A stretch of DNA of 58,431 nt from a virus. A program made the position numbers and the translations under genes. The stretch lies in the IMG/VR virus record IMGVR_UViG_3300035665_000039, positions 1 through 58,431 of that record; one strand, written 5' to 3'. The notes beneath the pieces were generated by a model, which was not told where the DNA came from, did no database searches, and was given only the letters and a program-made list of their open reading frames with translations. Positions 1-58,431 of the stretch are shown piece after piece (the first letter of the stretch is position 1; each line of letters opens with the position of its first letter).

Positions 1-127
1 GCTGCTTGGGGAAGAGCACAAACGGCACGACCGTACGCAGGCCTCGCTCGGCCAGGCGCGGATCGAACGTCATGCCCCAGTCGTTGATGAAGTCCGCCGG
101 GTGCCCGGCGTAGTAGTCCTGGAGCCT
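1..127. repeat. Contig-closure overlap, copy 1 (identical to 58305-58431)
   Basis: Read directly: bases 1-127 recur exactly at 58305-58431. This implies a circular or circularly assembled molecule with a unique length of 58,304 bp. Confidence 0.95.
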
Positions 128-226
128 CGCCACGATCTCGGGCTGCTCGCGCATGCGCTGCAAGCGCTCGACGCGGATCTTGAAGATCGCCTCGTAGTCG
201 GGGTTGCGCCAGTCGAAGCCTTCCAT
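1..226 (-). CDS. terL: Terminase large subunit, N-terminal segment (continues from 58431 across the circular junction; 1-127 is the duplicated part)
   Basis: Hand translation from ATG 226-224 gives MEGFDWRNPDYEAIFKIRVERLQRMREQPEIVARLQDYYAGHPADFINDWG with no stop. It is in frame with the MTFDPRLAERG... ORF. There is a TAATG stop/start overlap with the 226-738 gene. Confidence 0.75.
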   Translation of the reverse strand, partial: MEGFDWRNPDYEAIFKIRVERLQRMREQPEIVARLQDYYAGHPADFINDWGMTFDPRLAERGLRTVVPFVLFPKQ

Positions 227-738
227 TACTCGCCCTTGATCAGGCGCTCGTAGGCCTGCTCTGCTGTAAGCGTCAAGTCAGCTTTGATCTCGAGCGCCCG
301 GCCGTTCTTGCCGGTCAGCTCGACCTTGCTGGTGTCGCCGTACTCGCGTGGGTTGATCTTTGCGGCGACCTTCAGGTGGGTGTCGATCGCCACGCGGTAG
401 CCCGAGGCGTCGCCCAGTTGCGCCGAGTCACGGCCGAAGTCGATCGCCCGTTCGATGAAGTGGTGCGAGCGCAGGATTGCTGCGTTCTCGTAGGTCTCGC
501 GCGTCTCCTCCGAGTTCATCAGGATGTCGCGCATGCGCCATCCCTTGATCGGGAACGGCAGGCTGTTGGCGATGCGGTAGAACGACTCGCCCTCGACGTA
601 CCGATCGAAGATCTCGTCGGCCATCGCAAGCACCTTTTCCTTGGCCTCATCGGAGGCTGCGCGCTTGGGTATGTTGTGCGGCGCGACTTGTCGCGGCTTC
701 TTCTGAGTCTGGTTCACCACTTCACCTTGGCGGCCCAA
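226..738 (-). CDS. terS: Terminase small subunit (170 aa; in-frame GTG codons at 720-715 overlapping the upstream stop are alternative starts)
   Basis: Lies immediately upstream of terL with stop/start overlap. The C-terminal GYRVAIDTHLKVAAKINPREYGDTSKVEL resembles the IDTxK...YGD motif I associate with small terminases. Confidence 0.65.
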   Translation of the reverse strand: MGRQGEVVNQTQKKPRQVAPHNIPKRAASDEAKEKVLAMADEIFDRYVEGESFYRIANSLPFPIKGWRMRDILMNSEETRETYENAAILRSHHFIERAIDFGRDSAQLGDASGYRVAIDTHLKVAAKINPREYGDTSKVELTGKNGRALEIKADLTLTAEQAYERLIKGE

Positions 739-968
739 TACGCGGCCGACGTCTTGCCTTTCTGAATGTTCTTGGCGTGCCTCGCCTTGAATGCCTTGTT
801 GCGATCGCTCCCCTCGGGGGAGCCCTTGACGCCCTGCTGGCCGAAGCGGATCAGGCGCGTCTTGCCGTCGACCTTTACCAGCACCGCGTGAGACTTCTCG
901 GGATGTCCGGGCGTGCGCTTGGGGCTGTCATAGCCCGCGAACTGCATGCCCCGGTAGATGATCCCCAT
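714..968 (-). CDS. hypothetical protein (84 aa, MGIIYRGMQFAGYDSPKRTPGHPEKSH...)
   Basis: Internal ATG of the 714-1193 ORF. The upstream part is Arg-rich and overlaps the next gene. Co-oriented and tightly packed. Confidence 0.6.
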   Translation of the reverse strand: MGIIYRGMQFAGYDSPKRTPGHPEKSHAVLVKVDGKTRLIRFGQQGVKGSPEGSDRNKAFKARHAKNIQKGKTSAAYWAAKVKW

Positions 969-970
969 GG

Positions 971-1138
971 CTACTTCTTCGCGGTCTTGGCGGAGTCGCG
1001 AAAGGCCTGCGCGGTCGGTGCGCCTGGGGCGCCTGGCTTGCGCATCTTCTCGCCCGAACCCTCGGCGATTCGCTCGCGCTTGGCGTGAATGTTTGCGTAC
1101 AGGCCCTGGGCCGTCGCACGATTGATCAGGCCTTTCAT
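971..1138 (-). CDS. hypothetical protein (55 aa, MKGLINRATAQGLYANIHAKRERI...)
   Basis: ATG 1138 is preceded by AGGAG (1148-1144) with a 5-nt spacer. First ORF after the 1217-1244 terminator. Confidence 0.55.
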   Translation of the reverse strand: MKGLINRATAQGLYANIHAKRERIAEGSGEKMRKPGAPGAPTAQAFRDSAKTAKK

Positions 1139-1190
1139 GGCATCTCCTGCGGGACTGGACCGCGGCATCTCTCGCCGATCGGGAGACGGG

Positions 1191-1213
1191 CAACCGGGTC
1201 GATCAACCGGGTC
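1191..1213. repeat. Tandem direct repeat CAACCGGGTC-gat-CAACCGGGTC
   Basis: Read directly. Lies in the untranslated stretch between the terminator and the 971-1138 gene. Confidence 0.8.
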
Positions 1214-1216
1214 CAG

Positions 1217-1244
1217 AAAATAAAAAAGCCGGCTGGTAGCCGGC
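1217..1244 (-). terminator. Rho-independent terminator (RNA: GCCGGCU-ACC-AGCCGGC-UUUUUUAUUUU)
   Basis: Perfect 7-bp GC-rich stem (1228-1234 / 1238-1244), 3-nt loop, and a T-tract on the minus strand (1217-1227). Confidence 0.8.
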
Positions 1245-1293
1245 AAACCTCATGTTAAGGAGTCAACTTTTGGGCGCAATTACCCGCGTCAAG

Positions 1294-1321
1294 AATACAT
1301 CATTGTGATATCCGCGGTCAA
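1294..1321 (-). promoter_or_regulatory. Sigma70-like promoter TTGACC-N16-TGTATT with TATCACAATG in the spacer
   Basis: -35 at 1321-1316 overlaps the stop of the 1318-1620 gene. -10 at 1299-1294. Motif at 1310-1301. The terminator follows about 45 nt downstream. Confidence 0.45.
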
Positions 1322-1620
1322 TCGATCTCCAGGTCGATGCGCTCGAGCCCCTTGCGCGTCTGCACTGCAAGGTACCTGACCGCAGTCTGCACGGCTTCGA
1401 CGTTGGTCTTGAATCCCCATTGGTTCTTGATGTAGACGAGCGAGGCTGCGCCGACGTGGTTGAACTTGGCCAGCACCGCGCGACCGCTAGCCCCATTGCG
1501 CCACAGCCGCTGGCGCTCGGCGTTGGTCTTCGCCTCGGCCACGCGCGATCGAAAGCCCATGCGCTTGTCGATCGTCTTGTTCAGCTTTGCAAGGTCCTTG
1601 GGGCTGATGAAGTCAGGCAT
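1318..1620 (-). CDS. hypothetical protein (100 aa, MPDFISPKDLAKLNKTIDKRMGF...)
   Basis: Internal ATG 1620 of the 1318-1644 ORF. Overlaps the upstream stop by 8 nt. Confidence 0.6.
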   Translation of the reverse strand: MPDFISPKDLAKLNKTIDKRMGFRSRVAEAKTNAERQRLWRNGASGRAVLAKFNHVGAASLVYIKNQWGFKTNVEAVQTAVRYLAVQTRKGLERIDLEID

Positions 1621-2260
1621 GCTCGGTCCTGCTGTCGTAATCAAACGACGTCGTGTCTCCCAGCCTCCACTTGGCGGTGTTCTCCACGCGATACTTGGTC
1701 GTGCATACGCGGTAGTCGGCCTGCGACATCACCCTGGGGGCGAGCGACGGGTCAATGAACGTGCATCGGTTGTTCGGCTGCAGTGCGAACTGGCCATTGT
1801 CCAGGCGCAGCACGTTGAAGCTTTTGTGCTCGTCCGGGCTCTCGGCGAAGCCGAAGTCGGGGATGCGCGGATCCGGGTTGCAGTTGTCCAGCGTGAACAT
1901 GTACTCGCCGGGGTGCTTCTCACCGTCCTTGCCGAAGAACTCGCAGCGCAGGCCGGCGAGCAGCGGCTTGTGGATCAGCTCGACGTGGTAGCTCATCGCA
2001 TCCCAGATCTGCAGCATGTCCAAGGGCATGAGCTCGTCATCCTCGATACCTTCGTGCCACACGAAGGCACTAATCGGCAGCTTGTCGAACAAGGCGCCGG
2101 TCTCGGGGATGTAGGTCTCGAAGCGAAACGCCTCACCTCGGATCGACTTCACCGAGCACCACACGCCCTCGACCAGGTCGTTGTAGCCCTGCTTGTGGTC
2201 GTAGAGAAACGACTTGCGGATGAAGACCTTGATGGGCGGAAGCGGGCACACGAAGCTCAT
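1613..2260 (-). CDS. hypothetical protein (215 aa)
   Basis: Long ORF with ordinary amino-acid composition. 4-nt overlap with the 2257-2613 gene. Confidence 0.75.
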   Translation of the reverse strand: MSFVCPLPPIKVFIRKSFLYDHKQGYNDLVEGVWCSVKSIRGEAFRFETYIPETGALFDKLPISAFVWHEGIEDDELMPLDMLQIWDAMSYHVELIHKPLLAGLRCEFFGKDGEKHPGEYMFTLDNCNPDPRIPDFGFAESPDEHKSFNVLRLDNGQFALQPNNRCTFIDPSLAPRVMSQADYRVCTTKYRVENTAKWRLGDTTSFDYDSRTEHA

Positions 2261-2613
2261 AGCTTCACCACACTTCCCCAGATGTTCTGGAGGGCTGCCG
2301 AATCGCTGCGCTGGCGCGCAAGCTTCGTGGCGTCTTTGGTGTGCGTGGAGCGCTCAGGGTATGCGCGCGGCATCTTGACCATTCTCACCTCGATCGGATC
2401 GTCTTCGGTGCGAGGCCTGCCGTAGAAGTACTGGCTGCCCACCCTTGCGTGCGGCTCGACCAAGCCCAGCTTGATCAGCGCGCGAATGTGCTTGCTTGCG
2501 GTCGGGCGCGAGATCGCGAAGTGCTTCGCAATCTGCAGGTTGCTCTGCGGGTTCTTGAGCGACAGGATGCGGTCAAGAACCATCTTCTCCATGTGTGTTG
2601 GCTCTGTTTTCAT
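2257..2613 (-). CDS. Winged-helix (MarR/ArsR-like) DNA-binding protein, paralogue 1 (118 aa)
   Basis: The segment LQIAKHFAISRPTASKHIRALIKLGLVE matches the pattern shared with the 4251-4523 and 4520-4846 products. Confidence 0.65.
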   Translation of the reverse strand: MKTEPTHMEKMVLDRILSLKNPQSNLQIAKHFAISRPTASKHIRALIKLGLVEPHARVGSQYFYGRPRTEDDPIEVRMVKMPRAYPERSTHTKDATKLARQRSDSAALQNIWGSVVKL

Positions 2614-2623
2614 GCTCGTCCTT

Positions 2624-2782
2624 TCAGAATGGAGCGAGGCCGACCGTCTCGGCCTGCTTGCGTTTGCTGACCTTCTTCGGTTGCGGCGGCTTGGCCAGAC
2701 GCCCGTAGGCGTCGTACTGGAACCGGAAGGGGTTGTTGGGGTTGTACTTGGGCCATGGCGGCAGCTTCTCGCTCGGCTGCAT
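2624..2782 (-). CDS. hypothetical protein (52 aa, MQPSEKLPPWPKYNPNNPF...)
   Basis: Internal ATG 2782 with a TAATG overlap with the upstream gene. Confidence 0.5.
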   Translation of the reverse strand: MQPSEKLPPWPKYNPNNPFRFQYDAYGRLAKPPQPKKVSKRKQAETVGLAPF

Positions 2783-2961
2783 TACAGGCTCGGCTTGTAG
2801 GGGATCGTCTGCTCGCCTGCGCGACTCGGGAGCTTCTCGAAGTCGGCCGAGCCTGGCCTGCGCGTGACGCGCTCGGTCTGGTAGGGCCGGAGCGGAAACA
2901 AGGGCGGGAACTGCGTGATCTTCGGTGGCTTGGGGCTTACAGCCGGTTTCTTGATTGCCAT
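2782..2961 (-). CDS. hypothetical protein (59 aa, MAIKKPAVSPKPPKITQF...)
   Basis: ATG 2961 is preceded by GGAG with a 6-nt spacer. First ORF after the 2993-3022 promoter. Confidence 0.5.
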   Translation of the reverse strand: MAIKKPAVSPKPPKITQFPPLFPLRPYQTERVTRRPGSADFEKLPSRAGEQTIPYKPSL

Positions 2962-2992
2962 GGTCGTCTCCATGTGGGTTGATGATGTCGTT

Positions 2993-3022
2993 AGTATAAC
3001 CAATGTGATACTTAGTTGTCAC
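2993..3022 (-). promoter_or_regulatory. Sigma70-like promoter GTGACA-N18-TATACT with TATCACATTG in the spacer
   Basis: -35 at 3022-3017, -10 at 2998-2993. The imperfect palindrome TATCAC-attg-GTTATA overlaps the -10. Overlaps the stop of the 3012-3365 gene. Confidence 0.5.
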
Positions 3023-3365
3023 ATATCCGATCGATGTACGCAGCGAGCAGCGCGCCTGCGCGTTGCAGATTCGCATCGTGCTGATCGGGGCGCCCCATGT
3101 GCTTGCGCTTCCAGCGCTGGAACTCCCAGGTGAGCGACGCGTACTCGGCCGGGTGCTCCTTGCTCAGCCAGTCGATGCCCTCTCTGCAGGCCTTGAGCTC
3201 GAGGCTGCTGTAACCCGTGACCTCTTCGGTCTCAGCCATCTCGGGTAGCAGCCTTGCGAACATCGGACTGACCCTCGGGTAGTCGAGCTCGCGATCGACG
3301 CCAGACCAATCGTCGCTTGCGCACTGGCGTACAAGGTCAATGACCCAATCGGGTAGTTTGCTCAT
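3012..3365 (-). CDS. Possible Q-like antitermination protein (117 aa, MSKLPDWVIDLVRQ...)
   Basis: ATG 3365 after AGGGGAAAA. The segments DWSGVDRELDYPRVSP...ELKACREGIDWLSKEHPAEYASLTWEF loosely recall phage Q proteins (from memory). Sits just upstream of a promoter. Weak assignment. Confidence 0.3.
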   Translation of the reverse strand: MSKLPDWVIDLVRQCASDDWSGVDRELDYPRVSPMFARLLPEMAETEEVTGYSSLELKACREGIDWLSKEHPAEYASLTWEFQRWKRKHMGRPDQHDANLQRAGALLAAYIDRICDN

Positions 3366-3441
3366 TTTTCCCCTGAACTCACTAAGGAAGCGGAAGATAG
3401 GGAAACACTCGGCATTCCGCAAACTGGTACGGTGAAGCTTC

Positions 3442-3457
3442 CATCACAGGCGTGATT
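3442..3457. promoter_or_regulatory. Operator-like palindrome CATCAC-AGGC-GTGATT
   Basis: The ATCAC-N4-GTGAT inverted repeat was read directly. It lies 5 nt upstream of the plus-strand ATG at 3462. Confidence 0.45.
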
Positions 3458-3461
3458 TCGC

Positions 3462-3680
3462 ATGGCTACTACAAAGAACGCGCCCTTGCGCAGAAAGCTC
3501 AAGGCGCCTGCTGGTCGGCGAAAGACGCTGCCCGCAACCGTCCTCCTCGGATGGACGTTCCACGACAGACCGGTGTCCTCGCTACCCATGCGAACGCCCG
3601 AGGCTGTCCAGTCCAGGATCAGGATCTGGCGACGAAAGGGATACCGCGTCGCGACGATCGTGGAGTGGGACTTCATGTAG
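3462..3680 (+). CDS. Small basic protein on the opposite strand (72 aa, MATTKNAPLRRKLKAPAGRRK...)
   Basis: By hand count its third positions are mostly G/C. The overlapping tail of the minus-strand 3582-3815 ORF has low GC3. No clear SD. Confidence 0.45.
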   Translation: MATTKNAPLRRKLKAPAGRRKTLPATVLLGWTFHDRPVSSLPMRTPEAVQSRIRIWRRKGYRVATIVEWDFM

Positions 3681-3815
3681 CCGGCGCTCGATCTCCTCGG
3701 CGAACCGGATCAGGAACGCCGTTGAGTTGGGCATCGACCAGTGCGTGTAGCCGTTGCACGAGAAGTCCATTGCGCCCGAGGCTCGAGCGGCGCTGATGAT
3801 GTCCTCTCGCTTCAT
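3582..3815 (-). CDS. hypothetical protein (77 aa, MKREDIISAARASGAMDFSCNGYTHW...)
   Basis: Internal ATG 3815, ATGA overlap with the upstream gene. The C-terminal about 30 codons look non-coding by GC3. Confidence 0.5.
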   Translation of the reverse strand: MKREDIISAARASGAMDFSCNGYTHWSMPNSTAFLIRFAEEIERRLHEVPLHDRRDAVSLSSPDPDPGLDSLGRSHG

Positions 3816-4000
3816 CGCTTGTGCTCCCTGATGTGGCGGTCGGTCATGGAACGCTCGTACTCGAGCGCGGTCGGTAGTGCCCATCGGCCGCACTTGTGGC
3901 ACTGCCAGTTGATGCAGCCGGTCGGGTCGCGACGGATCGCGCCGCCCCCGTGCGTCCAGTCGCACCATGCGTCTACGAGTTTCTGGAGTAGCCACCTCAT
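3812..4000 (-). CDS. hypothetical Cys-rich protein (62 aa)
   Basis: ORF with overlapping stop/start on both sides. Contains a CxxC...CxxC-type cysteine pattern (CINWQCHKC). Confidence 0.55.
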   Translation of the reverse strand: MRWLLQKLVDAWCDWTHGGGAIRRDPTGCINWQCHKCGRWALPTALEYERSMTDRHIREHKR

Positions 4001-4254
4001 GCCATGTCTCCCGCGGTGAGCTTCCAGTCATCGATCGGCGGCATCTCCGCGGCCGGCCGCTTGGGCAGCAGCAGCTCCTTGATGTGCGCCGGCACCCTCG
4101 GCAGCGGCGCCCAGGCCACGGCCCAGTCTCCCCACGTTCCGATGACGCATACGCCACCGCCATTGAGCAGCAGCATCTTGACGCCCAGCGGTGGCGTGTC
4201 TTCGTGTGGCGTGCGCCACTGCGTGTGTCCTGCGAAATAGTCCTTCATGCTCAT
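3997..4254 (-). CDS. hypothetical protein (85 aa, MSMKDYFAGHTQWRTPHED...)
   Basis: Internal ATG 4254 with an ATGA overlap with the 4251-4523 gene. Confidence 0.55.
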   Translation of the reverse strand: MSMKDYFAGHTQWRTPHEDTPPLGVKMLLLNGGGVCVIGTWGDWAVAWAPLPRVPAHIKELLLPKRPAAEMPPIDDWKLTAGDMA

Positions 4255-4523
4255 AGTCCAAATGGGTTGTGAAAGTCGTACTGTCCTGTCTCCTCGGTCT
4301 TCGGCTTCACGGCGCTGTAGTACAACCTCCATGCGCCTTTCTTGAACCCTGGGCGCTTGTTGTAGAGCCTCTCAGGGTGAACCAGGTTGGCTTTGGCAAG
4401 CCTCCTCATGGACATCCGAATGCCGTCGGTGGACATGTTGAACTTGGCCGCAAGGTCGTAGACAGAGGCGGGGTTACGGCGCTGCTTGAGGTGCTGAAGA
4501 ATCGCTTCTTGTCTTGGGTTCAT
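4251..4523 (-). CDS. Winged-helix DNA-binding protein, paralogue 2 (90 aa)
   Basis: The segment SVYDLAAKFNMSTDGIRMSMRRLAKANLV is similar to the neighbouring 4520-4846 product. ATGA overlap. Confidence 0.6.
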   Translation of the reverse strand: MNPRQEAILQHLKQRRNPASVYDLAAKFNMSTDGIRMSMRRLAKANLVHPERLYNKRPGFKKGAWRLYYSAVKPKTEETGQYDFHNPFGL

Positions 4524-4846
4524 TTCGATGTAGTTTCCTTTGCCTGGTAGTACCAGGCCCACGCGCCTCGCTTGCCGTTTGCCCACTTGAAGCGCAACTC
4601 CCTGGTGATCAGCCCGTGCGCGTCGAGAGCCTTCAGGTGCTTGCGTGCGCCCTCGGTCGTGCAGCCGAAGTGCGCAGACAGATCGCGCAGTGAGCGGGGC
4701 TCGGTCAGGTGCCCGAGGTAGGCGCGCTCGGTCGGTGTCAGTGGCTTCGTCTTGCGGCGCACCTGCCTTACGATCGCCTCGATCTGGTCTAGGTGACGAC
4801 CAAGGCCGACGTTGTTGGCCATGCGCAGGATCTCGGTGCGAGTCAT
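4520..4846 (-). CDS. Winged-helix DNA-binding protein, paralogue 3 (108 aa)
   Basis: Contains SLRDLSAHFGCTTEGARKHLKALDAHGLI. Internal ATG 4846 with an ATGA overlap with the 4843-5160 gene. Confidence 0.6.
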   Translation of the reverse strand: MTRTEILRMANNVGLGRHLDQIEAIVRQVRRKTKPLTPTERAYLGHLTEPRSLRDLSAHFGCTTEGARKHLKALDAHGLITRELRFKWANGKRGAWAWYYQAKETTSK

Positions 4847-5160
4847 TGCTCCACCCCCTGCTTCACCAGGTGGCGCAGCTCGACGGTCCTCGCGCACGAG
4901 CGCAGCGTCGACACGGTCGATCGCTTCATGAGCTCGATTGAGATCGCTACGAAGGTCTCGATCTCGGCGCGCTCTTCATCGCCCCAGCCGATCAGGTCGG
5001 CCACGCACGCTTTGAGCCGCGGATCCTTGAGCCTGGCCACCGCATCGGCGACGTACTCGAGATCCTCGCGCGGCAGCGCTGAGCGCTGACGCAGCAGCTC
5101 GTACATCCGGTCGGCTTGAGCAGCAACGAAGTCGGTGCCAGGCTTTGCTCGGGTCGTCAT
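4843..5160 (-). CDS. hypothetical protein (105 aa)
   Basis: ORF with 4-nt overlaps on both sides. Confidence 0.6.
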   Translation of the reverse strand: MTTRAKPGTDFVAAQADRMYELLRQRSALPREDLEYVADAVARLKDPRLKACVADLIGWGDEERAEIETFVAISIELMKRSTVSTLRSCARTVELRHLVKQGVEQ

Positions 5161-5363
5161 GGCTTGTCGCCCCCCTCGTTCTTGTCCAGCCCGAACTCGC
5201 GCGCCAGCGCTTCAGCACGCTCGCGAAGTTTTGCGGTGAGCTCAACAAGCTCGACCGCGTGCTCGTGCAGCACCTCGAGCTGGACGCGTAGCCGCTCGTG
5301 CGGTGGGGTGCGCTCGACCATGTCGTTGACCAGCACCCGCCTGGCCATCTCGAAGAAGTTCAT
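5157..5363 (-). CDS. hypothetical protein (68 aa, MNFFEMARRVLVNDMVERTPP...)
   Basis: Internal ATG 5363 with an ATGA overlap with rusA. Confidence 0.55.
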   Translation of the reverse strand: MNFFEMARRVLVNDMVERTPPHERLRVQLEVLHEHAVELVELTAKLRERAEALAREFGLDKNEGGDKP

Positions 5364-5779
5364 GCCAGCACCCCCACTTCGAGCATCACGCGGCCTCCAG
5401 GCACCGGCTCGGTCCATTCGAACCGTTCGCGCCGGATGACCTTGCACGAGTCGTCTACCCACAAGCCCGCCAGAGTCAGCGCATCGGCGCATTCCTTGCG
5501 CACGTTGTCGACGTCCCTCGCACGCCTGTCCGGTGGCGCCAGCAGCCAGGAGACCTCCAGAGGCCCTGTAAGCGGCAAACCGGTCAGCATTGACTGGTAG
5601 ACCTCATTGCGGACCATCGAGCGGTACAGCCCCGCTTCTCGCGTCTTGTAGTGCCCGCCGGTCGTCGTGTGCTTGGTCGCGTGATTGCCGGTCGGAGGCC
5701 AAGGCAGCTCCAACGACAGCGTCCGAACCATCCCGGAACCCAGTCCCGTTATTTCTTCTTGTTGATAATGAATTCTCAT
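5360..5779 (-). CDS. rusA: RusA-family Holliday-junction resolvase (start 5779 or 5731)
   Basis: The sequence LELPWPPTGNHATKH...YRSMVRNEV...DVDNVRKECADALTLAGLWVDDS matches the RusA pattern. Confidence 0.75.
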   Translation of the reverse strand: MRIHYQQEEITGLGSGMVRTLSLELPWPPTGNHATKHTTTGGHYKTREAGLYRSMVRNEVYQSMLTGLPLTGPLEVSWLLAPPDRRARDVDNVRKECADALTLAGLWVDDSCKVIRRERFEWTEPVPGGRVMLEVGVLA

Positions 5780-5796
5780 TAGCAATTAGTCCTTTC

Positions 5797-5824
5797 TGTA
5801 TAAGCATTGTGATATTTCAGCCAA
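5797..5824 (-). promoter_or_regulatory. Sigma70-like promoter TTGGCT-N16-TATACA with TATCACAATG in the spacer
   Basis: -35 at 5824-5819, motif at 5814-5805, -10 at 5802-5797. Upstream of rusA. Confidence 0.5.
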
Positions 5825-5851
5825 TCTTTCGAGGCCCTGTTTTTGACGACT

Positions 5852-6072
5852 TCACCCCTCCCTCAGCACTCACCCTCACCCTATATAGGGGTGAGGGTGA
5901 TGAGGGTGAACTGCCCCTCAGGCATTTGTCAGTTTCACCCTCATGTGCATAAGTAGGATAAGTCATTGATTTAATTCCAATTTCACCATAACACTCGTGA
6001 ATCACCCTCAGCTCACCCTCAGGCAAGTGAGGGTGCCTAAAAAATAGTCACCCTCAGGGGGGGTGAGGGTGA
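5852..6072. repeat. Iteron cluster: 9 copies of (T)CACCCTCA / TGAGGGTG(A) around an AT-rich core; putative replication origin
   Basis: Exact 8-mers. Forward copies start at 5871, 5936, 6003, 6014 and 6049. Reverse copies start at 5892, 5901, 6028 and 6064. Three inverted pairs: 5871-5899 around TATA, 6014-6035 and 6049-6071. AT-rich stretch at 5944-6000. Adjacent to the primase-helicase gene. Confidence 0.7.
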
Positions 6073-6128
6073 AAAACCTAGAACGATCCTGCCTATTTTT
6101 TAAGCAAAACTCGACCACCAACACCGCT

Positions 6129-8201
6129 CTACTTCTCATCACTGTCGTCCTCCCCATAGGCCTCCCGCTGCTTCTTATCGTGGTTTGAAAGCAACACATC
6201 GCCCTGCAGCTCGAAGAACTCGGTCGCCTTCTCGGTGTACTTCCAGCCCGCTCTGGAGCCCGCCGAAGGCTCAAGCAAACCCTCCTGCAGCATCCGCTTG
6301 CGGATGCGTTCGATCGTGACCTCAGACACGCCCAGCGACTGAGCCAGGGGCGCCAGACCGGGCCAGTTGGTGTAGGTCAGCTTCATGACTTCGTACGCGG
6401 TCACGACCTTGCCTGCCTTGGTCTTGGCCACTTCGAACTCGAGCGGGTTGCCGTCCTGAGCGATGTAGGCGCCGCGAATCATCACGCCCTCGTCATCAAA
6501 TCGATCCAGGTCGATCTGCTTGATCTTGAAACGCTGAGGCGGTGGGAGCTCTGCGTCCTTCATCTTGGTCGTGGTGAACTCGATCATCCCGTTGGCGCCC
6601 TTGACCCAGAACTCCTGGTCCATGGCAGCCTTGAAGACCGAGCTCCCACGAGCCCGGTCCATGTCGTGGCCCGAGTGGTGAACGACCATCACATTGCAGC
6701 CGTACGGGCGCCGGATGAAGGTGTCCAGGTGCTCGATGAACCGATTCGCATCGGCTTGCTTGTTCTCATCGCCCTGGCCGAAGTTTCGGGCCAGCGTATC
6801 GAGGATGACCGACATCGGGATGTACCCGGTGTTGGCGATCATCCGCTCGATCTCGAGCCTGACCATCTCAGCCGAGTCGCCGTCCAGCATGCTGACAGCG
6901 CGCTTGCTCTTGAAGAGCGGAGCGCCAGCAAGCGACACGTTGTGATGCTTGGACCAGGCCGCAAATCGCCTGGCCAGACCGTTGTGGCCCTCGCCTGCGA
7001 TGTAGAACACCGCCCCTTGCCTGACTTCCCGGTTCATCCACCGGGTGCCCGTTGCGATGCTGGCAGCCAGGTCGGTGACCACAAACGACTTGCCCGCCCC
7101 TGATGGCCCGAAGACCATCGAGAGCGCGTCCATCTCGAGGTAGTCGCGAACGATCCACTTCACCGAGCTCAGCGTCTCGATGATCTTGTCCATGGGTTCG
7201 AACAGTGGCTCGTGCTGCTTGATCTCGCCCGTGAGCGGATCGACCGATGCGTTCGCAAGCCTGGGTGTGGGCTCGTACTTGAACTTCTCTTGCGCAGTCG
7301 ATACCGACCGCGGGATGTCCTCGTACCGTGCCTTCCAGCGATCGTCCCTGACAGCGCTCGACGCATCCATCAATGCGCGCAGGATGTTGACCACTGCGCC
7401 CGGCGCGGTGCCCGAGGCCACGAGACTGGCCGCTGCGATGTTGATCGAGTCGTGAAGCGCTTCGCCTCGCAGGATGTTGCCCGTGAGCACCTTCAAGCGC
7501 TCGTCTTGCTCACCCTGATGGATCGTGGCCCGCTCGACCGTCGCCGGCTTGCTGTGGCGTATCTCGTCCAGGTCGATGCCGAAGATCGCAGCCGCATCCG
7601 ACAGCGTGTACCTGGCCTGCGGGCGCCAGTACTCCATGCGGTGCGTCCAGTGCCCGCTAGGCCTGGGCTTTTGGTTCTGCCCCACCGGCAGCCTGACGTA
7701 CCGAACCGCGTTGTTGCCCGACAGGTCCGCCTGGATGTGGCCACGTTCGGCCATGACTGTCACAAGGCGTGACACGATCTCGATATTGGCGCAGTCTGGA
7801 TCCGCTCCGTCTAAGAAGATCCCAACCTGGCGCTTGCCGGGCGATGTCTCGAGCGACCAACTAGCAGCTCCTAGAAGCTCGTCGCTTGAAACATCGTCTG
7901 CCACTAGAGCGAGCAATCGTGCAAAATGGGATTTACGCCTGTGAAGTGACCCGTCCTTGCCCCTAGTAACCGAGCCCACGGAGAAGTAGGTGTTCTGCCT
8001 CGTCCAGCCGTCCACATCGGCCCGCATGAGCGCTGCGTTGTATGCCCGCCCTCCCCAGTTGGCGTCGGATCCGTTCGGGTTGCCGATGAATGCGTTCACC
8101 CAAACCGTTGACCCTCGAGGTGCAGCCCGTAACAGTTCCGTGAGGAACTCGCTGTTGGATGGGCTATTACCATTGTTATATTCGTTGGAACTAATCATCA
8201 T
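6129..8201 (-). CDS. Primase-helicase (N-terminal primase-like region plus RepA/AAA_25-type P-loop helicase domain), 690 aa
   Basis: Walker A in VFGPSGAGKSFVVTDLAASIATG and Walker B-like MVVHHSGH. The long N-terminal domain ending ...RRKSHFARLLALVADDV is typical of phage/plasmid primases. Confidence 0.7.
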   Translation of the reverse strand: MMISSNEYNNGNSPSNSEFLTELLRAAPRGSTVWVNAFIGNPNGSDANWGGRAYNAALMRADVDGWTRQNTYFSVGSVTRGKDGSLHRRKSHFARLLALVADDVSSDELLGAASWSLETSPGKRQVGIFLDGADPDCANIEIVSRLVTVMAERGHIQADLSGNNAVRYVRLPVGQNQKPRPSGHWTHRMEYWRPQARYTLSDAAAIFGIDLDEIRHSKPATVERATIHQGEQDERLKVLTGNILRGEALHDSINIAAASLVASGTAPGAVVNILRALMDASSAVRDDRWKARYEDIPRSVSTAQEKFKYEPTPRLANASVDPLTGEIKQHEPLFEPMDKIIETLSSVKWIVRDYLEMDALSMVFGPSGAGKSFVVTDLAASIATGTRWMNREVRQGAVFYIAGEGHNGLARRFAAWSKHHNVSLAGAPLFKSKRAVSMLDGDSAEMVRLEIERMIANTGYIPMSVILDTLARNFGQGDENKQADANRFIEHLDTFIRRPYGCNVMVVHHSGHDMDRARGSSVFKAAMDQEFWVKGANGMIEFTTTKMKDAELPPPQRFKIKQIDLDRFDDEGVMIRGAYIAQDGNPLEFEVAKTKAGKVVTAYEVMKLTYTNWPGLAPLAQSLGVSEVTIERIRKRMLQEGLLEPSAGSRAGWKYTEKATEFFELQGDVLLSNHDKKQREAYGEDDSDEK

Positions 8202-8373
8202 CCGCTTCCGCCTTTCCCTCGATACCCGAAGGGGGCGTCACGCGGTGATGCGGCTTTCGTTGCTCCGATCATTGCGAACCTTTCAATGACACGAACCATA
8301 GGGAAGACCTGGGCAGGCGGTGGTTCTAGCCGCTTTTTGCGCCGTCGCGCTAGCCCGGTCTGAATGCTCTCGC

Positions 8374-8402
8374 TTGAGGTGACTTCACGAGCGTGATACT
8401 TT
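8374..8402 (+). promoter_or_regulatory. Candidate plus-strand promoter TTGAGG-N17-TACTTT with operator-like CTTCAC-GAGC-GTGATA, pointing antisense through the cro-like gene toward the XRE gene
   Basis: Hexamers and spacing were read directly. Same architecture as the 9057 and 12463 promoters. Overlaps the stop of 8385-8585. Confidence 0.35.
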
Positions 8403-8585
8403 GCGCGGCAGGATTCCGTCCTTCGCGCGCAGCTTTCCGCCCGTGATGTGTTCAATACGCAACTGTTGCAATTTTGGAATCGAACCCCTCGACCGCCAGT
8501 TACTGATCGTCGGCTGGGTGACCCCGATCGCATGCGCAACCGCAACTTGAGTTCCGAAGTGCTTGATAACGCTGTCGATGTCCAT
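8385..8585 (-). CDS. Cro/YdaS-like HTH protein (66 aa, MDIDSVIKHFGTQVAVAHAIGVTQPTISNWRSRGSIP...)
   Basis: The HTH pattern is typical of Cro/YdaS-type regulators. Divergent from the XRE gene. Confidence 0.7.
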   Translation of the reverse strand: MDIDSVIKHFGTQVAVAHAIGVTQPTISNWRSRGSIPKLQQLRIEHITGGKLRAKDGILPRKVSRS

Positions 8586-8615
8586 GTTCTTGTTCCTGAC
8601 TGGTGGGATGTCGAG

Positions 8616-8644
8616 AGTATAGACAATGTGATAGCCAACTGCAA
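8616..8644 (-). promoter_or_regulatory. Leftward early promoter TTGCAG-N17-TATACT with TATCAC-attg-TCTATA in the spacer
   Basis: -35 at 8644-8639, -10 at 8621-8616. About 30 nt upstream of the cro-like ATG (8585). Confidence 0.55.
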
Positions 8645-8674
8645 AGCGGTCGGGCTTACCAGGGGTGGGAAGCA

Positions 8675-9022
8675 ATGACCAAGAACTTTGAAAAGCTCTC
8701 CATCGGCGGTAGGCTCCGATACCTCATGGAGGTCCGGGGGTACACCCAAGTGGCGCTTGCTCACAAAGTTGGCATCACCCAGGCGGCGATCAGCAACATC
8801 GTCACCGACAGCTCGAGGAAGCCCTCGGCCCCTACCCTACTGAAGCTGGCTGCAGCACTGCAGGCCAACCCTCAGTGGATCCTCGATGGTAAGGGTGACC
8901 CCTTCCAGATCAACACCATCGGCGCTCGAGCCGAGCAGGATCTCATCGAAGCATTCCGATCGCTCGATGACCAGGCCAAGGCCGCGATCCTCGCCGCCAT
9001 CAAGGCAATGACCAATCGTTGA
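8675..9022 (+). CDS. XRE-family HTH regulator, candidate prophage repressor (115 aa, no peptidase domain)
   Basis: LRYLMEVRGYTQVALAHKVGITQAAISNIVTDSSRKPSAPTLLKLAAAL is a classical HTH_3 pattern. Divergent from the cro-like gene. Confidence 0.75.
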   Translation: MTKNFEKLSIGGRLRYLMEVRGYTQVALAHKVGITQAAISNIVTDSSRKPSAPTLLKLAAALQANPQWILDGKGDPFQINTIGARAEQDLIEAFRSLDDQAKAAILAAIKAMTNR

Positions 9023-9056
9023 ATCTCAGGGGCTAAGTACCCCTGCGACCTCCTGT

Positions 9057-9085
9057 TTGCACGAATATCACAAGCGTGATACTAT
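9057..9085 (+). promoter_or_regulatory. Rightward early promoter TTGCAC-N17-TACTAT with perfect operator TATCAC-AAGC-GTGATA (9066-9081)
   Basis: Hexamers, 17-nt spacer, TG at the extended -10 position and a perfect 6+4+6 palindrome were read directly. Confidence 0.6.
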
Positions 9086-9145
9086 TCGTTCGTGGTCGCT
9101 TTTGACCCGACGGCCTGGCGAACCAGGACACGACAGGAGTTCGAT

Positions 9146-9307
9146 ATGTTTAATTACCTCTGTTTCTACCGCGGCAAAAAGATTTCCGTGCAGGCTCTTC
9201 GCAGCTACGACGCCCAGGTCAAGGCAGCTCAAATTTTCAAAGCCAAGAAGGCCTACGAAGTGACCGTCGTTCTGGCCGACAAACCTGTCGACCCCGCAAG
9301 CCTGTAA
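9146..9307 (+). CDS. hypothetical protein (53 aa)
   Basis: ATG 9146 after AGGAG with a 6-nt spacer. First ORF after the 9057 promoter. Confidence 0.55.
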   Translation: MFNYLCFYRGKKISVQALRSYDAQVKAAQIFKAKKAYEVTVVLADKPVDPASL

Positions 9308-9311
9308 GGAG

Positions 9312-9321
9312 TATCACAATG
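9312..9321 (+). repeat. TATCACAATG motif copy (ATG is the start of 9319-9681; preceded by GGAG)
   Basis: Exact 10-mer read directly. Confidence 0.95.
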
Positions 9322-9681
9322 CTTGATTCCAACAAAGTGATTCAACTGATTGCCATCAAAGGCACCCTGTACTTCCCCTACGGCGGAGACATGCTTTTCG
9401 GCGACAGCCCCAAGTGGGATTGCCCCGACGTGCCCAGCATGCTCATGAAGGTCTACGCCGCGGGCGACTGCGACACCATCCCCTGGCCCCTGGTACCTGG
9501 CCCCTACTCCAGCACCACTGTCGAAGGCCTTGAGCAGCGCCTTGCTTGCGCCCTGTACGACGAGCGCGAGACGAATGCCTTCTTCCCCGACGACGCAAAG
9601 ATCGCCCTGCCCGACGGCACCGTCTTTGACTTTGACGCCGTCATAGCAAACGCATCAGCCTCGCAAGGAGCTCAGGCATGA
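9319..9681 (+). CDS. hypothetical protein (120 aa)
   Basis: ORF starting at the motif ATG with GGAG upstream. Confidence 0.65.
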   Translation: MLDSNKVIQLIAIKGTLYFPYGGDMLFGDSPKWDCPDVPSMLMKVYAAGDCDTIPWPLVPGPYSSTTVEGLEQRLACALYDERETNAFFPDDAKIALPDGTVFDFDAVIANASASQGAQA

Positions 9682-9863
9682 AAAAGCAACGCCTCACCAA
9701 AGAGCAACGCGCAGCGGTCGATCGCTATGAGTTTTGCCTGCGCCAGGAAGACCGCTACCTCGGCAGCGTGTTCGCCAACGCGCACGGTCAGCGACTGGTC
9801 GAAGCCAAGACTCGCGAAGCTTACGAGGCAGCCAAGCGCCTCGGCGTCAACCACCTTTGCTAG
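9678..9863 (+). CDS. hypothetical protein (61 aa)
   Basis: ATGA overlap with the upstream gene. Confidence 0.55.
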   Translation: MKKQRLTKEQRAAVDRYEFCLRQEDRYLGSVFANAHGQRLVEAKTREAYEAAKRLGVNHLC

Positions 9864-9867
9864 GAAA

Positions 9868-9877
9868 TATCACAATG
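9868..9877 (+). repeat. TATCACAATG motif copy (ATG is the start of 9875-10084)
   Basis: Exact 10-mer, preceded by AGGAAA. Confidence 0.95.
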
Positions 9878-10084
9878 CTTGTACAAGTCTTTTACGCCTT
9901 CATCCCTCTCGACTACCAGCGCCCTGGCGGCGTCTGGTGGTACCGCACTCTCACCCATGGAGAGGCAAACGAGTTCATCGAGACGATCAAGAGCTGTGCA
10001 ACCGCGATCCGGTTGTCGACTCGTTTCGTTGTGCAGGACCCCGACAACATCAAACCCCCGGCGGACGCCGCCATCATCAAGTAA
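9875..10084 (+). CDS. hypothetical protein (69 aa, MLVQVFYAFIPLDYQRPGG...)
   Basis: Internal ATG of the 9734-10084 ORF, supplied by the motif. Confidence 0.55.
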   Translation: MLVQVFYAFIPLDYQRPGGVWWYRTLTHGEANEFIETIKSCATAIRLSTRFVVQDPDNIKPPADAAIIK

Positions 10085-10097
10085 ATAGGAGAACGAT

Positions 10098-10364
10098 ATG
10101 AAGTTTGAATCAAAGAACGAACCAGCAGAACGCATCAAGCAGCCAGTCTTCGTGCTGCATGGCATCGCCTACTTGCCCAGCTACGACAAGCCCCATCGTT
10201 GGATCGGGCCCGGCCCCCGGCAGACGCGCTCGACCTACACAACGCTCGAGCTCCTCGAGGCCCAGGCCGAGCTCAAGTCTCACCCTCTCTGGCCGCGGTT
10301 CTGGATTGACGAACAAGCGATCGCGATCATCAACGGGCAGGCCGTCGCCGAAGGGGTCAACTGA
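10098..10364 (+). CDS. hypothetical protein (88 aa)
   Basis: ORF with AGGAGAA upstream. Confidence 0.6.
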   Translation: MKFESKNEPAERIKQPVFVLHGIAYLPSYDKPHRWIGPGPRQTRSTYTTLELLEAQAELKSHPLWPRFWIDEQAIAIINGQAVAEGVN

Positions 10365-10624
10365 TGGCCTTCATTGTTCGCGATAACGAGATCGTTCCAA
10401 TCCCTATCCAGCCTGGTAAGCGCGTGAAGATCGGAAGCTCGTACGAGCCGCCCGCGGTCAACTACGTCGAGTACGACCAGCTATGGGTGCAAGACATCAT
10501 GGCCTTCGGGAAGACGCCCTGGTCGTGGATTCGCTGGAAGGTCCCTGAGTGGATCTTCTGGTTCGTCTGCTGGTCTTCGTTTGCCTACGCGCTAGGCGTT
10601 GTAGCGAAGAGGTACTGGCAATGA
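10364..10624 (+). CDS. hypothetical protein with C-terminal hydrophobic segment (86 aa)
   Basis: TGATG overlap with the upstream gene. The segment WIFWFVCWSSFAYALGVV looks like a transmembrane helix. Confidence 0.55.
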   Translation: MAFIVRDNEIVPIPIQPGKRVKIGSSYEPPAVNYVEYDQLWVQDIMAFGKTPWSWIRWKVPEWIFWFVCWSSFAYALGVVAKRYWQ

Positions 10625-10911
10625 GCATCGATGCGATGAAGAAAGCCTGCAGCGTGATGGCCAATGCGCGCGATTACATTGGCGCCAGCGAACCGGAGCC
10701 GTGGCCCATGGAGCAGCAGTACGACGAGCTCCAGGACGCGATCAACATGCTAGCAAGAGCCATCAAAGAGGCAGAAGAGCGTGAATGGGTTGGGCTGACG
10801 GATGAGGAAGCGGACGAGTATTGGGATGAAAGCGTAAGCACGGGGTGTCGATTGTCTTTTGGCATGGGCGTCGATTATGCAAACAAAGCTCTAAAGGAGA
10901 AGAATACATGA
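10621..10911 (+). CDS. hypothetical acidic protein (96 aa)
   Basis: Internal ATG 10621 with an ATGA overlap. Confidence 0.55.
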   Translation: MSIDAMKKACSVMANARDYIGASEPEPWPMEQQYDELQDAINMLARAIKEAEEREWVGLTDEEADEYWDESVSTGCRLSFGMGVDYANKALKEKNT

Positions 10912-11099
10912 GTAACGCCGTTTTTCCCGACCCCCGAAAGCCTAGCAAGCTATTTCCACCTAACGGCCCGTTTGCGCCTCACCGTTGCGCTATCTGTCAA
11001 GGGAAATTTGAGGAGGGCCAGCAGTTTTACAACTATGGAGAAGGTCAGGTTGTTCACACGGCTTGCCGATTTCTTTTGCCAAAGGAGAAGAACACATGA
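10908..11099 (+). CDS. hypothetical Cys-containing protein (63 aa)
   Basis: ATGA overlap. Contains CAICQG...HTAC. Confidence 0.5.
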   Translation: MSNAVFPDPRKPSKLFPPNGPFAPHRCAICQGKFEEGQQFYNYGEGQVVHTACRFLLPKEKNT

Positions 11100-11130
11100 C
11101 ACGAGACGACATCAGAGCAAGGGGTGAGCA

Positions 11131-11406
11131 ATGAGTAAACACACACCGGGGCCGTGGTACATCGACCCGATTAAAGCGCACGCCAACGGTAACCGCCGGA
11201 TCATGGCTGAACAATGCACGCCGGTTGCGGTAGTGCCGGACCATTTAGTTGCGGACGCCCGCCTGATCGCCGCTGCGCCTGATCTGCTGGAGGCGTTGCA
11301 GCAGGTTGTCCACGAATGGGACACGAACCCAAACGTAATCACATACGCTGAATTGATGCGTGCATCCCGCGCCGCCATCGCTAAAGCGACTGGGGGTGAG
11401 GGATGA
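11131..11406 (+). CDS. hypothetical protein with HTPGPW N-terminus (91 aa)
   Basis: HTPGPW...ADARLIAAAPDLLEAL is a pattern I recognise from many phage hypothetical proteins. A 12-codon mini-ORF (11096-11134) precedes it with an ATGA overlap. Confidence 0.6.
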   Translation: MSKHTPGPWYIDPIKAHANGNRRIMAEQCTPVAVVPDHLVADARLIAAAPDLLEALQQVVHEWDTNPNVITYAELMRASRAAIAKATGGEG

Positions 11407-11416
11407 CCGGAGCCTC

Positions 11417-12370
11417 TCAAACCGGCGCCCCTCGAAAGTACGCCGTGCCGTCGATTGTCTCGACTAGCTCAGGCATCAAGAGTTTGCCATTGTGATACGT
11501 CAAGACAGCAAACCCGGAGCACCACGGCACCGGGTTGTCTTCAATGTAGCGAAACGCCTTGCTATCAGGATCGGCCAGCATGCCTGTAGATACACCGTAT
11601 CGACGGCCGCGGTAGTCGCCCCAAGGTTTGACTTCAAGCAAATGCGTGTGGCCGGTGATGGCGTTCAGGCCTGACTTGAGCGTGTTGTTGTAGCCGCTGT
11701 GAATCCCGGAGTGCTGCATGCGGTGCTTGATCATGGTGTTTTCGTTGACGGCTAGCGACCAGCTAACAGTCCACTCGGGTATGTGATCAGCGAGCCTGGT
11801 GCCGGAAATGTCTCGGTACTCAGGCACCTGCCCTGCCAGGCGCTTGTCAAATCGAATGTCATGGTTGCCAACGGTCCGATGCAAGATCGTTCCCAGTCCT
11901 TTGCAGGCCTTGACGATTTGATCCATGTGCCATTGCACGGCCTCGAGCTCTTCCTTCAGTGTGGCCTTCGGGCTCCAGTCCTCCGGCCCGTATCGACTGA
12001 TCGTGCCCCCATCGAGGATGTCGCCGTTCGCGACCACAAGCTGCGGTTTGAGTCGCTTGATCAGCTTGAGCATTGCCTTGAACGCAGGGCTCGACTCTTG
12101 CGGCATGAAGTGGGCATCCGAGAAGACAATTACAACCCCTTCAATCTCGGCAACGCTGCGGATCCTGTCTTCCTTGTGAAGAATCGTGCGTCGCCCCAAC
12201 CTTTGGTCATTGTGTGCCGGAAGCTCAATGTTTAATCGAGCCTCAATGGAATTCCGGCGATGTAAGACCGCTCGTTCGGCCATCTCAAGTTCTTTAGCAA
12301 CCAACTTAGCACTGCCAAGCCTGTTCCATAAGTCAATGAAATCCTGTTCAGGAACCTTCGGCTTAGCCAT
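11417..12370 (-). CDS. Calcineurin-like metallophosphoesterase with N-terminal HTH-like region (317 aa)
   Basis: Motifs VIVFSDAHF, GDILDG, GNHD and GHTHL. Lone minus-strand gene inside a plus-strand block. GGAG with a 6-nt spacer before ATG 12370. Confidence 0.7.
   Translation of the reverse strand: MAKPKVPEQDFIDLWNRLGSAKLVAKELEMAERAVLHRRNSIEARLNIELPAHNDQRLGRRTILHKEDRIRSVAEIEGVVIVFSDAHFMPQESSPAFKAMLKLIKRLKPQLVVANGDILDGGTISRYGPEDWSPKATLKEELEAVQWHMDQIVKACKGLGTILHRTVGNHDIRFDKRLAGQVPEYRDISGTRLADHIPEWTVSWSLAVNENTMIKHRMQHSGIHSGYNNTLKSGLNAITGHTHLLEVKPWGDYRGRRYGVSTGMLADPDSKAFRYIEDNPVPWCSGFAVLTYHNGKLLMPELVETIDGTAYFRGAPV
11488..11497 (-). repeat. TATCACAATG motif copy inside the phosphoesterase CDS (encodes YHNG)
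   Basis: Exact 10-mer on the minus strand. Confidence 0.95.
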
Positions 12371-12401
12371 CTACTGCTCCAAAATCTAAAAAGCTGTGCG
12401 G

Positions 12402-12415
12402 CTTATATCACAATT
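12402..12415 (-). promoter_or_regulatory. Candidate extended -10 (TGATATAAG) for the phosphoesterase gene, overlapping the plus-strand variant TATCACAATT
   Basis: Read directly. No good -35. Confidence 0.3.
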
Positions 12416-12462
12416 CGCTTATATATGGAATGAAGCACGTTCGCACCACGGCGATCGGCCGT

Positions 12463-12492
12463 TTGACATCGATATCACGCTTGTGATACTCT
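12463..12492 (+). promoter_or_regulatory. Promoter TTGACA-N18-TACTCT with perfect operator TATCAC-GCTT-GTGATA (12473-12488)
   Basis: Consensus -35 and a perfect palindrome in the spacer. About 65 nt upstream of ATG 12557. Confidence 0.6.
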
Positions 12493-12556
12493 TTGTCTGT
12501 CGGTTGATTGATCGACACCGACCCGGCGGTTCCGGGCGCTCCCAAGGGGACACAAC

Positions 12557-12742
12557 ATGGCACTTCAGATCGAAATCAAAACTGTCTACGGCGAGGTCAA
12601 GTACTACCCCGTCAACGACGCAGCCAAGACTTTTGCCGCGATCGCCGGCACCAAGACCCTCAGCATCGACAACCTCAAGCGCATCAAGTCGCTCGGCATC
12701 GCCATCGAGTACGTCGAGGCCCTCGCCTTCGCCCGCGTCTGA
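12557..12742 (+). CDS. hypothetical protein (61 aa)
   Basis: First ORF after the 12463 promoter. Confidence 0.55.
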   Translation: MALQIEIKTVYGEVKYYPVNDAAKTFAAIAGTKTLSIDNLKRIKSLGIAIEYVEALAFARV

Positions 12743-12751
12743 TCAAGGAGA

Positions 12752-12761
12752 TATCACAATG
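12752..12761 (+). repeat. TATCACAATG motif copy (ATG is the start of 12759-13076; preceded by GGAG)
   Basis: Exact 10-mer. Confidence 0.95.
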
Positions 12762-13076
12762 CCTACGTTCAACATGGCAGTTCGCGACGGCAGCATGATC
12801 GAGACCAAGTACTCGCCGATCGTCGTCATCGCCGGCACCGAGACCCACAAACTCGCCCTGCACCAGCTTCCCTCCGGTCACTGGGTCGTCAGCGATCCCA
12901 AGTCCGGCGCCAAGATCGTCAGCGTGCATGGCCAGTACAAGGGCATCCGCACCAGCAGCCGCGGCCTGACCAAGCGCGAGCTCCGCGTCTACGCCCTCGC
13001 CTCCGTCGAGGCCCTGATCGAGCAGATCGGCAGCGACAAGTTCAACGCCGTTCTGGCCAACCCGAAACCCTTCTGA
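12759..13076 (+). CDS. hypothetical protein (105 aa, MPTFNMAVRDGSMIETKY...)
   Basis: Internal ATG of the 12396-13076 ORF, supplied by the motif. Confidence 0.6.
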   Translation: MPTFNMAVRDGSMIETKYSPIVVIAGTETHKLALHQLPSGHWVVSDPKSGAKIVSVHGQYKGIRTSSRGLTKRELRVYALASVEALIEQIGSDKFNAVLANPKPF

Positions 13077-13080
13077 GGAG

Positions 13081-13090
13081 TATCACAATG
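13081..13090 (+). repeat. TATCACAATG motif copy (ATG is the start of 13088-13399; preceded by GAGGAG)
   Basis: Exact 10-mer. 22 nt (AGGAGTATCACAATGCTTGATT) are identical to the 9306-9327 copy. Confidence 0.95.
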
Positions 13091-13399
13091 CTTGATTTAG
13101 ACGACATCAACATCATCGAGGGCACCGAGCCCGTCGAAGACGAGCTCACCTACTACCTCGCGATCCAGCGCGCCATCAACGACGGCAGCGCCTGGAAGTT
13201 TCAGGGCAGCTACGGTCGCGCCATGATGGCCGCGATCGAGTCCGGCGCCTGCATGCTCGGACCCCGCCCCGCTCGCGATTACTGGGGTAACAAGATCCCC
13301 GCTCGCGACGAAGTCAAGGAAGGCACCAAGGGCAGCTACGAGTACGTCGCCGACCAGTACGGCGCCGACTGGGCCTTCGACATGTTCAAAGTTAACTAG
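13088..13399 (+). CDS. hypothetical protein (103 aa)
   Basis: ORF starting at the motif ATG. Confidence 0.65.
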   Translation: MLDLDDINIIEGTEPVEDELTYYLAIQRAINDGSAWKFQGSYGRAMMAAIESGACMLGPRPARDYWGNKIPARDEVKEGTKGSYEYVADQYGADWAFDMFKVN

Positions 13400-13410
13400 G
13401 AGATACCGCT

Positions 13411-13842
13411 ATGTCCGCATTCCTCGTTCCCGACTACCACATCAACGCCCTCGTAAGCTGGGCCGCCGAGCGCCACGGCATCAACGCGGTCAGCTACTAC
13501 TGGGGCGGACGCCGTCGCGAAGTCCGCGGCCACGAGAAGCGCATCGCCTCGGTCCTGTACGCCGAGAACGTTCGCAGCGTCAACGCCCGGTACCGCGAGG
13601 CCGACGCAGCCCATGGCTTCAAGTTCAAGCGTGTGCCCAACCGACTGAACCCGATCGACGTCGTGAAGGCCTGCCACGGCTACGGCTACCAGGCTTGCGA
13701 GGCGGACGGCTGGGAGCAGTCCGAAGCCTTCGCGATCATCGCCGCCATCACGCAGTCAGCGATCCGCGCCGTGCCCGGCTACAGCGAGTCAAATGCCTGG
13801 GTTCTCAGCGATCCCAACTTCAATCAAAAGGAAGCAGCATGA
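13411..13842 (+). CDS. hypothetical protein (143 aa)
   Basis: ORF with AGGAGA upstream. Confidence 0.65.
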   Translation: MSAFLVPDYHINALVSWAAERHGINAVSYYWGGRRREVRGHEKRIASVLYAENVRSVNARYREADAAHGFKFKRVPNRLNPIDVVKACHGYGYQACEADGWEQSEAFAIIAAITQSAIRAVPGYSESNAWVLSDPNFNQKEAA

Positions 13843-13925
13843 GACGCTCAAACGATATCGTTCTGATCCTTGGCGGCGGCCTGTTCGGCGTCGCATTCGC
13901 AGTCACCCTGTTCTTTTTTCTGTAG
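13839..13925 (+). CDS. possible small membrane peptide (28 aa, MRRSNDIVLILGGGLFGVAFAVTLFFFL)
   Basis: ATGA overlap with the upstream gene. Hydrophobic. Very short. Confidence 0.35.
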   Translation: MRRSNDIVLILGGGLFGVAFAVTLFFFL

Positions 13926-13928
13926 GAG

Positions 13929-13938
13929 TATCACAATG
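13929..13938 (+). repeat. TATCACAATG motif copy (ATG is the start of 13936-14148; preceded by AGGAG)
   Basis: Exact 10-mer. Confidence 0.95.
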
Positions 13939-14148
13939 CTTACCGCCAAAGACATCGCCCAAGCCATCGCCGTCCTCAGCCGCGTCGAGAACCTCACCAT
14001 GGATCTCGCCAGGGACCCCGCCTACGTCGGGAACCTTTGCGCCGAGGCTTTTATTGCCGCCCTCCCCCTCAAGCGATCGCTCGAGAAGCTCCGGGTTCCG
14101 ATGGTCCAGCCCGAGACCACCGTCGTTCACGCTTGCATCGAAGAATAA
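13936..14148 (+). CDS. hypothetical protein (70 aa)
   Basis: Internal ATG supplied by the motif. Confidence 0.55.
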   Translation: MLTAKDIAQAIAVLSRVENLTMDLARDPAYVGNLCAEAFIAALPLKRSLEKLRVPMVQPETTVVHACIEE

Positions 14149-14161
14149 CAAGCGTTATACT
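14133..14161 (+). promoter_or_regulatory. Promoter TTGCAT-N17-TATACT with imperfect palindrome AATAAC-AAGC-GTTATA in the spacer
   Basis: Hexamers and spacing were read directly. Overlaps the stop of 13936-14148. Upstream of the recombination module. Confidence 0.55.
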
Positions 14162-14206
14162 CAAATCTGAGACGCACGTTTACAACCACTCCGAAAGGAC
14201 GCAATC

Positions 14207-14590
14207 ATGGAAGCACTTTCTCTCTCCCAACTGATCGCCACCCGCATCGCCGCCAAGCGCGCCGAAGACGAAGCGATCGCCGAGCGCCGCCGCATCGACG
14301 GCGTCATCGCCGAGATCCTCAAGGATCCCAACAAGCCCGAGGGCTCGATCTCCCAGAAAGCCGACGGCTACAAGGTCACCGTGACCTACAAGATCGATCG
14401 CAAGGTCGACACCGAGAAGCTCACCAACGACTGGGCCAAGCTCCCGCTCGACGTGCAGAACATCTTCAAGTGGTCCGCCTCCCTCTCGGTCTCCGAGTTC
14501 CGCAAGCTCGAGGACAAGGCGCAGATCTCCGCGGCTCGTTTCTTCGAAGCGAAGGAAGCCTCCCCCTCGATCAAGATCGAAGCCGTTTAA
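14207..14590 (+). CDS. hypothetical protein (127 aa)
   Basis: ORF with GAAAGGA upstream. Confidence 0.65.
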   Translation: MEALSLSQLIATRIAAKRAEDEAIAERRRIDGVIAEILKDPNKPEGSISQKADGYKVTVTYKIDRKVDTEKLTNDWAKLPLDVQNIFKWSASLSVSEFRKLEDKAQISAARFFEAKEASPSIKIEAV

Positions 14591-14602
14591 CTCGCCGGGC
14601 AG

Positions 14603-14612
14603 TATCACAATG
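14603..14612 (+). repeat. TATCACAATG motif copy (opens the 4-codon mini-ORF MPIF, 33 nt upstream of 14645)
   Basis: Exact 10-mer. Confidence 0.95.
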
Positions 14613-14644
14613 CCCATTTTCTGACGCCTACTGGAGACGACCAC

Positions 14645-15337
14645 ATGGCAATCAAACTCACTTCGACCAAGGACAGCGCCGCGATCAGCGGCCTCAAGTT
14701 CCTGGTTCACGGGCCGGCCGGTGCCGGCAAGACCTCGCTGTGCGCAACCACGGACGAGCCCACCATCATCATCAGCGCGGAGTCGGGCCTGCTCTCGCTG
14801 CGCGGTCACGACATCCCGGTCATCGAGGTCAAGGATCTGGGCTCGCTCTACGAGGCCTATGACTTCGTGGCCAACTCGGCCGACGGCCAGGGCTACAAGT
14901 GGATCTGTCTCGACTCGATCAGCGAGATCGCCGAGGTCGTGCTGAACCACGAGAAGAAGGTCGCCAAGGACCCGCGCCAAGCCTACGGTGCGCTCGCCGA
15001 GAAGATGACGGATTTGATCCGCGCCTTCCGCGACCTGCCCGGCCGCAACGTCTACTTCTCATGCAAGCAGGAGCGCGCCAAGGACGAGCAGACCGGCGCG
15101 ATGCTGTACTACCCCGCCATGCCCGGCAACATGCTCAAGCAAGGCGTCGGGTACTTCTTCGATTTCGTGTTCGCGCTGCGCGTGGAACGGGATGCCGACG
15201 GCAACCCCACGCGCTGGCTGCAGACGCAACGAGACTTCAACTACGAGGCCAAGGACCGTTCCGGCAGCCTCGACATGTTCGAAGCGCCCGACCTCGCCGG
15301 CATCGCCTCCAAGGTCATTTCCACAACCGCCAAGTAA
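14645..15337 (+). CDS. Sak4-like RecA-fold ATPase (AAA_24 type), 230 aa
   Basis: Walker A in LVHGPAGAGKTSL. The size and the following DUF669-like gene are typical of Sak4 modules. Confidence 0.7.
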   Translation: MAIKLTSTKDSAAISGLKFLVHGPAGAGKTSLCATTDEPTIIISAESGLLSLRGHDIPVIEVKDLGSLYEAYDFVANSADGQGYKWICLDSISEIAEVVLNHEKKVAKDPRQAYGALAEKMTDLIRAFRDLPGRNVYFSCKQERAKDEQTGAMLYYPAMPGNMLKQGVGYFFDFVFALRVERDADGNPTRWLQTQRDFNYEAKDRSGSLDMFEAPDLAGIASKVISTTAK

Positions 15338-15356
15338 TCCAGAAAGGACACCCATC

Positions 15357-15890
15357 ATGGCGCAACTCAACTTCGATCCCAACTCCGTCGAGAAACGCGA
15401 CAACAACTACGAGCTCCTCCCCGCCGGCTGGTACGCCGCGCAGGTCGTGGAGTCCGACGTCGTGAATCTCAACTCCGGCAACGGCCGGGCCCTGAAGCTC
15501 ACCTTCGAGGTGATCCAGCAGGGCTACCGCAACCGCAAGCTCTGGGCCAGGCTGAACATTCAGCACAACAACCCCGAGGCGGAGCGCATCGCCAAGCAGC
15601 AGCTCCGCGAGCTCTGCGAGGCAGTGAACCTGAACACCCTGCCGGATTCGAACCTGCTGCACTACAAGCCCGTGCAGATCCGCGTGAAGATCCGCAAGGA
15701 CGACACCGGTCGGTACGAGGATCAGAACGAGATCTCCGGCTTCAAGCCTCTGGGCGGCAGCCCGGATCACAACGCCGCGATCCAGCAGACCTCGTTCCCT
15801 CAGCCCCAGCAGCCCGCGGTCTCGCCTCAGGTCGCCAGCGCGCCGGCCGCCAACCAGGCCGCGACGCCCCCGTGGCTGAAGAAGGCCTGA
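15357..15890 (+). CDS. DUF669-like protein (putative ssDNA-binding partner of Sak4), 177 aa
   Basis: Internal ATG 15357. The N-terminus MAQLNFDPNSVE...YELLPAGWYAAQVVESD...LKLTFEV is typical of DUF669 (from memory). Q/P/A-rich tail. Confidence 0.6.
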   Translation: MAQLNFDPNSVEKRDNNYELLPAGWYAAQVVESDVVNLNSGNGRALKLTFEVIQQGYRNRKLWARLNIQHNNPEAERIAKQQLRELCEAVNLNTLPDSNLLHYKPVQIRVKIRKDDTGRYEDQNEISGFKPLGGSPDHNAAIQQTSFPQPQQPAVSPQVASAPAANQAATPPWLKKA

Positions 15891-15891
15891 G

Positions 15892-15901
15892 TATCACAAT
15901 A
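15892..15901 (+). repeat. Motif variant TATCACAATA
   Basis: 9/10 match, intergenic. Confidence 0.8.
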
Positions 15902-15975
15902 CTTGTGGCGAAAGCGGATGCCGTGTACCGGTCACGGACGCAGCGAGTAGCCCACCCCCAACCATGGAGCAGTCA

Positions 15976-16188
15976 ATGAATCGTCCCCAACTCTTCAACA
16001 TTCAGATGGTCGCGCCAGGCATCGAGCTTGTTCTCGAGGCGCTGGCCGAGCTTCCCATGAAGCGCTCGCAGCCCCTCTACAACGAGATCGCCACGCAGTA
16101 CGCCACCCAGCTTCAGCAACTGCGCAAAGCAGCAGAGCAGACCGCCGAAGAAACCCCCAACCCGCAACTCGAGGAGTCGCAGTCGTGA
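15976..16188 (+). CDS. hypothetical protein (70 aa; alternative start 15964)
   Basis: ATG 15976 is preceded by GGAG with a 6-nt spacer. Confidence 0.55.
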   Translation: MNRPQLFNIQMVAPGIELVLEALAELPMKRSQPLYNEIATQYATQLQQLRKAAEQTAEETPNPQLEESQS

Positions 16189-16397
16189 GCACCCGCATCT
16201 ACGCAGTGTCGTCGGAAGACGAGTTCTATCTGGTCGAAGCCTCGACCAAGCAAGCCGCCCTGAGGCACATCGCCAATCGTCGCTTCTCCGTGGAGATCGC
16301 CAAGCCGAAGGACATCGTCGGCGCGATGAGCTCCGGCGTGAAGGTCGAGGTCGCAGGCAACGAGCCGGACCTGGTCGACATTGCCCAAGCCGCTTGA
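16185..16397 (+). CDS. hypothetical protein (70 aa, GTG start)
   Basis: GTGA overlap with the upstream stop. GAGGAG lies 8 nt upstream. Confidence 0.5.
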   Translation: MSTRIYAVSSEDEFYLVEASTKQAALRHIANRRFSVEIAKPKDIVGAMSSGVKVEVAGNEPDLVDIAQAA

Positions 16398-16469
16398 GCG
16401 AGCAGGCCCGCAAGGGCCTGTACCGGTAAGGGACCGCCCTTACCCGTACAACAACCGGAGCTCACTCCC

Positions 16470-17525
16470 ATGGCAGCCTTGCCCGAATCGAACCACACCA
16501 TCGCGTCCTTGATCTACAACGCGTACGAAGCCGACGCCAAGGACTCGCGCCGCCCCCACCTGGGCGCATCGCTGATCGGCCACCACTGCGAGCGCTATCT
16601 CTGGCTCACGTTCCGCTGGGCCGGCGGCGCCAAGTTCCCCGGCCGCATGCTCAGGCTTTTCGAGACCGGCTCGCTCGAGGAAGAGCGGCTCGTCAAGAAC
16701 CTGCGCCGAATCGGCGTCGAGGTCCACGACAAGGACGCCGACGGCAAGCAGTGGAGCGTGTCCGCGGTCGACGGTCACTTCGGTGGCTCGCTCGATGGTG
16801 TCGCCCTCAACATCCCGGAGGCACCCAAAACCTGGCACGTTCTGGAATTCAAAACCCATAACGACAAGTCGTTCAAGGACCTGGTCGCCAAGAGCGTGCG
16901 CCAGTCCAAGCCCCAGCACTTCGCGCAGATGCAAATCTATATGGGGCTGCAGGGCCTCAAGCGGGCGCTCTACATGGCGGTCAACAAGAACGACGACACG
17001 GTCTACACCGAGCGCCTCGAGTTCGATCAGGACGAGTTCAGTCGCCTGATGGAGCGCGCCGAGCGCGTGATCCGTGCCGCGGAGCCTCCCCTGCGGGTCA
17101 GCAACGACCCGGCCTGGTGGCAGTGCAAGAGCTGCAACTTCTACGACCAGTGCCACGGCACCGAGATGCCCGACGTCAACTGCAGGACGTGCGCTCACTC
17201 GACACCCGTCGATGGCGCCGAATGGAACTGCGAGCAGTTTGGGATTGTCGGTCACATCGCGCAGCTCGAGTCGCACAACTGCCCGAGCCATCGCTACATC
17301 CCGATGTTCTTCAGCCGGTTCGCGTCGCAGACCGGCTATCACAATGGTGACGTGGAGTACACGCTCAACGAGAGCAAGACGACTTTCAAGAACGGTGAAG
17401 GAAGTGATGCGTTCTCGAGTTTGGAAGTGAAGTCGTGCGTCCAGAAGGAAGCTCTGGGCGGCTCGACCGGAGCGTTCAAGGCAGCGCTCGCTGACGCAGG
17501 CATTCCAGGGACGGTCATCGCATGA
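16470..17525 (+). CDS. PD-(D/E)XK nuclease, Cas4/RecB-like, with C-terminal Cys cluster (351 aa)
   Basis: Motifs GGSLDGV...LEFKT...QMQIY and CKSCNFYDQCHG...CRTC are typical of Cas4-like exonucleases. Confidence 0.65.
   Translation: MAALPESNHTIASLIYNAYEADAKDSRRPHLGASLIGHHCERYLWLTFRWAGGAKFPGRMLRLFETGSLEEERLVKNLRRIGVEVHDKDADGKQWSVSAVDGHFGGSLDGVALNIPEAPKTWHVLEFKTHNDKSFKDLVAKSVRQSKPQHFAQMQIYMGLQGLKRALYMAVNKNDDTVYTERLEFDQDEFSRLMERAERVIRAAEPPLRVSNDPAWWQCKSCNFYDQCHGTEMPDVNCRTCAHSTPVDGAEWNCEQFGIVGHIAQLESHNCPSHRYIPMFFSRFASQTGYHNGDVEYTLNESKTTFKNGEGSDAFSSLEVKSCVQKEALGGSTGAFKAALADAGIPGTVIA
17337..17346 (+). repeat. TATCACAATG motif copy inside the nuclease CDS (encodes YHNG)
   Basis: Exact 10-mer. Confidence 0.95.
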
Positions 17526-19174
17526 AGCTGCGCGACTACCAATCCCGCGCGCTCGATGACTTGTGGGCCTGGTTCAATGGTCACAACGGCGGCAACCCGA
17601 TCGTGGACGCATGCGTTGGCGCCGGCAAGTCGCTGATGATCGCAGCGCTTGCGCAGCGCGCAGACGCCCAACACCCAGGCACTCGCGTGCTGGTGCTGGT
17701 TCACCAGAAGGAGCTCCTCGAGCAAAACGTCGCCAAGCTTCTGGCCGTTTGGCCGAACGCCGACGTCGGGCTGTACAGCGCCTCGGTGGGCAAGAAGCAG
17801 CTCAACCGGCAGCTTACCTACGCAACCATCGGCAGCATCTGCAACGACGCCCACAAGCTTGGCCGCATCGACATCGTGCTGGCCGATGAGTGCCATCTGA
17901 TCAACCCCAAAGACGTCGGCATCTGGCGCGGGTTTCTCAACGACCTGGCGCTCAGCAATCCGCAGGCTCGCGTGATCGGCTGGACGGGTACACCCTTCCG
18001 CGGCAACTGGGTCTGGCTCACCGCAGGCAAGGAAGCGCTCTTCTCGCACATCGCATCGCGCGTCTCAATGCGCGAGCTCCTTGACCTTGGATTCCTCACG
18101 CCCCTCGTTCCTGCCCCCGTAGCGGCCCGTATGGACGCCTCAGCGGCGCGAATCCAGAACGGTGACTATGTCATCGCCGACCTCGAGCGCGTCGCCCTAC
18201 AGGGCGATCTGGTGCGTCGTACATGCGCAGAGATTGTCAACCTGGCTGTCAACCGCAAACGCTGGCTCGTTTTTGCGGTATCGATCGAGCACGCCAACCA
18301 GGTGCGCAACGAGCTCGAATCGCTCGGCGTAGACGTCGACATGGTCAGCGCGAAGACCGCGAAGGCTGAGCGCGAGGAGATCATCGGTCACTTCCGCGCC
18401 GGTCGCATCCGATGCCTTGTGAACGTCGCCGTGCTGACGACCGGGTTCGATGTGCCGGAAGTGGACTTCATCGCCCTGCTTCGGCCGACCAAGTCGCCGG
18501 TCCTGTACGTCCAGATCGCCGGCCGCGGGATGCGGTGCATCGGCGCTGACATCAACGAGTCGATTGCAAACGGCAAGGCCGATTGCATGTGGGCGGACTT
18601 CACCACGACCACGCTCGAGATGGGACCGGTCGATGAGATCCGCGGTCGCAACCCGAAGAAGAAAAAGAAAGGCGGCGAGACGCCCTTCGTGAACTGCGAG
18701 TCCTGCGGCAGCCAGAACCACCCGGCCGCACGCACATGCTCGAGCTGCGGTGCGGTGCTGCGCGAGGAAGAGCCAGAGAGAGATCCGCATACCGACGAAG
18801 CATCGAACGCAGCGATCCTATCCACGCAGAAGGAAAACAAGATCGTCGCGGTGCCGGTGTCTGAGGTGCGGTACTACAAGCACAACAAGCCCGGAAGCGT
18901 GCCGAGCCTGCGCGTGGAGTACTTCAGCGGCCTGGTGCGGTCAGCGAGCGAATGGGTATGTCTCTCGCACACGGGCTATCCAAGACTCAAGGCCGAGACC
19001 TGGTGGACGCGTCGATCCAAGATCGATGCGATCCCTTCGAACGTCGATGAGGCGATCGAATGGCTGAACTTCGACCAGAAGATCTTGCGCACGCCGGTAG
19101 CAATAACCATCAACAAGATGGGCTCGTACCCAACGGTCGTGTCCCATCACTGGGAAACGGAGGCTGCAGCATGA
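17522..19174 (+). CDS. DEAH-box SF2 helicase with zinc-ribbon insert (550 aa)
   Basis: Motifs GAGKS, DECH, TGTP and QIAGRGMR, plus CESCGSQNHPAARTCSSCG. Confidence 0.8.
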   Translation: MKLRDYQSRALDDLWAWFNGHNGGNPIVDACVGAGKSLMIAALAQRADAQHPGTRVLVLVHQKELLEQNVAKLLAVWPNADVGLYSASVGKKQLNRQLTYATIGSICNDAHKLGRIDIVLADECHLINPKDVGIWRGFLNDLALSNPQARVIGWTGTPFRGNWVWLTAGKEALFSHIASRVSMRELLDLGFLTPLVPAPVAARMDASAARIQNGDYVIADLERVALQGDLVRRTCAEIVNLAVNRKRWLVFAVSIEHANQVRNELESLGVDVDMVSAKTAKAEREEIIGHFRAGRIRCLVNVAVLTTGFDVPEVDFIALLRPTKSPVLYVQIAGRGMRCIGADINESIANGKADCMWADFTTTTLEMGPVDEIRGRNPKKKKKGGETPFVNCESCGSQNHPAARTCSSCGAVLREEEPERDPHTDEASNAAILSTQKENKIVAVPVSEVRYYKHNKPGSVPSLRVEYFSGLVRSASEWVCLSHTGYPRLKAETWWTRRSKIDAIPSNVDEAIEWLNFDQKILRTPVAITINKMGSYPTVVSHHWETEAAA

Positions 19175-19371
19175 ATGCAGAGAAGGAGTTGATTGAAGAG
19201 CGGCGCGCCACGCTGGCCGAGCTGATGAGAACGCTGCCGAAGCGCATGCTCGATGTATCAATCGAGCGCGGTCGTCAGTACAAGCGCGACTACCCGCGGG
19301 CCGAGAAGATGATCAAGCAGGCAAACCCTGATGTTCATGAGTTACAAAAAATGATCAATCTACTGAGGTGA
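19171..19371 (+). CDS. hypothetical protein (66 aa)
   Basis: ATGA overlap with the helicase stop. Confidence 0.5.
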   Translation: MNAEKELIEERRATLAELMRTLPKRMLDVSIERGRQYKRDYPRAEKMIKQANPDVHELQKMINLLR

Positions 19372-19373
19372 AC

Positions 19374-19574
19374 ATGGGGAAAGAAGAGTGGCGAAAGATG
19401 TTGTCGTTTCACAAGAGCGAGGTTGCTCGGCTTCAAGCGCTGAGCCCTTCGTGTCATAGCTGCTCGCACTACATGATGCGAGACAAGACTTGCGCCAAGT
19501 TCAATGCGCGCCCTCCCGATGAAGTGATGGCGGAAGGGTGTGATGAGTGGGATATGGATTCAATACCGTTTTAG
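19374..19574 (+). CDS. hypothetical Cys-rich protein (66 aa)
   Basis: ATG after GAGG with a 5-nt spacer. Contains CHSCSH...C...C. Confidence 0.5.
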   Translation: MGKEEWRKMLSFHKSEVARLQALSPSCHSCSHYMMRDKTCAKFNARPPDEVMAEGCDEWDMDSIPF

Positions 19575-19585
19575 AGGACAGATCG

Positions 19586-19861
19586 ATGCAAGCACAAGAA
19601 CTATTGGAGAAAGCGCGAAAGCACATGGAGGACCGTGCTGCAACTTATGACAAGCCTGAGGGCGAGCGCAGCATGCAAAGAACCGTTGAAGCTTTCAACA
19701 CAATCACCGGCCGCGACCTGACCGAGTCAGAAGGTTGGCTACTGCTACAAATTCTGAAAGACGTCCGAGACCGTCAGCGAGCGAGCCCGCATCAAGACAG
19801 CCTTGAGGACTGCATTGCTTACGCAGCGCTCAAGGCCGAGGCGCGTCTGAAGGGATCTTGA
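19586..19861 (+). CDS. hypothetical protein, DUF6378-like (91 aa)
   Basis: ATG after GAGGA. The pattern RAATYDKPEGERSM...FNTITGRDLTESEGWLLLQILKDVR is one I recall from that family (unverified). Confidence 0.55.
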   Translation: MQAQELLEKARKHMEDRAATYDKPEGERSMQRTVEAFNTITGRDLTESEGWLLLQILKDVRDRQRASPHQDSLEDCIAYAALKAEARLKGS

Positions 19862-19862
19862 G

Positions 19863-20084
19863 ATGCTCGACATCCTGACCGAGCGAGAGCTCTGCGCGAT
19901 CGCAGGTATCGGCCAGAAGGAGCTACTCAAGAAGTGGCTTCAAGGAAACGGGATCCCGTACCTACTGGCGCAAAGCGGATGGCCACGAGTTCATCGCAAG
20001 GCGCTCGAGCAAGCCATGGGTGTTTCCGTTCGTCCAGAGCCAACTGACAAAGCGGTCGACTTCAATTTCGAGGGACTGAAATGA
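19863..20084 (+). CDS. DUF4224-like protein, candidate excisionase/recombination directionality factor (73 aa)
   Basis: Contains LTERELCAIAGIGQKELLKKWLQGNGIPYLLAQSGWPRVHRKAL. Lies upstream of the integrase. Confidence 0.55.
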   Translation: MLDILTERELCAIAGIGQKELLKKWLQGNGIPYLLAQSGWPRVHRKALEQAMGVSVRPEPTDKAVDFNFEGLK

Positions 20085-20287
20085 ACATTCATAACGCTCT
20101 GATCGGTGTAGCGCTGATGCTCGCTACGATCGGTGGATACGTCCTTTATTGGGCGGCGTGGCGATGGGGCTTCAGTCACTTGTGGCCGAGCGGCCCGAGC
20201 TGGCTCGTGCGCCCAGAGCTACCTTCGTTCCTTGCCTCATGTATCACAGGGCTTATAATCACCTTGTCGATACTCCGAGCATCTTGA
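20081..20287 (+). CDS. small membrane protein (68 aa)
   Basis: Two hydrophobic segments. ATGA overlap upstream and TGATG overlap with int. Confidence 0.5.
   Translation: MNIHNALIGVALMLATIGGYVLYWAAWRWGFSHLWPSGPSWLVRPELPSFLASCITGLIITLSILRAS
20232..20259 (+). promoter_or_regulatory. Candidate int promoter TTGCCT-N16-TATAAT with TATCAC in the spacer
   Basis: Consensus -10 read directly. Lies inside the 20081-20287 ORF, about 28 nt upstream of the int ATG. Confidence 0.45.
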
Positions 20288-21387
20288 TGTCGCGCATCCC
20301 GCATTTCCACGAGAAGTCAGGCGTAAGCAAGAGCGGCAAGAAGTGGACCGCCTACTATCACGTTGCCAAAGTCGAGGGCAAAGTGAAGTGGACCTCGCTC
20401 GGCAGCAACCGCGTGCAGGCGCTGCGCAAGTGGGCGGACATCGAGAAGAGCCCGACGCCGACCGAAGCGGGGACGTGCGACGCGATCTACCAGGCCTTCA
20501 TGGAATGGTTCAAGGGCGAGGTCGAGGGTGGCCGCAACAAGCAGCGCACCTACGATGACCGCGAGACCTACTGGAAGACCATGAAGTCCGTCTTCTCGGG
20601 CAAGCCGATGCAGGCGATCGACTCGGTCGTCGTGCGCAAGTACATCGACAAGCGATCGGCCAAGATCAGCGCCAAGAAGGAGATGCGCTTCCTCTCGGTC
20701 ATGTGGAACTGGGCCAAGGAGCGCGGCTTCGTGACCGGGCCAAACCCTGTCACGGGTGTCAAGCTTCCGACGGAAAAGGGTCGCCAGATCGCGGTGCGCC
20801 CGGAGGACTACTGGCTGGTCTGGGAGTGCGGCGACCAGGTCGTCAAGAACGTGCTCGAGCTGGCCGCCCGTCTTGGCACCCGCCCGGACGAGCTCTTCAG
20901 CCTCGAGTGGAAGCAGGTCGACTACCGATCCAGCCCCATCTCGATCCGCGTCTGGCAGTCCAAGGGCGACGAACCCAGGACCGTGATCGCAGACGACGAG
21001 CTGGAGGCCCTAATCGGGCGCCTACGGGGCGATCGGGAGGTGCCCAAGGGGTTCGTGCTCACCACGGAGAAAGGCGAGCGCCTGAGCACGACTGGGGCCT
21101 TCCGCTACCGGTTCAGCCTGGCCAGGGATCTGGCCGAGACCAAGGCCGAGAAGCTTGGCATTGAGTTTGAGCGGTTCCAGCACCGCGACATCCGACCCAT
21201 GGCCGGCATCTCGACCATGCAGTCCGAGGGGATGGAAGCAGCCCGGCGACTGCTCGGTCACACGACCGAAAAGATGACCGCGCACTACACCTCGAAGCGG
21301 ATCGGGACGGTCGGGAGATCGGCTCCGGTTAGAAGTACTTCTAACCTATCACAAAATATAACCGAGGCCGGAGAGCTAAGTGACTGA
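20287..21387 (+). CDS. int: Tyrosine integrase (366 aa)
   Basis: The C-terminal HRDIRPMAG...LLGHTTEKMTAHY fits the R-H-R-Y catalytic pattern. Adjacent tRNA-derived attP. Confidence 0.85.
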   Translation: MSRIPHFHEKSGVSKSGKKWTAYYHVAKVEGKVKWTSLGSNRVQALRKWADIEKSPTPTEAGTCDAIYQAFMEWFKGEVEGGRNKQRTYDDRETYWKTMKSVFSGKPMQAIDSVVVRKYIDKRSAKISAKKEMRFLSVMWNWAKERGFVTGPNPVTGVKLPTEKGRQIAVRPEDYWLVWECGDQVVKNVLELAARLGTRPDELFSLEWKQVDYRSSPISIRVWQSKGDEPRTVIADDELEALIGRLRGDREVPKGFVLTTEKGERLSTTGAFRYRFSLARDLAETKAEKLGIEFERFQHRDIRPMAGISTMQSEGMEAARRLLGHTTEKMTAHYTSKRIGTVGRSAPVRSTSNLSQNITEAGELSD

Positions 21388-21393
21388 TTTATT

Positions 21394-21445
21394 TGGAGGC
21401 GCGAGCCGGAATCGAACCGACGTACACGGCTTTGCAGGCCGTTGC
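21394..21445 (-). other. attP core: 3' portion (about 50 nt) of a tRNA-Cys(GCA) gene
   Basis: The reverse complement reads ...ACGGC-CTGCAAA-GCCGT (anticodon arm, GCA), GTAC, GTCGG-TTCGATT-CCGGC (T arm), TCGCGCC-TCCA. No matching 5' acceptor or D arm lies upstream. Confidence 0.8.
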
Positions 21446-21514
21446 GTTATCACAACTAATTTGGCTCAACCATGCGGGTTTGCGGGCGATTTGGGGGTTC
21501 GATTACTTCTAAAT

Positions 21515-21524
21515 TATCACAATG
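21515..21524 (+). repeat. TATCACAATG motif copy (opens the 8-codon mini-ORF MLVGLQPA between attP and 21591)
   Basis: Exact 10-mer. Confidence 0.95.
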
Positions 21525-21590
21525 CTTGTAGGCTTGCAACCCGCATGAATGCTTGTTTCCCCCACCGCGTTTAGAAGTGAAAGGACAACG

Positions 21591-21833
21591 ATGAACGCAC
21601 CTAGCAACGACACCCTGACCTTCGGCGAGAAAGCCGTTGGTATGACATTCAACCCCAGCTACGACCCGACGGTCGAAGCCATCAAGCGCAGATGCGCCGA
21701 CCTGATCGATGAGATCCACGAGCTGCGCACCAACCAGCCCAACGGGGAGATCGCGCGCATGGCCAGCATTGCCATCACTGAGATTCAGTCGGCTCAGATG
21801 TGGGCAGTCAAAGCAGCGACGTGGAGGTTCTGA
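21591..21833 (+). CDS. small helical protein (80 aa), possibly related to the phage family that includes cyclic-nucleotide sponges (unverified)
   Basis: ATG after GAAAGGA. Motifs LTFGEKAVGMTFNPSYDPTVEAIKRRCADLIDEI and ITEIQSAQMWAVKAATW. Confidence 0.6.
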   Translation: MNAPSNDTLTFGEKAVGMTFNPSYDPTVEAIKRRCADLIDEIHELRTNQPNGEIARMASIAITEIQSAQMWAVKAATWRF

Positions 21834-22138
21834 TGAGCGGCCCTACGACTACATCTAACGCCGGAACTATCCCCAGTTTCCAGGGGCCAGAAATAAAATA
21901 TGTACCGCTTGAGATCAAGAAAGACCAAGGGCCGATCTCAGACCCTTGGAAGCACCGATCCGCGGGCATGCGCTGCCAGTCGTGCATGTGGTACGTCCCC
22001 AAGGAGGGCGCCCCGGTCTCCACCGAAAAGGGGTCGTTCGGGCGCTGCCGCAGGCACGCACCCACGATGGGCGGGTTTCCGGCCGTCTTCGGCATGGACT
22101 GGTGCGGCGACCACCGACTGGACGAGGCCAAGCTATGA
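21833..22138 (+). CDS. hypothetical Cys/His-rich protein (101 aa)
   Basis: TGATG overlap. Contains RCQSCMWYVPK...GRCRRHAP...DWCGDH. Confidence 0.6.
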   Translation: MSGPTTTSNAGTIPSFQGPEIKYVPLEIKKDQGPISDPWKHRSAGMRCQSCMWYVPKEGAPVSTEKGSFGRCRRHAPTMGGFPAVFGMDWCGDHRLDEAKL

Positions 22139-22446
22139 GCCGCACCGTCTACACCGTCGCGAACGTCTTGCACTCGCTGATGATCCTCAAGGAGAAGATC
22201 CCGCCGACGAAGTGGGTCGACACCCCGCTACCCGTCATTGCCGGACCTGGTTGGTGGTTCGAGGAGGTGCGTCAGGAGATGGGCGTCGAGGAGGGTTTCG
22301 AGCCCGGTGAGATCCATGGCTGCCCGATCGTCCGCAACGACGAGCTCAAGGAGCCGTGCCTCATTGACCACGATGGGAAGGTTTACCCCATCTTCCCGCA
22401 GTGGATGCGGACCGAGGCGGCAGATACCGAAGGGGGTGAAGCATGA
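22135..22446 (+). CDS. hypothetical protein (103 aa)
   Basis: ATGA overlap. Confidence 0.6.
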   Translation: MSRTVYTVANVLHSLMILKEKIPPTKWVDTPLPVIAGPGWWFEEVRQEMGVEEGFEPGEIHGCPIVRNDELKEPCLIDHDGKVYPIFPQWMRTEAADTEGGEA

Positions 22447-22628
22447 AGGCAGTCGTCACATTCGAAGACGAGGGCGACCAGGTCAAGATCTCGGTCGACT
22501 TCGGGGAGCAAGGCGCCCAGGAAACGAGCGCAGCGCATCAGGGCGCGGTGATGTCCATCCACCTGTTCCAGCAACACGTCAAGATCATGGGAGGGCTGGG
22601 CGATGGGCAGCAACTTCCTACGCACTAA
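22443..22628 (+). CDS. hypothetical protein (61 aa)
   Basis: ATGA overlap. Confidence 0.5.
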   Translation: MKAVVTFEDEGDQVKISVDFGEQGAQETSAAHQGAVMSIHLFQQHVKIMGGLGDGQQLPTH

Positions 22629-23052
22629 GCGCTGGCTACAGAACTGCGGCAAGGAGCCGAGCCCGGAGAATCTGTCGGTCCAGATCGGCTGCCACATCGA
22701 GGAGATGTGCGAATTCTTGCGAACGCTTGAATGCGTCGACATGCTAGCCAGCAAGGATTTGCGTAATGCTATCCACGACCTCGAGTACATCGGCTCGCTC
22801 GCCAAGTCCCGAACCAAGATGATCGTGTTCAAGGAAGGCGCCAGGGAGGCCGCATTGGACGCGCTGTGCGACGCAGACGTCACGGGTAATGGTGTGGCTT
22901 ATCTGGCCGGCATGAACAAAGCCTTGGCCGATCTGATGGTTCTCAAAGCCAACGACGAAAAGCTGGTCGATGGCAAGCCAGTGATATTGCCGGGAGGCAA
23001 GATCGGCAAGCCCGAGGGCTGGAAGCCCCCGGACCTGTCGCCCTACGTCTAG
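22603..23052 (+). CDS. MazG-like nucleoside triphosphate pyrophosphohydrolase (149 aa)
   Basis: Has an EExxE motif (HIEEMCEF), DALCDADV, and the C-terminal ANDEKL..GKP....GKIGKPEGWKPPDL typical of phage MazG-like proteins. Confidence 0.6.
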   Translation: MGSNFLRTKRWLQNCGKEPSPENLSVQIGCHIEEMCEFLRTLECVDMLASKDLRNAIHDLEYIGSLAKSRTKMIVFKEGAREAALDALCDADVTGNGVAYLAGMNKALADLMVLKANDEKLVDGKPVILPGGKIGKPEGWKPPDLSPYV

Positions 23053-26000
23053 GGTTTGCGGGGTGCCTCAAGGCTCTTGAGGTATTCCCGGTTCACCTCG
23101 GTGGCCATCTGGTCACGCGCGACCAAGATCTTGCGGCGCTCGAGCGTCTTCTGAGCCTCGGTCATCTTCTCGTCCCGAATCACCTGAATCTCAGCCTTGC
23201 GCATCTGCGAGATCGCATTGTCGTAGGCGTCGGCCAGTGAGGCCAGGCCAAGCAGTCGCTTCTCGTCGTCGGTCAGCTTGGGCTCGAGTCCGACGCGCGC
23301 CTGCTGCTTGACCTCATCGACCACCTTGCCGATCTCGCGGCTACGTTCGCCTGCGCTGCGGATGTTGGCAGCCTCGTCTACCTCGCCATAGAACTTGTTC
23401 AGCACGGGGATCTTGGCCGCCTTGATGTCCTTGTCGTCGCCTGTCATGGCAAGAATCGAGGAGCCCATCTGCTCGATGAACGAACCCAGGCCGCCCGTCG
23501 TTGCGCTGATCAGGGTCTGGATGGTTCCAGGCGTGACCGAGGTCTCCACGCCTGCGATGCTGCCAGGCTTGGCCTCGTTGCCGCCGCCGAGTCGGTTGAG
23601 CGCAGCGGCAATTTTTGCCGGCACCGTTCCCTGCGAGCTCGTGAACATGCGCTCGGAGTCGGGCTTCGTGTCGAACGGCGAGCGCTCGGGCGAAGACCTC
23701 GTGCCGAAGGTGTTGCGCTCGGACACGAGCTGGATCGGCAGGTCAGCGATCGTGGGCATCGCGGCCAGCAAGACCTGGACGCCATCGGTAGGATCGAACG
23801 ATCCGCCGAACGGGTTGATCGAGCCAAACACGACCGAGGTCATGTGCAGCGCTGCCTTGGTGGGTGTCAGGCCGCGCCGCGGGTCTTCTTGGTTGCGGAC
23901 GCTATCAGCAATGACATACCCCAGGTTCGGAAAGATGTTGAATCCGAACTGAACCGGGATCGTGAAGTAACGACCGCGCTTGCCCACGCGCTGGATACCG
24001 TCGGCCAGGGGTTCGCCGGGCGGCAGCATGATGACCATGTTGCGCTCTTTGACGTAGCCGGGGATCTTGTCCCAGTAGGCTTCGCCGTCGTCGTCCTCGC
24101 CCCCTGCAGAAGCCCCGTAGAAGGCCAGCATGGCGCCGATACCGGCCACCCCTGCCATAGCCCCAGCCACAGCCGGCGAGCGCAGCACGCGCGCGAATTG
24201 GGCCGTTCCTTGGACCGCTGCGTTGTAGAAGAGGTACAGGTTGTTGAGCGCCCCACCCCACTCACCCTTGCGGTTGAAGTTGGTCGTGCCGTTCTTGGCG
24301 AGCAGAGCTGCCTGCACGCGGGTCCTGCCGCTTTGCTTGGCCGCGGAGTAGAGCGCGAACCGGGTTGCATTCTCGGACGCGGCACCCAGGAACTCGAGCG
24401 CCTTGAGCGTGAGCCTGGCCAGCTTGTAGGTGCGGGCTGCCTTGATGCGCTCGATCGCGCCGCGGGGCTTGGCGCCAGCGGCAAGCATCTCGTTGCGCAG
24501 GTCCTTCTCGATGTCCTCGAGGCCGCGGATATAAAAGCCGCCCGTGATCCCGCCAGCGTTGCGGAACTCCTGGTAGAGCTGACTGGTCTGGGCGCCGAGC
24601 TCGGACTTCGAAGACTGCACAAGCGCTGCGCCGTAAGAGGCCAGGTACCGGGCAAGACCTTTGGGGCCGAGCTCCGCAAGCGCAGCAGTTGTACCCGACC
24701 ACAGCGCGTCGCGCGGAATGTTGATTGCTGCGAAGGCTGGGTTGTACCGGGTGAGCATGTTGCGCATCCAGTTGTTCCACCAGCCCGACATGGCCACGAC
24801 GGCACGCTCGAATCCGCTCGTCTCGTCCTTCCATGCCTGACGCAAAGCGCGCGCAAGATCCGGGTCAGCAAGCTTGATATAGACCTGCTGGCCACCGACC
24901 TTGACGCCGATCGTGTCGTCGCCCTTTTCGATCTGCCTGGTGTACTGCACAAGGCCGGTCGCCTTGTTGAATGCCGGCTTGGTGCGCTCGACGTCCACGT
25001 CCCACAGGTCGGGATCGGGGTTCGACAGCACGAAGTCCAGCAGCACCTTGCCGACGTCGTTCTTCTCGACGCGCATCACCACGCGCTCGTAGTCGCGGAT
25101 CACGTTCTCGATCAGATCGGACGCACGCGAGCGGCGGCCCATGGCGCGGATCGTTTCCTTGCCGCGGATGTTGACCCCGCGGCCAACGCCTGGACGCATG
25201 CGTCCTTCGTCGTCCACGTTCTCGAGGCCGCGCAGCGGGATGTAGTTCTGGTACGCACCATCGAGCGCGGTGAACTCGTCCTGCGTGATCAGACCTTCAG
25301 CGAGCATGATCTGGCGAGTGGTCGAAGCAATCGTCATCAGGTCGCGATGAAGCTCTTCGTACTGCTGCGCCTTGGGTCCAGACTGGACCTGCTGCAGGAT
25401 CGTGTTCGCGTCAGCAGTCTTCATGCCAGAGCCGCCGTCAGGCATGCGCTGGTTGATGCTGGCGATGTAGTCGTTACGCTCCTCGGCGTGCTTAGCGTAG
25501 GCATAGAGCGCGAGCTCATCGAGGTCGATGTCGTAGCTCACCGCCTTGTCGATCATGGGCTGCACGATCTGCGACTTGAAGTCGTCCATCGCAGCCTGGA
25601 TGCGGCCCGGCATGAGCGTGTTCGCGTCGTAGAAGTTTTGGGCTTCGGTGACAGTACCGCCCTGCTCCCTGACCGCATCGATCACGCGCTTCATGCGCAG
25701 CGCGTCGTCTTGCAGAGCGCGCCTTGCGTCGTCGGTCATCGATGGTGCGGGCAGACGGAAGCGACCGCCGATCACGCTCAGGCGTTGACGACGGTTGCTT
25801 GCTGTAATGTCCGGGTCTTTAGGGTCGAACGTGCCGCGGTTTCCACTGGCGGATTTGATCTGGGTGCTGTCAAAAGCAACGATGACTTGCTTGACGCCGT
25901 TCTCATCAACAGCGATCAGCCCGTCCACGGACCCGTCGGTCATTGCCCTGTCAAGTGCGTCAGCGCTGTATTCAGAAAAGGAAATGACTCGCGGGTTTTT

Positions 26001-29000
26001 CATACTGACAAACACGGGCATGACGTTGCCGCCATCGCCTGTTGCCATGGCGTTGGCATAGCTTTTGGATTCGCTTGCAAAGTAGGCGTCGCCAAACTTT
26101 TGACTCGGCCGGAACTCATTGAAGTCGTTGTTTGTCCCGTGATAAACCACCAGCGGCTTACCTTCTGCATCCACTACCTTGCTGTCGCCGAACCAGCGCT
26201 TGAACGCTGGCGTCTCAGTCTGCGCACGGTTGCTGAATGCAGGCGTATCGGCCAGACCTTGGGGCGAGGATTCGGCCCGGTAGTTATCGCCAATCCAGCG
26301 CATCAAGTCCATGTCGCTCTTGACCTTGCGATCAGCAATCATGGAGCGCAGTTTCGGCGCCACGGCAGGCCACGGCGTGAAGAACTTATTGAACGGACGA
26401 CCAGCCTGTGATAACATCTGTGATGTGGATGCGCTGGGTGGAGTTACCGGGACAGGCCCGGAACGTTGAGATCCAGATTCATCCACCACCCCAACATCCG
26501 GTCGACCTGTCAGTGCAGGCTTGGCCAGCGCCAGATCCACATAGCGAGCGGCGCCCTCGTTGATCCTCCGAAGAATCGTGTCCGCGTTGCGATCGCCTGG
26601 ATCGACAATGCGGCGCTGGTACGCCGAGTTGATGTACGCGTTGCTGCGCGAATTCGAATCGGCCACCGTGATCGGAACGAAGATCGCGCCAATGTCACCC
26701 GTCATGGGTAGCACGAGCTCCTTCTCGTTTGGCGACTGCCTGCTCTGCAGAACAAGCGCCGGGCGATACAGGCCACGGACAAACTGCTCAGGCGTGATGC
26801 TGGCGAACTCCTCGGCGTGCTTGTCGACAAACACCTTGCGGATGATGCTCGGTGCGATCTGCAGGTCCTGGGTGCTGGCGCCGAGCATGTTCATCACATG
26901 CGGCAAACGACCCAAGACGACGGGCTCGGGGTTCAAGCCGTAAGACGGATCGGCGCGCAGTCGATTGATCGCACGCGTGAGCGCCCTGGCGCCGTTGCGG
27001 ATGTCCGCCTCGAGCGCGCTTTGTGGCGAAACCTTGGGTAGCCTGCGGCGCTCGCTTGCGGCGATACTGTCCTCTTCGTCAAGCTTGCGGGCGAGCTCGT
27101 CCTTGTACATCGGTGCGGTCGATGACCAGACCGGGCTGTCTTCGAACTGGGCGTAGACCTCCGGCATCATGGCCTTGATCATCCGCGACCACTCGGTGCC
27201 GTCCATGCGGCCCGCAGGCAGCGAACGGTTGGCCGCAATCTTCTCGGCGTCGCTGAGCACACGCTCAGCAGGCGGCACAATGTCGTCCGTACGCATGCGA
27301 GTCTGGCTTCCGAGCTGCTGGACGCCGACCATGTGTTTCCCCAGCAGGACTGCGACGCCCGAGGGACCTGCGTCGCGGGTCATGTAGCCATCGAACCCGG
27401 CATTCATGACCGCAAGCTCGAAGGCATTCGCGCCGCGGTTGTTGCGCGCCAGGCGCTGGCTGTCCGCACCCATGTCGTACAGGTTCTGCAGCCGGACGCG
27501 GTGTGCAAAACCGCCGACGCCGGCCTCTGGGTTGATGCCGGTACCGCGGTCGAGGTAGAAATAGACACGCTGCTTCAGCCGCGGGTCTGAGCCTTCCAAA
27601 CGGGCCATCTCGGCACCCTTGAGACCGGTGCCGTAGGCAGTGCTGAGTAGTGTGGTGCGGGACTGTCGGCTGTAGTGGTAGCCAACTGCAGAGGTGGCGC
27701 CCTCTCGGGGGGCACCATACTCAGGGATTACTCCCCGAACTTCCTCTTCAGAGCTTCTTCCAACGCCTGCTGCGCTGGTTGCATCGGATCGGTTGCTGAA
27801 CTCGATTCCTTCGGCTCGGAGCTCTTGCTCGAGGGCTGCGGTCGCTTCTGACCGAAGATCACGAGCCCGTTGCCGAAGTACCGCTCTGCTTCCTCGTCCG
27901 TCATTGGTCGAACTGGCATAGTCGTACTCCTGTTTGCTTGGGAATGCCGCGAATACTTCACGGGTCAGAACACTATAAGCTTTGTTAAGTTTTTGGTCAA
28001 CAAGAATCGCAAGCTCGCTCGTCGGAACGTCCGAGAAGTTGAGCACCGTCATGCCGCCGTTCGCGTACGACTGGCCGCCAATCGGCTTCTCGCCGTTGAC
28101 TTCGATCTCGCGAAGCTGGTTGTAGATCACCTCGATCTCCTGGGGTGTCTTGTCGCCCACCTGGATCACGAGCGCGGTGTTCTTGTCGCCGCCTTTGAAC
28201 TCTTTTGGCGAGACCACGACCATCGAGTCCTGGGCGAGCACGAAGCCGAGCATCTTGGAGATCTCGACCGGATCGCCCTTGTTCAGCAATAGCGCAAACG
28301 AGGGGTTCGTGTCGTCCAGATAACTGCCGACCTGCTCTGCCAGGATGCCGTCGGTATTGAACTCGGCGAGCACCCGCGGCACGATAGTCCGCGCAACGCG
28401 ATCGCTGATCGCAAGACGCTGCGCAGGATCCAGTGATCGCCAGGTCTCGGTGAGGGCGGCGTTGTTCGGGTCTGGAGCGACCTCGAAAACAACGGCGCGA
28501 CGCTTGGGGTCTAGTCTTTCTTGGGCGAGCTGGGTGCGCTCGTATCGGTCGCGGATGAATCGCTCCCGCTCCCCAGTTTCGAGCGGGCCAGATCTCCCAG
28601 CTTCTTGACCAGCGCTTTGCGATCCTTGTCCGACATCTGCTGCATTCGTTTGTCGAATGCTTCTTGATCCAGATTCGGCTGCTGTGCGGAGTCGTTGTTC
28701 ATCGTATCCCTCTTGCTTGAGAACCTTCTCGGTTGCGCCTGCGTAGTCCTGGCTGGTCACGCTGAGCTTGACGCCCATCGCCTTGTAGAGCTCCTGCTCA
28801 GGGTACCAAATGAGTGCCTGCATGGCAGCCGGCGGGATCCGCTGGCCGTAAGCCTTCTCGACCTGAGCCACTGCCTTGCGCACGACTTCGCGCAGCAGGC
28901 GACGCTCGCCACCGCTGGCGGGTACGTCCCTCGGCTTGTCGAGCGACTGCACCATCGTGTCCGAAGCGAGCACGAGCTGCGACTTCTTGCGGGTGCCAGC

Positions 29001-32000
29001 GTCGAATTCGGCGCGGTTGTTCTTGAAGTCTTTCTCGTGGGCCTTGCCGACTTGGCGAGCGAGCTCGATCGCAGCATCCTGATCTTCTCGGGCGCGTGCC
29101 ACGAGCTCTGCATCGAACTGATCGGCGTACACGCCATCGGTGCCAGTCTGATCGAGGGCGCCGCGCAGGCGCGAGAGTTGCGCTGAGAACTTCTCAGCAT
29201 CGAATGCGCGCAGGCTACCGGTCAACCGGCCGATGGTCCGCATGAACCACATGTCCATGGTGACCGGCTCGAAGTTGCCGTTCAGGTTGGAGTAGAAGCC
29301 GAATCCGATCTTCGGACCGAAGACAGACGACCCGAGCACCATCTCATCGATCAGCTCGCCGCCAGGCTCGAAGCCCGCACGGTTGAGCTCACCGATCGTG
29401 AAAGGAGTCACGAGGAACTGACGGAACAAGTCAATGCCCATCTCATCGATGAGCGCGTTGGCCAGCTTGAAGTTGCCGACCATGACCGATGCCGAGTCGC
29501 CCTCGCCCACCTCCGGGTACTTGCCGGTCTTGCGGTAGGTGTCGTACTGACGCATCGTGAACTTGAGATTGTTCTCGACGTTCAGGCCTTGCGAGGTGAT
29601 CGCCATCGCGAGGCGGAAGATCATTTGAGCGTTGCGGTCGCTCTGCAGCTCGGGGTACTTGACCGCGGCCATCGCAAGCGTGCGGGCAATCGTCTCGTCG
29701 TACCACTCGAGCGCATTGCCCGCGGAGCGGATCGCGGCCAGCGTCTCGGCTGCCATCAGCTTGGCGACGGTGTCCTGGTCCTCGGGGTTGGCGATGTCCA
29801 GCAGTCGCAGGCCAGAAGCGCGGCGACGGTCCTCGAGGAACTTGACGACCTCCGGGATGCCGCCCTTGAGCGGTGCCACGAAGGCGCGATCCTTGGGTTC
29901 GCCGGTCTGGTACTCGAGGGAGGTGGAAGCGAGCTCAGCGTCGCTGAGGCCTAGCTTCTTCTTGATCGCGGAGGCGATCTTCTTGTCGACCTTGGGCTCC
30001 TTCTCGAGCACCTCAATGACCTTGTCTGCATCATCGGAGCGGAAGGTGATGCGGTCGCCATCAACCTTGAATGGCTTGGCGACATCGCGCGCCAGGAAGC
30101 GGATGCGGTCGGCATCCTTGGTAAAGACAATGCGACCCTTTTCGTCCTTGGTGAACTTGTACCTGCCGGCGCTGCTGCTTACGGCGTCTCTTTGCCCGAC
30201 AGATCCGCTCCGTCCTTGAGCGCTTCCTGGAAGGCCTTGTCCATCTTCTGCCGCCAGAGCTTCGCCTCGAGCTGCTCCTGCGGCGTCAGGGAATCCTTCG
30301 ATGGTTGCTTGGTAGATGGCGTCGTCGATACGGCCGGCTTGGTATTCGGTTTCGGTTGCATTGAGTAGTCTCTCCTTCAGTCCAGATTTTATCACAGGCG
30401 TGATACTTTGGAGCGGCAAAAGCGCCGCCTTGCCCGGACCGCGCGAGTTGTCGATCGCATAGAGGGCGAAGTTGGGGTTGTCACCGAATTCATCCTGTAG
30501 CTTTCGCACTACTTCGCTCGAGCCCGCATGGCCTTTGACCAAAGCATCGAGCGGAACAGCGCGGCGCGTCTTCATGGCGCGCGTCAGCACGCCATTGACC
30601 AGCGCCTCCTCGGGTTCGCGGTAGATGTATGCGATGACCACACGCTGGCCGCGGTCGAGTACGCGTTGGACGTTGCGCCTTGCTTTGTCGTAGCTCGAGA
30701 GGGTGCCATCCAGGATCGTATGAACGCTGTCCTGCACCTTGCTGAGAAGCGTATCGGCAGAGGACTTGCCGGCCCCGCCGCCGCCGGCCATGAAGAGCAC
30801 GCTCGACTTGCGCGGTGCAGCATCGACGCGAGCTTCGAACATGCGCTGGGTCATGTTGCTGGCCGCATCGTGAACCTCGGCAGCCCGAGTCTTGTCGGCG
30901 CGGTAATCGGGCGAGAGCTCGCGGACCAGGTCGGTGTCGATCAGCTTGCCGTCTTGAGCGCCAGGCAGTGCGCTGTACTCAGCAACCGCGGCGTCGAAGT
31001 CGCCGTCAATCCTGGCCTGCAGCTTGTCGTTGATGTTGCCGCCAGCCTTGTTGCTGAACATGAAGTCGGCTTTGTCGCCGTAGACCGGATTCTTGGCCAG
31101 GACCAATGGGCCGATCTGGATGACTTCGTCAGCGGAGATCACGGGCTCCATGGTTGAGCGATCGTAGAAGTACGAGTGCCGCTCGGGGTCCATGCCGACC
31201 TGTACCCAGTCCTTGGACTTGAGCGCCTGGTCGGCTTTCATCTTGGCTTCGGCCGAGCTCGTAGGCTTCCAGTCGCCCATGATGGTGGCGATCGTGCCTT
31301 TGTTTGCGCCTGCGGCGATCTTGGCTGCAGACTTCTCGAGCATGCCGAACCTGACATTGGTTACTGAGGCAACCGGCTCGTAGCCGATCACCGTGCCTGC
31401 ACCGAAGGACTTGCCATCGGGGCGATGCACGCTGACAACCCAGGCGCCGTGCTCGGAGTAAGACGGAATATCGAGGCGCAGTTGAGCAGCCTCGCCGAGC
31501 TTGAATACCTGGCTTGGCAGACCGAACTTGGCGGCCTTTTCTGCCGACTGCCCGCGGCCATTGGCAAGCGCGAACTTGGCAGCCTCGGGGGTAACCGGAT
31601 CCGGCACCGTTTCGTAGGGTTCGACGGGCTTGTACTCGTTGACCAGCCGGTCGTAGTCCTGCTTGGTGATCTCACCAGCCTGCAGCGCTCGCATGCCTTC
31701 CTGTAGCTCGGGCGTGCGCTTGATGACGTCCTTGAAATCCATCCCGATACGCGAGCGCGAAGACTCGGCGACGTCGGTCGCGACGTCGGGCTTGAGGCCC
31801 TGCGCCTTCATGGCTTCGGCGTACGCGTCGGTAAGAAGACTGCGAGCTCGCTCGACGTCCTTGATGTACTTGGACACGAACTCGTCGCCGTACTCCTTCT
31901 TGGCGCCGGTCACGATCTGAGTAAGTTTGCTCAGGATGACCTTGGCCACCTCGGCAAACTCCTTGTTGCCCATCTTCGTGCGCAGCTCTTCCCAGAAGTC

Positions 32001-34703
32001 GGCACGTTTGCTGACCGCCTGGGCCATCAAGGCCGGGGCCTCTTCATCGAACTTGGCGTCGTCGTACCCGAACTCGGCTTGGAACTCGCCCTTGCGTTCT
32101 TGGTTGAACACCTCGAGCAGTGCAGCGTTGAGTTGCTTGCGACGCTCTGCAGGTAGGCCATGCAAGCCTTCGTGCATGGCAATCGACAGCGGCGCGTCAT
32201 CCGCATTGGCGTCGATGAAGATGTGCTTGCCGCCCAGGCGGTTGATGAACCCATTGGGCATGCCGGCCGGGTCACCTTTGACCGCACGGACCACCGTCAG
32301 CGTGTTGCCCATCAGGCGGGCTACCGTGCTTGCCAGACGCTGCGAATCGCTCAGGTCCGCAGGCGAGATCGCTTCGACGGTTACACCGCGTCGCTTCTCG
32401 AGCTGGGTCTGGACGTTCTGAAGCGTTGTCGCGGGCGCGGGTAGCGCGAGTCTCAGTCCGGCACGTTCAGAATCAGACAGTTGGACTTGCGCTGCGGGGG
32501 CTTGGCCTCCTGCAACAATGCCGCCTTGTGCGGCACCCATTGCTTGCTCTTGTTGCTGTCCTTGCGTTTCTGCTTGCTGGGCTTGAGTGGCTTGAGTGCC
32601 AAGGCTGCTCTCCTGAGGATAGCCGGCCAGTCGGAATTTGCCGTTGGGCATCTGCTCGATGGACCACGACAAGTCTTTGAACATGCGCTGCCGGCTGGGT
32701 AGCGCTTGCTCCGCATCCATGAGCGTGACGTATCCGTCACCGCGTCGGCCCGTCCAGATCTCGGTCGGGACTACAGCATTGTTATCTTGTCCGATCGCGG
32801 CTTCCGTGCGGGCCAGCAGGTCCGCATCCGATGCGCGAGGGATCGGGCTCGTGCTCGTCAGATTGGCAAGTCGTTGAGGGGCTCCGCCTCGAAGAGCATC
32901 ATCTTGTTGATCGGCCCCTCGAATTCCTGCGAGAGCTCCACCCGGCACCCCGGCGGCGAGATCAAGATCACGTCCTGCAGCATCCACGCCTCGTTGGTCG
33001 AGAGCACTCGTGCGTCCAGCGCCTCCTGCAAGTGGGGGTAGAGTTGAGCCTGGCGTGCTGACATCACTACCTCCGATGATGGCCGGCGCATCGGGCACCG
33101 GAATGACGATATCCACCAGGCCGGCGCGCTGAGTCGCTGAACCTGGCTCAGTGAAGTTGGTGAGGCGTGCTGCTTGTGCGGCCTCCTGTGCGCGACTGGC
33201 GGCACCCAGCACGCTGAAAGGTGCGGAGGTAACGAGCGCCTGGCCCATCGCCTCGGGGACGCCCTCGGTTAGCTTGACGTTCGGGTCGACTGTCCTTGCG
33301 ATGACATTTGAGACAGCTTGTGTACCACCTTCTTCAGCCTGTTCGCCAAGCAAGTCTCGGATAATGGTTTTCCCCACGCCGGAAGCAGTAAGAGCTTGCG
33401 CAGTGGCCGTGCCCAAACCTCGAGTTGCGATCGCAGCTTCGGCGCCCGCAAAACCAAGCAACCCAAGCGGGAAAGCTACAAGCGCAGCCATTCTGGCTTT
33501 AGTGGTTGAGAGGTCTTCAATCGCTTGCTGCGGCGTCTTGCCCTCGGCAACCATGCGTTGAAAGTCAGGGTTCTTTTCCCAGACTGATAGCGGGGTTTGC
33601 GTTGGGTCGGTGAGCTTTTCATAGACACTGCCAGCAGCATCGCCGCCAGCCATGGTCATAGCCGCAGCTCTGCCCCCTGCCACCGCTCCGGTTGCACGCG
33701 CGCCTGCTTGTATTGCTCCGCCGGTGATCGCGTCACTGAAAGCTACTGCGGGGCTCACACGGCTCGCTACGTTGACACCAGCACCACCAGCTGCGGCACC
33801 CAGGCGCGAAGCGCCCAAGACACCCAGGAACATGGGCACTTGCTTGGCGGCTTCGGAGATGGTGAGCGCGGGGCTCGTGACGAGCTGCACGACCGTTGCC
33901 GCGTACTTGTCGAAGAAGCCCTCTTCCTGCTGCACACGCTGGCGCAACTGGTCGCGCTGAGCTTTGAGCACGTCGCTCTCGGCGGCCTGCCATTCCTTCT
34001 GAGTCTGGCGAAGCGTCTCAGCGATGTCGCTACTCGGGGCGATGATGTTGATCGGGAGCTGAGCCAGGGAGATGGCGCCTTGCGATAGGCCCGAAAGCGT
34101 ATCGATTGCCCACTCGCCTGCGCTTCGAAACTCGTCCGCCTTCGCATCGCGGACCATGTCCTGTACGACTGGCCGATTCGTGCGCTGAATCATGTCGTCC
34201 AGCGACGGAACCTTCTGCTCTTCCATCGACTGAGCGACCTTGGCGACGATCGGACTCGAGGGCCTGGCTCGACCTGCGCGGACGTCGGCCGCCTGTTGTA
34301 CGGTCTGCGTGCTGATCGGCCCGGCACCCAGCGATAGGCGCTGATCGATCGACGCTTGGCGCTGCTCGGCGGTGGGCTGATAGCCCTCCATGACGCTGGG
34401 CTTGGGCGCCGGCTTGAATACGTCAGTGAGGCGCGCAATCAGTCCGCGATTGTCCGCGGGAGGAGGCGTGCCTTGCATCGATGTGGCCGCGTCGCCGAAG
34501 TCAGTGCCGGCGATCTCAGGCGCCTGAGGGCGCTTGATCGAGGTGTCTACCAGGAACTGGCCGCGTGCCAGGTCGATGTCTTCGGTTGGAACTTGAGGAG
34601 CGATGACCTCATCAAAGTATTGACGACGCGCCTCTTCCTGCTGTTCGTAGGAGAGGGCCTGGAATGCGGAACTTGCCGCTACGTCAGACCACTTCTTTGC
34701 CAT
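23049..34703 (-). CDS. Giant multidomain (polyvalent-type) virion protein, 3,884 aa
   Basis: An uninterrupted 11.6-kb ORF. Recognisable modules: HExxH (MHEGLH, 32160-32177); a zeta-toxin-like P-loop kinase (GGGGAGKS, 30762-30785); an ART-like domain (FKRWFGDSKVVD...VVYHGT..., 25839-26204); and Gly/Ala-rich hydrophobic segments at both ends. Confidence 0.85.
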   Translation of the reverse strand: MAKKWSDVAASSAFQALSYEQQEEARRQYFDEVIAPQVPTEDIDLARGQFLVDTSIKRPQAPEIAGTDFGDAATSMQGTPPPADNRGLIARLTDVFKPAPKPSVMEGYQPTAEQRQASIDQRLSLGAGPISTQTVQQAADVRAGRARPSSPIVAKVAQSMEEQKVPSLDDMIQRTNRPVVQDMVRDAKADEFRSAGEWAIDTLSGLSQGAISLAQLPINIIAPSSDIAETLRQTQKEWQAAESDVLKAQRDQLRQRVQQEEGFFDKYAATVVQLVTSPALTISEAAKQVPMFLGVLGASRLGAAAGGAGVNVASRVSPAVAFSDAITGGAIQAGARATGAVAGGRAAAMTMAGGDAAGSVYEKLTDPTQTPLSVWEKNPDFQRMVAEGKTPQQAIEDLSTTKARMAALVAFPLGLLGFAGAEAAIATRGLGTATAQALTASGVGKTIIRDLLGEQAEEGGTQAVSNVIARTVDPNVKLTEGVPEAMGQALVTSAPFSVLGAASRAQEAAQAARLTNFTEPGSATQRAGLVDIVIPVPDAPAIIGGSDVSTPGSTLPPLAGGAGRTSALDQRGVDAAGRDLDLAAGVPGGALAGIRGADQQDDALRGGAPQRLANLTSTSPIPRASDADLLARTEAAIGQDNNAVVPTEIWTGRRGDGYVTLMDAEQALPSRQRMFKDLSWSIEQMPNGKFRLAGYPQESSLGTQATQAQQAETQGQQQEQAMGAAQGGIVAGGQAPAAQVQLSDSERAGLRLALPAPATTLQNVQTQLEKRRGVTVEAISPADLSDSQRLASTVARLMGNTLTVVRAVKGDPAGMPNGFINRLGGKHIFIDANADDAPLSIAMHEGLHGLPAERRKQLNAALLEVFNQERKGEFQAEFGYDDAKFDEEAPALMAQAVSKRADFWEELRTKMGNKEFAEVAKVILSKLTQIVTGAKKEYGDEFVSKYIKDVERARSLLTDAYAEAMKAQGLKPDVATDVAESSRSRIGMDFKDVIKRTPELQEGMRALQAGEITKQDYDRLVNEYKPVEPYETVPDPVTPEAAKFALANGRGQSAEKAAKFGLPSQVFKLGEAAQLRLDIPSYSEHGAWVVSVHRPDGKSFGAGTVIGYEPVASVTNVRFGMLEKSAAKIAAGANKGTIATIMGDWKPTSSAEAKMKADQALKSKDWVQVGMDPERHSYFYDRSTMEPVISADEVIQIGPLVLAKNPVYGDKADFMFSNKAGGNINDKLQARIDGDFDAAVAEYSALPGAQDGKLIDTDLVRELSPDYRADKTRAAEVHDAASNMTQRMFEARVDAAPRKSSVLFMAGGGGAGKSSADTLLSKVQDSVHTILDGTLSSYDKARRNVQRVLDRGQRVVIAYIYREPEEALVNGVLTRAMKTRRAVPLDALVKGHAGSSEVVRKLQDEFGDNPNFALYAIDNSRGPGKAALLPLQSITPVIKSGLKERLLNATETEYQAGRIDDAIYQATIEGFPDAAGAARGEALAAEDGQGLPGSAQGRSGSVGQRDAVSSSAGRYKFTKDEKGRIVFTKDADRIRFLARDVAKPFKVDGDRITFRSDDADKVIEVLEKEPKVDKKIASAIKKKLGLSDAELASTSLEYQTGEPKDRAFVAPLKGGIPEVVKFLEDRRRASGLRLLDIANPEDQDTVAKLMAAETLAAIRSAGNALEWYDETIARTLAMAAVKYPELQSDRNAQMIFRLAMAITSQGLNVENNLKFTMRQYDTYRKTGKYPEVGEGDSASVMVGNFKLANALIDEMGIDLFRQFLVTPFTIGELNRAGFEPGGELIDEMVLGSSVFGPKIGFGFYSNLNGNFEPVTMDMWFMRTIGRLTGSLRAFDAEKFSAQLSRLRGALDQTGTDGVYADQFDAELVARAREDQDAAIELARQVGKAHEKDFKNNRAEFDAGTRKKSQLVLASDTMVQSLDKPRDVPASGGERRLLREVVRKAVAQVEKAYGQRIPPAAMQALIWYPEQELYKAMGVKLSVTSQDYAGATEKVLKQEGYDEQRLRTAAESGSRSIRQTNAADVGQGSQSAGQEAGRSGPLETGERERFIRDRYERTQLAQERLDPKRRAVVFEVAPDPNNAALTETWRSLDPAQRLAISDRVARTIVPRVLAEFNTDGILAEQVGSYLDDTNPSFALLLNKGDPVEISKMLGFVLAQDSMVVVSPKEFKGGDKNTALVIQVGDKTPQEIEVIYNQLREIEVNGEKPIGGQSYANGGMTVLNFSDVPTSELAILVDQKLNKAYSVLTREVFAAFPSKQEYDYASSTNDGRGSRAVLRQRARDLRSEATAALEQELRAEGIEFSNRSDATSAAGVGRSSEEEVRGVIPEYGAPREGATSAVGYHYSRQSRTTLLSTAYGTGLKGAEMARLEGSDPRLKQRVYFYLDRGTGINPEAGVGGFAHRVRLQNLYDMGADSQRLARNNRGANAFELAVMNAGFDGYMTRDAGPSGVAVLLGKHMVGVQQLGSQTRMRTDDIVPPAERVLSDAEKIAANRSLPAGRMDGTEWSRMIKAMMPEVYAQFEDSPVWSSTAPMYKDELARKLDEEDSIAASERRRLPKVSPQSALEADIRNGARALTRAINRLRADPSYGLNPEPVVLGRLPHVMNMLGASTQDLQIAPSIIRKVFVDKHAEEFASITPEQFVRGLYRPALVLQSRQSPNEKELVLPMTGDIGAIFVPITVADSNSRSNAYINSAYQRRIVDPGDRNADTILRRINEGAARYVDLALAKPALTGRPDVGVVDESGSQRSGPVPVTPPSASTSQMLSQAGRPFNKFFTPWPAVAPKLRSMIADRKVKSDMDLMRWIGDNYRAESSPQGLADTPAFSNRAQTETPAFKRWFGDSKVVDAEGKPLVVYHGTNNDFNEFRPSQKFGDAYFASESKSYANAMATGDGGNVMPVFVSMKNPRVISFSEYSADALDRAMTDGSVDGLIAVDENGVKQVIVAFDSTQIKSASGNRGTFDPKDPDITASNRRQRLSVIGGRFRLPAPSMTDDARRALQDDALRMKRVIDAVREQGGTVTEAQNFYDANTLMPGRIQAAMDDFKSQIVQPMIDKAVSYDIDLDELALYAYAKHAEERNDYIASINQRMPDGGSGMKTADANTILQQVQSGPKAQQYEELHRDLMTIASTTRQIMLAEGLITQDEFTALDGAYQNYIPLRGLENVDDEGRMRPGVGRGVNIRGKETIRAMGRRSRASDLIENVIRDYERVVMRVEKNDVGKVLLDFVLSNPDPDLWDVDVERTKPAFNKATGLVQYTRQIEKGDDTIGVKVGGQQVYIKLADPDLARALRQAWKDETSGFERAVVAMSGWWNNWMRNMLTRYNPAFAAINIPRDALWSGTTAALAELGPKGLARYLASYGAALVQSSKSELGAQTSQLYQEFRNAGGITGGFYIRGLEDIEKDLRNEMLAAGAKPRGAIERIKAARTYKLARLTLKALEFLGAASENATRFALYSAAKQSGRTRVQAALLAKNGTTNFNRKGEWGGALNNLYLFYNAAVQGTAQFARVLRSPAVAGAMAGVAGIGAMLAFYGASAGGEDDDGEAYWDKIPGYVKERNMVIMLPPGEPLADGIQRVGKRGRYFTIPVQFGFNIFPNLGYVIADSVRNQEDPRRGLTPTKAALHMTSVVFGSINPFGGSFDPTDGVQVLLAAMPTIADLPIQLVSERNTFGTRSSPERSPFDTKPDSERMFTSSQGTVPAKIAAALNRLGGGNEAKPGSIAGVETSVTPGTIQTLISATTGGLGSFIEQMGSSILAMTGDDKDIKAAKIPVLNKFYGEVDEAANIRSAGERSREIGKVVDEVKQQARVGLEPKLTDDEKRLLGLASLADAYDNAISQMRKAEIQVIRDEKMTEAQKTLERRKILVARDQMATEVNREYLKSLEAPRKP
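25839..26204 (-). other. ADP-ribosyltransferase-like domain of the giant protein (polyvalent-protein ART type)
   Basis: The motif FKRWFGDSKVVDAEGKPLVVYHGTNNDFNEF...GDAYFASE...VMPVFVSMKNP matches what I recall for ART domains of phage/plasmid polyvalent proteins. Confidence 0.55.
27728..27919 (-). CDS. Embedded +1-frame small ORF C (63 aa, MPVRPMTDEEAERYFGNGLVIFGQKRPQPSS...QQALEEALKRKFGE)
   Basis: AGGAG (27931-27927) with a 7-nt spacer before ATG 27919. GC3 is about 71% versus about 46% in the giant frame (hand count). Its own promoter is at 27972-28000. Confidence 0.5.
   Translation of the reverse strand: MPVRPMTDEEAERYFGNGLVIFGQKRPQPSSKSSEPKESSSATDPMQPAQQALEEALKRKFGE
27972..28000 (-). promoter_or_regulatory. 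Internal promoter TTGACC-N17-TATAGT inside the giant gene
   Basis: -35 at 28000-27995, -10 at 27977-27972, exact 17-nt spacer. Sits in a short AT-rich island of an otherwise GC-rich gene, about 50 nt upstream of ORF C. Confidence 0.55.
28511..28702 (-). CDS. Embedded +1-frame small ORF B (63 aa, MNNDSAQQPNLDQEAFDKRMQQMSDKDRKALVKKLGDLARSK...)
   Basis: GAGGG (28712-28708) with a 5-nt spacer before ATG 28702. GC3 is about 71% versus about 43% in the giant frame. Confidence 0.45.
   Translation of the reverse strand: MNNDSAQQPNLDQEAFDKRMQQMSDKDRKALVKKLGDLARSKLGSGSDSSATDTSAPSSPKKD
30179..30361 (-). CDS. Embedded +1-frame small ORF A (60 aa, MQPKPNTKPAVSTTPSTKQPSKDSLTPQEQLEAKLWRQKMDKAFQEALKDG...)
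   Basis: AAGGAGAG lies upstream (GGAG 30375-30372, 10-nt spacer) of ATG 30361. GC3 is about 78% versus about 44%. Starts right after the zeta-like domain. Confidence 0.45.
   Translation of the reverse strand: MQPKPNTKPAVSTTPSTKQPSKDSLTPQEQLEAKLWRQKMDKAFQEALKDGADLSGKETP
30386..30405 (-). promoter_or_regulatory. Perfect operator TATCAC-AGGC-GTGATA (30390-30405) overlapping an extended -10 (TGATAAAAT, 30394-30386) inside the giant gene
   Basis: Read directly. Same operator/-10 geometry as the 9057 and 12463 promoters. No good -35. Confidence 0.45.
30430..31010 (-). other. Zeta-toxin-like P-loop kinase domain of the giant protein (approximate limits)
   Basis: The sequence KLIDTDLVRELSPDYRAD...AAEVHDAAS...VLFMAGGGGAGKSS...VVIAYIY fits the pattern of zeta-toxin/AAA_33-type kinases. 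Confidence 0.55.
32858..33064 (-). CDS. Embedded +1-frame small ORF D (68 aa, MSARQAQLYPHLQEALDARVLSTNEAWMLQDVILISPPGCRVELSQEFEGPINKMMLFEAEPLNDLPI)
   Basis: GGAGG (33074-33070) with a 5-nt spacer before ATG 33064. GC3 is about 88% versus about 36% in the giant frame over the same bases. Ordinary, non-junk composition. Confidence 0.55.
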   Translation of the reverse strand: MSARQAQLYPHLQEALDARVLSTNEAWMLQDVILISPPGCRVELSQEFEGPINKMMLFEAEPLNDLPI

Positions 34704-34706
34704 GAT

Positions 34707-35687
34707 TTACTTCCAAAGATTGCTGTAGTTCTTGCTCGCCGACGGGGTCGTGCTAGGTGCTGCAGAAGCTGCCGGGGTTGCTGCCGGCGCTGCGGAAGGG
34801 CGGCTGGCTTCCCACTTTTTCCGGGCTTCAAGGAGCTCGGTGAGTTCGCTCTGCAGACGGATCTTGTCTTCGCCAAACGACTTGCCGATCTGCGTGCGCA
34901 ACGTGCGCTCGCGGGTCGTGAAGTCAGCACCCGTACGGTATTCCTGACCACGGACGGTTGCGCTCGGCCGGTTGGCGGTTGTCGTCGCCGCGTCGGCGCG
35001 CTGCTGGTCGGTTCTATTCTGCGACGACATGCGCTCGATCAATGCGTCGGTGCGCCTGCCTTGCATGGCAAGGCTTTCTTCTTGCTGAGACAGCCTGCGG
35101 TCTTGTTGCTCAAGTCGCCGGGTTTCGCGAGCTTCTTTGTTTTCTTCCACGATCTGCTTGAGCACGGCCTCACGCTTCTTGCTGTAGGCCTCAATCACTG
35201 ACGAGTGAGCGCCCATTTCAAGCGCTACTTGCGACTCGTCGTCGGCTCTCTGCAAGCGCGTATCCATGCGCTTCTCAATCAGTCCAGCCTTCTCGTAGAC
35301 CTCGCGATTGCGCGGATCAGCAAGCAATTTCTTGAAATCCTCCTCAGACCCCATCTCGCCGCCGCTGGTCATAGACGAAGCAGTCATCAGACGTGACAAA
35401 TCTTGAGCCCCGAGCTCGCCCTCGCGCTTGGCGGCACGATCTGCCGCCTTTGTCGAGACGTCGGCAGACTCTCGAGCAACCCGTTGCCTCAGCGCTTCTG
35501 CCCTCGCGTCTTCACGTTCAGCCTTGATGCGGTCAGCCTCTTCCAGTCGCTTGAGCGCAGACTCCTCCCGGCGTTGCTCAGCCTCGAGCTGACGCTGGTA
35601 CTCGATGTCCTTCATGATGCTGCCGGCAAACGCCTGGCCAGCTCCGGCGATACCTTGCCCGATACCGGACCAAATCAATCCGCTCAT
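34707..35687 (-). CDS. Internal virion/ejection-type protein, charged coiled-coil (326 aa)
   Basis: Gly-rich N-terminus followed by E/R/K/Q-rich helical sequence. Position between the lysis genes and the giant protein. Confidence 0.6.
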   Translation of the reverse strand: MSGLIWSGIGQGIAGAGQAFAGSIMKDIEYQRQLEAEQRREESALKRLEEADRIKAEREDARAEALRQRVARESADVSTKAADRAAKREGELGAQDLSRLMTASSMTSGGEMGSEEDFKKLLADPRNREVYEKAGLIEKRMDTRLQRADDESQVALEMGAHSSVIEAYSKKREAVLKQIVEENKEARETRRLEQQDRRLSQQEESLAMQGRRTDALIERMSSQNRTDQQRADAATTTANRPSATVRGQEYRTGADFTTRERTLRTQIGKSFGEDKIRLQSELTELLEARKKWEASRPSAAPAATPAASAAPSTTPSASKNYSNLWK

Positions 35688-36241
35688 GCTGCGGGCTCCT
35701 CTTCCGTTTCCATGGCCATTGCGTCGAACTCAGCGGGATCGACCTGGTCCATGGCTTGCTGCAACTGGGTGGTGTCGACGCCCTGCTCTCCCAGGTATCG
35801 AAGGATCATTTGCTTGAGCGCGAGAGCGACATCGGCCGGGCGAATCTGGACGCCGGCGGCCTCGGCGATATCGGCAACTTCCTCGAGAATCTTGGTCGCA
35901 AGCAGCGCGAAGTACTCGTCGGGCACGCGCCCTTCGGTGCGCTCGTCTACGATCGCGGTGATTTCGTATGCAGTGTTGGCCAAAGACTCGACGGGGTCCT
36001 GAGCGCCGCGCAGTGACTTGGCGACATTCTTGGCCGCTTCCTTCTCGTACAACACATCCATCGCGAAAGCGAGCGCCTGAATGTAGTTGGGGTCGTCTGA
36101 GCCCTCTTCCATTTCCTCGCCAGGCATCATCTCCTGCTGCTTGGCCATACCCTCGTCAGGCACAGGAGCTTGGCTCATGGCGTCTTCGACGTTTTGGTCC
36201 TGGGTCTGCTGACCCATTGCGTTGCTAACTAATCCGGCCAT
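35684..36241 (-). CDS. acidic virion-module protein (185 aa)
   Basis: ATGA overlap. Strongly acidic termini. Confidence 0.6.
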   Translation of the reverse strand: MAGLVSNAMGQQTQDQNVEDAMSQAPVPDEGMAKQQEMMPGEEMEEGSDDPNYIQALAFAMDVLYEKEAAKNVAKSLRGAQDPVESLANTAYEITAIVDERTEGRVPDEYFALLATKILEEVADIAEAAGVQIRPADVALALKQMILRYLGEQGVDTTQLQQAMDQVDPAEFDAMAMETEEEPAA

Positions 36242-36251
36242 GATCTACCCC

Positions 36252-36899
36252 TTAACCTGCGTTAGGACCCCAAAGACGGGCGCCGACGTTGGCGTTGTAA
36301 CGATTGCGCTCAGCCGCGGCGAGCTTGAGCTGCTCTTTCTGCTGCTGCTGTGCGCCGTAACCCTGCATGGCGCCGCCGATGAGCTGAGTGCCGCCGCTGA
36401 TCAAGGCGGGGGCGGTGTAGGGGCTAGCCATGATCGAGCTGACAAGACCTTTGCCGGCTGCACCAGTGGCGCCCGCTGCTTCAGTCCCCAGCACCTGTAG
36501 GCCGGTCGAGCTCGTCATCCAGGGGCTCGCGGCGCTAGACACAGCGGGCGCAGCTCCGGCGGCTGCCGATGCGCCAGTAGCGACAGAGCTCGCGCCGCCG
36601 GTAAAGCCTTGTGAGAGCGCAGTGCCAGCGCCACTCAGGTTGCCACCCGTGAGCGCAGTAAACGCGTTGCCAATCCCGGACGCTGCGCTCGAGAGTCCCG
36701 AGCTCATGCCCGACAGGAAGCTTCCGCCGGCAGCCGACGAGCCGAATCCGCCCATCAGCGCCGCGCCACCGAAGTAGACCGCGGCTGCGGTCAGCAGGAT
36801 CTTTCCGAACTTGGATGAGGCAACCTTCTTCACGACATTGCCAACGCCTTTGACGACCTTCCCGATCGCGCGGCCTACGCCTTTGACGACCTTACTCAT
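36252..36899 (-). CDS. Gly/Ala/Ser-rich internal virion-type protein (215 aa)
   Basis: Starts at the motif ATG with GAGGAG upstream. Low-complexity G/A/S sequence with a hydrophobic stretch. Confidence 0.6.
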   Translation of the reverse strand: MSKVVKGVGRAIGKVVKGVGNVVKKVASSKFGKILLTAAAVYFGGAALMGGFGSSAAGGSFLSGMSSGLSSAASGIGNAFTALTGGNLSGAGTALSQGFTGGASSVATGASAAAGAAPAVSSAASPWMTSSTGLQVLGTEAAGATGAAGKGLVSSIMASPYTAPALISGGTQLIGGAMQGYGAQQQQKEQLKLAAAERNRYNANVGARLWGPNAG

Positions 36900-37348
36900 T
36901 GTGATACTCCTCGGACGTAGGACAGGTTGAGGCTCTCGCGCGCGAAACCTAATCTCTTGAGATAGCGAACAAGCCGCGGATCTGCGCCGGGCTCGAGCTC
37001 GATGATTGCCAGCTTAATGCCGGATCGGCCCTTGACCCACTCGGCAAACCGCCGAAGCAGGCCGACACCGGCCATCGGCACACGGGTGAAGTAAAGCAAG
37101 ACCGAGCACTGCAGCTTTTCAAACCAGAACGACGGCTGCACACAAGCGGCAACCGCGGCGACCACCTTACCCTTGCTCTCGGCCACCCACAAAAAGTGCG
37201 CGGGGTTGAGCAGCGTGCGAGCGGTTTCAGCCATTGCCTCGCGGTCGATCTTGACTGGCAGCGGATCGCGAGAGACGGACTCGACTGCGATGTCCACGAT
37301 CGCGGAGACGTCGTCCAGGCGGGCCTTGCGATACACGATCGTGCTCAT
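36896..37348 (-). CDS. GNAT-family N-acetyltransferase (150 aa)
   Basis: The sequence VAESKGKVVAAVAA...VPMAGVGLLRRFAEWVKGRSGIK...RYLKRLGF fits the acetyl-CoA-binding pattern. ATGA overlap upstream. Confidence 0.65.
   Translation of the reverse strand: MSTIVYRKARLDDVSAIVDIAVESVSRDPLPVKIDREAMAETARTLLNPAHFLWVAESKGKVVAAVAACVQPSFWFEKLQCSVLLYFTRVPMAGVGLLRRFAEWVKGRSGIKLAIIELEPGADPRLVRYLKRLGFARESLNLSYVRGVSQ
36897..36906 (-). repeat. TATCACAATG motif copy (ATG is the start of 36252-36899; also encodes the GNAT C-terminus VSQ-stop)
   Basis: Exact 10-mer on the minus strand. Confidence 0.95.
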
Positions 37349-39120
37349 GCCGTCTCTTGAAAGAATCCAGATTGGAACTGTTGTTGAGAATTCAGACGCT
37401 GTATCGATTCGTCAATATCGGCCTGAGAAAGTTGATACGCATTCATCGCCTGTGCAATCTCTTGTGGCGACGGATTAGTCGCCAAGAATTGCCCGACACG
37501 CTCGTACATTGCATCGACACCACCGTTCTCCTCTGCCCAACGATAAGCGCCCGACCTGCCGTCATTGGAGGGCGGAGGTGGAGGCGGCGGCGGGGGAGGC
37601 GGCGGAGGTGGTGGAGGAGGCGGTGGAGGTGGTGGTGGCGGAGGAGGAGGTGCTGCAGGATTAAGGAAGGTTGCCGTACCTCCAGGTGCCGCAATCGTAG
37701 GTAGCGAGGTGTTGTAAAACGTCGAGCCCCACTGCATCGTCGCGTTGCCCGTGTCGATGATGTTCTGGATCGCCGCCTTCTTTGCATTGGCGTCCAGGTT
37801 CGGATCCGCCTGGATAGCGTTGATCGCGTTCAGCGTGCCGGTCGCCAGGTTGGCGGCAAACGCCTGAGAAACGTTGGCGTCGTTGATCGAGTCTTGCAGC
37901 TTGACGAGCGCGGTCTGATTGTCGCGATCGAGCTGCGCCTGCGTTGCTTGGAAGTCGCGATTGGCTTGCGCAAGATCGGATTGAGCTGTGCGGTCAAGCA
38001 CATTCTCGCCGCGCTGGAACTCCTGCTGCGCAGTCTGAAGCGCTTGCTGAGCGGAGATATTCTTGTCAGCAATCATGATCTGCTGAGCGCGGTCCAGCTC
38101 CGACTGGGTTGCCTGGAAGTCCTGAGCGGCTTTCGCGAGATTCGCTTGCTGCGTACGGTCGAGCACATTCTCGCTGCGCGTGAACTCCTGCTGAGCATTC
38201 TGTAGCGCAATAGCCTGGGCGCGGTTGAGCTCGGCCTGTGCCGACTCAAAGTTCTGGCGCGCCGTCTCGAGCGCCTGCTGTGCGGCAATACTTCTGTCCT
38301 GCAGTGCGATCTGGTTGGCGCGATCGAGCGCGTTCTCGGCCGACGTGAACTTCTGTTGCGCAAGTTGCAGATTTGCCTGAGCACTGCGATCCAACTCCGC
38401 CTGGGTTGCGGTAAACGTCTGCTGGCTTTCCTGTAGCTTGACTTGCTGAGCGCGGTTCAAGTCTGCTTGCGCAGCGTCGAAGGCTTGCTGAGCTGCTTGC
38501 AGCGCTTTGTTCGCCTCGATCGACTTCTCGGCAAGCGCGCGTTCCTGGGCGCGGGTGAGGTCGTTCTGCGCGGCGGTAAAGACCTGCTGCGCCTCGCGCT
38601 CGGTCGTCTGGAATTGGCGAGTCGCCTGGTTCTCTTTGGCCGTGAAGGCCTGATCGGAGCGCTGCAGGCCGAACTTGTTCGCCTCGCCAGCGTTGAATTG
38701 AGCCGCGGTATTGGCGGCCGCCTGATTCGCAATCGTACGATTGGCGTAGGTTTCAGCGTCCTGCTGGGCGATCGGCGTAATCCGATCGATCATGGCGGCG
38801 ACGCCTGCACCCTGCGCCATGGAGCTGTTGACCAGGCCGCGCTGATTCATGTTCTGCATCGCGATCGTGCGGGCGCGCTGCAGTAGCGGGCTATCTTTAG
38901 CGAGGAGCGATTCAATCTGACCGGCCGCAGTCTCGGTGGTCCGGTCGATACTGCGCTCCTGCGCAGTGTAGGTCTGCGGGTTGAACCCAGCCATCGGGTC
39001 GTAGTTCGACGCGGACTGGCCTTGTGTCGCGCTACCGATCGCGCCCGAGACCAGGCCCGGCTGCTTGGCCTTGGCCTGCTGGGTATCGAAAGGATTCTGT
39101 ACGACGGTGGTGGTGGCCAT
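37345..39120 (-). CDS. Repeat-rich virion-module protein with a 27-proline run (591 aa)
   Basis: About 9 degenerate F-x3-[QE]-x2-L-[DN]-R-x2-Q repeats (about 37890-38560). 27 consecutive CCN codons at 37570-37650. Confidence 0.7.
   Translation of the reverse strand: MATTTVVQNPFDTQQAKAKQPGLVSGAIGSATQGQSASNYDPMAGFNPQTYTAQERSIDRTTETAAGQIESLLAKDSPLLQRARTIAMQNMNQRGLVNSSMAQGAGVAAMIDRITPIAQQDAETYANRTIANQAAANTAAQFNAGEANKFGLQRSDQAFTAKENQATRQFQTTEREAQQVFTAAQNDLTRAQERALAEKSIEANKALQAAQQAFDAAQADLNRAQQVKLQESQQTFTATQAELDRSAQANLQLAQQKFTSAENALDRANQIALQDRSIAAQQALETARQNFESAQAELNRAQAIALQNAQQEFTRSENVLDRTQQANLAKAAQDFQATQSELDRAQQIMIADKNISAQQALQTAQQEFQRGENVLDRTAQSDLAQANRDFQATQAQLDRDNQTALVKLQDSINDANVSQAFAANLATGTLNAINAIQADPNLDANAKKAAIQNIIDTGNATMQWGSTFYNTSLPTIAAPGGTATFLNPAAPPPPPPPPPPPPPPPPPPPPPPPPPPPSNDGRSGAYRWAEENGGVDAMYERVGQFLATNPSPQEIAQAMNAYQLSQADIDESIQRLNSQQQFQSGFFQETA
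37570..37650 (-). repeat. 27 consecutive proline codons ((GGN)27 on the plus strand)
   Basis: Codons counted by hand in the frame of 37345-39120. Confidence 0.9.
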
Positions 39121-39131
39121 AGCGGGACCTC

Positions 39132-39159
39132 AAACTAAAATGGCCCGCAAAAGCGAGCC
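39132..39159 (-). terminator. Terminator-like hairpin (RNA: GGCUCGC-UUUU-GCGGGCC-AUUUUAGUUU)
   Basis: 7-bp stem with one G-U pair and an interrupted U-tract. Lies between the lysis cassette and ATG 39120. Confidence 0.45.
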
Positions 39160-39216
39160 AATGCCGGCCGTGCGCTGGGCGCACTGGTCCGGCGAGGATT
39201 GTAGCAAGAAAATACG

Positions 39217-39226
39217 CATTGTGATA
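39217..39226 (-). repeat. TATCACAATG motif copy just downstream of Rz, followed by TATTTT and the 39132-39159 hairpin
   Basis: Exact 10-mer. Confidence 0.95.
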
Positions 39227-39227
39227 G

Positions 39228-39731
39228 TCAGTCCGATTTCTCGTTGAATTTCGCCCTTACTTCGTTGTAGGCGTCGATGCAGGCGTTGAGCTGTCGGATG
39301 GCTTCGTCTCCTTCGGAGGCGATGGATACAAGAGTTCCAGCAGCCTCTGCTGCAAGTTCGGCTCGCGCTTCAGGTCGATCCCCGCTGGCAGCGGCGGCAC
39401 CTTGGGCTTCGGGGCGAGGACAGGCGGAGGCGACGGGGATTGACATCCGAAGAGCGCCAGAGCGGATGTCAGCAACAATGCGGTCAGAGCGGTTCTTTGC
39501 ATCACGAATTTCCTTTGCGTGCTTGGAGGCGAGGTCGTTCAATCGTTCAGAGGCCTCGGTCTCGACCTTGCGTACAGCGTCCGTAGCCTCAGCCAACTTT
39601 TTTGCAGAGAGCGCCTCCATCTCGGCGAAGCGCTTCCCCCACTTGGTGTCGGCGTCAGCCTTGCCCCACCAGTAACCGAGCCCCAGCGCAATCAGCACCG
39701 AGACCAGCAAGATCAGAATTCGCTCGGTCAT
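39228..39731 (-). CDS. Rz: i-spanin (Rz-like), 167 aa
   Basis: N-terminal TM (ILILLVSVLIALGLGYWW) followed by coiled-coil. ATGA overlap with the endolysin stop. Contains an embedded lipoprotein ORF. Confidence 0.7.
   Translation of the reverse strand: MTERILILLVSVLIALGLGYWWGKADADTKWGKRFAEMEALSAKKLAEATDAVRKVETEASERLNDLASKHAKEIRDAKNRSDRIVADIRSGALRMSIPVASACPRPEAQGAAAASGDRPEARAELAAEAAGTLVSIASEGDEAIRQLNACIDAYNEVRAKFNEKSD
39257..39505 (-). CDS. Rz1: o-spanin (Rz1-like lipoprotein) fully embedded in Rz in another frame, 82 aa
   Basis: Signal plus lipobox-like LALFGC, then Pro-rich mature sequence. Classical embedded arrangement. Confidence 0.65.
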   Translation of the reverse strand: MMQRTALTALLLTSALALFGCQSPSPPPVLAPKPKVPPLPAGIDLKREPNLQQRLLELLYPSPPKETKPSDSSTPASTPTTK

Positions 39732-40471
39732 ACCTTTCCCCTGTATTTCGGCATCCGGGTGTGGATCACGTCGTGGACGTGGTGCCGGTTGATGTCGCAG
39801 GCTGATCGGCCCGCATAGAGCGGCTTGGTGGACTTCAGGCAGACGTTCTCGACATGGCCGAACCATTGATTCGGATCACACCCGGCGCGCGATGCGCAGG
39901 CTCTGCGCTCGTTGAGCAACCCACCGAGCCCGCCGTTGTACGCAGCGTCAGTCATCTGGAGCCTGGCGCCGTCTTCAGGCACAAGCTTCTGCAGCCGGTT
40001 CCAATTCTGTCGAGTCATCAGGATGATCACTCGGATCTGCAGGTCCGGCCGCTGGTAGACCGTATCCCAGCGCAGCTCGTTGAGTCCGCGGGGATCAACC
40101 TTGCGCATGTCGTTGAGCGCATCGAAGCGGATCGACCCGTCCGGGTTGTACGCTCGAGTCAATTGCCCAAGGCCTGCGCCCTCCTCCCGGCTCGTCTTCA
40201 GCCGGCTCGTCGGCGACCAGCACCGTGAGTGCTTGAGTGAGATGCAGCTTTCGTGCTCGATCAGTGCCGGAAAGTAGTGCGGCTCGGGCATCCGCTCCCA
40301 CACTTCCTTGTACTGAATCGTCACCCAGTGCAGGTACTTCTCCGCATTGGAGGGGATGAACGTGCGGACATCCTGAGCGAATGCGGCCTGGCTCAGCAGC
40401 GCAAGAACGATCGCGGCAGCGAATCGTTTCAGCGCGCGACCGTGCCGGCGAAAAAGCTCAATAGAGACCAT
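39728..40471 (-). CDS. Endolysin, lytic transglycosylase-like, with N-terminal signal/SAR-like sequence (247 aa)
   Basis: The N-terminus AAAIVLALLSQAAFAQD and ALIEHESC...GAGLGQLT fit an SLT-type catalytic Glu context. Position in the lysis cassette. Confidence 0.6.
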   Translation of the reverse strand: MVSIELFRRHGRALKRFAAAIVLALLSQAAFAQDVRTFIPSNAEKYLHWVTIQYKEVWERMPEPHYFPALIEHESCISLKHSRCWSPTSRLKTSREEGAGLGQLTRAYNPDGSIRFDALNDMRKVDPRGLNELRWDTVYQRPDLQIRVIILMTRQNWNRLQKLVPEDGARLQMTDAAYNGGLGGLLNERRACASRAGCDPNQWFGHVENVCLKSTKPLYAGRSACDINRHHVHDVIHTRMPKYRGKV

Positions 40472-40788
40472 AGGATCATGGCTCGCATCAGACAGACCCC
40501 CAGGTACGCGACGCCGGCTGCGGTGTTGCCCTCGAGCGCACGCGCGTAGAGCTCTTCCGACGAAGCCTTACCGAGCATGGCCTTGCCCATCAGGTAGGCG
40601 AAGCCCGTAACGACAAGCGCCTGGGCGATACCGAGCTGGAATCGGGTGATGGTGTCGGCGCCATTGCTCGGGTCGGTCGCAAGGAACCACACGAGCACAA
40701 GCACCGGGATCGCGACGAATTGCACCCATCGCGTGTTCAAAGCCTTCGTCAGTACTCTGATAGCTTCTTGCATTGAATTACCTGCCAT
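40429..40788 (-). CDS. Holin candidate, multi-TM (119 aa)
   Basis: Three to four hydrophobic segments. Immediately upstream of the endolysin. Confidence 0.5.
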   Translation of the reverse strand: MAGNSMQEAIRVLTKALNTRWVQFVAIPVLVLVWFLATDPSNGADTITRFQLGIAQALVVTGFAYLMGKAMLGKASSEELYARALEGNTAAGVAYLGVCLMRAMILWSLLSFFAGTVAR

Positions 40789-41014
40789 GCGTGACTAGAT
40801 TGATAAGCCACTGAATCGCGGCGAATGCAGTGCCGGCCGCACCGCCGATCATCATCAGCGTTCGCCATCCACCCTTGGCGGTGGCGAGCGTTTGATTAAT
40901 GGAGTCGAGCTTGTCGAAGATTCGAGCCATATCTTGCCGAAGGAGGTGAACCTCTTTCTCGAGAGTCTCAATCTGAGCGTCGTGCTTCCCCAGGTTCCGC
41001 TGGATGTCTTCCAT
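40778..41014 (-). CDS. Small coiled-coil protein with a C-terminal TM, holin/antiholin candidate (78 aa)
   Basis: Contains WRTLMMIGGAAGTAFAAIQWLINLV. Position. Confidence 0.45.
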   Translation of the reverse strand: MEDIQRNLGKHDAQIETLEKEVHLLRQDMARIFDKLDSINQTLATAKGGWRTLMMIGGAAGTAFAAIQWLINLVTHGR

Positions 41015-41027
41015 GGCAGTCCTTTCA

Positions 41028-41396
41028 TCACTGCAGGTTTTTCAACTTGTAGAGTGTGGACAAGTACTGCCCGACAACCTCATCGATAACGTTCTGGATC
41101 GATGTGTCCTCGCGGGGCACCGCGTTGTAGCGGTTGGCCTCAATCCATGCGAGTTGCCGCTCGAGTACGACGACGATGTCGTTGCCGTATTCGTTCTCGA
41201 GAAACGGGATGTCTTCGATGATTCCCTTGCGACCTTGATATGCCTCGGCGACCGAGTCCGCCAGCTCGATGATCGCGGGGTAGAACTCGCCAAGCGCCAT
41301 GTGCCTGGCATAGCTACCAGGCCCCGTGACGCGCAGGTGCTCGCGGTGAGCGACATCCCTGGCGAGGAAAAGCAGTCCGATGAGCTGGCCGATCAT
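41028..41396 (-). CDS. hypothetical helical protein (122 aa)
   Basis: ATG 41396 after GGAG. The motif copy lies 16 nt upstream. Confidence 0.6.
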   Translation of the reverse strand: MIGQLIGLLFLARDVAHREHLRVTGPGSYARHMALGEFYPAIIELADSVAEAYQGRKGIIEDIPFLENEYGNDIVVVLERQLAWIEANRYNAVPREDTSIQNVIDEVVGQYLSTLYKLKNLQ

Positions 41397-41411
41397 GAGT
41401 CACTCCATTGG

Positions 41412-41421
41412 CATTGTGATA
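41412..41421 (-). repeat. TATCACAATG motif copy (opens the mini-ORF MPME, whose stop lies 3 nt before ATG 41396)
   Basis: Exact 10-mer. Confidence 0.95.
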
Positions 41422-41534
41422 TATCCGACTTGACTCATGGCGTCACCGGCTCAAAAACTGCTGAGGGCCACTGGTCCCAGTCCATCTTGTCTTTTGTTTT
41501 GTATAGCGATTATCGCATCATCGCAGCCAGCCAC

Positions 41535-41795
41535 TTAGGCACTGTACTGCTCACCCGCTGCGATCGACGCGTTCACTGAGGCCAGGTCATACCCATCCCA
41601 CCAAGGCTTATCGCGCATGATCTTGAGGTGCTCGACGTTGCGGGAAACAGTGTCTTTCGCCTCGTCGTTCTTGGTGACGGTACGGCCTTGGTAGCTGCCT
41701 GCCACATAGCCGTTGATGAGATCAACCGAGTCACCCATTGCTGAGAAGTGGCGATCAAGCTCTTCTTTTGCGGGGATTTCAATAACTTCAGACAT
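41535..41795 (-). CDS. hypothetical protein (86 aa)
   Basis: ORF directly downstream of the tail-fibre gene. Confidence 0.55.
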   Translation of the reverse strand: MSEVIEIPAKEELDRHFSAMGDSVDLINGYVAGSYQGRTVTKNDEAKDTVSRNVEHLKIMRDKPWWDGYDLASVNASIAAGEQYSA

Positions 41796-41797
41796 GA

Positions 41798-43345
41798 TTA
41801 GTTTCCTTTAAGGGTTGCTATTTCAGCTTCGGCTGCTTCAAGCCTTGCAGTAAGTTCTTGGACTGCTTTGACTAGCGGCGAGATAAACATCTCACGGCTA
41901 ATTGCTTGGATACCGTCTGGACCTTGATCCCAACCGTTAAAGGTCGTGCAGCCTTCAGCGTCTAACGCAGTTTTGACTTCTTGAGCCACAAAGCCGTGGA
42001 TGACGGTTGTGGTGTCTTTGGCGTTTGTCTCAGCGTAGTACGGATGATCGGTTGGCAGTTCGTTCTGCGGCTTCCAAGTGAACTTGATGGGGTTTAGACG
42101 ATTGATGAACGACAGGCCCAAGGTATCAGGCCCGACGATATTTTTCATCGTGCCATCAGAAGTCTGCGTCCAAGTGGCGTTAGACTCGTAGGCGTTATAG
42201 ATTTTCCCTGAACTACTTCCAATCGTTACATTAGCATCTGCTTGACCTTGAACAACATACCCTAAAACAATTTGTTTACTAGAAGAGCTGGCTGAGGTTC
42301 TCGCATAAGCTCCAATCAAAATATTTTGACTGCCCGTAGTTAACGTAACGCCGCTTCTTCCTGCTTCTGTTCCAATGATTGTGTTGTACTGTCCCGTTGT
42401 AACGCCATCTCCAGCATACCCGCCCACTGCTACGTTATAAAGGCCAGTGGTGTTGGAGGCGAGGGTGTTAAAACCAACAGCGACGTTGGTGTGGCCAGTG
42501 TTGTTGTAGAGAGCTGAGTTGCCTATGGCGGTATTGTTGGAGGAGGTGGTGTTGCTGGTAAGTGCTTGTGTTCCAAAAGCAGCGTTGTTTGCGCCAGATG
42601 TGTTTGAGACAAGCGCCCTATCACCAACCGCAGTATTACCAGAAGCAGTAGTCCCCTCTAAAGAACGATAACCAACAGCGACATTGCCATTAACGGTGGT
42701 ACTACTTGAGAGAGCCTTATAACCAACGGCGGTGTTGTATTCGCCAGTGGTGTTGGCGTAGAGGGCTTGGTAGCCTATAGCGGTGCTGTTGTTGGCAGTG
42801 GTGTTTTGGTAAAGGGCGCTAGTGCCAACAGCGACGTTATTGCTGCCGGTCGTGTTGTTGTGCAGCGGTCCGAATATAGAACCCGCAACACCTGATCCGA
42901 CTGCTGTGTTGTAGTTGCCAGAACTGTTGGAATACAACGCATAGGTTCCAAAAGCGGCAAGACCAGCTCCCGTTGAGTTGGTGTACATGGTCTGATACCC
43001 GACTGCTGCGTTACTTGAGCCGGTATTGCTTCCCCCTGTTTGATACCCCAGCGCAGTCAGATAAGGCGACGCGCCGCTGGTTGTCATTGACCCATACACC
43101 GTCCCACGCGTCGTGGGGGTGGCGGCAGATGCCCCGACCGTTGAGAACGTCAGGTTGCCTGAGCCGTCGGTGGTGATCGCCTGGCCGCTGGTGCCGTCAG
43201 CACTGGGCAGCTTCCAGGTGACGTCGGCCGCGAGCGCATCCGGGGCCTTCAGGCCGACTGTGTTGGTGCCGTTGGTAGCGAGCTCGGCAAGGCGCGCTGC
43301 GCCTCCGGCTGCGACCAGGTCTGCAAGGGTGCGTGGCTTAGCCAT
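41798..43345 (-). CDS. Tail fibre/spike protein with C-terminal S74-type intramolecular chaperone domain (515 aa)
   Basis: Many N-[TS]-x-x-G-x-x-A-L type repeats. The C-terminus GLSFINRLNPIKFTW...HGFVAQEV...ISPLVKAVQEL...L.KGN is typical of the endosialidase chaperone. Starts at the motif ATG. Confidence 0.7.
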   Translation of the reverse strand: MAKPRTLADLVAAGGAARLAELATNGTNTVGLKAPDALAADVTWKLPSADGTSGQAITTDGSGNLTFSTVGASAATPTTRGTVYGSMTTSGASPYLTALGYQTGGSNTGSSNAAVGYQTMYTNSTGAGLAAFGTYALYSNSSGNYNTAVGSGVAGSIFGPLHNNTTGSNNVAVGTSALYQNTTANNSTAIGYQALYANTTGEYNTAVGYKALSSSTTVNGNVAVGYRSLEGTTASGNTAVGDRALVSNTSGANNAAFGTQALTSNTTSSNNTAIGNSALYNNTGHTNVAVGFNTLASNTTGLYNVAVGGYAGDGVTTGQYNTIIGTEAGRSGVTLTTGSQNILIGAYARTSASSSSKQIVLGYVVQGQADANVTIGSSSGKIYNAYESNATWTQTSDGTMKNIVGPDTLGLSFINRLNPIKFTWKPQNELPTDHPYYAETNAKDTTTVIHGFVAQEVKTALDAEGCTTFNGWDQGPDGIQAISREMFISPLVKAVQELTARLEAAEAEIATLKGN

Positions 43346-43352
43346 TGTGATA
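43343..43352 (-). repeat. TATCACAATG motif copy (ATG is the start of 41798-43345; preceded by GAGG)
   Basis: Exact 10-mer. Confidence 0.95.
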
Positions 43353-43357
43353 CCTCG

Positions 43358-43675
43358 TTAAACGCTTGTTGCGGTGCCTGCGGTCAGGCTGATGCCCGCG
43401 GTAGCCCCGTCAAGAATAATGCCAGCAGAGCCAGCCTCAAGTGTAATTTCGCCAGGCTCAATTTGGTGCTTATTCCACTGCGCCTCGGACTGGCTCCACT
43501 TCCACACAAAGCCCTCCTCGTCGGCCGGCTTGATGGGGCGAGCGACCCAGCCTGGTGGATACCACCAGACCACCTCGATGCCATCACCAGCAAATGGCGG
43601 CTCGGACACTTCGATCCAGCCGTCGGTGCCGTCGGTTTCGGGCTTAGGGTATGAGCCGTTCTTGGAATAGAGCAT
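43358..43675 (-). CDS. hypothetical protein (105 aa)
   Basis: ORF between two fibre-type genes. Confidence 0.55.
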   Translation of the reverse strand: MLYSKNGSYPKPETDGTDGWIEVSEPPFAGDGIEVVWWYPPGWVARPIKPADEEGFVWKWSQSEAQWNKHQIEPGEITLEAGSAGIILDGATAGISLTAGTATSV

Positions 43676-43679
43676 GGGT

Positions 43680-45680
43680 CTACCTCAGCGGAAACGCCGC
43701 AGCCGGCGGCGTGAAGTTTGTGGTGTATCGGGCTATGCCTTTAGTGATGCGGAGGTCGTCGATGTAGCCGTTTGCCGAAACCGTGACAGAGCCACCATTA
43801 AACTCAGCACCGACATACACAGCACCCGAAAAGGATTGAGTCGTACTCCACGCGGAGCCTTCATTTACGCCATCCACATAGAGTTTCACACTTCCACTAG
43901 ACCGAACAACAGCCAAATGCACCCAAGATCCAGTGCTTGTAGAGGTGCTGCTATCAATCCGTGCCGTGTTACTTTGATAAACGCGCCACTTGCCGTTAGA
44001 TGTTGCCCGATAAAGTTCAATCCCAGAGGCGCCACTAGAATCGCCAACCGTAAACACAGGCCATGCAGCAGCGGTACTGCTCAAATACACCCAGCCCTCT
44101 ACTGTAAAGTCGCCCTCTAAAGATGTAAGTGGTCCAGATGGTGCGGTAAGCCAATCCCCCGTCCCATCAAACTCTATAGACCCGCCACCAAACTTACTAA
44201 CTGCCGTATCAATCTGCGCGTTGCCTACCGTGACTAGATCGTTCTTGCCGCTGGCGTCGATGATGCCTGCGTTGGTGAACTTGCAGTGCAGCTGCGTGCC
44301 AGCAGGCGTTGGTAGCGGCGCGGTCGGTACGGTGATGCTGGTCGCGTTTGGGTCAACGACGTTCGATCCGACAATGATGCGGAAGTCGGCAATATAACCA
44401 GGCCAGCTGCCGAACGTCGCACTGTAAGTACCGATGGTAAATTGCGTCTGGTTGAAATCAACGGCGTTGCTCAAAGAGCCAATTCGCACGCCATCGATGT
44501 AGTACGAACGAACCCCAGAGGAGTTGCGTACCAGCGTGACATGGTGCCAGCTATTAACTGTCGGATATGGAGCCGCAGAGATGGCGCCAGCAGTGTCCGT
44601 GTTGTTTGTGAAGTCTAAGCCAAAGCTACTCCAGCGATAGGATAAAAAGATACCGGCGTTGTTGGTTCCAAGTGGACCGCAAAATCGATTCGGGACCTCG
44701 GTCGGATACATCCAGAAGTCAATTTGAAACGCGCCCGTTCCGATAGTCAGGTTGGAGCTGGTTGGTGTTTGCAAATAGTCGCCCGTCGCCAGTAATGCAA
44801 CGCTGCCGATGTTCGCGGCTGGGTCGTATGCCGCTGTTGGCTGGAAGGGTGAGAAGGCTTGGACGGAGGGGGTACCGCCAACAGAAATTGCAAACGCACT
44901 AGATGAATTGTCGACAAACCGGTTCGACTGACAGGACAGGAACACTGTGCCAGAAATTGCAGTTAGTGGGTCCGTTGGTGGAGTGAAGTTTCCGGTGTAA
45001 ACAGCACTACCCTTAACAAGTCGAACATTGGACATATAGCCACTAAGCCAACTGACTGAAGCAAAAACCGCACCCCCAATGTCAAGACGAGTAGAGGTAT
45101 AGTTGTTTGTAACGCTTGCCGTGGACCCATACTGAACACCGTTCATGTAGACACGCATCACACCCGAAATCCTGGTGTAAGCAAAGTGCGTCCATGTCGA
45201 AAGCTGTAACTGCGATGTTGGAATTGATAGGTTTGCTACTCCACTTCCTTCCCATGAGAGATTGCTGTTATAGATCTGGACGGCCCAAGTTGAAGATGAA
45301 TCCCCGCTGACTCGTGTGTCTAAAAGTACAGTATTCGCAATGCTGTCAAACTTTACCCAGAATTCAACAGTAAAGTCACCTGTCCCAAAAGTTTGCCCTG
45401 TGAGGGTTGACTGTAGGTAATCCCCGCTCCCATCAAAATAATTACTCCACCCCGTCGGGCTGAATGGGCTGAAGGTTCCTTGGGTCGTGTTACCGTTGCG
45501 GGTGATGCCGAAGTTGTTGCTGCTTGAGTCAAGGAACGTGTTGTTCTGCGCGCCGTTGGTGCCGTTGCCTGGCAGCAGGAGCGTGACGTTCTTGAAGTAC
45601 TCATCGATCGCAGAAGCGATCGGGCTGAGCATTCCGAATCCTACGGCGGATCCAGCACCTCTGGTAGCAAGCAAAGGCAT
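43680..45680 (-). CDS. Receptor-binding-type protein with three concanavalin A/LamG-like repeats (666 aa)
   Basis: Three similar blocks containing DFTVEFWV, AFQIDFWMY and DFTVEGWVY, each followed by W.H.A..R.....YVDG-type sequence. Confidence 0.6.
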   Translation of the reverse strand: MPLLATRGAGSAVGFGMLSPIASAIDEYFKNVTLLLPGNGTNGAQNNTFLDSSSNNFGITRNGNTTQGTFSPFSPTGWSNYFDGSGDYLQSTLTGQTFGTGDFTVEFWVKFDSIANTVLLDTRVSGDSSSTWAVQIYNSNLSWEGSGVANLSIPTSQLQLSTWTHFAYTRISGVMRVYMNGVQYGSTASVTNNYTSTRLDIGGAVFASVSWLSGYMSNVRLVKGSAVYTGNFTPPTDPLTAISGTVFLSCQSNRFVDNSSSAFAISVGGTPSVQAFSPFQPTAAYDPAANIGSVALLATGDYLQTPTSSNLTIGTGAFQIDFWMYPTEVPNRFCGPLGTNNAGIFLSYRWSSFGLDFTNNTDTAGAISAAPYPTVNSWHHVTLVRNSSGVRSYYIDGVRIGSLSNAVDFNQTQFTIGTYSATFGSWPGYIADFRIIVGSNVVDPNATSITVPTAPLPTPAGTQLHCKFTNAGIIDASGKNDLVTVGNAQIDTAVSKFGGGSIEFDGTGDWLTAPSGPLTSLEGDFTVEGWVYLSSTAAAWPVFTVGDSSGASGIELYRATSNGKWRVYQSNTARIDSSTSTSTGSWVHLAVVRSSGSVKLYVDGVNEGSAWSTTQSFSGAVYVGAEFNGGSVTVSANGYIDDLRITKGIARYTTNFTPPAAAFPLR

Positions 45681-45691
45681 GTACTGTTACC

Positions 45692-48586
45692 TCACGCAAA
45701 CCTGGCTTGGGACGCCAGGACAGTGAACGTCGCGTTCGCTGTCTTGACGACAGTGAATGTGTAGACGTCAATGCTCGAGGCATTGCCGCCCGTGGGTGCG
45801 GTGCCGCCTTGCCACTTGGGCGTGACGGTTGAGCCGTCGACCTGGATCACGTTCGGGTAGTAGGGCGTGGCGCCGTTGGTTACCAGCAGCGCGATCGTCG
45901 CTGACTGGCCGGTCTGCATGATTGTGTTCAAGCTGGTGCTGCCGTTGCCGCGGATGTTGAACGTAAAGTTGGCTGAGGCGTTGCTGGTGTAGTACTGGAC
46001 CGCCTGCGAGATGACGTCGAAGTTGGTTGTGGCTGAGGGTGCCGCGGCCGTGATGGTTGCGAGCTCGAGCAGCGCCTCGATCGACGCATAGCTACCGAGC
46101 TGCAGGATGCCGTTGTTGGCGACTGGCGTCATATTCAGACCCAAACCGCTGCCCGTGAGCGTCATCAGGTCGAAGAAGCCGGTCGCGGTTTGAACGCCAA
46201 AGCGAAGATCCCCAGCCTCGGCCCCAGCGGTCGGGTCGACAATCGTAGAGATAATGCGTGCGTAACTCTGGTCTGAGCCGCCGCTATCCTTGCCGCGCCA
46301 TAGCAGCACGCCTACCTGGTCGGATGCTGCCGGCGATGTTGAGTTGCGATACAAGACAACGTCAGGCGCAGCACTTGATCCTGCGTCGACAGCCTCGAAT
46401 ACAACCAGGTCGCCAAGGTTTGTGCCTTGGAAGGTGTAAGCACCCGAAGCAGTCGGTGACCCGAAGGTGATGTTTCCACTGCCGTCCAGAGTGACTCGGT
46501 CAACCCCGTTAGTGGAAAGAATGAGAGGCAGGGCGTTGTTTGACGCAAGGCGAACGACTGACGCGGTCGTTTGAAATTGCCCTTGTGTGGTGCCGGTACT
46601 TTGAAGCAGGACGCGAGAGTCAGCGCCCGTATTGACCGTCAGGTTGCCCGTGAGCGTACCGCCGGCCAAAGCCAAGTAGGTCGATGCGGCAGTCGTGATC
46701 TGCAGGAAGCGAGCATCGGCGGCAGCCTGGGTATAGGTATTGGCGACGTTGAACGAGCCGTACGCGACGATGTCTACGATGTCGCCTGCAGTAGCGCCGA
46801 TCGAGAGAACAATCGTGCTGCCCGTGGTAGCGATGAAGTCGACACCTACCTGCAGCTTGACGCCGTTTAGGTAGACGTCGACATAGCCGACGTCATAGGT
46901 AATCGAGAACGTCGTTTGGCCAGACGTCGCCGTATACACCTGGCGGTTCGCCGTGCCGTTGACTGACGAACCAGCCATCGCCCATGCGGTGCCGGTGTAG
47001 ACATACATCAGGCTCGTGGTCGTATTGAAGTACAGCGCTCCGGTTTGAAGCGGATTGCCGTCGTTGTCGACCGTCGGCGCAGTCGCCTTGGCGCCAAGAT
47101 ACAGGTCGTCAAACGCATCAAATGAGGCCGCTGCAGCCGCTGCAGAGTTCGCTGCGTTGGTTGCACTGGTCGACGCATTCGAGGCGCTTGTAGACGCGTT
47201 GGATGCGCTCGTAGAGGCATTGCTAGCCGATGTCGCAGCAGCGGCAGCAGAGGCCGCGGCAGACGTCGTGCTGCCGAAGAGCGCATCAATCTGAGCGATC
47301 GTGTACGCGTCCGAGATCCCGTAACCAGCAAGGGTCGTCGGGTTGGTGCCTGCGGTGACGCGGCCCCACTGATCGACCGTGACCGACTTGTAGGTACCGG
47401 CCGTCACGCCGCTCGTCGCAAGATCGATCTCATCCGCACCTACGACGATGCGCGAGCTCGAGGCGGTGTTGACGTTGAGCGTGTTGCCGGTCTTCGTCAT
47501 GCCGGTGCCGGCGTTGATCTGCCCTGCCCCGCTGAACTGCACCCAGGTCACCGCGGTTGTGCCGAGCGTGCCGCCTGCCGAAATCGTGCAGACAAATCCG
47601 TTGTTGGCGTTGGCCGTGCCCTGCTCTACAAAGCAGAAGGCGTGGACCAGCTCGTCCCAAGTGTTCGCATCAGAGGAGCGGCTCCAGGAGCCTGCAGCAA
47701 CCACATAGATGCCGTTTTGCGAGGCAGTCGACTGGTCCTTGACCAGCACTCGATCACCCGCGATCACGGCGATGCCGTCGATCGTTTGCGTGCCGCTCAG
47801 GGTGATGTTGGCGGTCGTGCCGACTCGGCAAGACGCTTTGGCATCGAGACCCTGGGAGACCGTGTCGACGTAGGCCTTGTTGGCTGCGTCGGAGTCGCCC
47901 GTCGGGGTCGACAGGCCGGTGATCGTGGCCGAGGTGGCCAGGCTCATATCCAGCGTGCCGCTGATGGTCACGTTGTTGAACGAGCTCGTGCCGGTGCTGG
48001 TAATGTTGCCGGTGACATCTCCGGTCACATTGCCCGTAACGTTGCCCGTTACGTTGCCGGTCAGATTGCCGGTGACGTTACCGGTGACATTACCGGTCAA
48101 CCCGCCAACGAACCCGACGGTCGCGGTGATGGTCGTGCCGCGGACGGTCTGGGCGGTGGTCGCTCCGATCACTGTGTTGTTGATCGTGCCGCCCGTGATG
48201 ACCGCATTGGTGAAGCTTGAGGAGCCGGTCGAGGTGATGTCGCCCGTGACGTTGCCGGTGAGGTTGCCGGTCACGTTTCCAGTCACGTTCCCGGTGTATC
48301 CGCTGGAAGCGGACAGCGTCGTGAATGCACCCGTCGATGGAGCTGATGCTCCGATTGTGGTGCTGTTGATCGTGGAGCCCGTAATCGCAAGAGACTGCAG
48401 AGCACTCGAGGCGATCAGCGCGGTGCCGGCCGCATTGATCATCGCGACCTTGTAGCCATTGCCAGCAAGGGTCGGTAGCAGGTTGAAGCCTGCGGTTACC
48501 AGGTCAAGCTCTGCGCGAAGTGCCGCCGAGGACCCCGGCGCATTGGGTGCCGGGTAGGTGGAATGGTTGTAGTAGCTATTGGGCAT
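45692..48586 (-). CDS. Tail fibre with tandem GNVT and SASNAST repeats (964 aa)
   Basis: (T)GN[VL]TG repeats in two blocks (about 47995-48110 and 48236-48292). SASNAST x3 (about 47165-47228). Thr/Gly/Ala-rich fibre-like composition. Confidence 0.7.
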   Translation of the reverse strand: MPNSYYNHSTYPAPNAPGSSAALRAELDLVTAGFNLLPTLAGNGYKVAMINAAGTALIASSALQSLAITGSTINSTTIGASAPSTGAFTTLSASSGYTGNVTGNVTGNLTGNVTGDITSTGSSSFTNAVITGGTINNTVIGATTAQTVRGTTITATVGFVGGLTGNVTGNVTGNLTGNVTGNVTGNVTGDVTGNITSTGTSSFNNVTISGTLDMSLATSATITGLSTPTGDSDAANKAYVDTVSQGLDAKASCRVGTTANITLSGTQTIDGIAVIAGDRVLVKDQSTASQNGIYVVAAGSWSRSSDANTWDELVHAFCFVEQGTANANNGFVCTISAGGTLGTTAVTWVQFSGAGQINAGTGMTKTGNTLNVNTASSSRIVVGADEIDLATSGVTAGTYKSVTVDQWGRVTAGTNPTTLAGYGISDAYTIAQIDALFGSTTSAAASAAAAATSASNASTSASNASTSASNASTSATNAANSAAAAAASFDAFDDLYLGAKATAPTVDNDGNPLQTGALYFNTTTSLMYVYTGTAWAMAGSSVNGTANRQVYTATSGQTTFSITYDVGYVDVYLNGVKLQVGVDFIATTGSTIVLSIGATAGDIVDIVAYGSFNVANTYTQAAADARFLQITTAASTYLALAGGTLTGNLTVNTGADSRVLLQSTGTTQGQFQTTASVVRLASNNALPLILSTNGVDRVTLDGSGNITFGSPTASGAYTFQGTNLGDLVVFEAVDAGSSAAPDVVLYRNSTSPAASDQVGVLLWRGKDSGGSDQSYARIISTIVDPTAGAEAGDLRFGVQTATGFFDLMTLTGSGLGLNMTPVANNGILQLGSYASIEALLELATITAAAPSATTNFDVISQAVQYYTSNASANFTFNIRGNGSTSLNTIMQTGQSATIALLVTNGATPYYPNVIQVDGSTVTPKWQGGTAPTGGNASSIDVYTFTVVKTANATFTVLASQARFA

Positions 48587-50634
48587 TATCGAAGTCCTCG
48601 CCGTAGGCTGTAATGCACGATGATCGAGTTCACCGTAAAGGGGGCCAGGAGCGCTGATACCGAAGAGATCCGCAGCGCAATGTTCTCGGCCGTCCCCGTG
48701 ACCTCGACCTCAGAGGGCGAAAGATCGCGTCCGTCCCACACGAAGTTGTCCCACTCGAATGAATCCCAGAATGCCGACCGCAGGTCGTTCTCGTAGACCT
48801 CGTCAGCAGGCTGCACATACTCGGGGCTGCGGTAGCCAAGGTCGTAGCCGAAGCCGAACTCAGCGTACGAATCGCCCGTGAGCTCGACGCTCGCAGTGCG
48901 GTAGCGCTTCAAGATTCTGGGAGAGTTGGTGCTGTTGTACACCAATGTGATATTGGCCGGGATGTCTGCACCGTCGAACGAGGTGCCGGCATCGAGCTGG
49001 TAGACGTATCCGTTCGTGGACCCGAAGAACGAAGTCTCTGCGCCGTCGGTGCTCTGACCTTCTGAGGTGCAGGTCACCGGATTGGGAAACTGGATCGGCA
49101 TCGCGCCCATGTACTGACCGTTGGCGATCGTCAGATACAGGCCGTAGCCATCCGAGAAGAAGACTCGGTACTGACCCTTCTCGCGGTTTACGATCGAGGC
49201 GGTCGCAAGGTTTCTGCGCACCTGAATGAATGGGCGCAGGTTCATGGTGAGCGATGCGGTCGCGAAGTTGCCGAAGTTGAGCGTCGTACCCAGGGCCATC
49301 ACGCCGCGCTCGGCCAGGATGTAGGTCTGGTCGAGGTTCTGGCCGGTGTACTGGTAGGCGCCCGTGCCAACGTTGAAGTTGGAGAGCGCGAAGTTAGCTT
49401 CGCTCGTACCGTAAAGCACCGAGGTGTCGGACTTGGTGTAGACCGCAAGCGCGCCCGAAGACTGGTCTCCTGGTAGCGCGATCAAGTTTGTGATCGCGTC
49501 GTTCATTGCGATCTCACCCGCGCCTGTAACGGGATCCCAAGAGAATGGATCACCAAGGCCGGAGAATTGAAGCGAATGACCGAAGGCGAGAAAAAGGTGC
49601 TGTTTGTGAACCGCAATCCCGGTAGGCACGTCCGGGCTCATGGTTGTCCTGATCGGTGTAACCGTTACACCATCGAACTCATAAGCGTTGTTGATGCCAT
49701 CACAAAAATAGAGTTTCTTGTTCGTTTGACCGCCGCCGAAGTTGGCGACCACCGCCTGAACCCTGCCGTTGGGGAGCGGAGCGATCGGCGCGTATGCACC
49801 TTGGTATCGAGCGTGCTTAGTGCCGCCCACATAAATTAGCTCATTGGTTACGGGCGTGCCGGTCATATTCGTGAAGACTGCATAGCCCGTAGCATTCCCG
49901 GCGGCCCAAGTCCCAGACTGAACAACAATTGTCTTGATCAGAGCGGTCGCCCCGCTTGTATGCCCGACGATCGTGTCGCCTGGGAAGATTTCGTCCGAAC
50001 CGGAGTCAAACTCAAAGACGGAGAAGTACTGCACCGCAGTCCATCCGCTGCTTGTACTCTTGTACATGCCGAGCATGGTGCCGCCGACATTGTTGCGCCA
50101 TGCGTAAACGTTGCCGTTATAGAAAGCAACGCCTCGTATCTGTCCAGAGCCAGGTACCGCCTGAATGTCGGCCCGATAGTCAGCCGCGGCCAGCGACTTG
50201 TACTGCGCATCGAGTAGGCCGTCGGCAGCAACACCGATGATCTGAATGCTCGAGACTTTGATGACTGCGCTGACCGAGAGGTTCTCGCCAGGCTGGAAGA
50301 TACCGGTCACACGGGTCAGGACCACTTCGCCGGTCGGTAATGCAATCACCTTACCGGTGGCGCCGCTGACCGTGCCGGTCACCGTATCACCCAGTGATAC
50401 GGTATCGATGAACGTGCCGGAGAGGATGTAGTACTGGGCCTCTGAAGGGCTGGGCCTGCCGTCAAAACGCTCGTACCCGGCGATCCGCGTGTAGCCGCCT
50501 GTGATTGCGCACTCGAAGTTGGCCGCGCGTCGCACGACGCCTGGCTTGAGCGAGAGCGTCGGCGTGACCTGGTCCATGCCGCCCATGAGGCGGATCAGGT
50601 CATATTGAACGCGGGGTAGATCGTTGAGGTTCAT
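48586..50634 (-). CDS. Tail structural protein (682 aa)
   Basis: Large ORF between the head and fibre genes. 1-nt overlap with the fibre gene. Confidence 0.55.
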   Translation of the reverse strand: MNLNDLPRVQYDLIRLMGGMDQVTPTLSLKPGVVRRAANFECAITGGYTRIAGYERFDGRPSPSEAQYYILSGTFIDTVSLGDTVTGTVSGATGKVIALPTGEVVLTRVTGIFQPGENLSVSAVIKVSSIQIIGVAADGLLDAQYKSLAAADYRADIQAVPGSGQIRGVAFYNGNVYAWRNNVGGTMLGMYKSTSSGWTAVQYFSVFEFDSGSDEIFPGDTIVGHTSGATALIKTIVVQSGTWAAGNATGYAVFTNMTGTPVTNELIYVGGTKHARYQGAYAPIAPLPNGRVQAVVANFGGGQTNKKLYFCDGINNAYEFDGVTVTPIRTTMSPDVPTGIAVHKQHLFLAFGHSLQFSGLGDPFSWDPVTGAGEIAMNDAITNLIALPGDQSSGALAVYTKSDTSVLYGTSEANFALSNFNVGTGAYQYTGQNLDQTYILAERGVMALGTTLNFGNFATASLTMNLRPFIQVRRNLATASIVNREKGQYRVFFSDGYGLYLTIANGQYMGAMPIQFPNPVTCTSEGQSTDGAETSFFGSTNGYVYQLDAGTSFDGADIPANITLVYNSTNSPRILKRYRTASVELTGDSYAEFGFGYDLGYRSPEYVQPADEVYENDLRSAFWDSFEWDNFVWDGRDLSPSEVEVTGTAENIALRISSVSALLAPFTVNSIIVHYSLRRGLR

Positions 50635-50643
50635 GCCCTACCC

Positions 50644-51342
50644 TTACGCCAGCGGGTTCCCCAGGGAGAGCTCAGGGAGCTGCTCGCGCTCGAGCTGATT
50701 CATCAGCCGGCTAAATTCGGTATTGCCGCGCATGAGCACTTCAGGCGCAGCTTCATAGAGCCCGTAGAACTGCATCGCCTTGTAGACGATGACGAGGTGC
50801 AAGCTTTCGTTCGGGATGCCTGGCTCGTCGGTGCCGTTCACAAACGGCTGCGGGTACTGCTGGTACTCGCCCGTGATCTCGTAGATGTCGTCCGGGATCT
50901 GGCCCAGCATGATGGCCTTGCCCTGCGGGTTCTGAGCGAACACGACGGGGCGGCCATTGACCTGCAGATTGAAGCGGTAGGTATTGCGGAAGGTCTGATA
51001 CTCCCACTCGACCAGCCACTGCATGTCGACCACGCCGAGCGACTTCTTCTGGCAGCGGAACGTATCCTTCCACCAGTAACGTAGGTCGGTGAGCTGATTG
51101 CCCGTGAGGGTGTTGGTGGTAGCCGTGGGCAGGTAGTCGCCCGTGCTGGCCACGGTGTCGAACGCAAACTGCTGGCGCATCCAGCCCCAGTTGTCGTACA
51201 TGCCCTGGATCTCGTTCCATGCGGAAGCGATCCAGTTGACGAGCTTGAGGTTCATTCCGGTCTGGCCCGTCACAGCGGACGGACCCGTGCCGGCAATGCC
51301 GCACTCAATCGACAAGCGCTGGGCGAGCTGGAGCCAATTCAT
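50644..51342 (-). CDS. Virion structural protein, adaptor/tail candidate (232 aa)
   Basis: Position only. Confidence 0.5.
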   Translation of the reverse strand: MNWLQLAQRLSIECGIAGTGPSAVTGQTGMNLKLVNWIASAWNEIQGMYDNWGWMRQQFAFDTVASTGDYLPTATTNTLTGNQLTDLRYWWKDTFRCQKKSLGVVDMQWLVEWEYQTFRNTYRFNLQVNGRPVVFAQNPQGKAIMLGQIPDDIYEITGEYQQYPQPFVNGTDEPGIPNESLHLVIVYKAMQFYGLYEAAPEVLMRGNTEFSRLMNQLEREQLPELSLGNPLA

Positions 51343-51343
51343 G

Positions 51344-51835
51344 TCAGCCTGGGTTCTTCAGAAGTTGACGCAACCAGGGCACGCCTTGCTTGGGATTGGG
51401 GTCGTGCATGATCTGGAACGGATAGGTGAGCGACAGCACGTTCTCTTCTTGGAAGCCCATGCTGCCGTCTGGATTCACGACCTTTCTCTGGCGTACGCGC
51501 GACTGTTTCGCGTTGGCGATAACAGCAACGTGATACCGACGCAGCTTCGACGTGTCGCCACGGACTGCGATGCGGTAGTCGCCATTGACGTTGACCTCAA
51601 CGAATGCCGGCTCGTGCTCGTTGCCAGGCTCGTTGAAGAACACTTCCAGCTCGTCACGCATGAACTTCTCGTACTCGAGGTCGTCGGTGCGAAGCACCTT
51701 GTCGGTATCGATCTCGACACCTTGAGACGAAGCAGCCTCGGAGGCCGGCGTTACGGCGTTCTCGATACCGACGTCGCTGGAGGCGAGTCCTCGATTTCGT
51801 TCGTAACTGTTCATGGGCTTGCTGGGTGTTGGCAT
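51344..51835 (-). CDS. Virion-module protein (163 aa)
   Basis: Position only. Confidence 0.5.
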   Translation of the reverse strand: MPTPSKPMNSYERNRGLASSDVGIENAVTPASEAASSQGVEIDTDKVLRTDDLEYEKFMRDELEVFFNEPGNEHEPAFVEVNVNGDYRIAVRGDTSKLRRYHVAVIANAKQSRVRQRKVVNPDGSMGFQEENVLSLTYPFQIMHDPNPKQGVPWLRQLLKNPG

Positions 51836-51893
51836 TGTCTTGTCTCCAATGAGTTAGGGGTAGGCGACCACCCGAAGATGGCCGCCTGCTGAC

Positions 51894-52406
51894 TTACGCG
51901 GTCAGCGGATTGGCCGGCATGTCGGCCAGGTTGTAGAACGTGTCGGTCACGCCGGACGCCGAGAGGTCGGTCGTGCCGGGGATGAACGTCGTTCCTGCGG
52001 TGAGCGCGATGCGCAGACCACCGATCGGGCATACGTTGTTGGGGACATCGGGCCACTGAAGCGAAGCGCGGCCAGCAGCAAGGTCGGCCGAATCAACGAT
52101 CGGACCTGGCAGGATCGAGACTGTGCCTGCGGTATCCAAGAAGATGCCGTAGATACGGGTCGAGCCGTTAGTACCGCCCGTAAACGAGCCATTGATCGTG
52201 CCCACGCCCGTGGGGGCCTGGTACACCGCGGGACCGCTGTAGCTGATCGCGATGTTGTCGGTGATGGCCTTCGAGTAGAAGCGTCCGTCAATGACGTAGT
52301 TGATCGCGGTTGCGATCTGGATGGTGGCGTTGTTGGTGCCTTCGGCCAAACCGCCGCTGTTGAGCGCGATAGTCAGGCCGGAGTCTTGGGAGAGATTGTC
52401 AGACAT
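51894..52406 (-). CDS. Head decoration-like protein (170 aa)
   Basis: Gly/Thr/Ala-rich beta-type sequence directly downstream of the major capsid gene. Confidence 0.45.
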   Translation of the reverse strand: MSDNLSQDSGLTIALNSGGLAEGTNNATIQIATAINYVIDGRFYSKAITDNIAISYSGPAVYQAPTGVGTINGSFTGGTNGSTRIYGIFLDTAGTVSILPGPIVDSADLAAGRASLQWPDVPNNVCPIGGLRIALTAGTTFIPGTTDLSASGVTDTFYNLADMPANPLTA

Positions 52407-52440
52407 GGTCTGGTTTCCTTTACGAAATGAGTTCAGTCAA

Positions 52441-52458
52441 ACGGGGCCGAAGCCCCGT
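52441..52458 (-). promoter_or_regulatory. GC-rich hairpin with UUCG loop after the major capsid gene (RNA: ACGGGGC-UUCG-GCCCCGU)
   Basis: Perfect 7-bp stem read directly. Only a short U stretch follows, so this is an attenuator or stabiliser rather than a strong terminator. Confidence 0.5.
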
Positions 52459-52461
52459 TCA

Positions 52462-53493
52462 TCAGAGAGCCGAGCAGGCGGACTCGATACGGACCATCCA
52501 GTTTTCGTTCAAGCGCACAGCGTTCTTGTAGAAGTTGGCGCCGACGTAACCGAACTGGCCCATCGGGTTGGCGTGCGTGATCTGCTTGGCGGGCAAGTAG
52601 ATCGGCTCGATTGCGCCCATACCCTTGAGAGCGACCTGGCCCCATGCCTCTTGTGCAACGACCATGGTCGGGTACACGTCAGCAGTGGTGCCGGTGGTGC
52701 CACCGTTGGACAGGAACGTGCCTGCCGTGATGGTGCCGCCCGCAGCGAGGAAGGGCTTGAAGTAGGGGCTGGTGATGACGCGGAAGCGCTCGACAGCACC
52801 GATCTCGCGCTCATGCACGGGCTTTTGCGAGCCGTACTTGGCGACAGGAACGAAGCCGGTGAGGTTACGGAAGTCGGCTTCCATGTCGGTGTGGATGAAC
52901 ACGAGGTAGCCAGGCTCGATCGCGCTGGTGCCGTAGTTCACCGAAGCGGCAAGCTTCTCGGTCACGAGCTGAGCAAACGCGCTCTCGAGCTGACGGGCAG
53001 CCTGGCGAAGCTTGTTCAGGGTGATCGCGGTGTTGACCGAGGTGCGGGCCGTGCCGTTGGAGTACACGACGTTGGTGCCACCACGAACCACGCCGTAGGC
53101 GATGAGCTCTTCCAGGCTGGCCATGTGCTCGCCAACGAGCTTGATCATGTCAGCGGGGATGTCGTCCTCGTACATGGCTTCGGCCTTGCGCGAGAGCTTC
53201 ATCAGCACGCCGTACTGCTGCAGGGTGACCTGCACGTCCTGGTAAGTGATGGTGCGCGAGCCAGGGGTCACGCCTTCCTGGAGGAGGTAGTTGCTGGCGG
53301 TGATGTTGGGCGCGCCATTCGAGCCTGCGTCGATAGGAAGAGCCCGGCGGAACACGACCGTATCGGTCTTGTTCTGGGGGATCTGCTTCTGCATGCCGAA
53401 GGTGGAGAGCACTTTGATGGGCATGGCGTGCTTGAGCATTTCACGCTCAGCCATGATGAGGTTCCGCGAAGGAACTAGGGAGTAGGTTTGCAT
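52462..53493 (-). CDS. Major capsid protein (343 aa from ATG 53493)
   Basis: Size and position after the scaffold gene. N-terminal ...NLIMAEREMLKHAMPIKVLSTFGMQKQIPQNKTDTVVFRR is a capsid-like pattern. Confidence 0.7.
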   Translation of the reverse strand: MQTYSLVPSRNLIMAEREMLKHAMPIKVLSTFGMQKQIPQNKTDTVVFRRALPIDAGSNGAPNITASNYLLQEGVTPGSRTITYQDVQVTLQQYGVLMKLSRKAEAMYEDDIPADMIKLVGEHMASLEELIAYGVVRGGTNVVYSNGTARTSVNTAITLNKLRQAARQLESAFAQLVTEKLAASVNYGTSAIEPGYLVFIHTDMEADFRNLTGFVPVAKYGSQKPVHEREIGAVERFRVITSPYFKPFLAAGGTITAGTFLSNGGTTGTTADVYPTMVVAQEAWGQVALKGMGAIEPIYLPAKQITHANPMGQFGYVGANFYKNAVRLNENWMVRIESACSAL

Positions 53494-53499
53494 GATCAA

Positions 53500-54411
53500 T
53501 TACCTTTTCTGTCGATCAAGTTCGTCCAAATAGCTCCAGTACTCTTGGGGCGTCATTTCCTCGACGGGCTTCGTGCGAGTGCCACCCCCGCTTCGCCCTG
53601 TGGGCAATGCGGCTGCAGAGTTCAGGCGCTGCGTTCGTTGGTTTGACGCTGACTTCTGGGCATCGCTATGCAAGTCCAAGAGCCGCACTGCATCCTGCGG
53701 GCTATCGCTCGCCGCAAGGAGTTGCACTTCTCTGGCTTGGCGCTGTAGCCAACCCACAAATTCAGGCGTCCGTACACGTTCCTGCCAACCCGGATGCCGG
53801 ATCTCGACGGCCATCTCCGAACGAAGCCGGGCGATTTCGTCAGGCGTGACGCCTGGCGCTTGTTGAGCGGGCTGCTGAGACTGCTGCGCGATCTTCTGCT
53901 CCAGCATGCTCAGTCGCTCGTTCAGAGCGCTTTCCATCGCATCGGCGAACTCGGGGTAGTCCGCTTTCAATCTGGCCATGGCCTCGGGGTTCTTCTGCGC
54001 ATCACGAATCTCGTTCGCGCTTGGAGCCTCTCCGCCTTTGGAGGCGACCTGTTGGGCCGTCTGGAGCTGCTGCTTCAGTTGGCTTCCCAGTCCACCAATG
54101 TGGCCCTCGGCATTCCGAAGTCGTTGCGTCAGTTGAGTCACGGTCTCCGTTTGCGTACGGAGCATCGACTCAAGCCCGGCGATCTTGTCCAGCAAGGACG
54201 AATCACCCTGCGGCACCTGGTCTTCGCTACCCTTGATTGCGTCGGCCGCATCAGCATTGTGATTGTCGGCGGGCGCTGGGTTGGCGGCCTCGGTCGGGTT
54301 GTCCTGCTTCTCAGGCGCGGGCGGCGTGGCTCTGCCAGCATCCTCTGCCTCGAGTTGATCCCAGATTTTCTGTGCTTCTACTAGCGGATTGACTTGGTCC
54401 TGTACGTTCAT
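53500..54411 (-). CDS. Scaffolding protein (303 aa)
   Basis: Acidic, Q/A/E-rich helical protein between the portal-proximal genes and the capsid gene. Confidence 0.6.
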   Translation of the reverse strand: MNVQDQVNPLVEAQKIWDQLEAEDAGRATPPAPEKQDNPTEAANPAPADNHNADAADAIKGSEDQVPQGDSSLLDKIAGLESMLRTQTETVTQLTQRLRNAEGHIGGLGSQLKQQLQTAQQVASKGGEAPSANEIRDAQKNPEAMARLKADYPEFADAMESALNERLSMLEQKIAQQSQQPAQQAPGVTPDEIARLRSEMAVEIRHPGWQERVRTPEFVGWLQRQAREVQLLAASDSPQDAVRLLDLHSDAQKSASNQRTQRLNSAAALPTGRSGGGTRTKPVEEMTPQEYWSYLDELDRQKR

Positions 54412-54680
54412 TCGGTTGTTGTCTCACTCAGGTCTGGCCATTGCTGGCCTGTCTCGACAGCGCCGGAGAGTTCTTCGGGGCTGACCGCGGGACTCAGGCT
54501 CGCGGGATCCGCAAGGCTGAGAATTCGTTTGAGCTCACTGATCTGACCTCTGATCAGGGCCGTTTTGTCTGGTCCGAACGACGGGGTGTCGTTCATCTCA
54601 CGAAGCTCCTTGAGTCGATCCTCAAGGGTCTGCGTCAGACGCTTCCACGTTGGCGAGAGGAAGTCCTCGCGTCTCAGCAA
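54408..54680 (-). CDS. hypothetical protein (90 aa, TTG start; alternative ATG at codon 29)
   Basis: GGAG (54690-54687) with a 6-nt spacer before TTG 54680. ATGA-type overlap downstream. Confidence 0.5.
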   Translation of the reverse strand: MLRREDFLSPTWKRLTQTLEDRLKELREMNDTPSFGPDKTALIRGQISELKRILSLADPASLSPAVSPEELSGAVETGQQWPDLSETTTE

Positions 54681-54690
54681 TCAGGGCTCC

Positions 54691-54717
54691 AAAAAAAACG
54701 GCGCCACTGGGGCGCCG
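54691..54717 (-). terminator. Strong rho-independent terminator (RNA: CGGCGCC-CCAGU-GGCGCCG-UUUUUUUU)
   Basis: Perfect 7-bp GC stem, 5-nt loop and eight U residues. Read directly. Confidence 0.85.
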
Positions 54718-54778
54718 AAACAACAGGAGGGGAAAAATGGCTGGGACAGCGATCTTTTGACGCACTGCCCCGCCCCGA

Positions 54779-54807
54779 ATAATACAGCATTGTGATATTG
54801 CACGCAA
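54779..54807 (-). promoter_or_regulatory. Promoter TTGCGT-N17-TATTAT with TATCACAATG in the spacer, immediately after the portal stop
   Basis: -35 at 54807-54802, motif at 54797-54788, -10 at 54784-54779. The terminator begins about 55 nt downstream of the predicted start. Confidence 0.55.
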
Positions 54808-54811
54808 TAGA

Positions 54812-57016
54812 TCAGATGCCCGATCCTTGACGCACCTTCAGCGCCGCTTCAGCGTTGAAGATCTGGCGCTCATTATCGATCTTGATGGCCTCGAGGCGCT
54901 CGCGTGCAGCGATCTCCTCGCGCGTGAGCTGCGCATCCTGGTCGAGCTTCACGAGGGTCATGTCACGATTGAGCGAAGCCTCGGTCATTGCGATCTCGTA
55001 CTCGGCCTGCTCGCGCTGCTTGTTGTACTCGACCTGCTGCGCCTGAAGTGCGCGAGCCTCCTTGACGTCGGCGAGCCTGGCCATGTCGACCTCGGCCTTG
55101 ATCTGAGCCGCGGCGATGCGCGGATCGCTCGGGGCGCCTTGCTGTGCGGCGGCTTCCATCTCCTGCTTGACCTGGTCCTCGGGCTTCATCATCGACTCGG
55201 GGTCGACCTTGAACGCCTTGAGGATTGCCTTGAGCTCTTCGCGCTCCTTCAGATGCGGGATGTAGCGCGGATTGTTCGTGATGGCCGCGAGGTTCAGCAG
55301 CGCCTGGTTCTGGATGTCGCGCTCGACCAGTGCGGTGGATCCGCGTGCGTCGACCTCGAAGTCGCCCTTGATCGCAGGATCGGGGTCGTTGGCCATCTTC
55401 CAGTCGTAGTAGCGCTCGAGGTGCGGACGGGTGATGTTGTCGTCGTAGAGCTTCACGCGCTGACGCAGCACCGCATTGGCATTGTTGTAGAGCATGACCA
55501 TGCCGCCGACCGTCTCGGGCGCAGAGCCTTTCTCGCCGCCCATGAGTTGCGGCATGCCGGTTTCCATGTCTGCGTACTGCATCGCCGAGTTGGCGATCGC
55601 CAGCAGCTCCTCGAGGTGCGAGGCGAATTCGAAGGTGGTCATCGCTGCACGGACGTCATCGAGCTCGTCCTTGGCCAGCCAGACCTTGTTCGGGGTGATC
55701 TCGTAGCTGCCATTCTGCGGAATGATCATGCCCTTCTTGATCACGATCTGGCCGCCCAGCGACACCCGTCCGTTGTCCATGACCTGGCGCCATGCGGAGT
55801 TGACGACGCGCTGCTGCTGCTCGAGCTCGTCGGGTAGACCGTAGCCGAAGGGCGAGTCATCGCGCTTGCGCCAGCACCAGACATCGATCGGCAGCGTCTT
55901 GTCCGGTACCCACGAGTCCATGGCGCCAACGACCTTGTCGTTGACGATCACGAGCACGCCGAACTCGACGTCGGTCAGCGGGTCGCCCGTGCGGCTCGAG
56001 AGCATCTCCATCTCTTCGGGCTCGATCTCGCCGTGGTAGGTCCACAGCTCGTAGGAGTCCTCGCGGATCATGTCGCGCACCACCCTACCCTCGGCCACGC
56101 GCAGGCGCTTGGGCTCCTGGCGCAGCACTTCGCGGATGGCTTCCGCGTCGTAGCCAGGAATGCCCACGAGCTTGCGAAGCTGCTTGCGGGTCACCATGCG
56201 GCGCACAAAAAAGCCTCGGCCGTTCTGGTGGTCGTTGCCGCAGGATGGGTCGAAGAACACATCCCACGGGTCCAGGCGCTCGGAGGCCGGGACGATCGAC
56301 TCCTTGATCTGGAGCTCCTGCACGCCGTTTGCGAGCGGCATCCAGACCTTGGCGGTCTGCCGGGCAGGGAATGGACCGTGCAGGATCATCGTACCCAGGC
56401 GCACGCCATCCTCGATGCCCTTGCGGCATTCGCCGTTGTAGTGGCACTCGGTCAGGCTGTCATCGATCGAGCGCTCCATGCCCTCGCAGGCTTCCTTGGC
56501 GGCCTGCATGATGGCGTCGGCCTCTTCGTTGGCGGTCAGCCCCGTGCGCTGGCCGGTCATCGGATCGACCGTCGGCGTGTTGTTGCCGACCATGGTGGCC
56601 AGCTCGGGCAGCGGCGTGGGCTTCAGTCCCCAGTTGCGATCGTCTACAGGGAACAGGATCTCGCACATGCGTGCGGTCGCCTGATCGACCTTCGGGCGCA
56701 CGATGTTGATCACGACCTTCGAGCGGTTGCCGTCTTGCGCTTTGCGGGCCGGCGGCCCGTTGCGCAGCGTGTTCTCGAATTCGTTCGGCGTGTTGATGTT
56801 GTCGCCGTAGTACAGGTCCGTGTTCTTGCGCCAGCGCTTCTCGACGTCGGTGAGCGTGGCCCTGGCCTGCACCCACTTATCGCGCATCTGCGTGAAGGTC
56901 GAGTAGAGCCTGTCGAGCTCGGCGCGCTGCATGCTCTCGAATTCGTCTTTGTCGACAAACCGATCGCCGACTTGGTAGGCGAGCTCTTGGGGGAAATCAG
57001 TTGCGTTCATGGTCAA
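54812..57016 (-). CDS. Portal protein (734 aa)
   Basis: Size, position directly after terL (ATGA overlap), and a charged helical C-terminal region. Confidence 0.7.
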   Translation of the reverse strand: MTMNATDFPQELAYQVGDRFVDKDEFESMQRAELDRLYSTFTQMRDKWVQARATLTDVEKRWRKNTDLYYGDNINTPNEFENTLRNGPPARKAQDGNRSKVVINIVRPKVDQATARMCEILFPVDDRNWGLKPTPLPELATMVGNNTPTVDPMTGQRTGLTANEEADAIMQAAKEACEGMERSIDDSLTECHYNGECRKGIEDGVRLGTMILHGPFPARQTAKVWMPLANGVQELQIKESIVPASERLDPWDVFFDPSCGNDHQNGRGFFVRRMVTRKQLRKLVGIPGYDAEAIREVLRQEPKRLRVAEGRVVRDMIREDSYELWTYHGEIEPEEMEMLSSRTGDPLTDVEFGVLVIVNDKVVGAMDSWVPDKTLPIDVWCWRKRDDSPFGYGLPDELEQQQRVVNSAWRQVMDNGRVSLGGQIVIKKGMIIPQNGSYEITPNKVWLAKDELDDVRAAMTTFEFASHLEELLAIANSAMQYADMETGMPQLMGGEKGSAPETVGGMVMLYNNANAVLRQRVKLYDDNITRPHLERYYDWKMANDPDPAIKGDFEVDARGSTALVERDIQNQALLNLAAITNNPRYIPHLKEREELKAILKAFKVDPESMMKPEDQVKQEMEAAAQQGAPSDPRIAAAQIKAEVDMARLADVKEARALQAQQVEYNKQREQAEYEIAMTEASLNRDMTLVKLDQDAQLTREEIAARERLEAIKIDNERQIFNAEAALKVRQGSGI

Positions 57017-58431
57017 TATCCTGTTACTTCATCAAGAGCGGCCCAGGCCGCCTGCATGCCGACGGGAACGACCCAGTCATCCGTCTTCTTGACCGGGTAC
57101 GCGAAGGTGAGCGCCAGTGAGTCGGCGCGGTCTGGGGATTTGATGCCCCGCTTCTTCGCGTCGTCCTTGCTCTCGATGAGCAGCAGTCCGCCGCGGTAGT
57201 TGTACTGAAGGGCTGTCAGGTCGGTGATCAGGTCGTTGTCGTTGGGGATCGACGCGCCGGTCTTGAGCCACTCGCGAAGGTCGCGCCACATGCGGGCGCG
57301 TAGGTTGTAGTTCTGGCCGTCGTCCACGCGCAGCGCCGAGTTGACGTCCACGACCATGTCGCCGAAGTCACGGCGCAGCATGTCGGCCACACCGGCACCG
57401 ATCCCGATCGTGTCGACCGCAATCTGCGACACGTCGCCGAGTTGGGCGCGGATCTCGTCTTTGGCGCGGCCTGCGACGTCCACGACGTCGAGCTTGCCGG
57501 CCACGATCTGGCGCAGCACCACCCTGCCCTGACGGAAGGTGAAGACGGTCTTGTCGTTGCCGAACCTGGCCACGTCGATGCCCATGATCACGGGGCCGTG
57601 TGCGATCAGGTCAGCCGGACCCTTGCGGGCTGCAGCCTGCACGATGTCGGAGCCGATGAACGCATTCGAGACCGAGGCGGTGTAGCTGCGGTCGATCTCC
57701 TGCGCGATGACGACCGGGTCGAGCTTGGCCTTCTGCTCTTCGTACCAGGCCTCGTCCTTGCGAGGGTCGTCTCGCCAGTCGAAGATGAACTTCGGGGTCT
57801 TGCCGTCGTGCGCCTTGCGGTAGAACGGGTTGCCCGCACCGTTCGGGGTCGAGACGTAGATTCGGCAGTTGGAGGTCTGCGAGAGCGCAGCGTCCGCGGC
57901 ATCCGGCCGCTCGAGGAACGCAGCCTCATCGATGAAGTAGATCGAGGTGCGGTTACCGCGGCCGATGTTGTCGCCTGCCTCGCCGACGATGAACGAACCC
58001 GACTCCGGGTTCTGGATCTTCATGAAGGGGGCGTGCTTGGTCACGTCCCAGCCGTCGGGCTGGAACTCTCCAGGCAGCATGTCCACGAACTGGCGAACCT
58101 TCCAGAAAAGGCTCGCGGGGTTGCCGATCTGATCGACGTAGTCCTCCTTGCGCGACCCGAACCCGGTGACCGTGCCTTCCTTGAAGAGCATCATCCACGA
58201 GGCAAACGCCACGCATAGCCACGAGACGCCTGCGTCTCGGCTCTTCTCCACGACGCCGTCCTGGCGCTGCAGCCAGCGGGCCAGCAGCCAGTCGATGAAC
58301 TCGCGCTGCTTGGGGAAGAGCACAAACGGCACGACCGTACGCAGGCCTCGCTCGGCCAGGCGCGGATCGAACGTCATGCCCCAGTCGTTGATGAAGTCCG
58401 CCGGGTGCCCGGCGTAGTAGTCCTGGAGCCT
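57013..58431 (-). CDS. terL: Terminase large subunit, main part (5' end runs off the linear window; true ATG at 226; 505 aa in the circle)
   Basis: The N-terminus ...DFINDWGMTFDPRLAERGLRTVVPFVLFPKQREFIDWL and Walker B-like SIYFIDEAAF. The ORF is open to the window end. Confidence 0.85.
   Translation of the reverse strand, partial: RLQDYYAGHPADFINDWGMTFDPRLAERGLRTVVPFVLFPKQREFIDWLLARWLQRQDGVVEKSRDAGVSWLCVAFASWMMLFKEGTVTGFGSRKEDYVDQIGNPASLFWKVRQFVDMLPGEFQPDGWDVTKHAPFMKIQNPESGSFIVGEAGDNIGRGNRTSIYFIDEAAFLERPDAADAALSQTSNCRIYVSTPNGAGNPFYRKAHDGKTPKFIFDWRDDPRKDEAWYEEQKAKLDPVVIAQEIDRSYTASVSNAFIGSDIVQAAARKGPADLIAHGPVIMGIDVARFGNDKTVFTFRQGRVVLRQIVAGKLDVVDVAGRAKDEIRAQLGDVSQIAVDTIGIGAGVADMLRRDFGDMVVDVNSALRVDDGQNYNLRARMWRDLREWLKTGASIPNDNDLITDLTALQYNYRGGLLLIESKDDAKKRGIKSPDRADSLALTFAYPVKKTDDWVVPVGMQAAWAALDEVTGY
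58305..58431. repeat. Contig-closure overlap, copy 2 (identical to 1-127)
   Basis: Same comparison as copy 1. Confidence 0.95.

Follow-up and report, generated by a model that had tools for sequence, protein, structure and literature searches.

The window, by which we mean the whole 58,431-nucleotide stretch of viral DNA analysed here, carries the same small module, composed of a promoter, a 5′ RNA hairpin and a strong terminator, ahead of each of three late-gene blocks. The locus thus raises the question of why a promoter should be followed so closely by a terminator, and of how transcription might reach the genes beyond. We put at about an even chance the answer that these units are late-operon leader modules, acting at the three late promoters as an antitermination checkpoint that depends on a factor.

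The window is a metagenome contig in ENA. Its bases 1–127 recur identically as bases 58305–58431, and it was therefore taken to be a complete genome of 58,304 bp assembled as a circle. As a consequence of this circularity, unit 1 reads via the small terminase gene into the large terminase and portal genes at the opposite end of the window. The minus-strand late region is of the podovirus type, encoding small and large terminases, portal, a scaffold-like protein, the major capsid protein and tail fibres, together with an endolysin and an Rz spanin. The block behind unit 3 is closed by a giant gene, the 3884-aa product of which is a polyvalent protein; an N4-like phage, in which the giant gene would encode a virion RNA polymerase, was rejected on this ground, and no phage RNA polymerase was seen in the window. 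The immunity genes and the giant gene are located as follows.

8385–8585, minus strand: P22_Cro-family gene, divergent from the cI-like gene (immunity region 8385–9084)
8675–9022, plus strand: cI-like repressor with an HTH, matching the 434 and P22 C2 repressors
23049–34703, minus strand: 3884-aa polyvalent protein with ART-PolyVal (ADP-ribosyltransferase), LPD38 and Zeta-toxin domains

From the cro-like gene, the leftward operon continues with primase-helicase, RusA and several genes for winged-helix proteins as far as the late genes; Sak4, SSB, a Cas4-type exonuclease, a helicase, an Xis-like protein and an integrase are encoded in the rightward operon. The gene layout is lambda-like, with cI/cro followed by a replication/RusA operon, a conserved 100-aa gene and then the late genes. 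Judged by its predicted integrase, Xis-like protein, cI-like repressor and P22_Cro-family protein, the phage is temperate. A close cultured phage was not found, the portal being less than 33% identical to that of any cultured phage, and a scan of GTDB genomes for relatives or a host returned one 16.6-kb MAG contig only.

An int-alpA RNA is matched in Rfam at 8290–8360 on the minus strand (40.6 bits against a gathering score of 35.8); it sits in the gap of about 180 nt between the cro-like and primase-helicase genes and is an element separate from AlpA-type control. A strong terminator with no preceding promoter lies at 6048–6072 on the minus strand, between the primase-helicase gene and the RusA/winged-helix block, and read-through may be needed within the early operon as well if transcription is to arrive at the 100-aa gene. 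Directly past the integrase gene (20149–21387, plus strand) is a tRNA-like fragment (21397–21456, minus strand; Rfam tRNA, 29.6 bits) in which ARAGORN found no full tRNA; it is probably an attP core matching a host tRNA gene. The 94-aa protein encoded at 21549–21833 on the plus strand has an Acb2/Tad1 hairpin domain (E = 8e-11), and this family includes sponges of anti-phage signalling nucleotides. Within the 964-aa tail-fibre gene, GTNACNTTGCCG-like arrays with a 12-nt period (47976–48315, minus strand) indicate a four-residue protein repeat.

The three units are made up of the following elements.

1316–1321, minus strand: unit 1 -35, TTGACC, with the stop codon TGA (1320–1318) of the upstream 100-aa gene inside the hexamer
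1292–1297, minus strand: unit 1 -10, TATTCT, spacer 18, aligning with TATAGT/TAGTAT of relatives
1272–1285, minus strand: unit 1 5′-terminal hairpin, GGGU-AAUUGC-GCCC, beginning about 7 nt past the -10, at about +1
1217–1244, minus strand: unit 1 intrinsic terminator, GCCGGCU-ACC-AGCCGGC then UUUUUUAUUUU, its helix with compensatory changes
54802–54807, minus strand: unit 2 -35, TTGCGT (TTGCAC in relatives)
54779–54784, minus strand: unit 2 -10, TATTAT, spacer 17
54740–54773, minus strand: unit 2 long 5′-terminal hairpin, GCGGGGCAGUG.CGUC-AAAA-GAUCGCUGUCCC.AGC (leader z-score -4.2)
54691–54717, minus strand: unit 2 intrinsic terminator, a 7-bp all-GC stem and U8
39198–39203, minus strand: unit 3 probable -10, TACAAT, spaced from the hairpin as in the other units (alternative TATTTT at 39209–39214)
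39163–39193, minus strand: unit 3 5′-terminal hairpin, GCCGGACCAGUGCGC-CCA-GCGCACGGCCGGC (z-score -4.9)
39132–39160, minus strand: unit 3 intrinsic terminator, UGGCUCGC-UUUU-GCGGGCCA then UUUUAGUUU, stem 39160–39141

The stem of the unit 1 terminator spans 1244–1228 and is followed by TTTTTTATTTT down to 1217; the overlap between the -35 of this unit and the stop codon of the 100-aa gene (gaTTGACc) is found in most relatives. In unit 2, the -35 begins 4 nt after the portal stop codon (54814–54812), the leader is about 80 nt long, and the terminator, CGGCGCC-CCAGU-GGCGCCG (54717–54699) with eight T (54698–54691), is followed by GGAG and then by the TTG start (54680) of a 90-aa gene. All relatives have a hairpin at the 5′ position of unit 2. 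Downstream of unit 3, the ATG of a 591-aa gene is at 39120. An earlier note on this DNA had described unit 2 as TTGCGT-N17-TATTAT, a terminator, a TTG start and a leader of about 80 nt, and every one of these elements was recovered in the same place. Its -35 and terminator for unit 1 also hold, but the -10 that it read as TGTATT gives way to TATTCT (1297–1292), with which the relatives align. For unit 3 its location of the motif (described below) and of the hairpin stands, but, by the spacing seen in the family, the conserved -10 is more likely to be TACAAT than TATTTT.

Promoter-like hexamer pairs are not enriched in the window, where 5, 4 and 2 were found against 4.7, 3.7 and 4.6 expected from shuffled sequence, and the significance of the units must therefore rest on other evidence. 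Apart from the three unit terminators, the late strand has no strong terminator. An internal TTGACC-17-TATAGT (28000–27972) was rejected as a fourth unit; it lies inside the giant gene and has neither hairpin nor terminator.

Relatives were fetched via the portal (75 loci, 66–93% amino acid identity), the small terminase (38 loci) and the 591-aa protein (18 loci), and the promoter–leader–terminator arrangement recurs in them at all three junctions. A covariance model comprising the hairpin and the terminator was built mostly from unit 1 sequences of the relatives. On the window it gave exactly three matches, which are the three units, with E-values of 4e-14 for unit 1, which is in the training set, and of 1e-9 and 1e-6 for units 3 and 2, which are outside it; the next-best match (E = 0.005) is on the wrong strand. 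Across 91 sources the model gave 86 matches (57 distinct), all on the sense strand, and in the relatives they recur at these junctions, namely ahead of the small terminase gene, behind the portal gene and ahead of the gene for the 591-aa protein. A sigma70-like promoter is present in every one of the 57 distinct units, typically in the form TTGAC[C/G]-17/18-TATAGT, and in 43 of them at least 9 of the 12 consensus positions are matched. From the end of the -10 to the first G of the hairpin (conserved C-GGG) the distance is 6–7 nt in 53 of the 57. The order of promoter then terminator, which the earlier note had reported for the three units, is kept in all 57 distinct versions, with no case of the reverse. 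The terminators are strong, having 7–11 GC-rich pairs and U-rich tails, and their helix is 97.9% paired, with compensatory changes in six of the seven pairs. These sequence comparisons support the view that a promoter followed by a terminator is an arrangement conserved under selection in front of every late block.

Such a module might nevertheless operate without a dedicated factor. The units would then be constitutive attenuators or insulators, in which partly leaky terminators end the upstream operons, promoters top up transcription and the +1 hairpin blocks 5′-end-dependent decay of the long late mRNAs. In keeping with this, the three terminators close upstream blocks (the early operon, terminase–portal and capsid-to-lysis), and the hairpin is at the very 5′ end, a position typical of stabilising stem-loops; that it could simply stabilise the mRNA counts against the checkpoint reading, and neither an alternative antiterminator pairing in the leaders nor, among the proteins scanned, a known antiterminator was found. 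However, it is hard to explain in this way why the promoter should lie upstream of a strong terminator in all of the distinct units and downstream in none, and why terminators of this strength should be conserved by compensation; moreover, the hairpin conserves sequence and not a stem alone. We regard this explanation as unlikely, and continue with antitermination.

The junction downstream of the portal is polymorphic among the relatives. Unit 2 is present together with the 90-aa gene at loci L002–L019, L030, L038–L040 and L044, and at L001, L020, L027 and others the portal stop is followed directly by GG-TATCACA-ATG of the ‘MAILDITEY’ gene. L053 has unit 2 without the 90-aa gene, and L032 has a promoter without a terminator. 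Similarity of the box between units 1 and 2 is 9.4 of 14 within the same genome and 8.8 of 14 between genomes (permutation p = 0.08), which is weak evidence for concerted evolution of the box within one genome, and a scan across viral contigs with the 14-mer GGAGTATCACAATG returned scattered single matches only.

Across the units, the leader has a median length of about 50 nt (range 39–89), and the predicted transcript start is the first base of the hairpin or one base before it. A 5′ hairpin is found at this anchor in 51 of the 57 distinct units, compared with 43% of shuffled controls. In unit-1-type leaders it has a stem of 4–6 pairs and a loop of 5–7 nt (for example, CAGUGCG, AAGUGU or AAUUGC), in which positions A2 and U4 are conserved; unit 2, and unit 3 of the window, have a longer hairpin with CAGUG within the stem. 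The conserved hairpin sequence is C-GGG-N-(C/A)A(G)UG. Pair 3 of the stem is GC in 41 units and AU in 10, and pair 4 is GC in 22, CG in 9, UA in 6 and AU in 2. Compensatory changes are found in both helices, those in the hairpin by an anchor-based count; a register-naive count on the model alignment gives 59% pairing for the hairpin helix, a poor figure that arises because the seed alignment is off by one in many rows. The linker between hairpin and terminator is A-rich or, in unit 2, variable and 20–40 nt long, and unit-1-type leaders consist of one hairpin of 14–17 nt and about 6 nt, then the terminator.

A -10-like pause element of the kind required by Q proteins, TAnnnT, occurs in the first ~27 nt of one of the 57 units, compared with 5.8 expected from shuffles, and boxA (GCTCTT or CGCTCT) occurs in none of them. 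A classical attenuator, in which the 5′ arm of the hairpin would pair with the 5′ arm of the terminator, was rejected, since lineages with GGAG/CUCC stems keep AGCCCGCC terminators and this pairing is thus not maintained. GGAG and GGAU variants argue against pyrG-type reiterative transcription at a GGGG start, and the leaders are too short, with a single stem, to be put-like RNAs.

A promoter, a hairpin and a terminator are also the anatomy of an sRNA gene, and the terminated RNAs of 40–90 nt might act in trans like StxS, the late genes being transcribed by other means. A functional PR′-terminated RNA has a precedent in StxS itself, which is produced from PR′-tR′ of Stx phages (PMC7547250). 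The unit 2 leader, moreover, gives a full-length match to ncS16 (Rfam RF02866), but its 29.8 bits are below the gathering score of 48 and ncS16 is a chromosomal ompA 3′-UTR sRNA (PMC5688073), and the identity was rejected on both counts. Against sRNA genes it can further be said that conservation does not extend to the single-stranded parts of the leaders, which amount to about 6 nt in the unit-1-type and there offer little seed sequence, and that no late promoters beyond the units are evident. We consider it very unlikely that the units are sRNA genes of this kind.

The 10-mer TATCACAATG lies in the spacer of unit 1 (1301–1310), unit 2 (54788–54797) and unit 3 (39217–39226), all on the minus strand, which bears out the observation of the earlier note that it is just upstream of the -10 in all three. 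A reading of it as a qut- or QBE-like signal of the units is not supported. The window contains 17 exact copies, every one in the sense of local transcription and most of them 4–17 nt past the stop codon of the preceding ORF. In seven, the ATG of the motif is the start codon of the next gene, with GGAG before it, and seven others sit between -35-like and -10-like hexamers. The relatives have 91 sense and 0 antisense copies in 874 kb. Lineages such as L198–L207 and L043–L068 are without TATCACAATG and keep complete units, so that it cannot be their essential control and is probably not their recognition signal. Judging from where its copies fall, TATCACAATG belongs to a separate, genome-wide, sense-strand gene-junction motif system.

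In its sequence features TATCACAATG resembles the stoperators of L5 (PMC9283540) and the start-associated sequences of Cluster K (PMC3203893). Like these, it is an asymmetric motif, of 10–13 bp in this class, and is present in many copies that all point the same way with respect to transcription, occupy promoters and short gaps between genes, and often overlap stop or start codons. It differs in host group and phage type and in sharing a half-site with palindromic operators. Its first six bases, TATCAC, are the half-site of three perfect palindromes, TATCAC-N4-GTGATA.

9066–9081: palindrome TATCACAAGCGTGATA, in the promoter-like TTTGCA-16-GATACT just downstream of cI
12473–12488: perfect palindrome overlapping the best sigma70-like promoter of the genome (12463–12490)
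30390–30405: perfect palindrome inside the giant polyvalent-protein gene

With up to two mismatches allowed, 11 matches to the palindrome are found, compared with 0.63 expected by chance, and two of the perfect ones overlap the spacer and -10 of the best early promoters. The late promoters might be mainly under the control of the repressor or Cro, for which the spacer copy of TATCACAATG would serve as an operator half-site or stoperator-like element, with the terminators as a back-up. The shared half-site, the position of the palindromes at early promoters beside cI, the occurrence of the motif in the spacers of seven promoter-like sites and its L5-like single orientation at gene junctions are all in keeping with this proposal, in which binding to TATCACAATG is putative. 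The retention of complete units by the lineages that have no TATCACAATG argues against it, and the terminator behind each promoter would be left without explanation. We judge it quite unlikely as the main control. Neither this explanation nor that of sRNA genes excludes antitermination, with which both are compatible.

The proposed antitermination checkpoint would depend on a phage-encoded factor. The gene adjoining unit 1 is the following.

1318–1620, minus strand: conserved 100-aa basic protein, predicted to be all-helical, immediately upstream of unit 1

This gene keeps its place, some 30 nt ahead of unit 1, in almost every relative. Homing-endonuclease-like ORFs are inserted upstream of unit 1 in L196, L203 and L212, with an HNH-type motif in L196 and L203; the 100-aa gene of L196 and L212 lies beyond the insertion, on its upstream side. 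The AlphaFold model of the protein has four helices (pLDDT 80.7, pTM 0.48), and a conserved arginine-rich helix has the sequence TNAERQRK[Y/W/F]R. No match to the protein was found in a profile search of PDB sequences or in Pfam, including a re-test of faint precomputed hits to PF10723, and none to the model was found by Foldseek in the PDB and BFVD. Among the proteins scanned there is no homologue of Q, N, AlpA or another known antiterminator; in particular, neither the 100-aa protein nor the small early proteins, including the 3012–3422 ORF, match the Q family in Pfam. That ORF contains 3012–3365, the product of which had been put forward by the earlier note as a weak candidate for a Q-like factor and matches neither the Q family nor any other. 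By position only, the 100-aa protein is a candidate late regulator or antiterminator, and a better candidate than the 3012–3365 product.

Because the genome layout is lambda-like, antitermination control appears to be the best and most economical reading of the units, and with a temperate lifestyle the constitutive-looking late promoters would need a block. In the mechanism that we propose, the near-consensus sigma70-type promoter would fire and the transcript would open directly with a GC hairpin carrying the conserved sequence; about 25–60 nt further on, immediately ahead of the ribosome-binding site that serves the first late gene, polymerase would meet the strong intrinsic terminator. When the phage factor is absent, transcription would stop there, leaving an RNA of about 40–90 nt, and the packaging, capsid, lysis and ejected-protein genes would be kept silent in the lysogen and in early infection. 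A factor produced from the end of the cro–replication–RusA operon would make polymerase starting at these promoters termination-resistant. The conserved 100-aa basic protein would be the most likely factor, and the +1 hairpin its most likely recognition element. What the sequences show is the module in its three copies, its conservation, the covariation at the RNA level, the fixed spacing from the -10 and the lambda-like gene order; the factor-mediated escape from termination, the identity of the factor and the role of the hairpin in its recognition are inferred.

The checkpoint reading is backed by the strict order of promoter, hairpin and terminator, by the strength and conservation of the terminators and by lambda PR′-tR′ and AlpA, which are experimental precedents of like geometry. 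It is opposed by the failure to find a known antiterminator family or boxA, by the rarity of the sigma-dependent pause element and by a box similarity between units of one genome that is only weakly elevated, and on balance we would place its probability near the middle of the scale. A more far-reaching proposal is that the 100-aa protein founds a new antiterminator family, in which N-like hairpin recognition through the arginine-rich helix would be combined with Q-like deployment, the protein being loaded at the transcription start of three late promoters with neither boxA nor a sigma-dependent pause; this we put forward as speculative and rather doubtful.

If the checkpoint reading is true, the units would constitute a compact late-gene switch of about 100 bp of DNA and one small protein, and one that is experimentally tractable. 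The phages that carry the module form a widespread family of temperate podophages, uncultured and represented by dozens of relatives in metagenomes. What could also emerge is an antiterminator unrelated to Q, N, AlpA, p7 and gp39, which would extend the known ways of making RNA polymerase termination-resistant. The units predict abundant phage RNAs of 40–90 nt in lysogens, and TATCACAATG would exemplify repeats of the stoperator or start-associated type outside actinobacteriophages.

Comparison with known systems begins with lambda Q, since the earlier note had drawn a parallel with PR′-qut-tR′. The parallel is apt for the layout and for the presence of a small conserved gene where lambda has Q, but fails for the pause element. 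As in lambda, a constitutive-looking sigma70 late promoter gives a short terminated transcript directly ahead of late genes, a gene in the position of the regulator ends the cro–replication–nin (RusA) operon and adjoins the late promoter, and the phage is temperate, with cI/cro. Unlike lambda, which has one unit, this genome has three; no Q-family protein is detected; TAnnnT is confined to a single unit; and the leaders, of only about 40–90 nt, have a conserved RNA hairpin at +1. As regards a Q-binding element in the promoter, TATCACAATG is in the three window spacers, yet it is absent in some unit-bearing lineages and common elsewhere, and no DNA element of the promoter spacer is common to all units in all lineages.

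The AlpA system of Pseudomonas (PalpB, PPA0807; PMC7969949) is similar in that an intrinsic terminator begins 26–54 nt past the start site, at +26 or +54 in the case of lambda PR′-tR′ and the AlpA-controlled promoters (PMC7969949), and in that one small factor has, or in the window would have, more than one target promoter. The recognition element of the AlpA targets (PMC7969949) is between the -35 and -10, the place occupied by TATCACAATG in the window. In contrast, the spacer motif here is dispensable in related lineages and present at many non-promoter sites, and no match to the winged-helix AlpA family was obtained among the proteins scanned.

With lambda N and boxB of nut, the units share a small leader hairpin with 4–6 GC pairs, a loop of 5–7 nt, conserved loop positions and a covarying stem, and a candidate protein of about 100 aa with an arginine-rich helix and a conserved aromatic residue (ERQRK[Y/W/F]R), for which RNA binding is putative. 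They differ from nut in having no boxA in any of the 57 units, in the position of the hairpin at the 5′ end by late promoters and not inside early operons, and, in unit 2, in having the conserved CAGUG in the stem and not in the loop; the 100-aa protein, for its part, has a predicted folded, helical structure and no N-family match. The put RNA of HK022 consists of two adjacent stem-loops, spans about 65 nt and acts in cis, whereas unit-1-type leaders have a single hairpin of 14–17 nt. We infer by analogy that the module may be functionally like promoter-proximal antitermination of the Q or AlpA type, yet it falls outside the Q, N, AlpA and put systems as such. What is new here is that an uncultured phage family has, besides a candidate factor that matches no fold in the PDB or BFVD, a late leader module in three copies, each with an RNA hairpin at +1.
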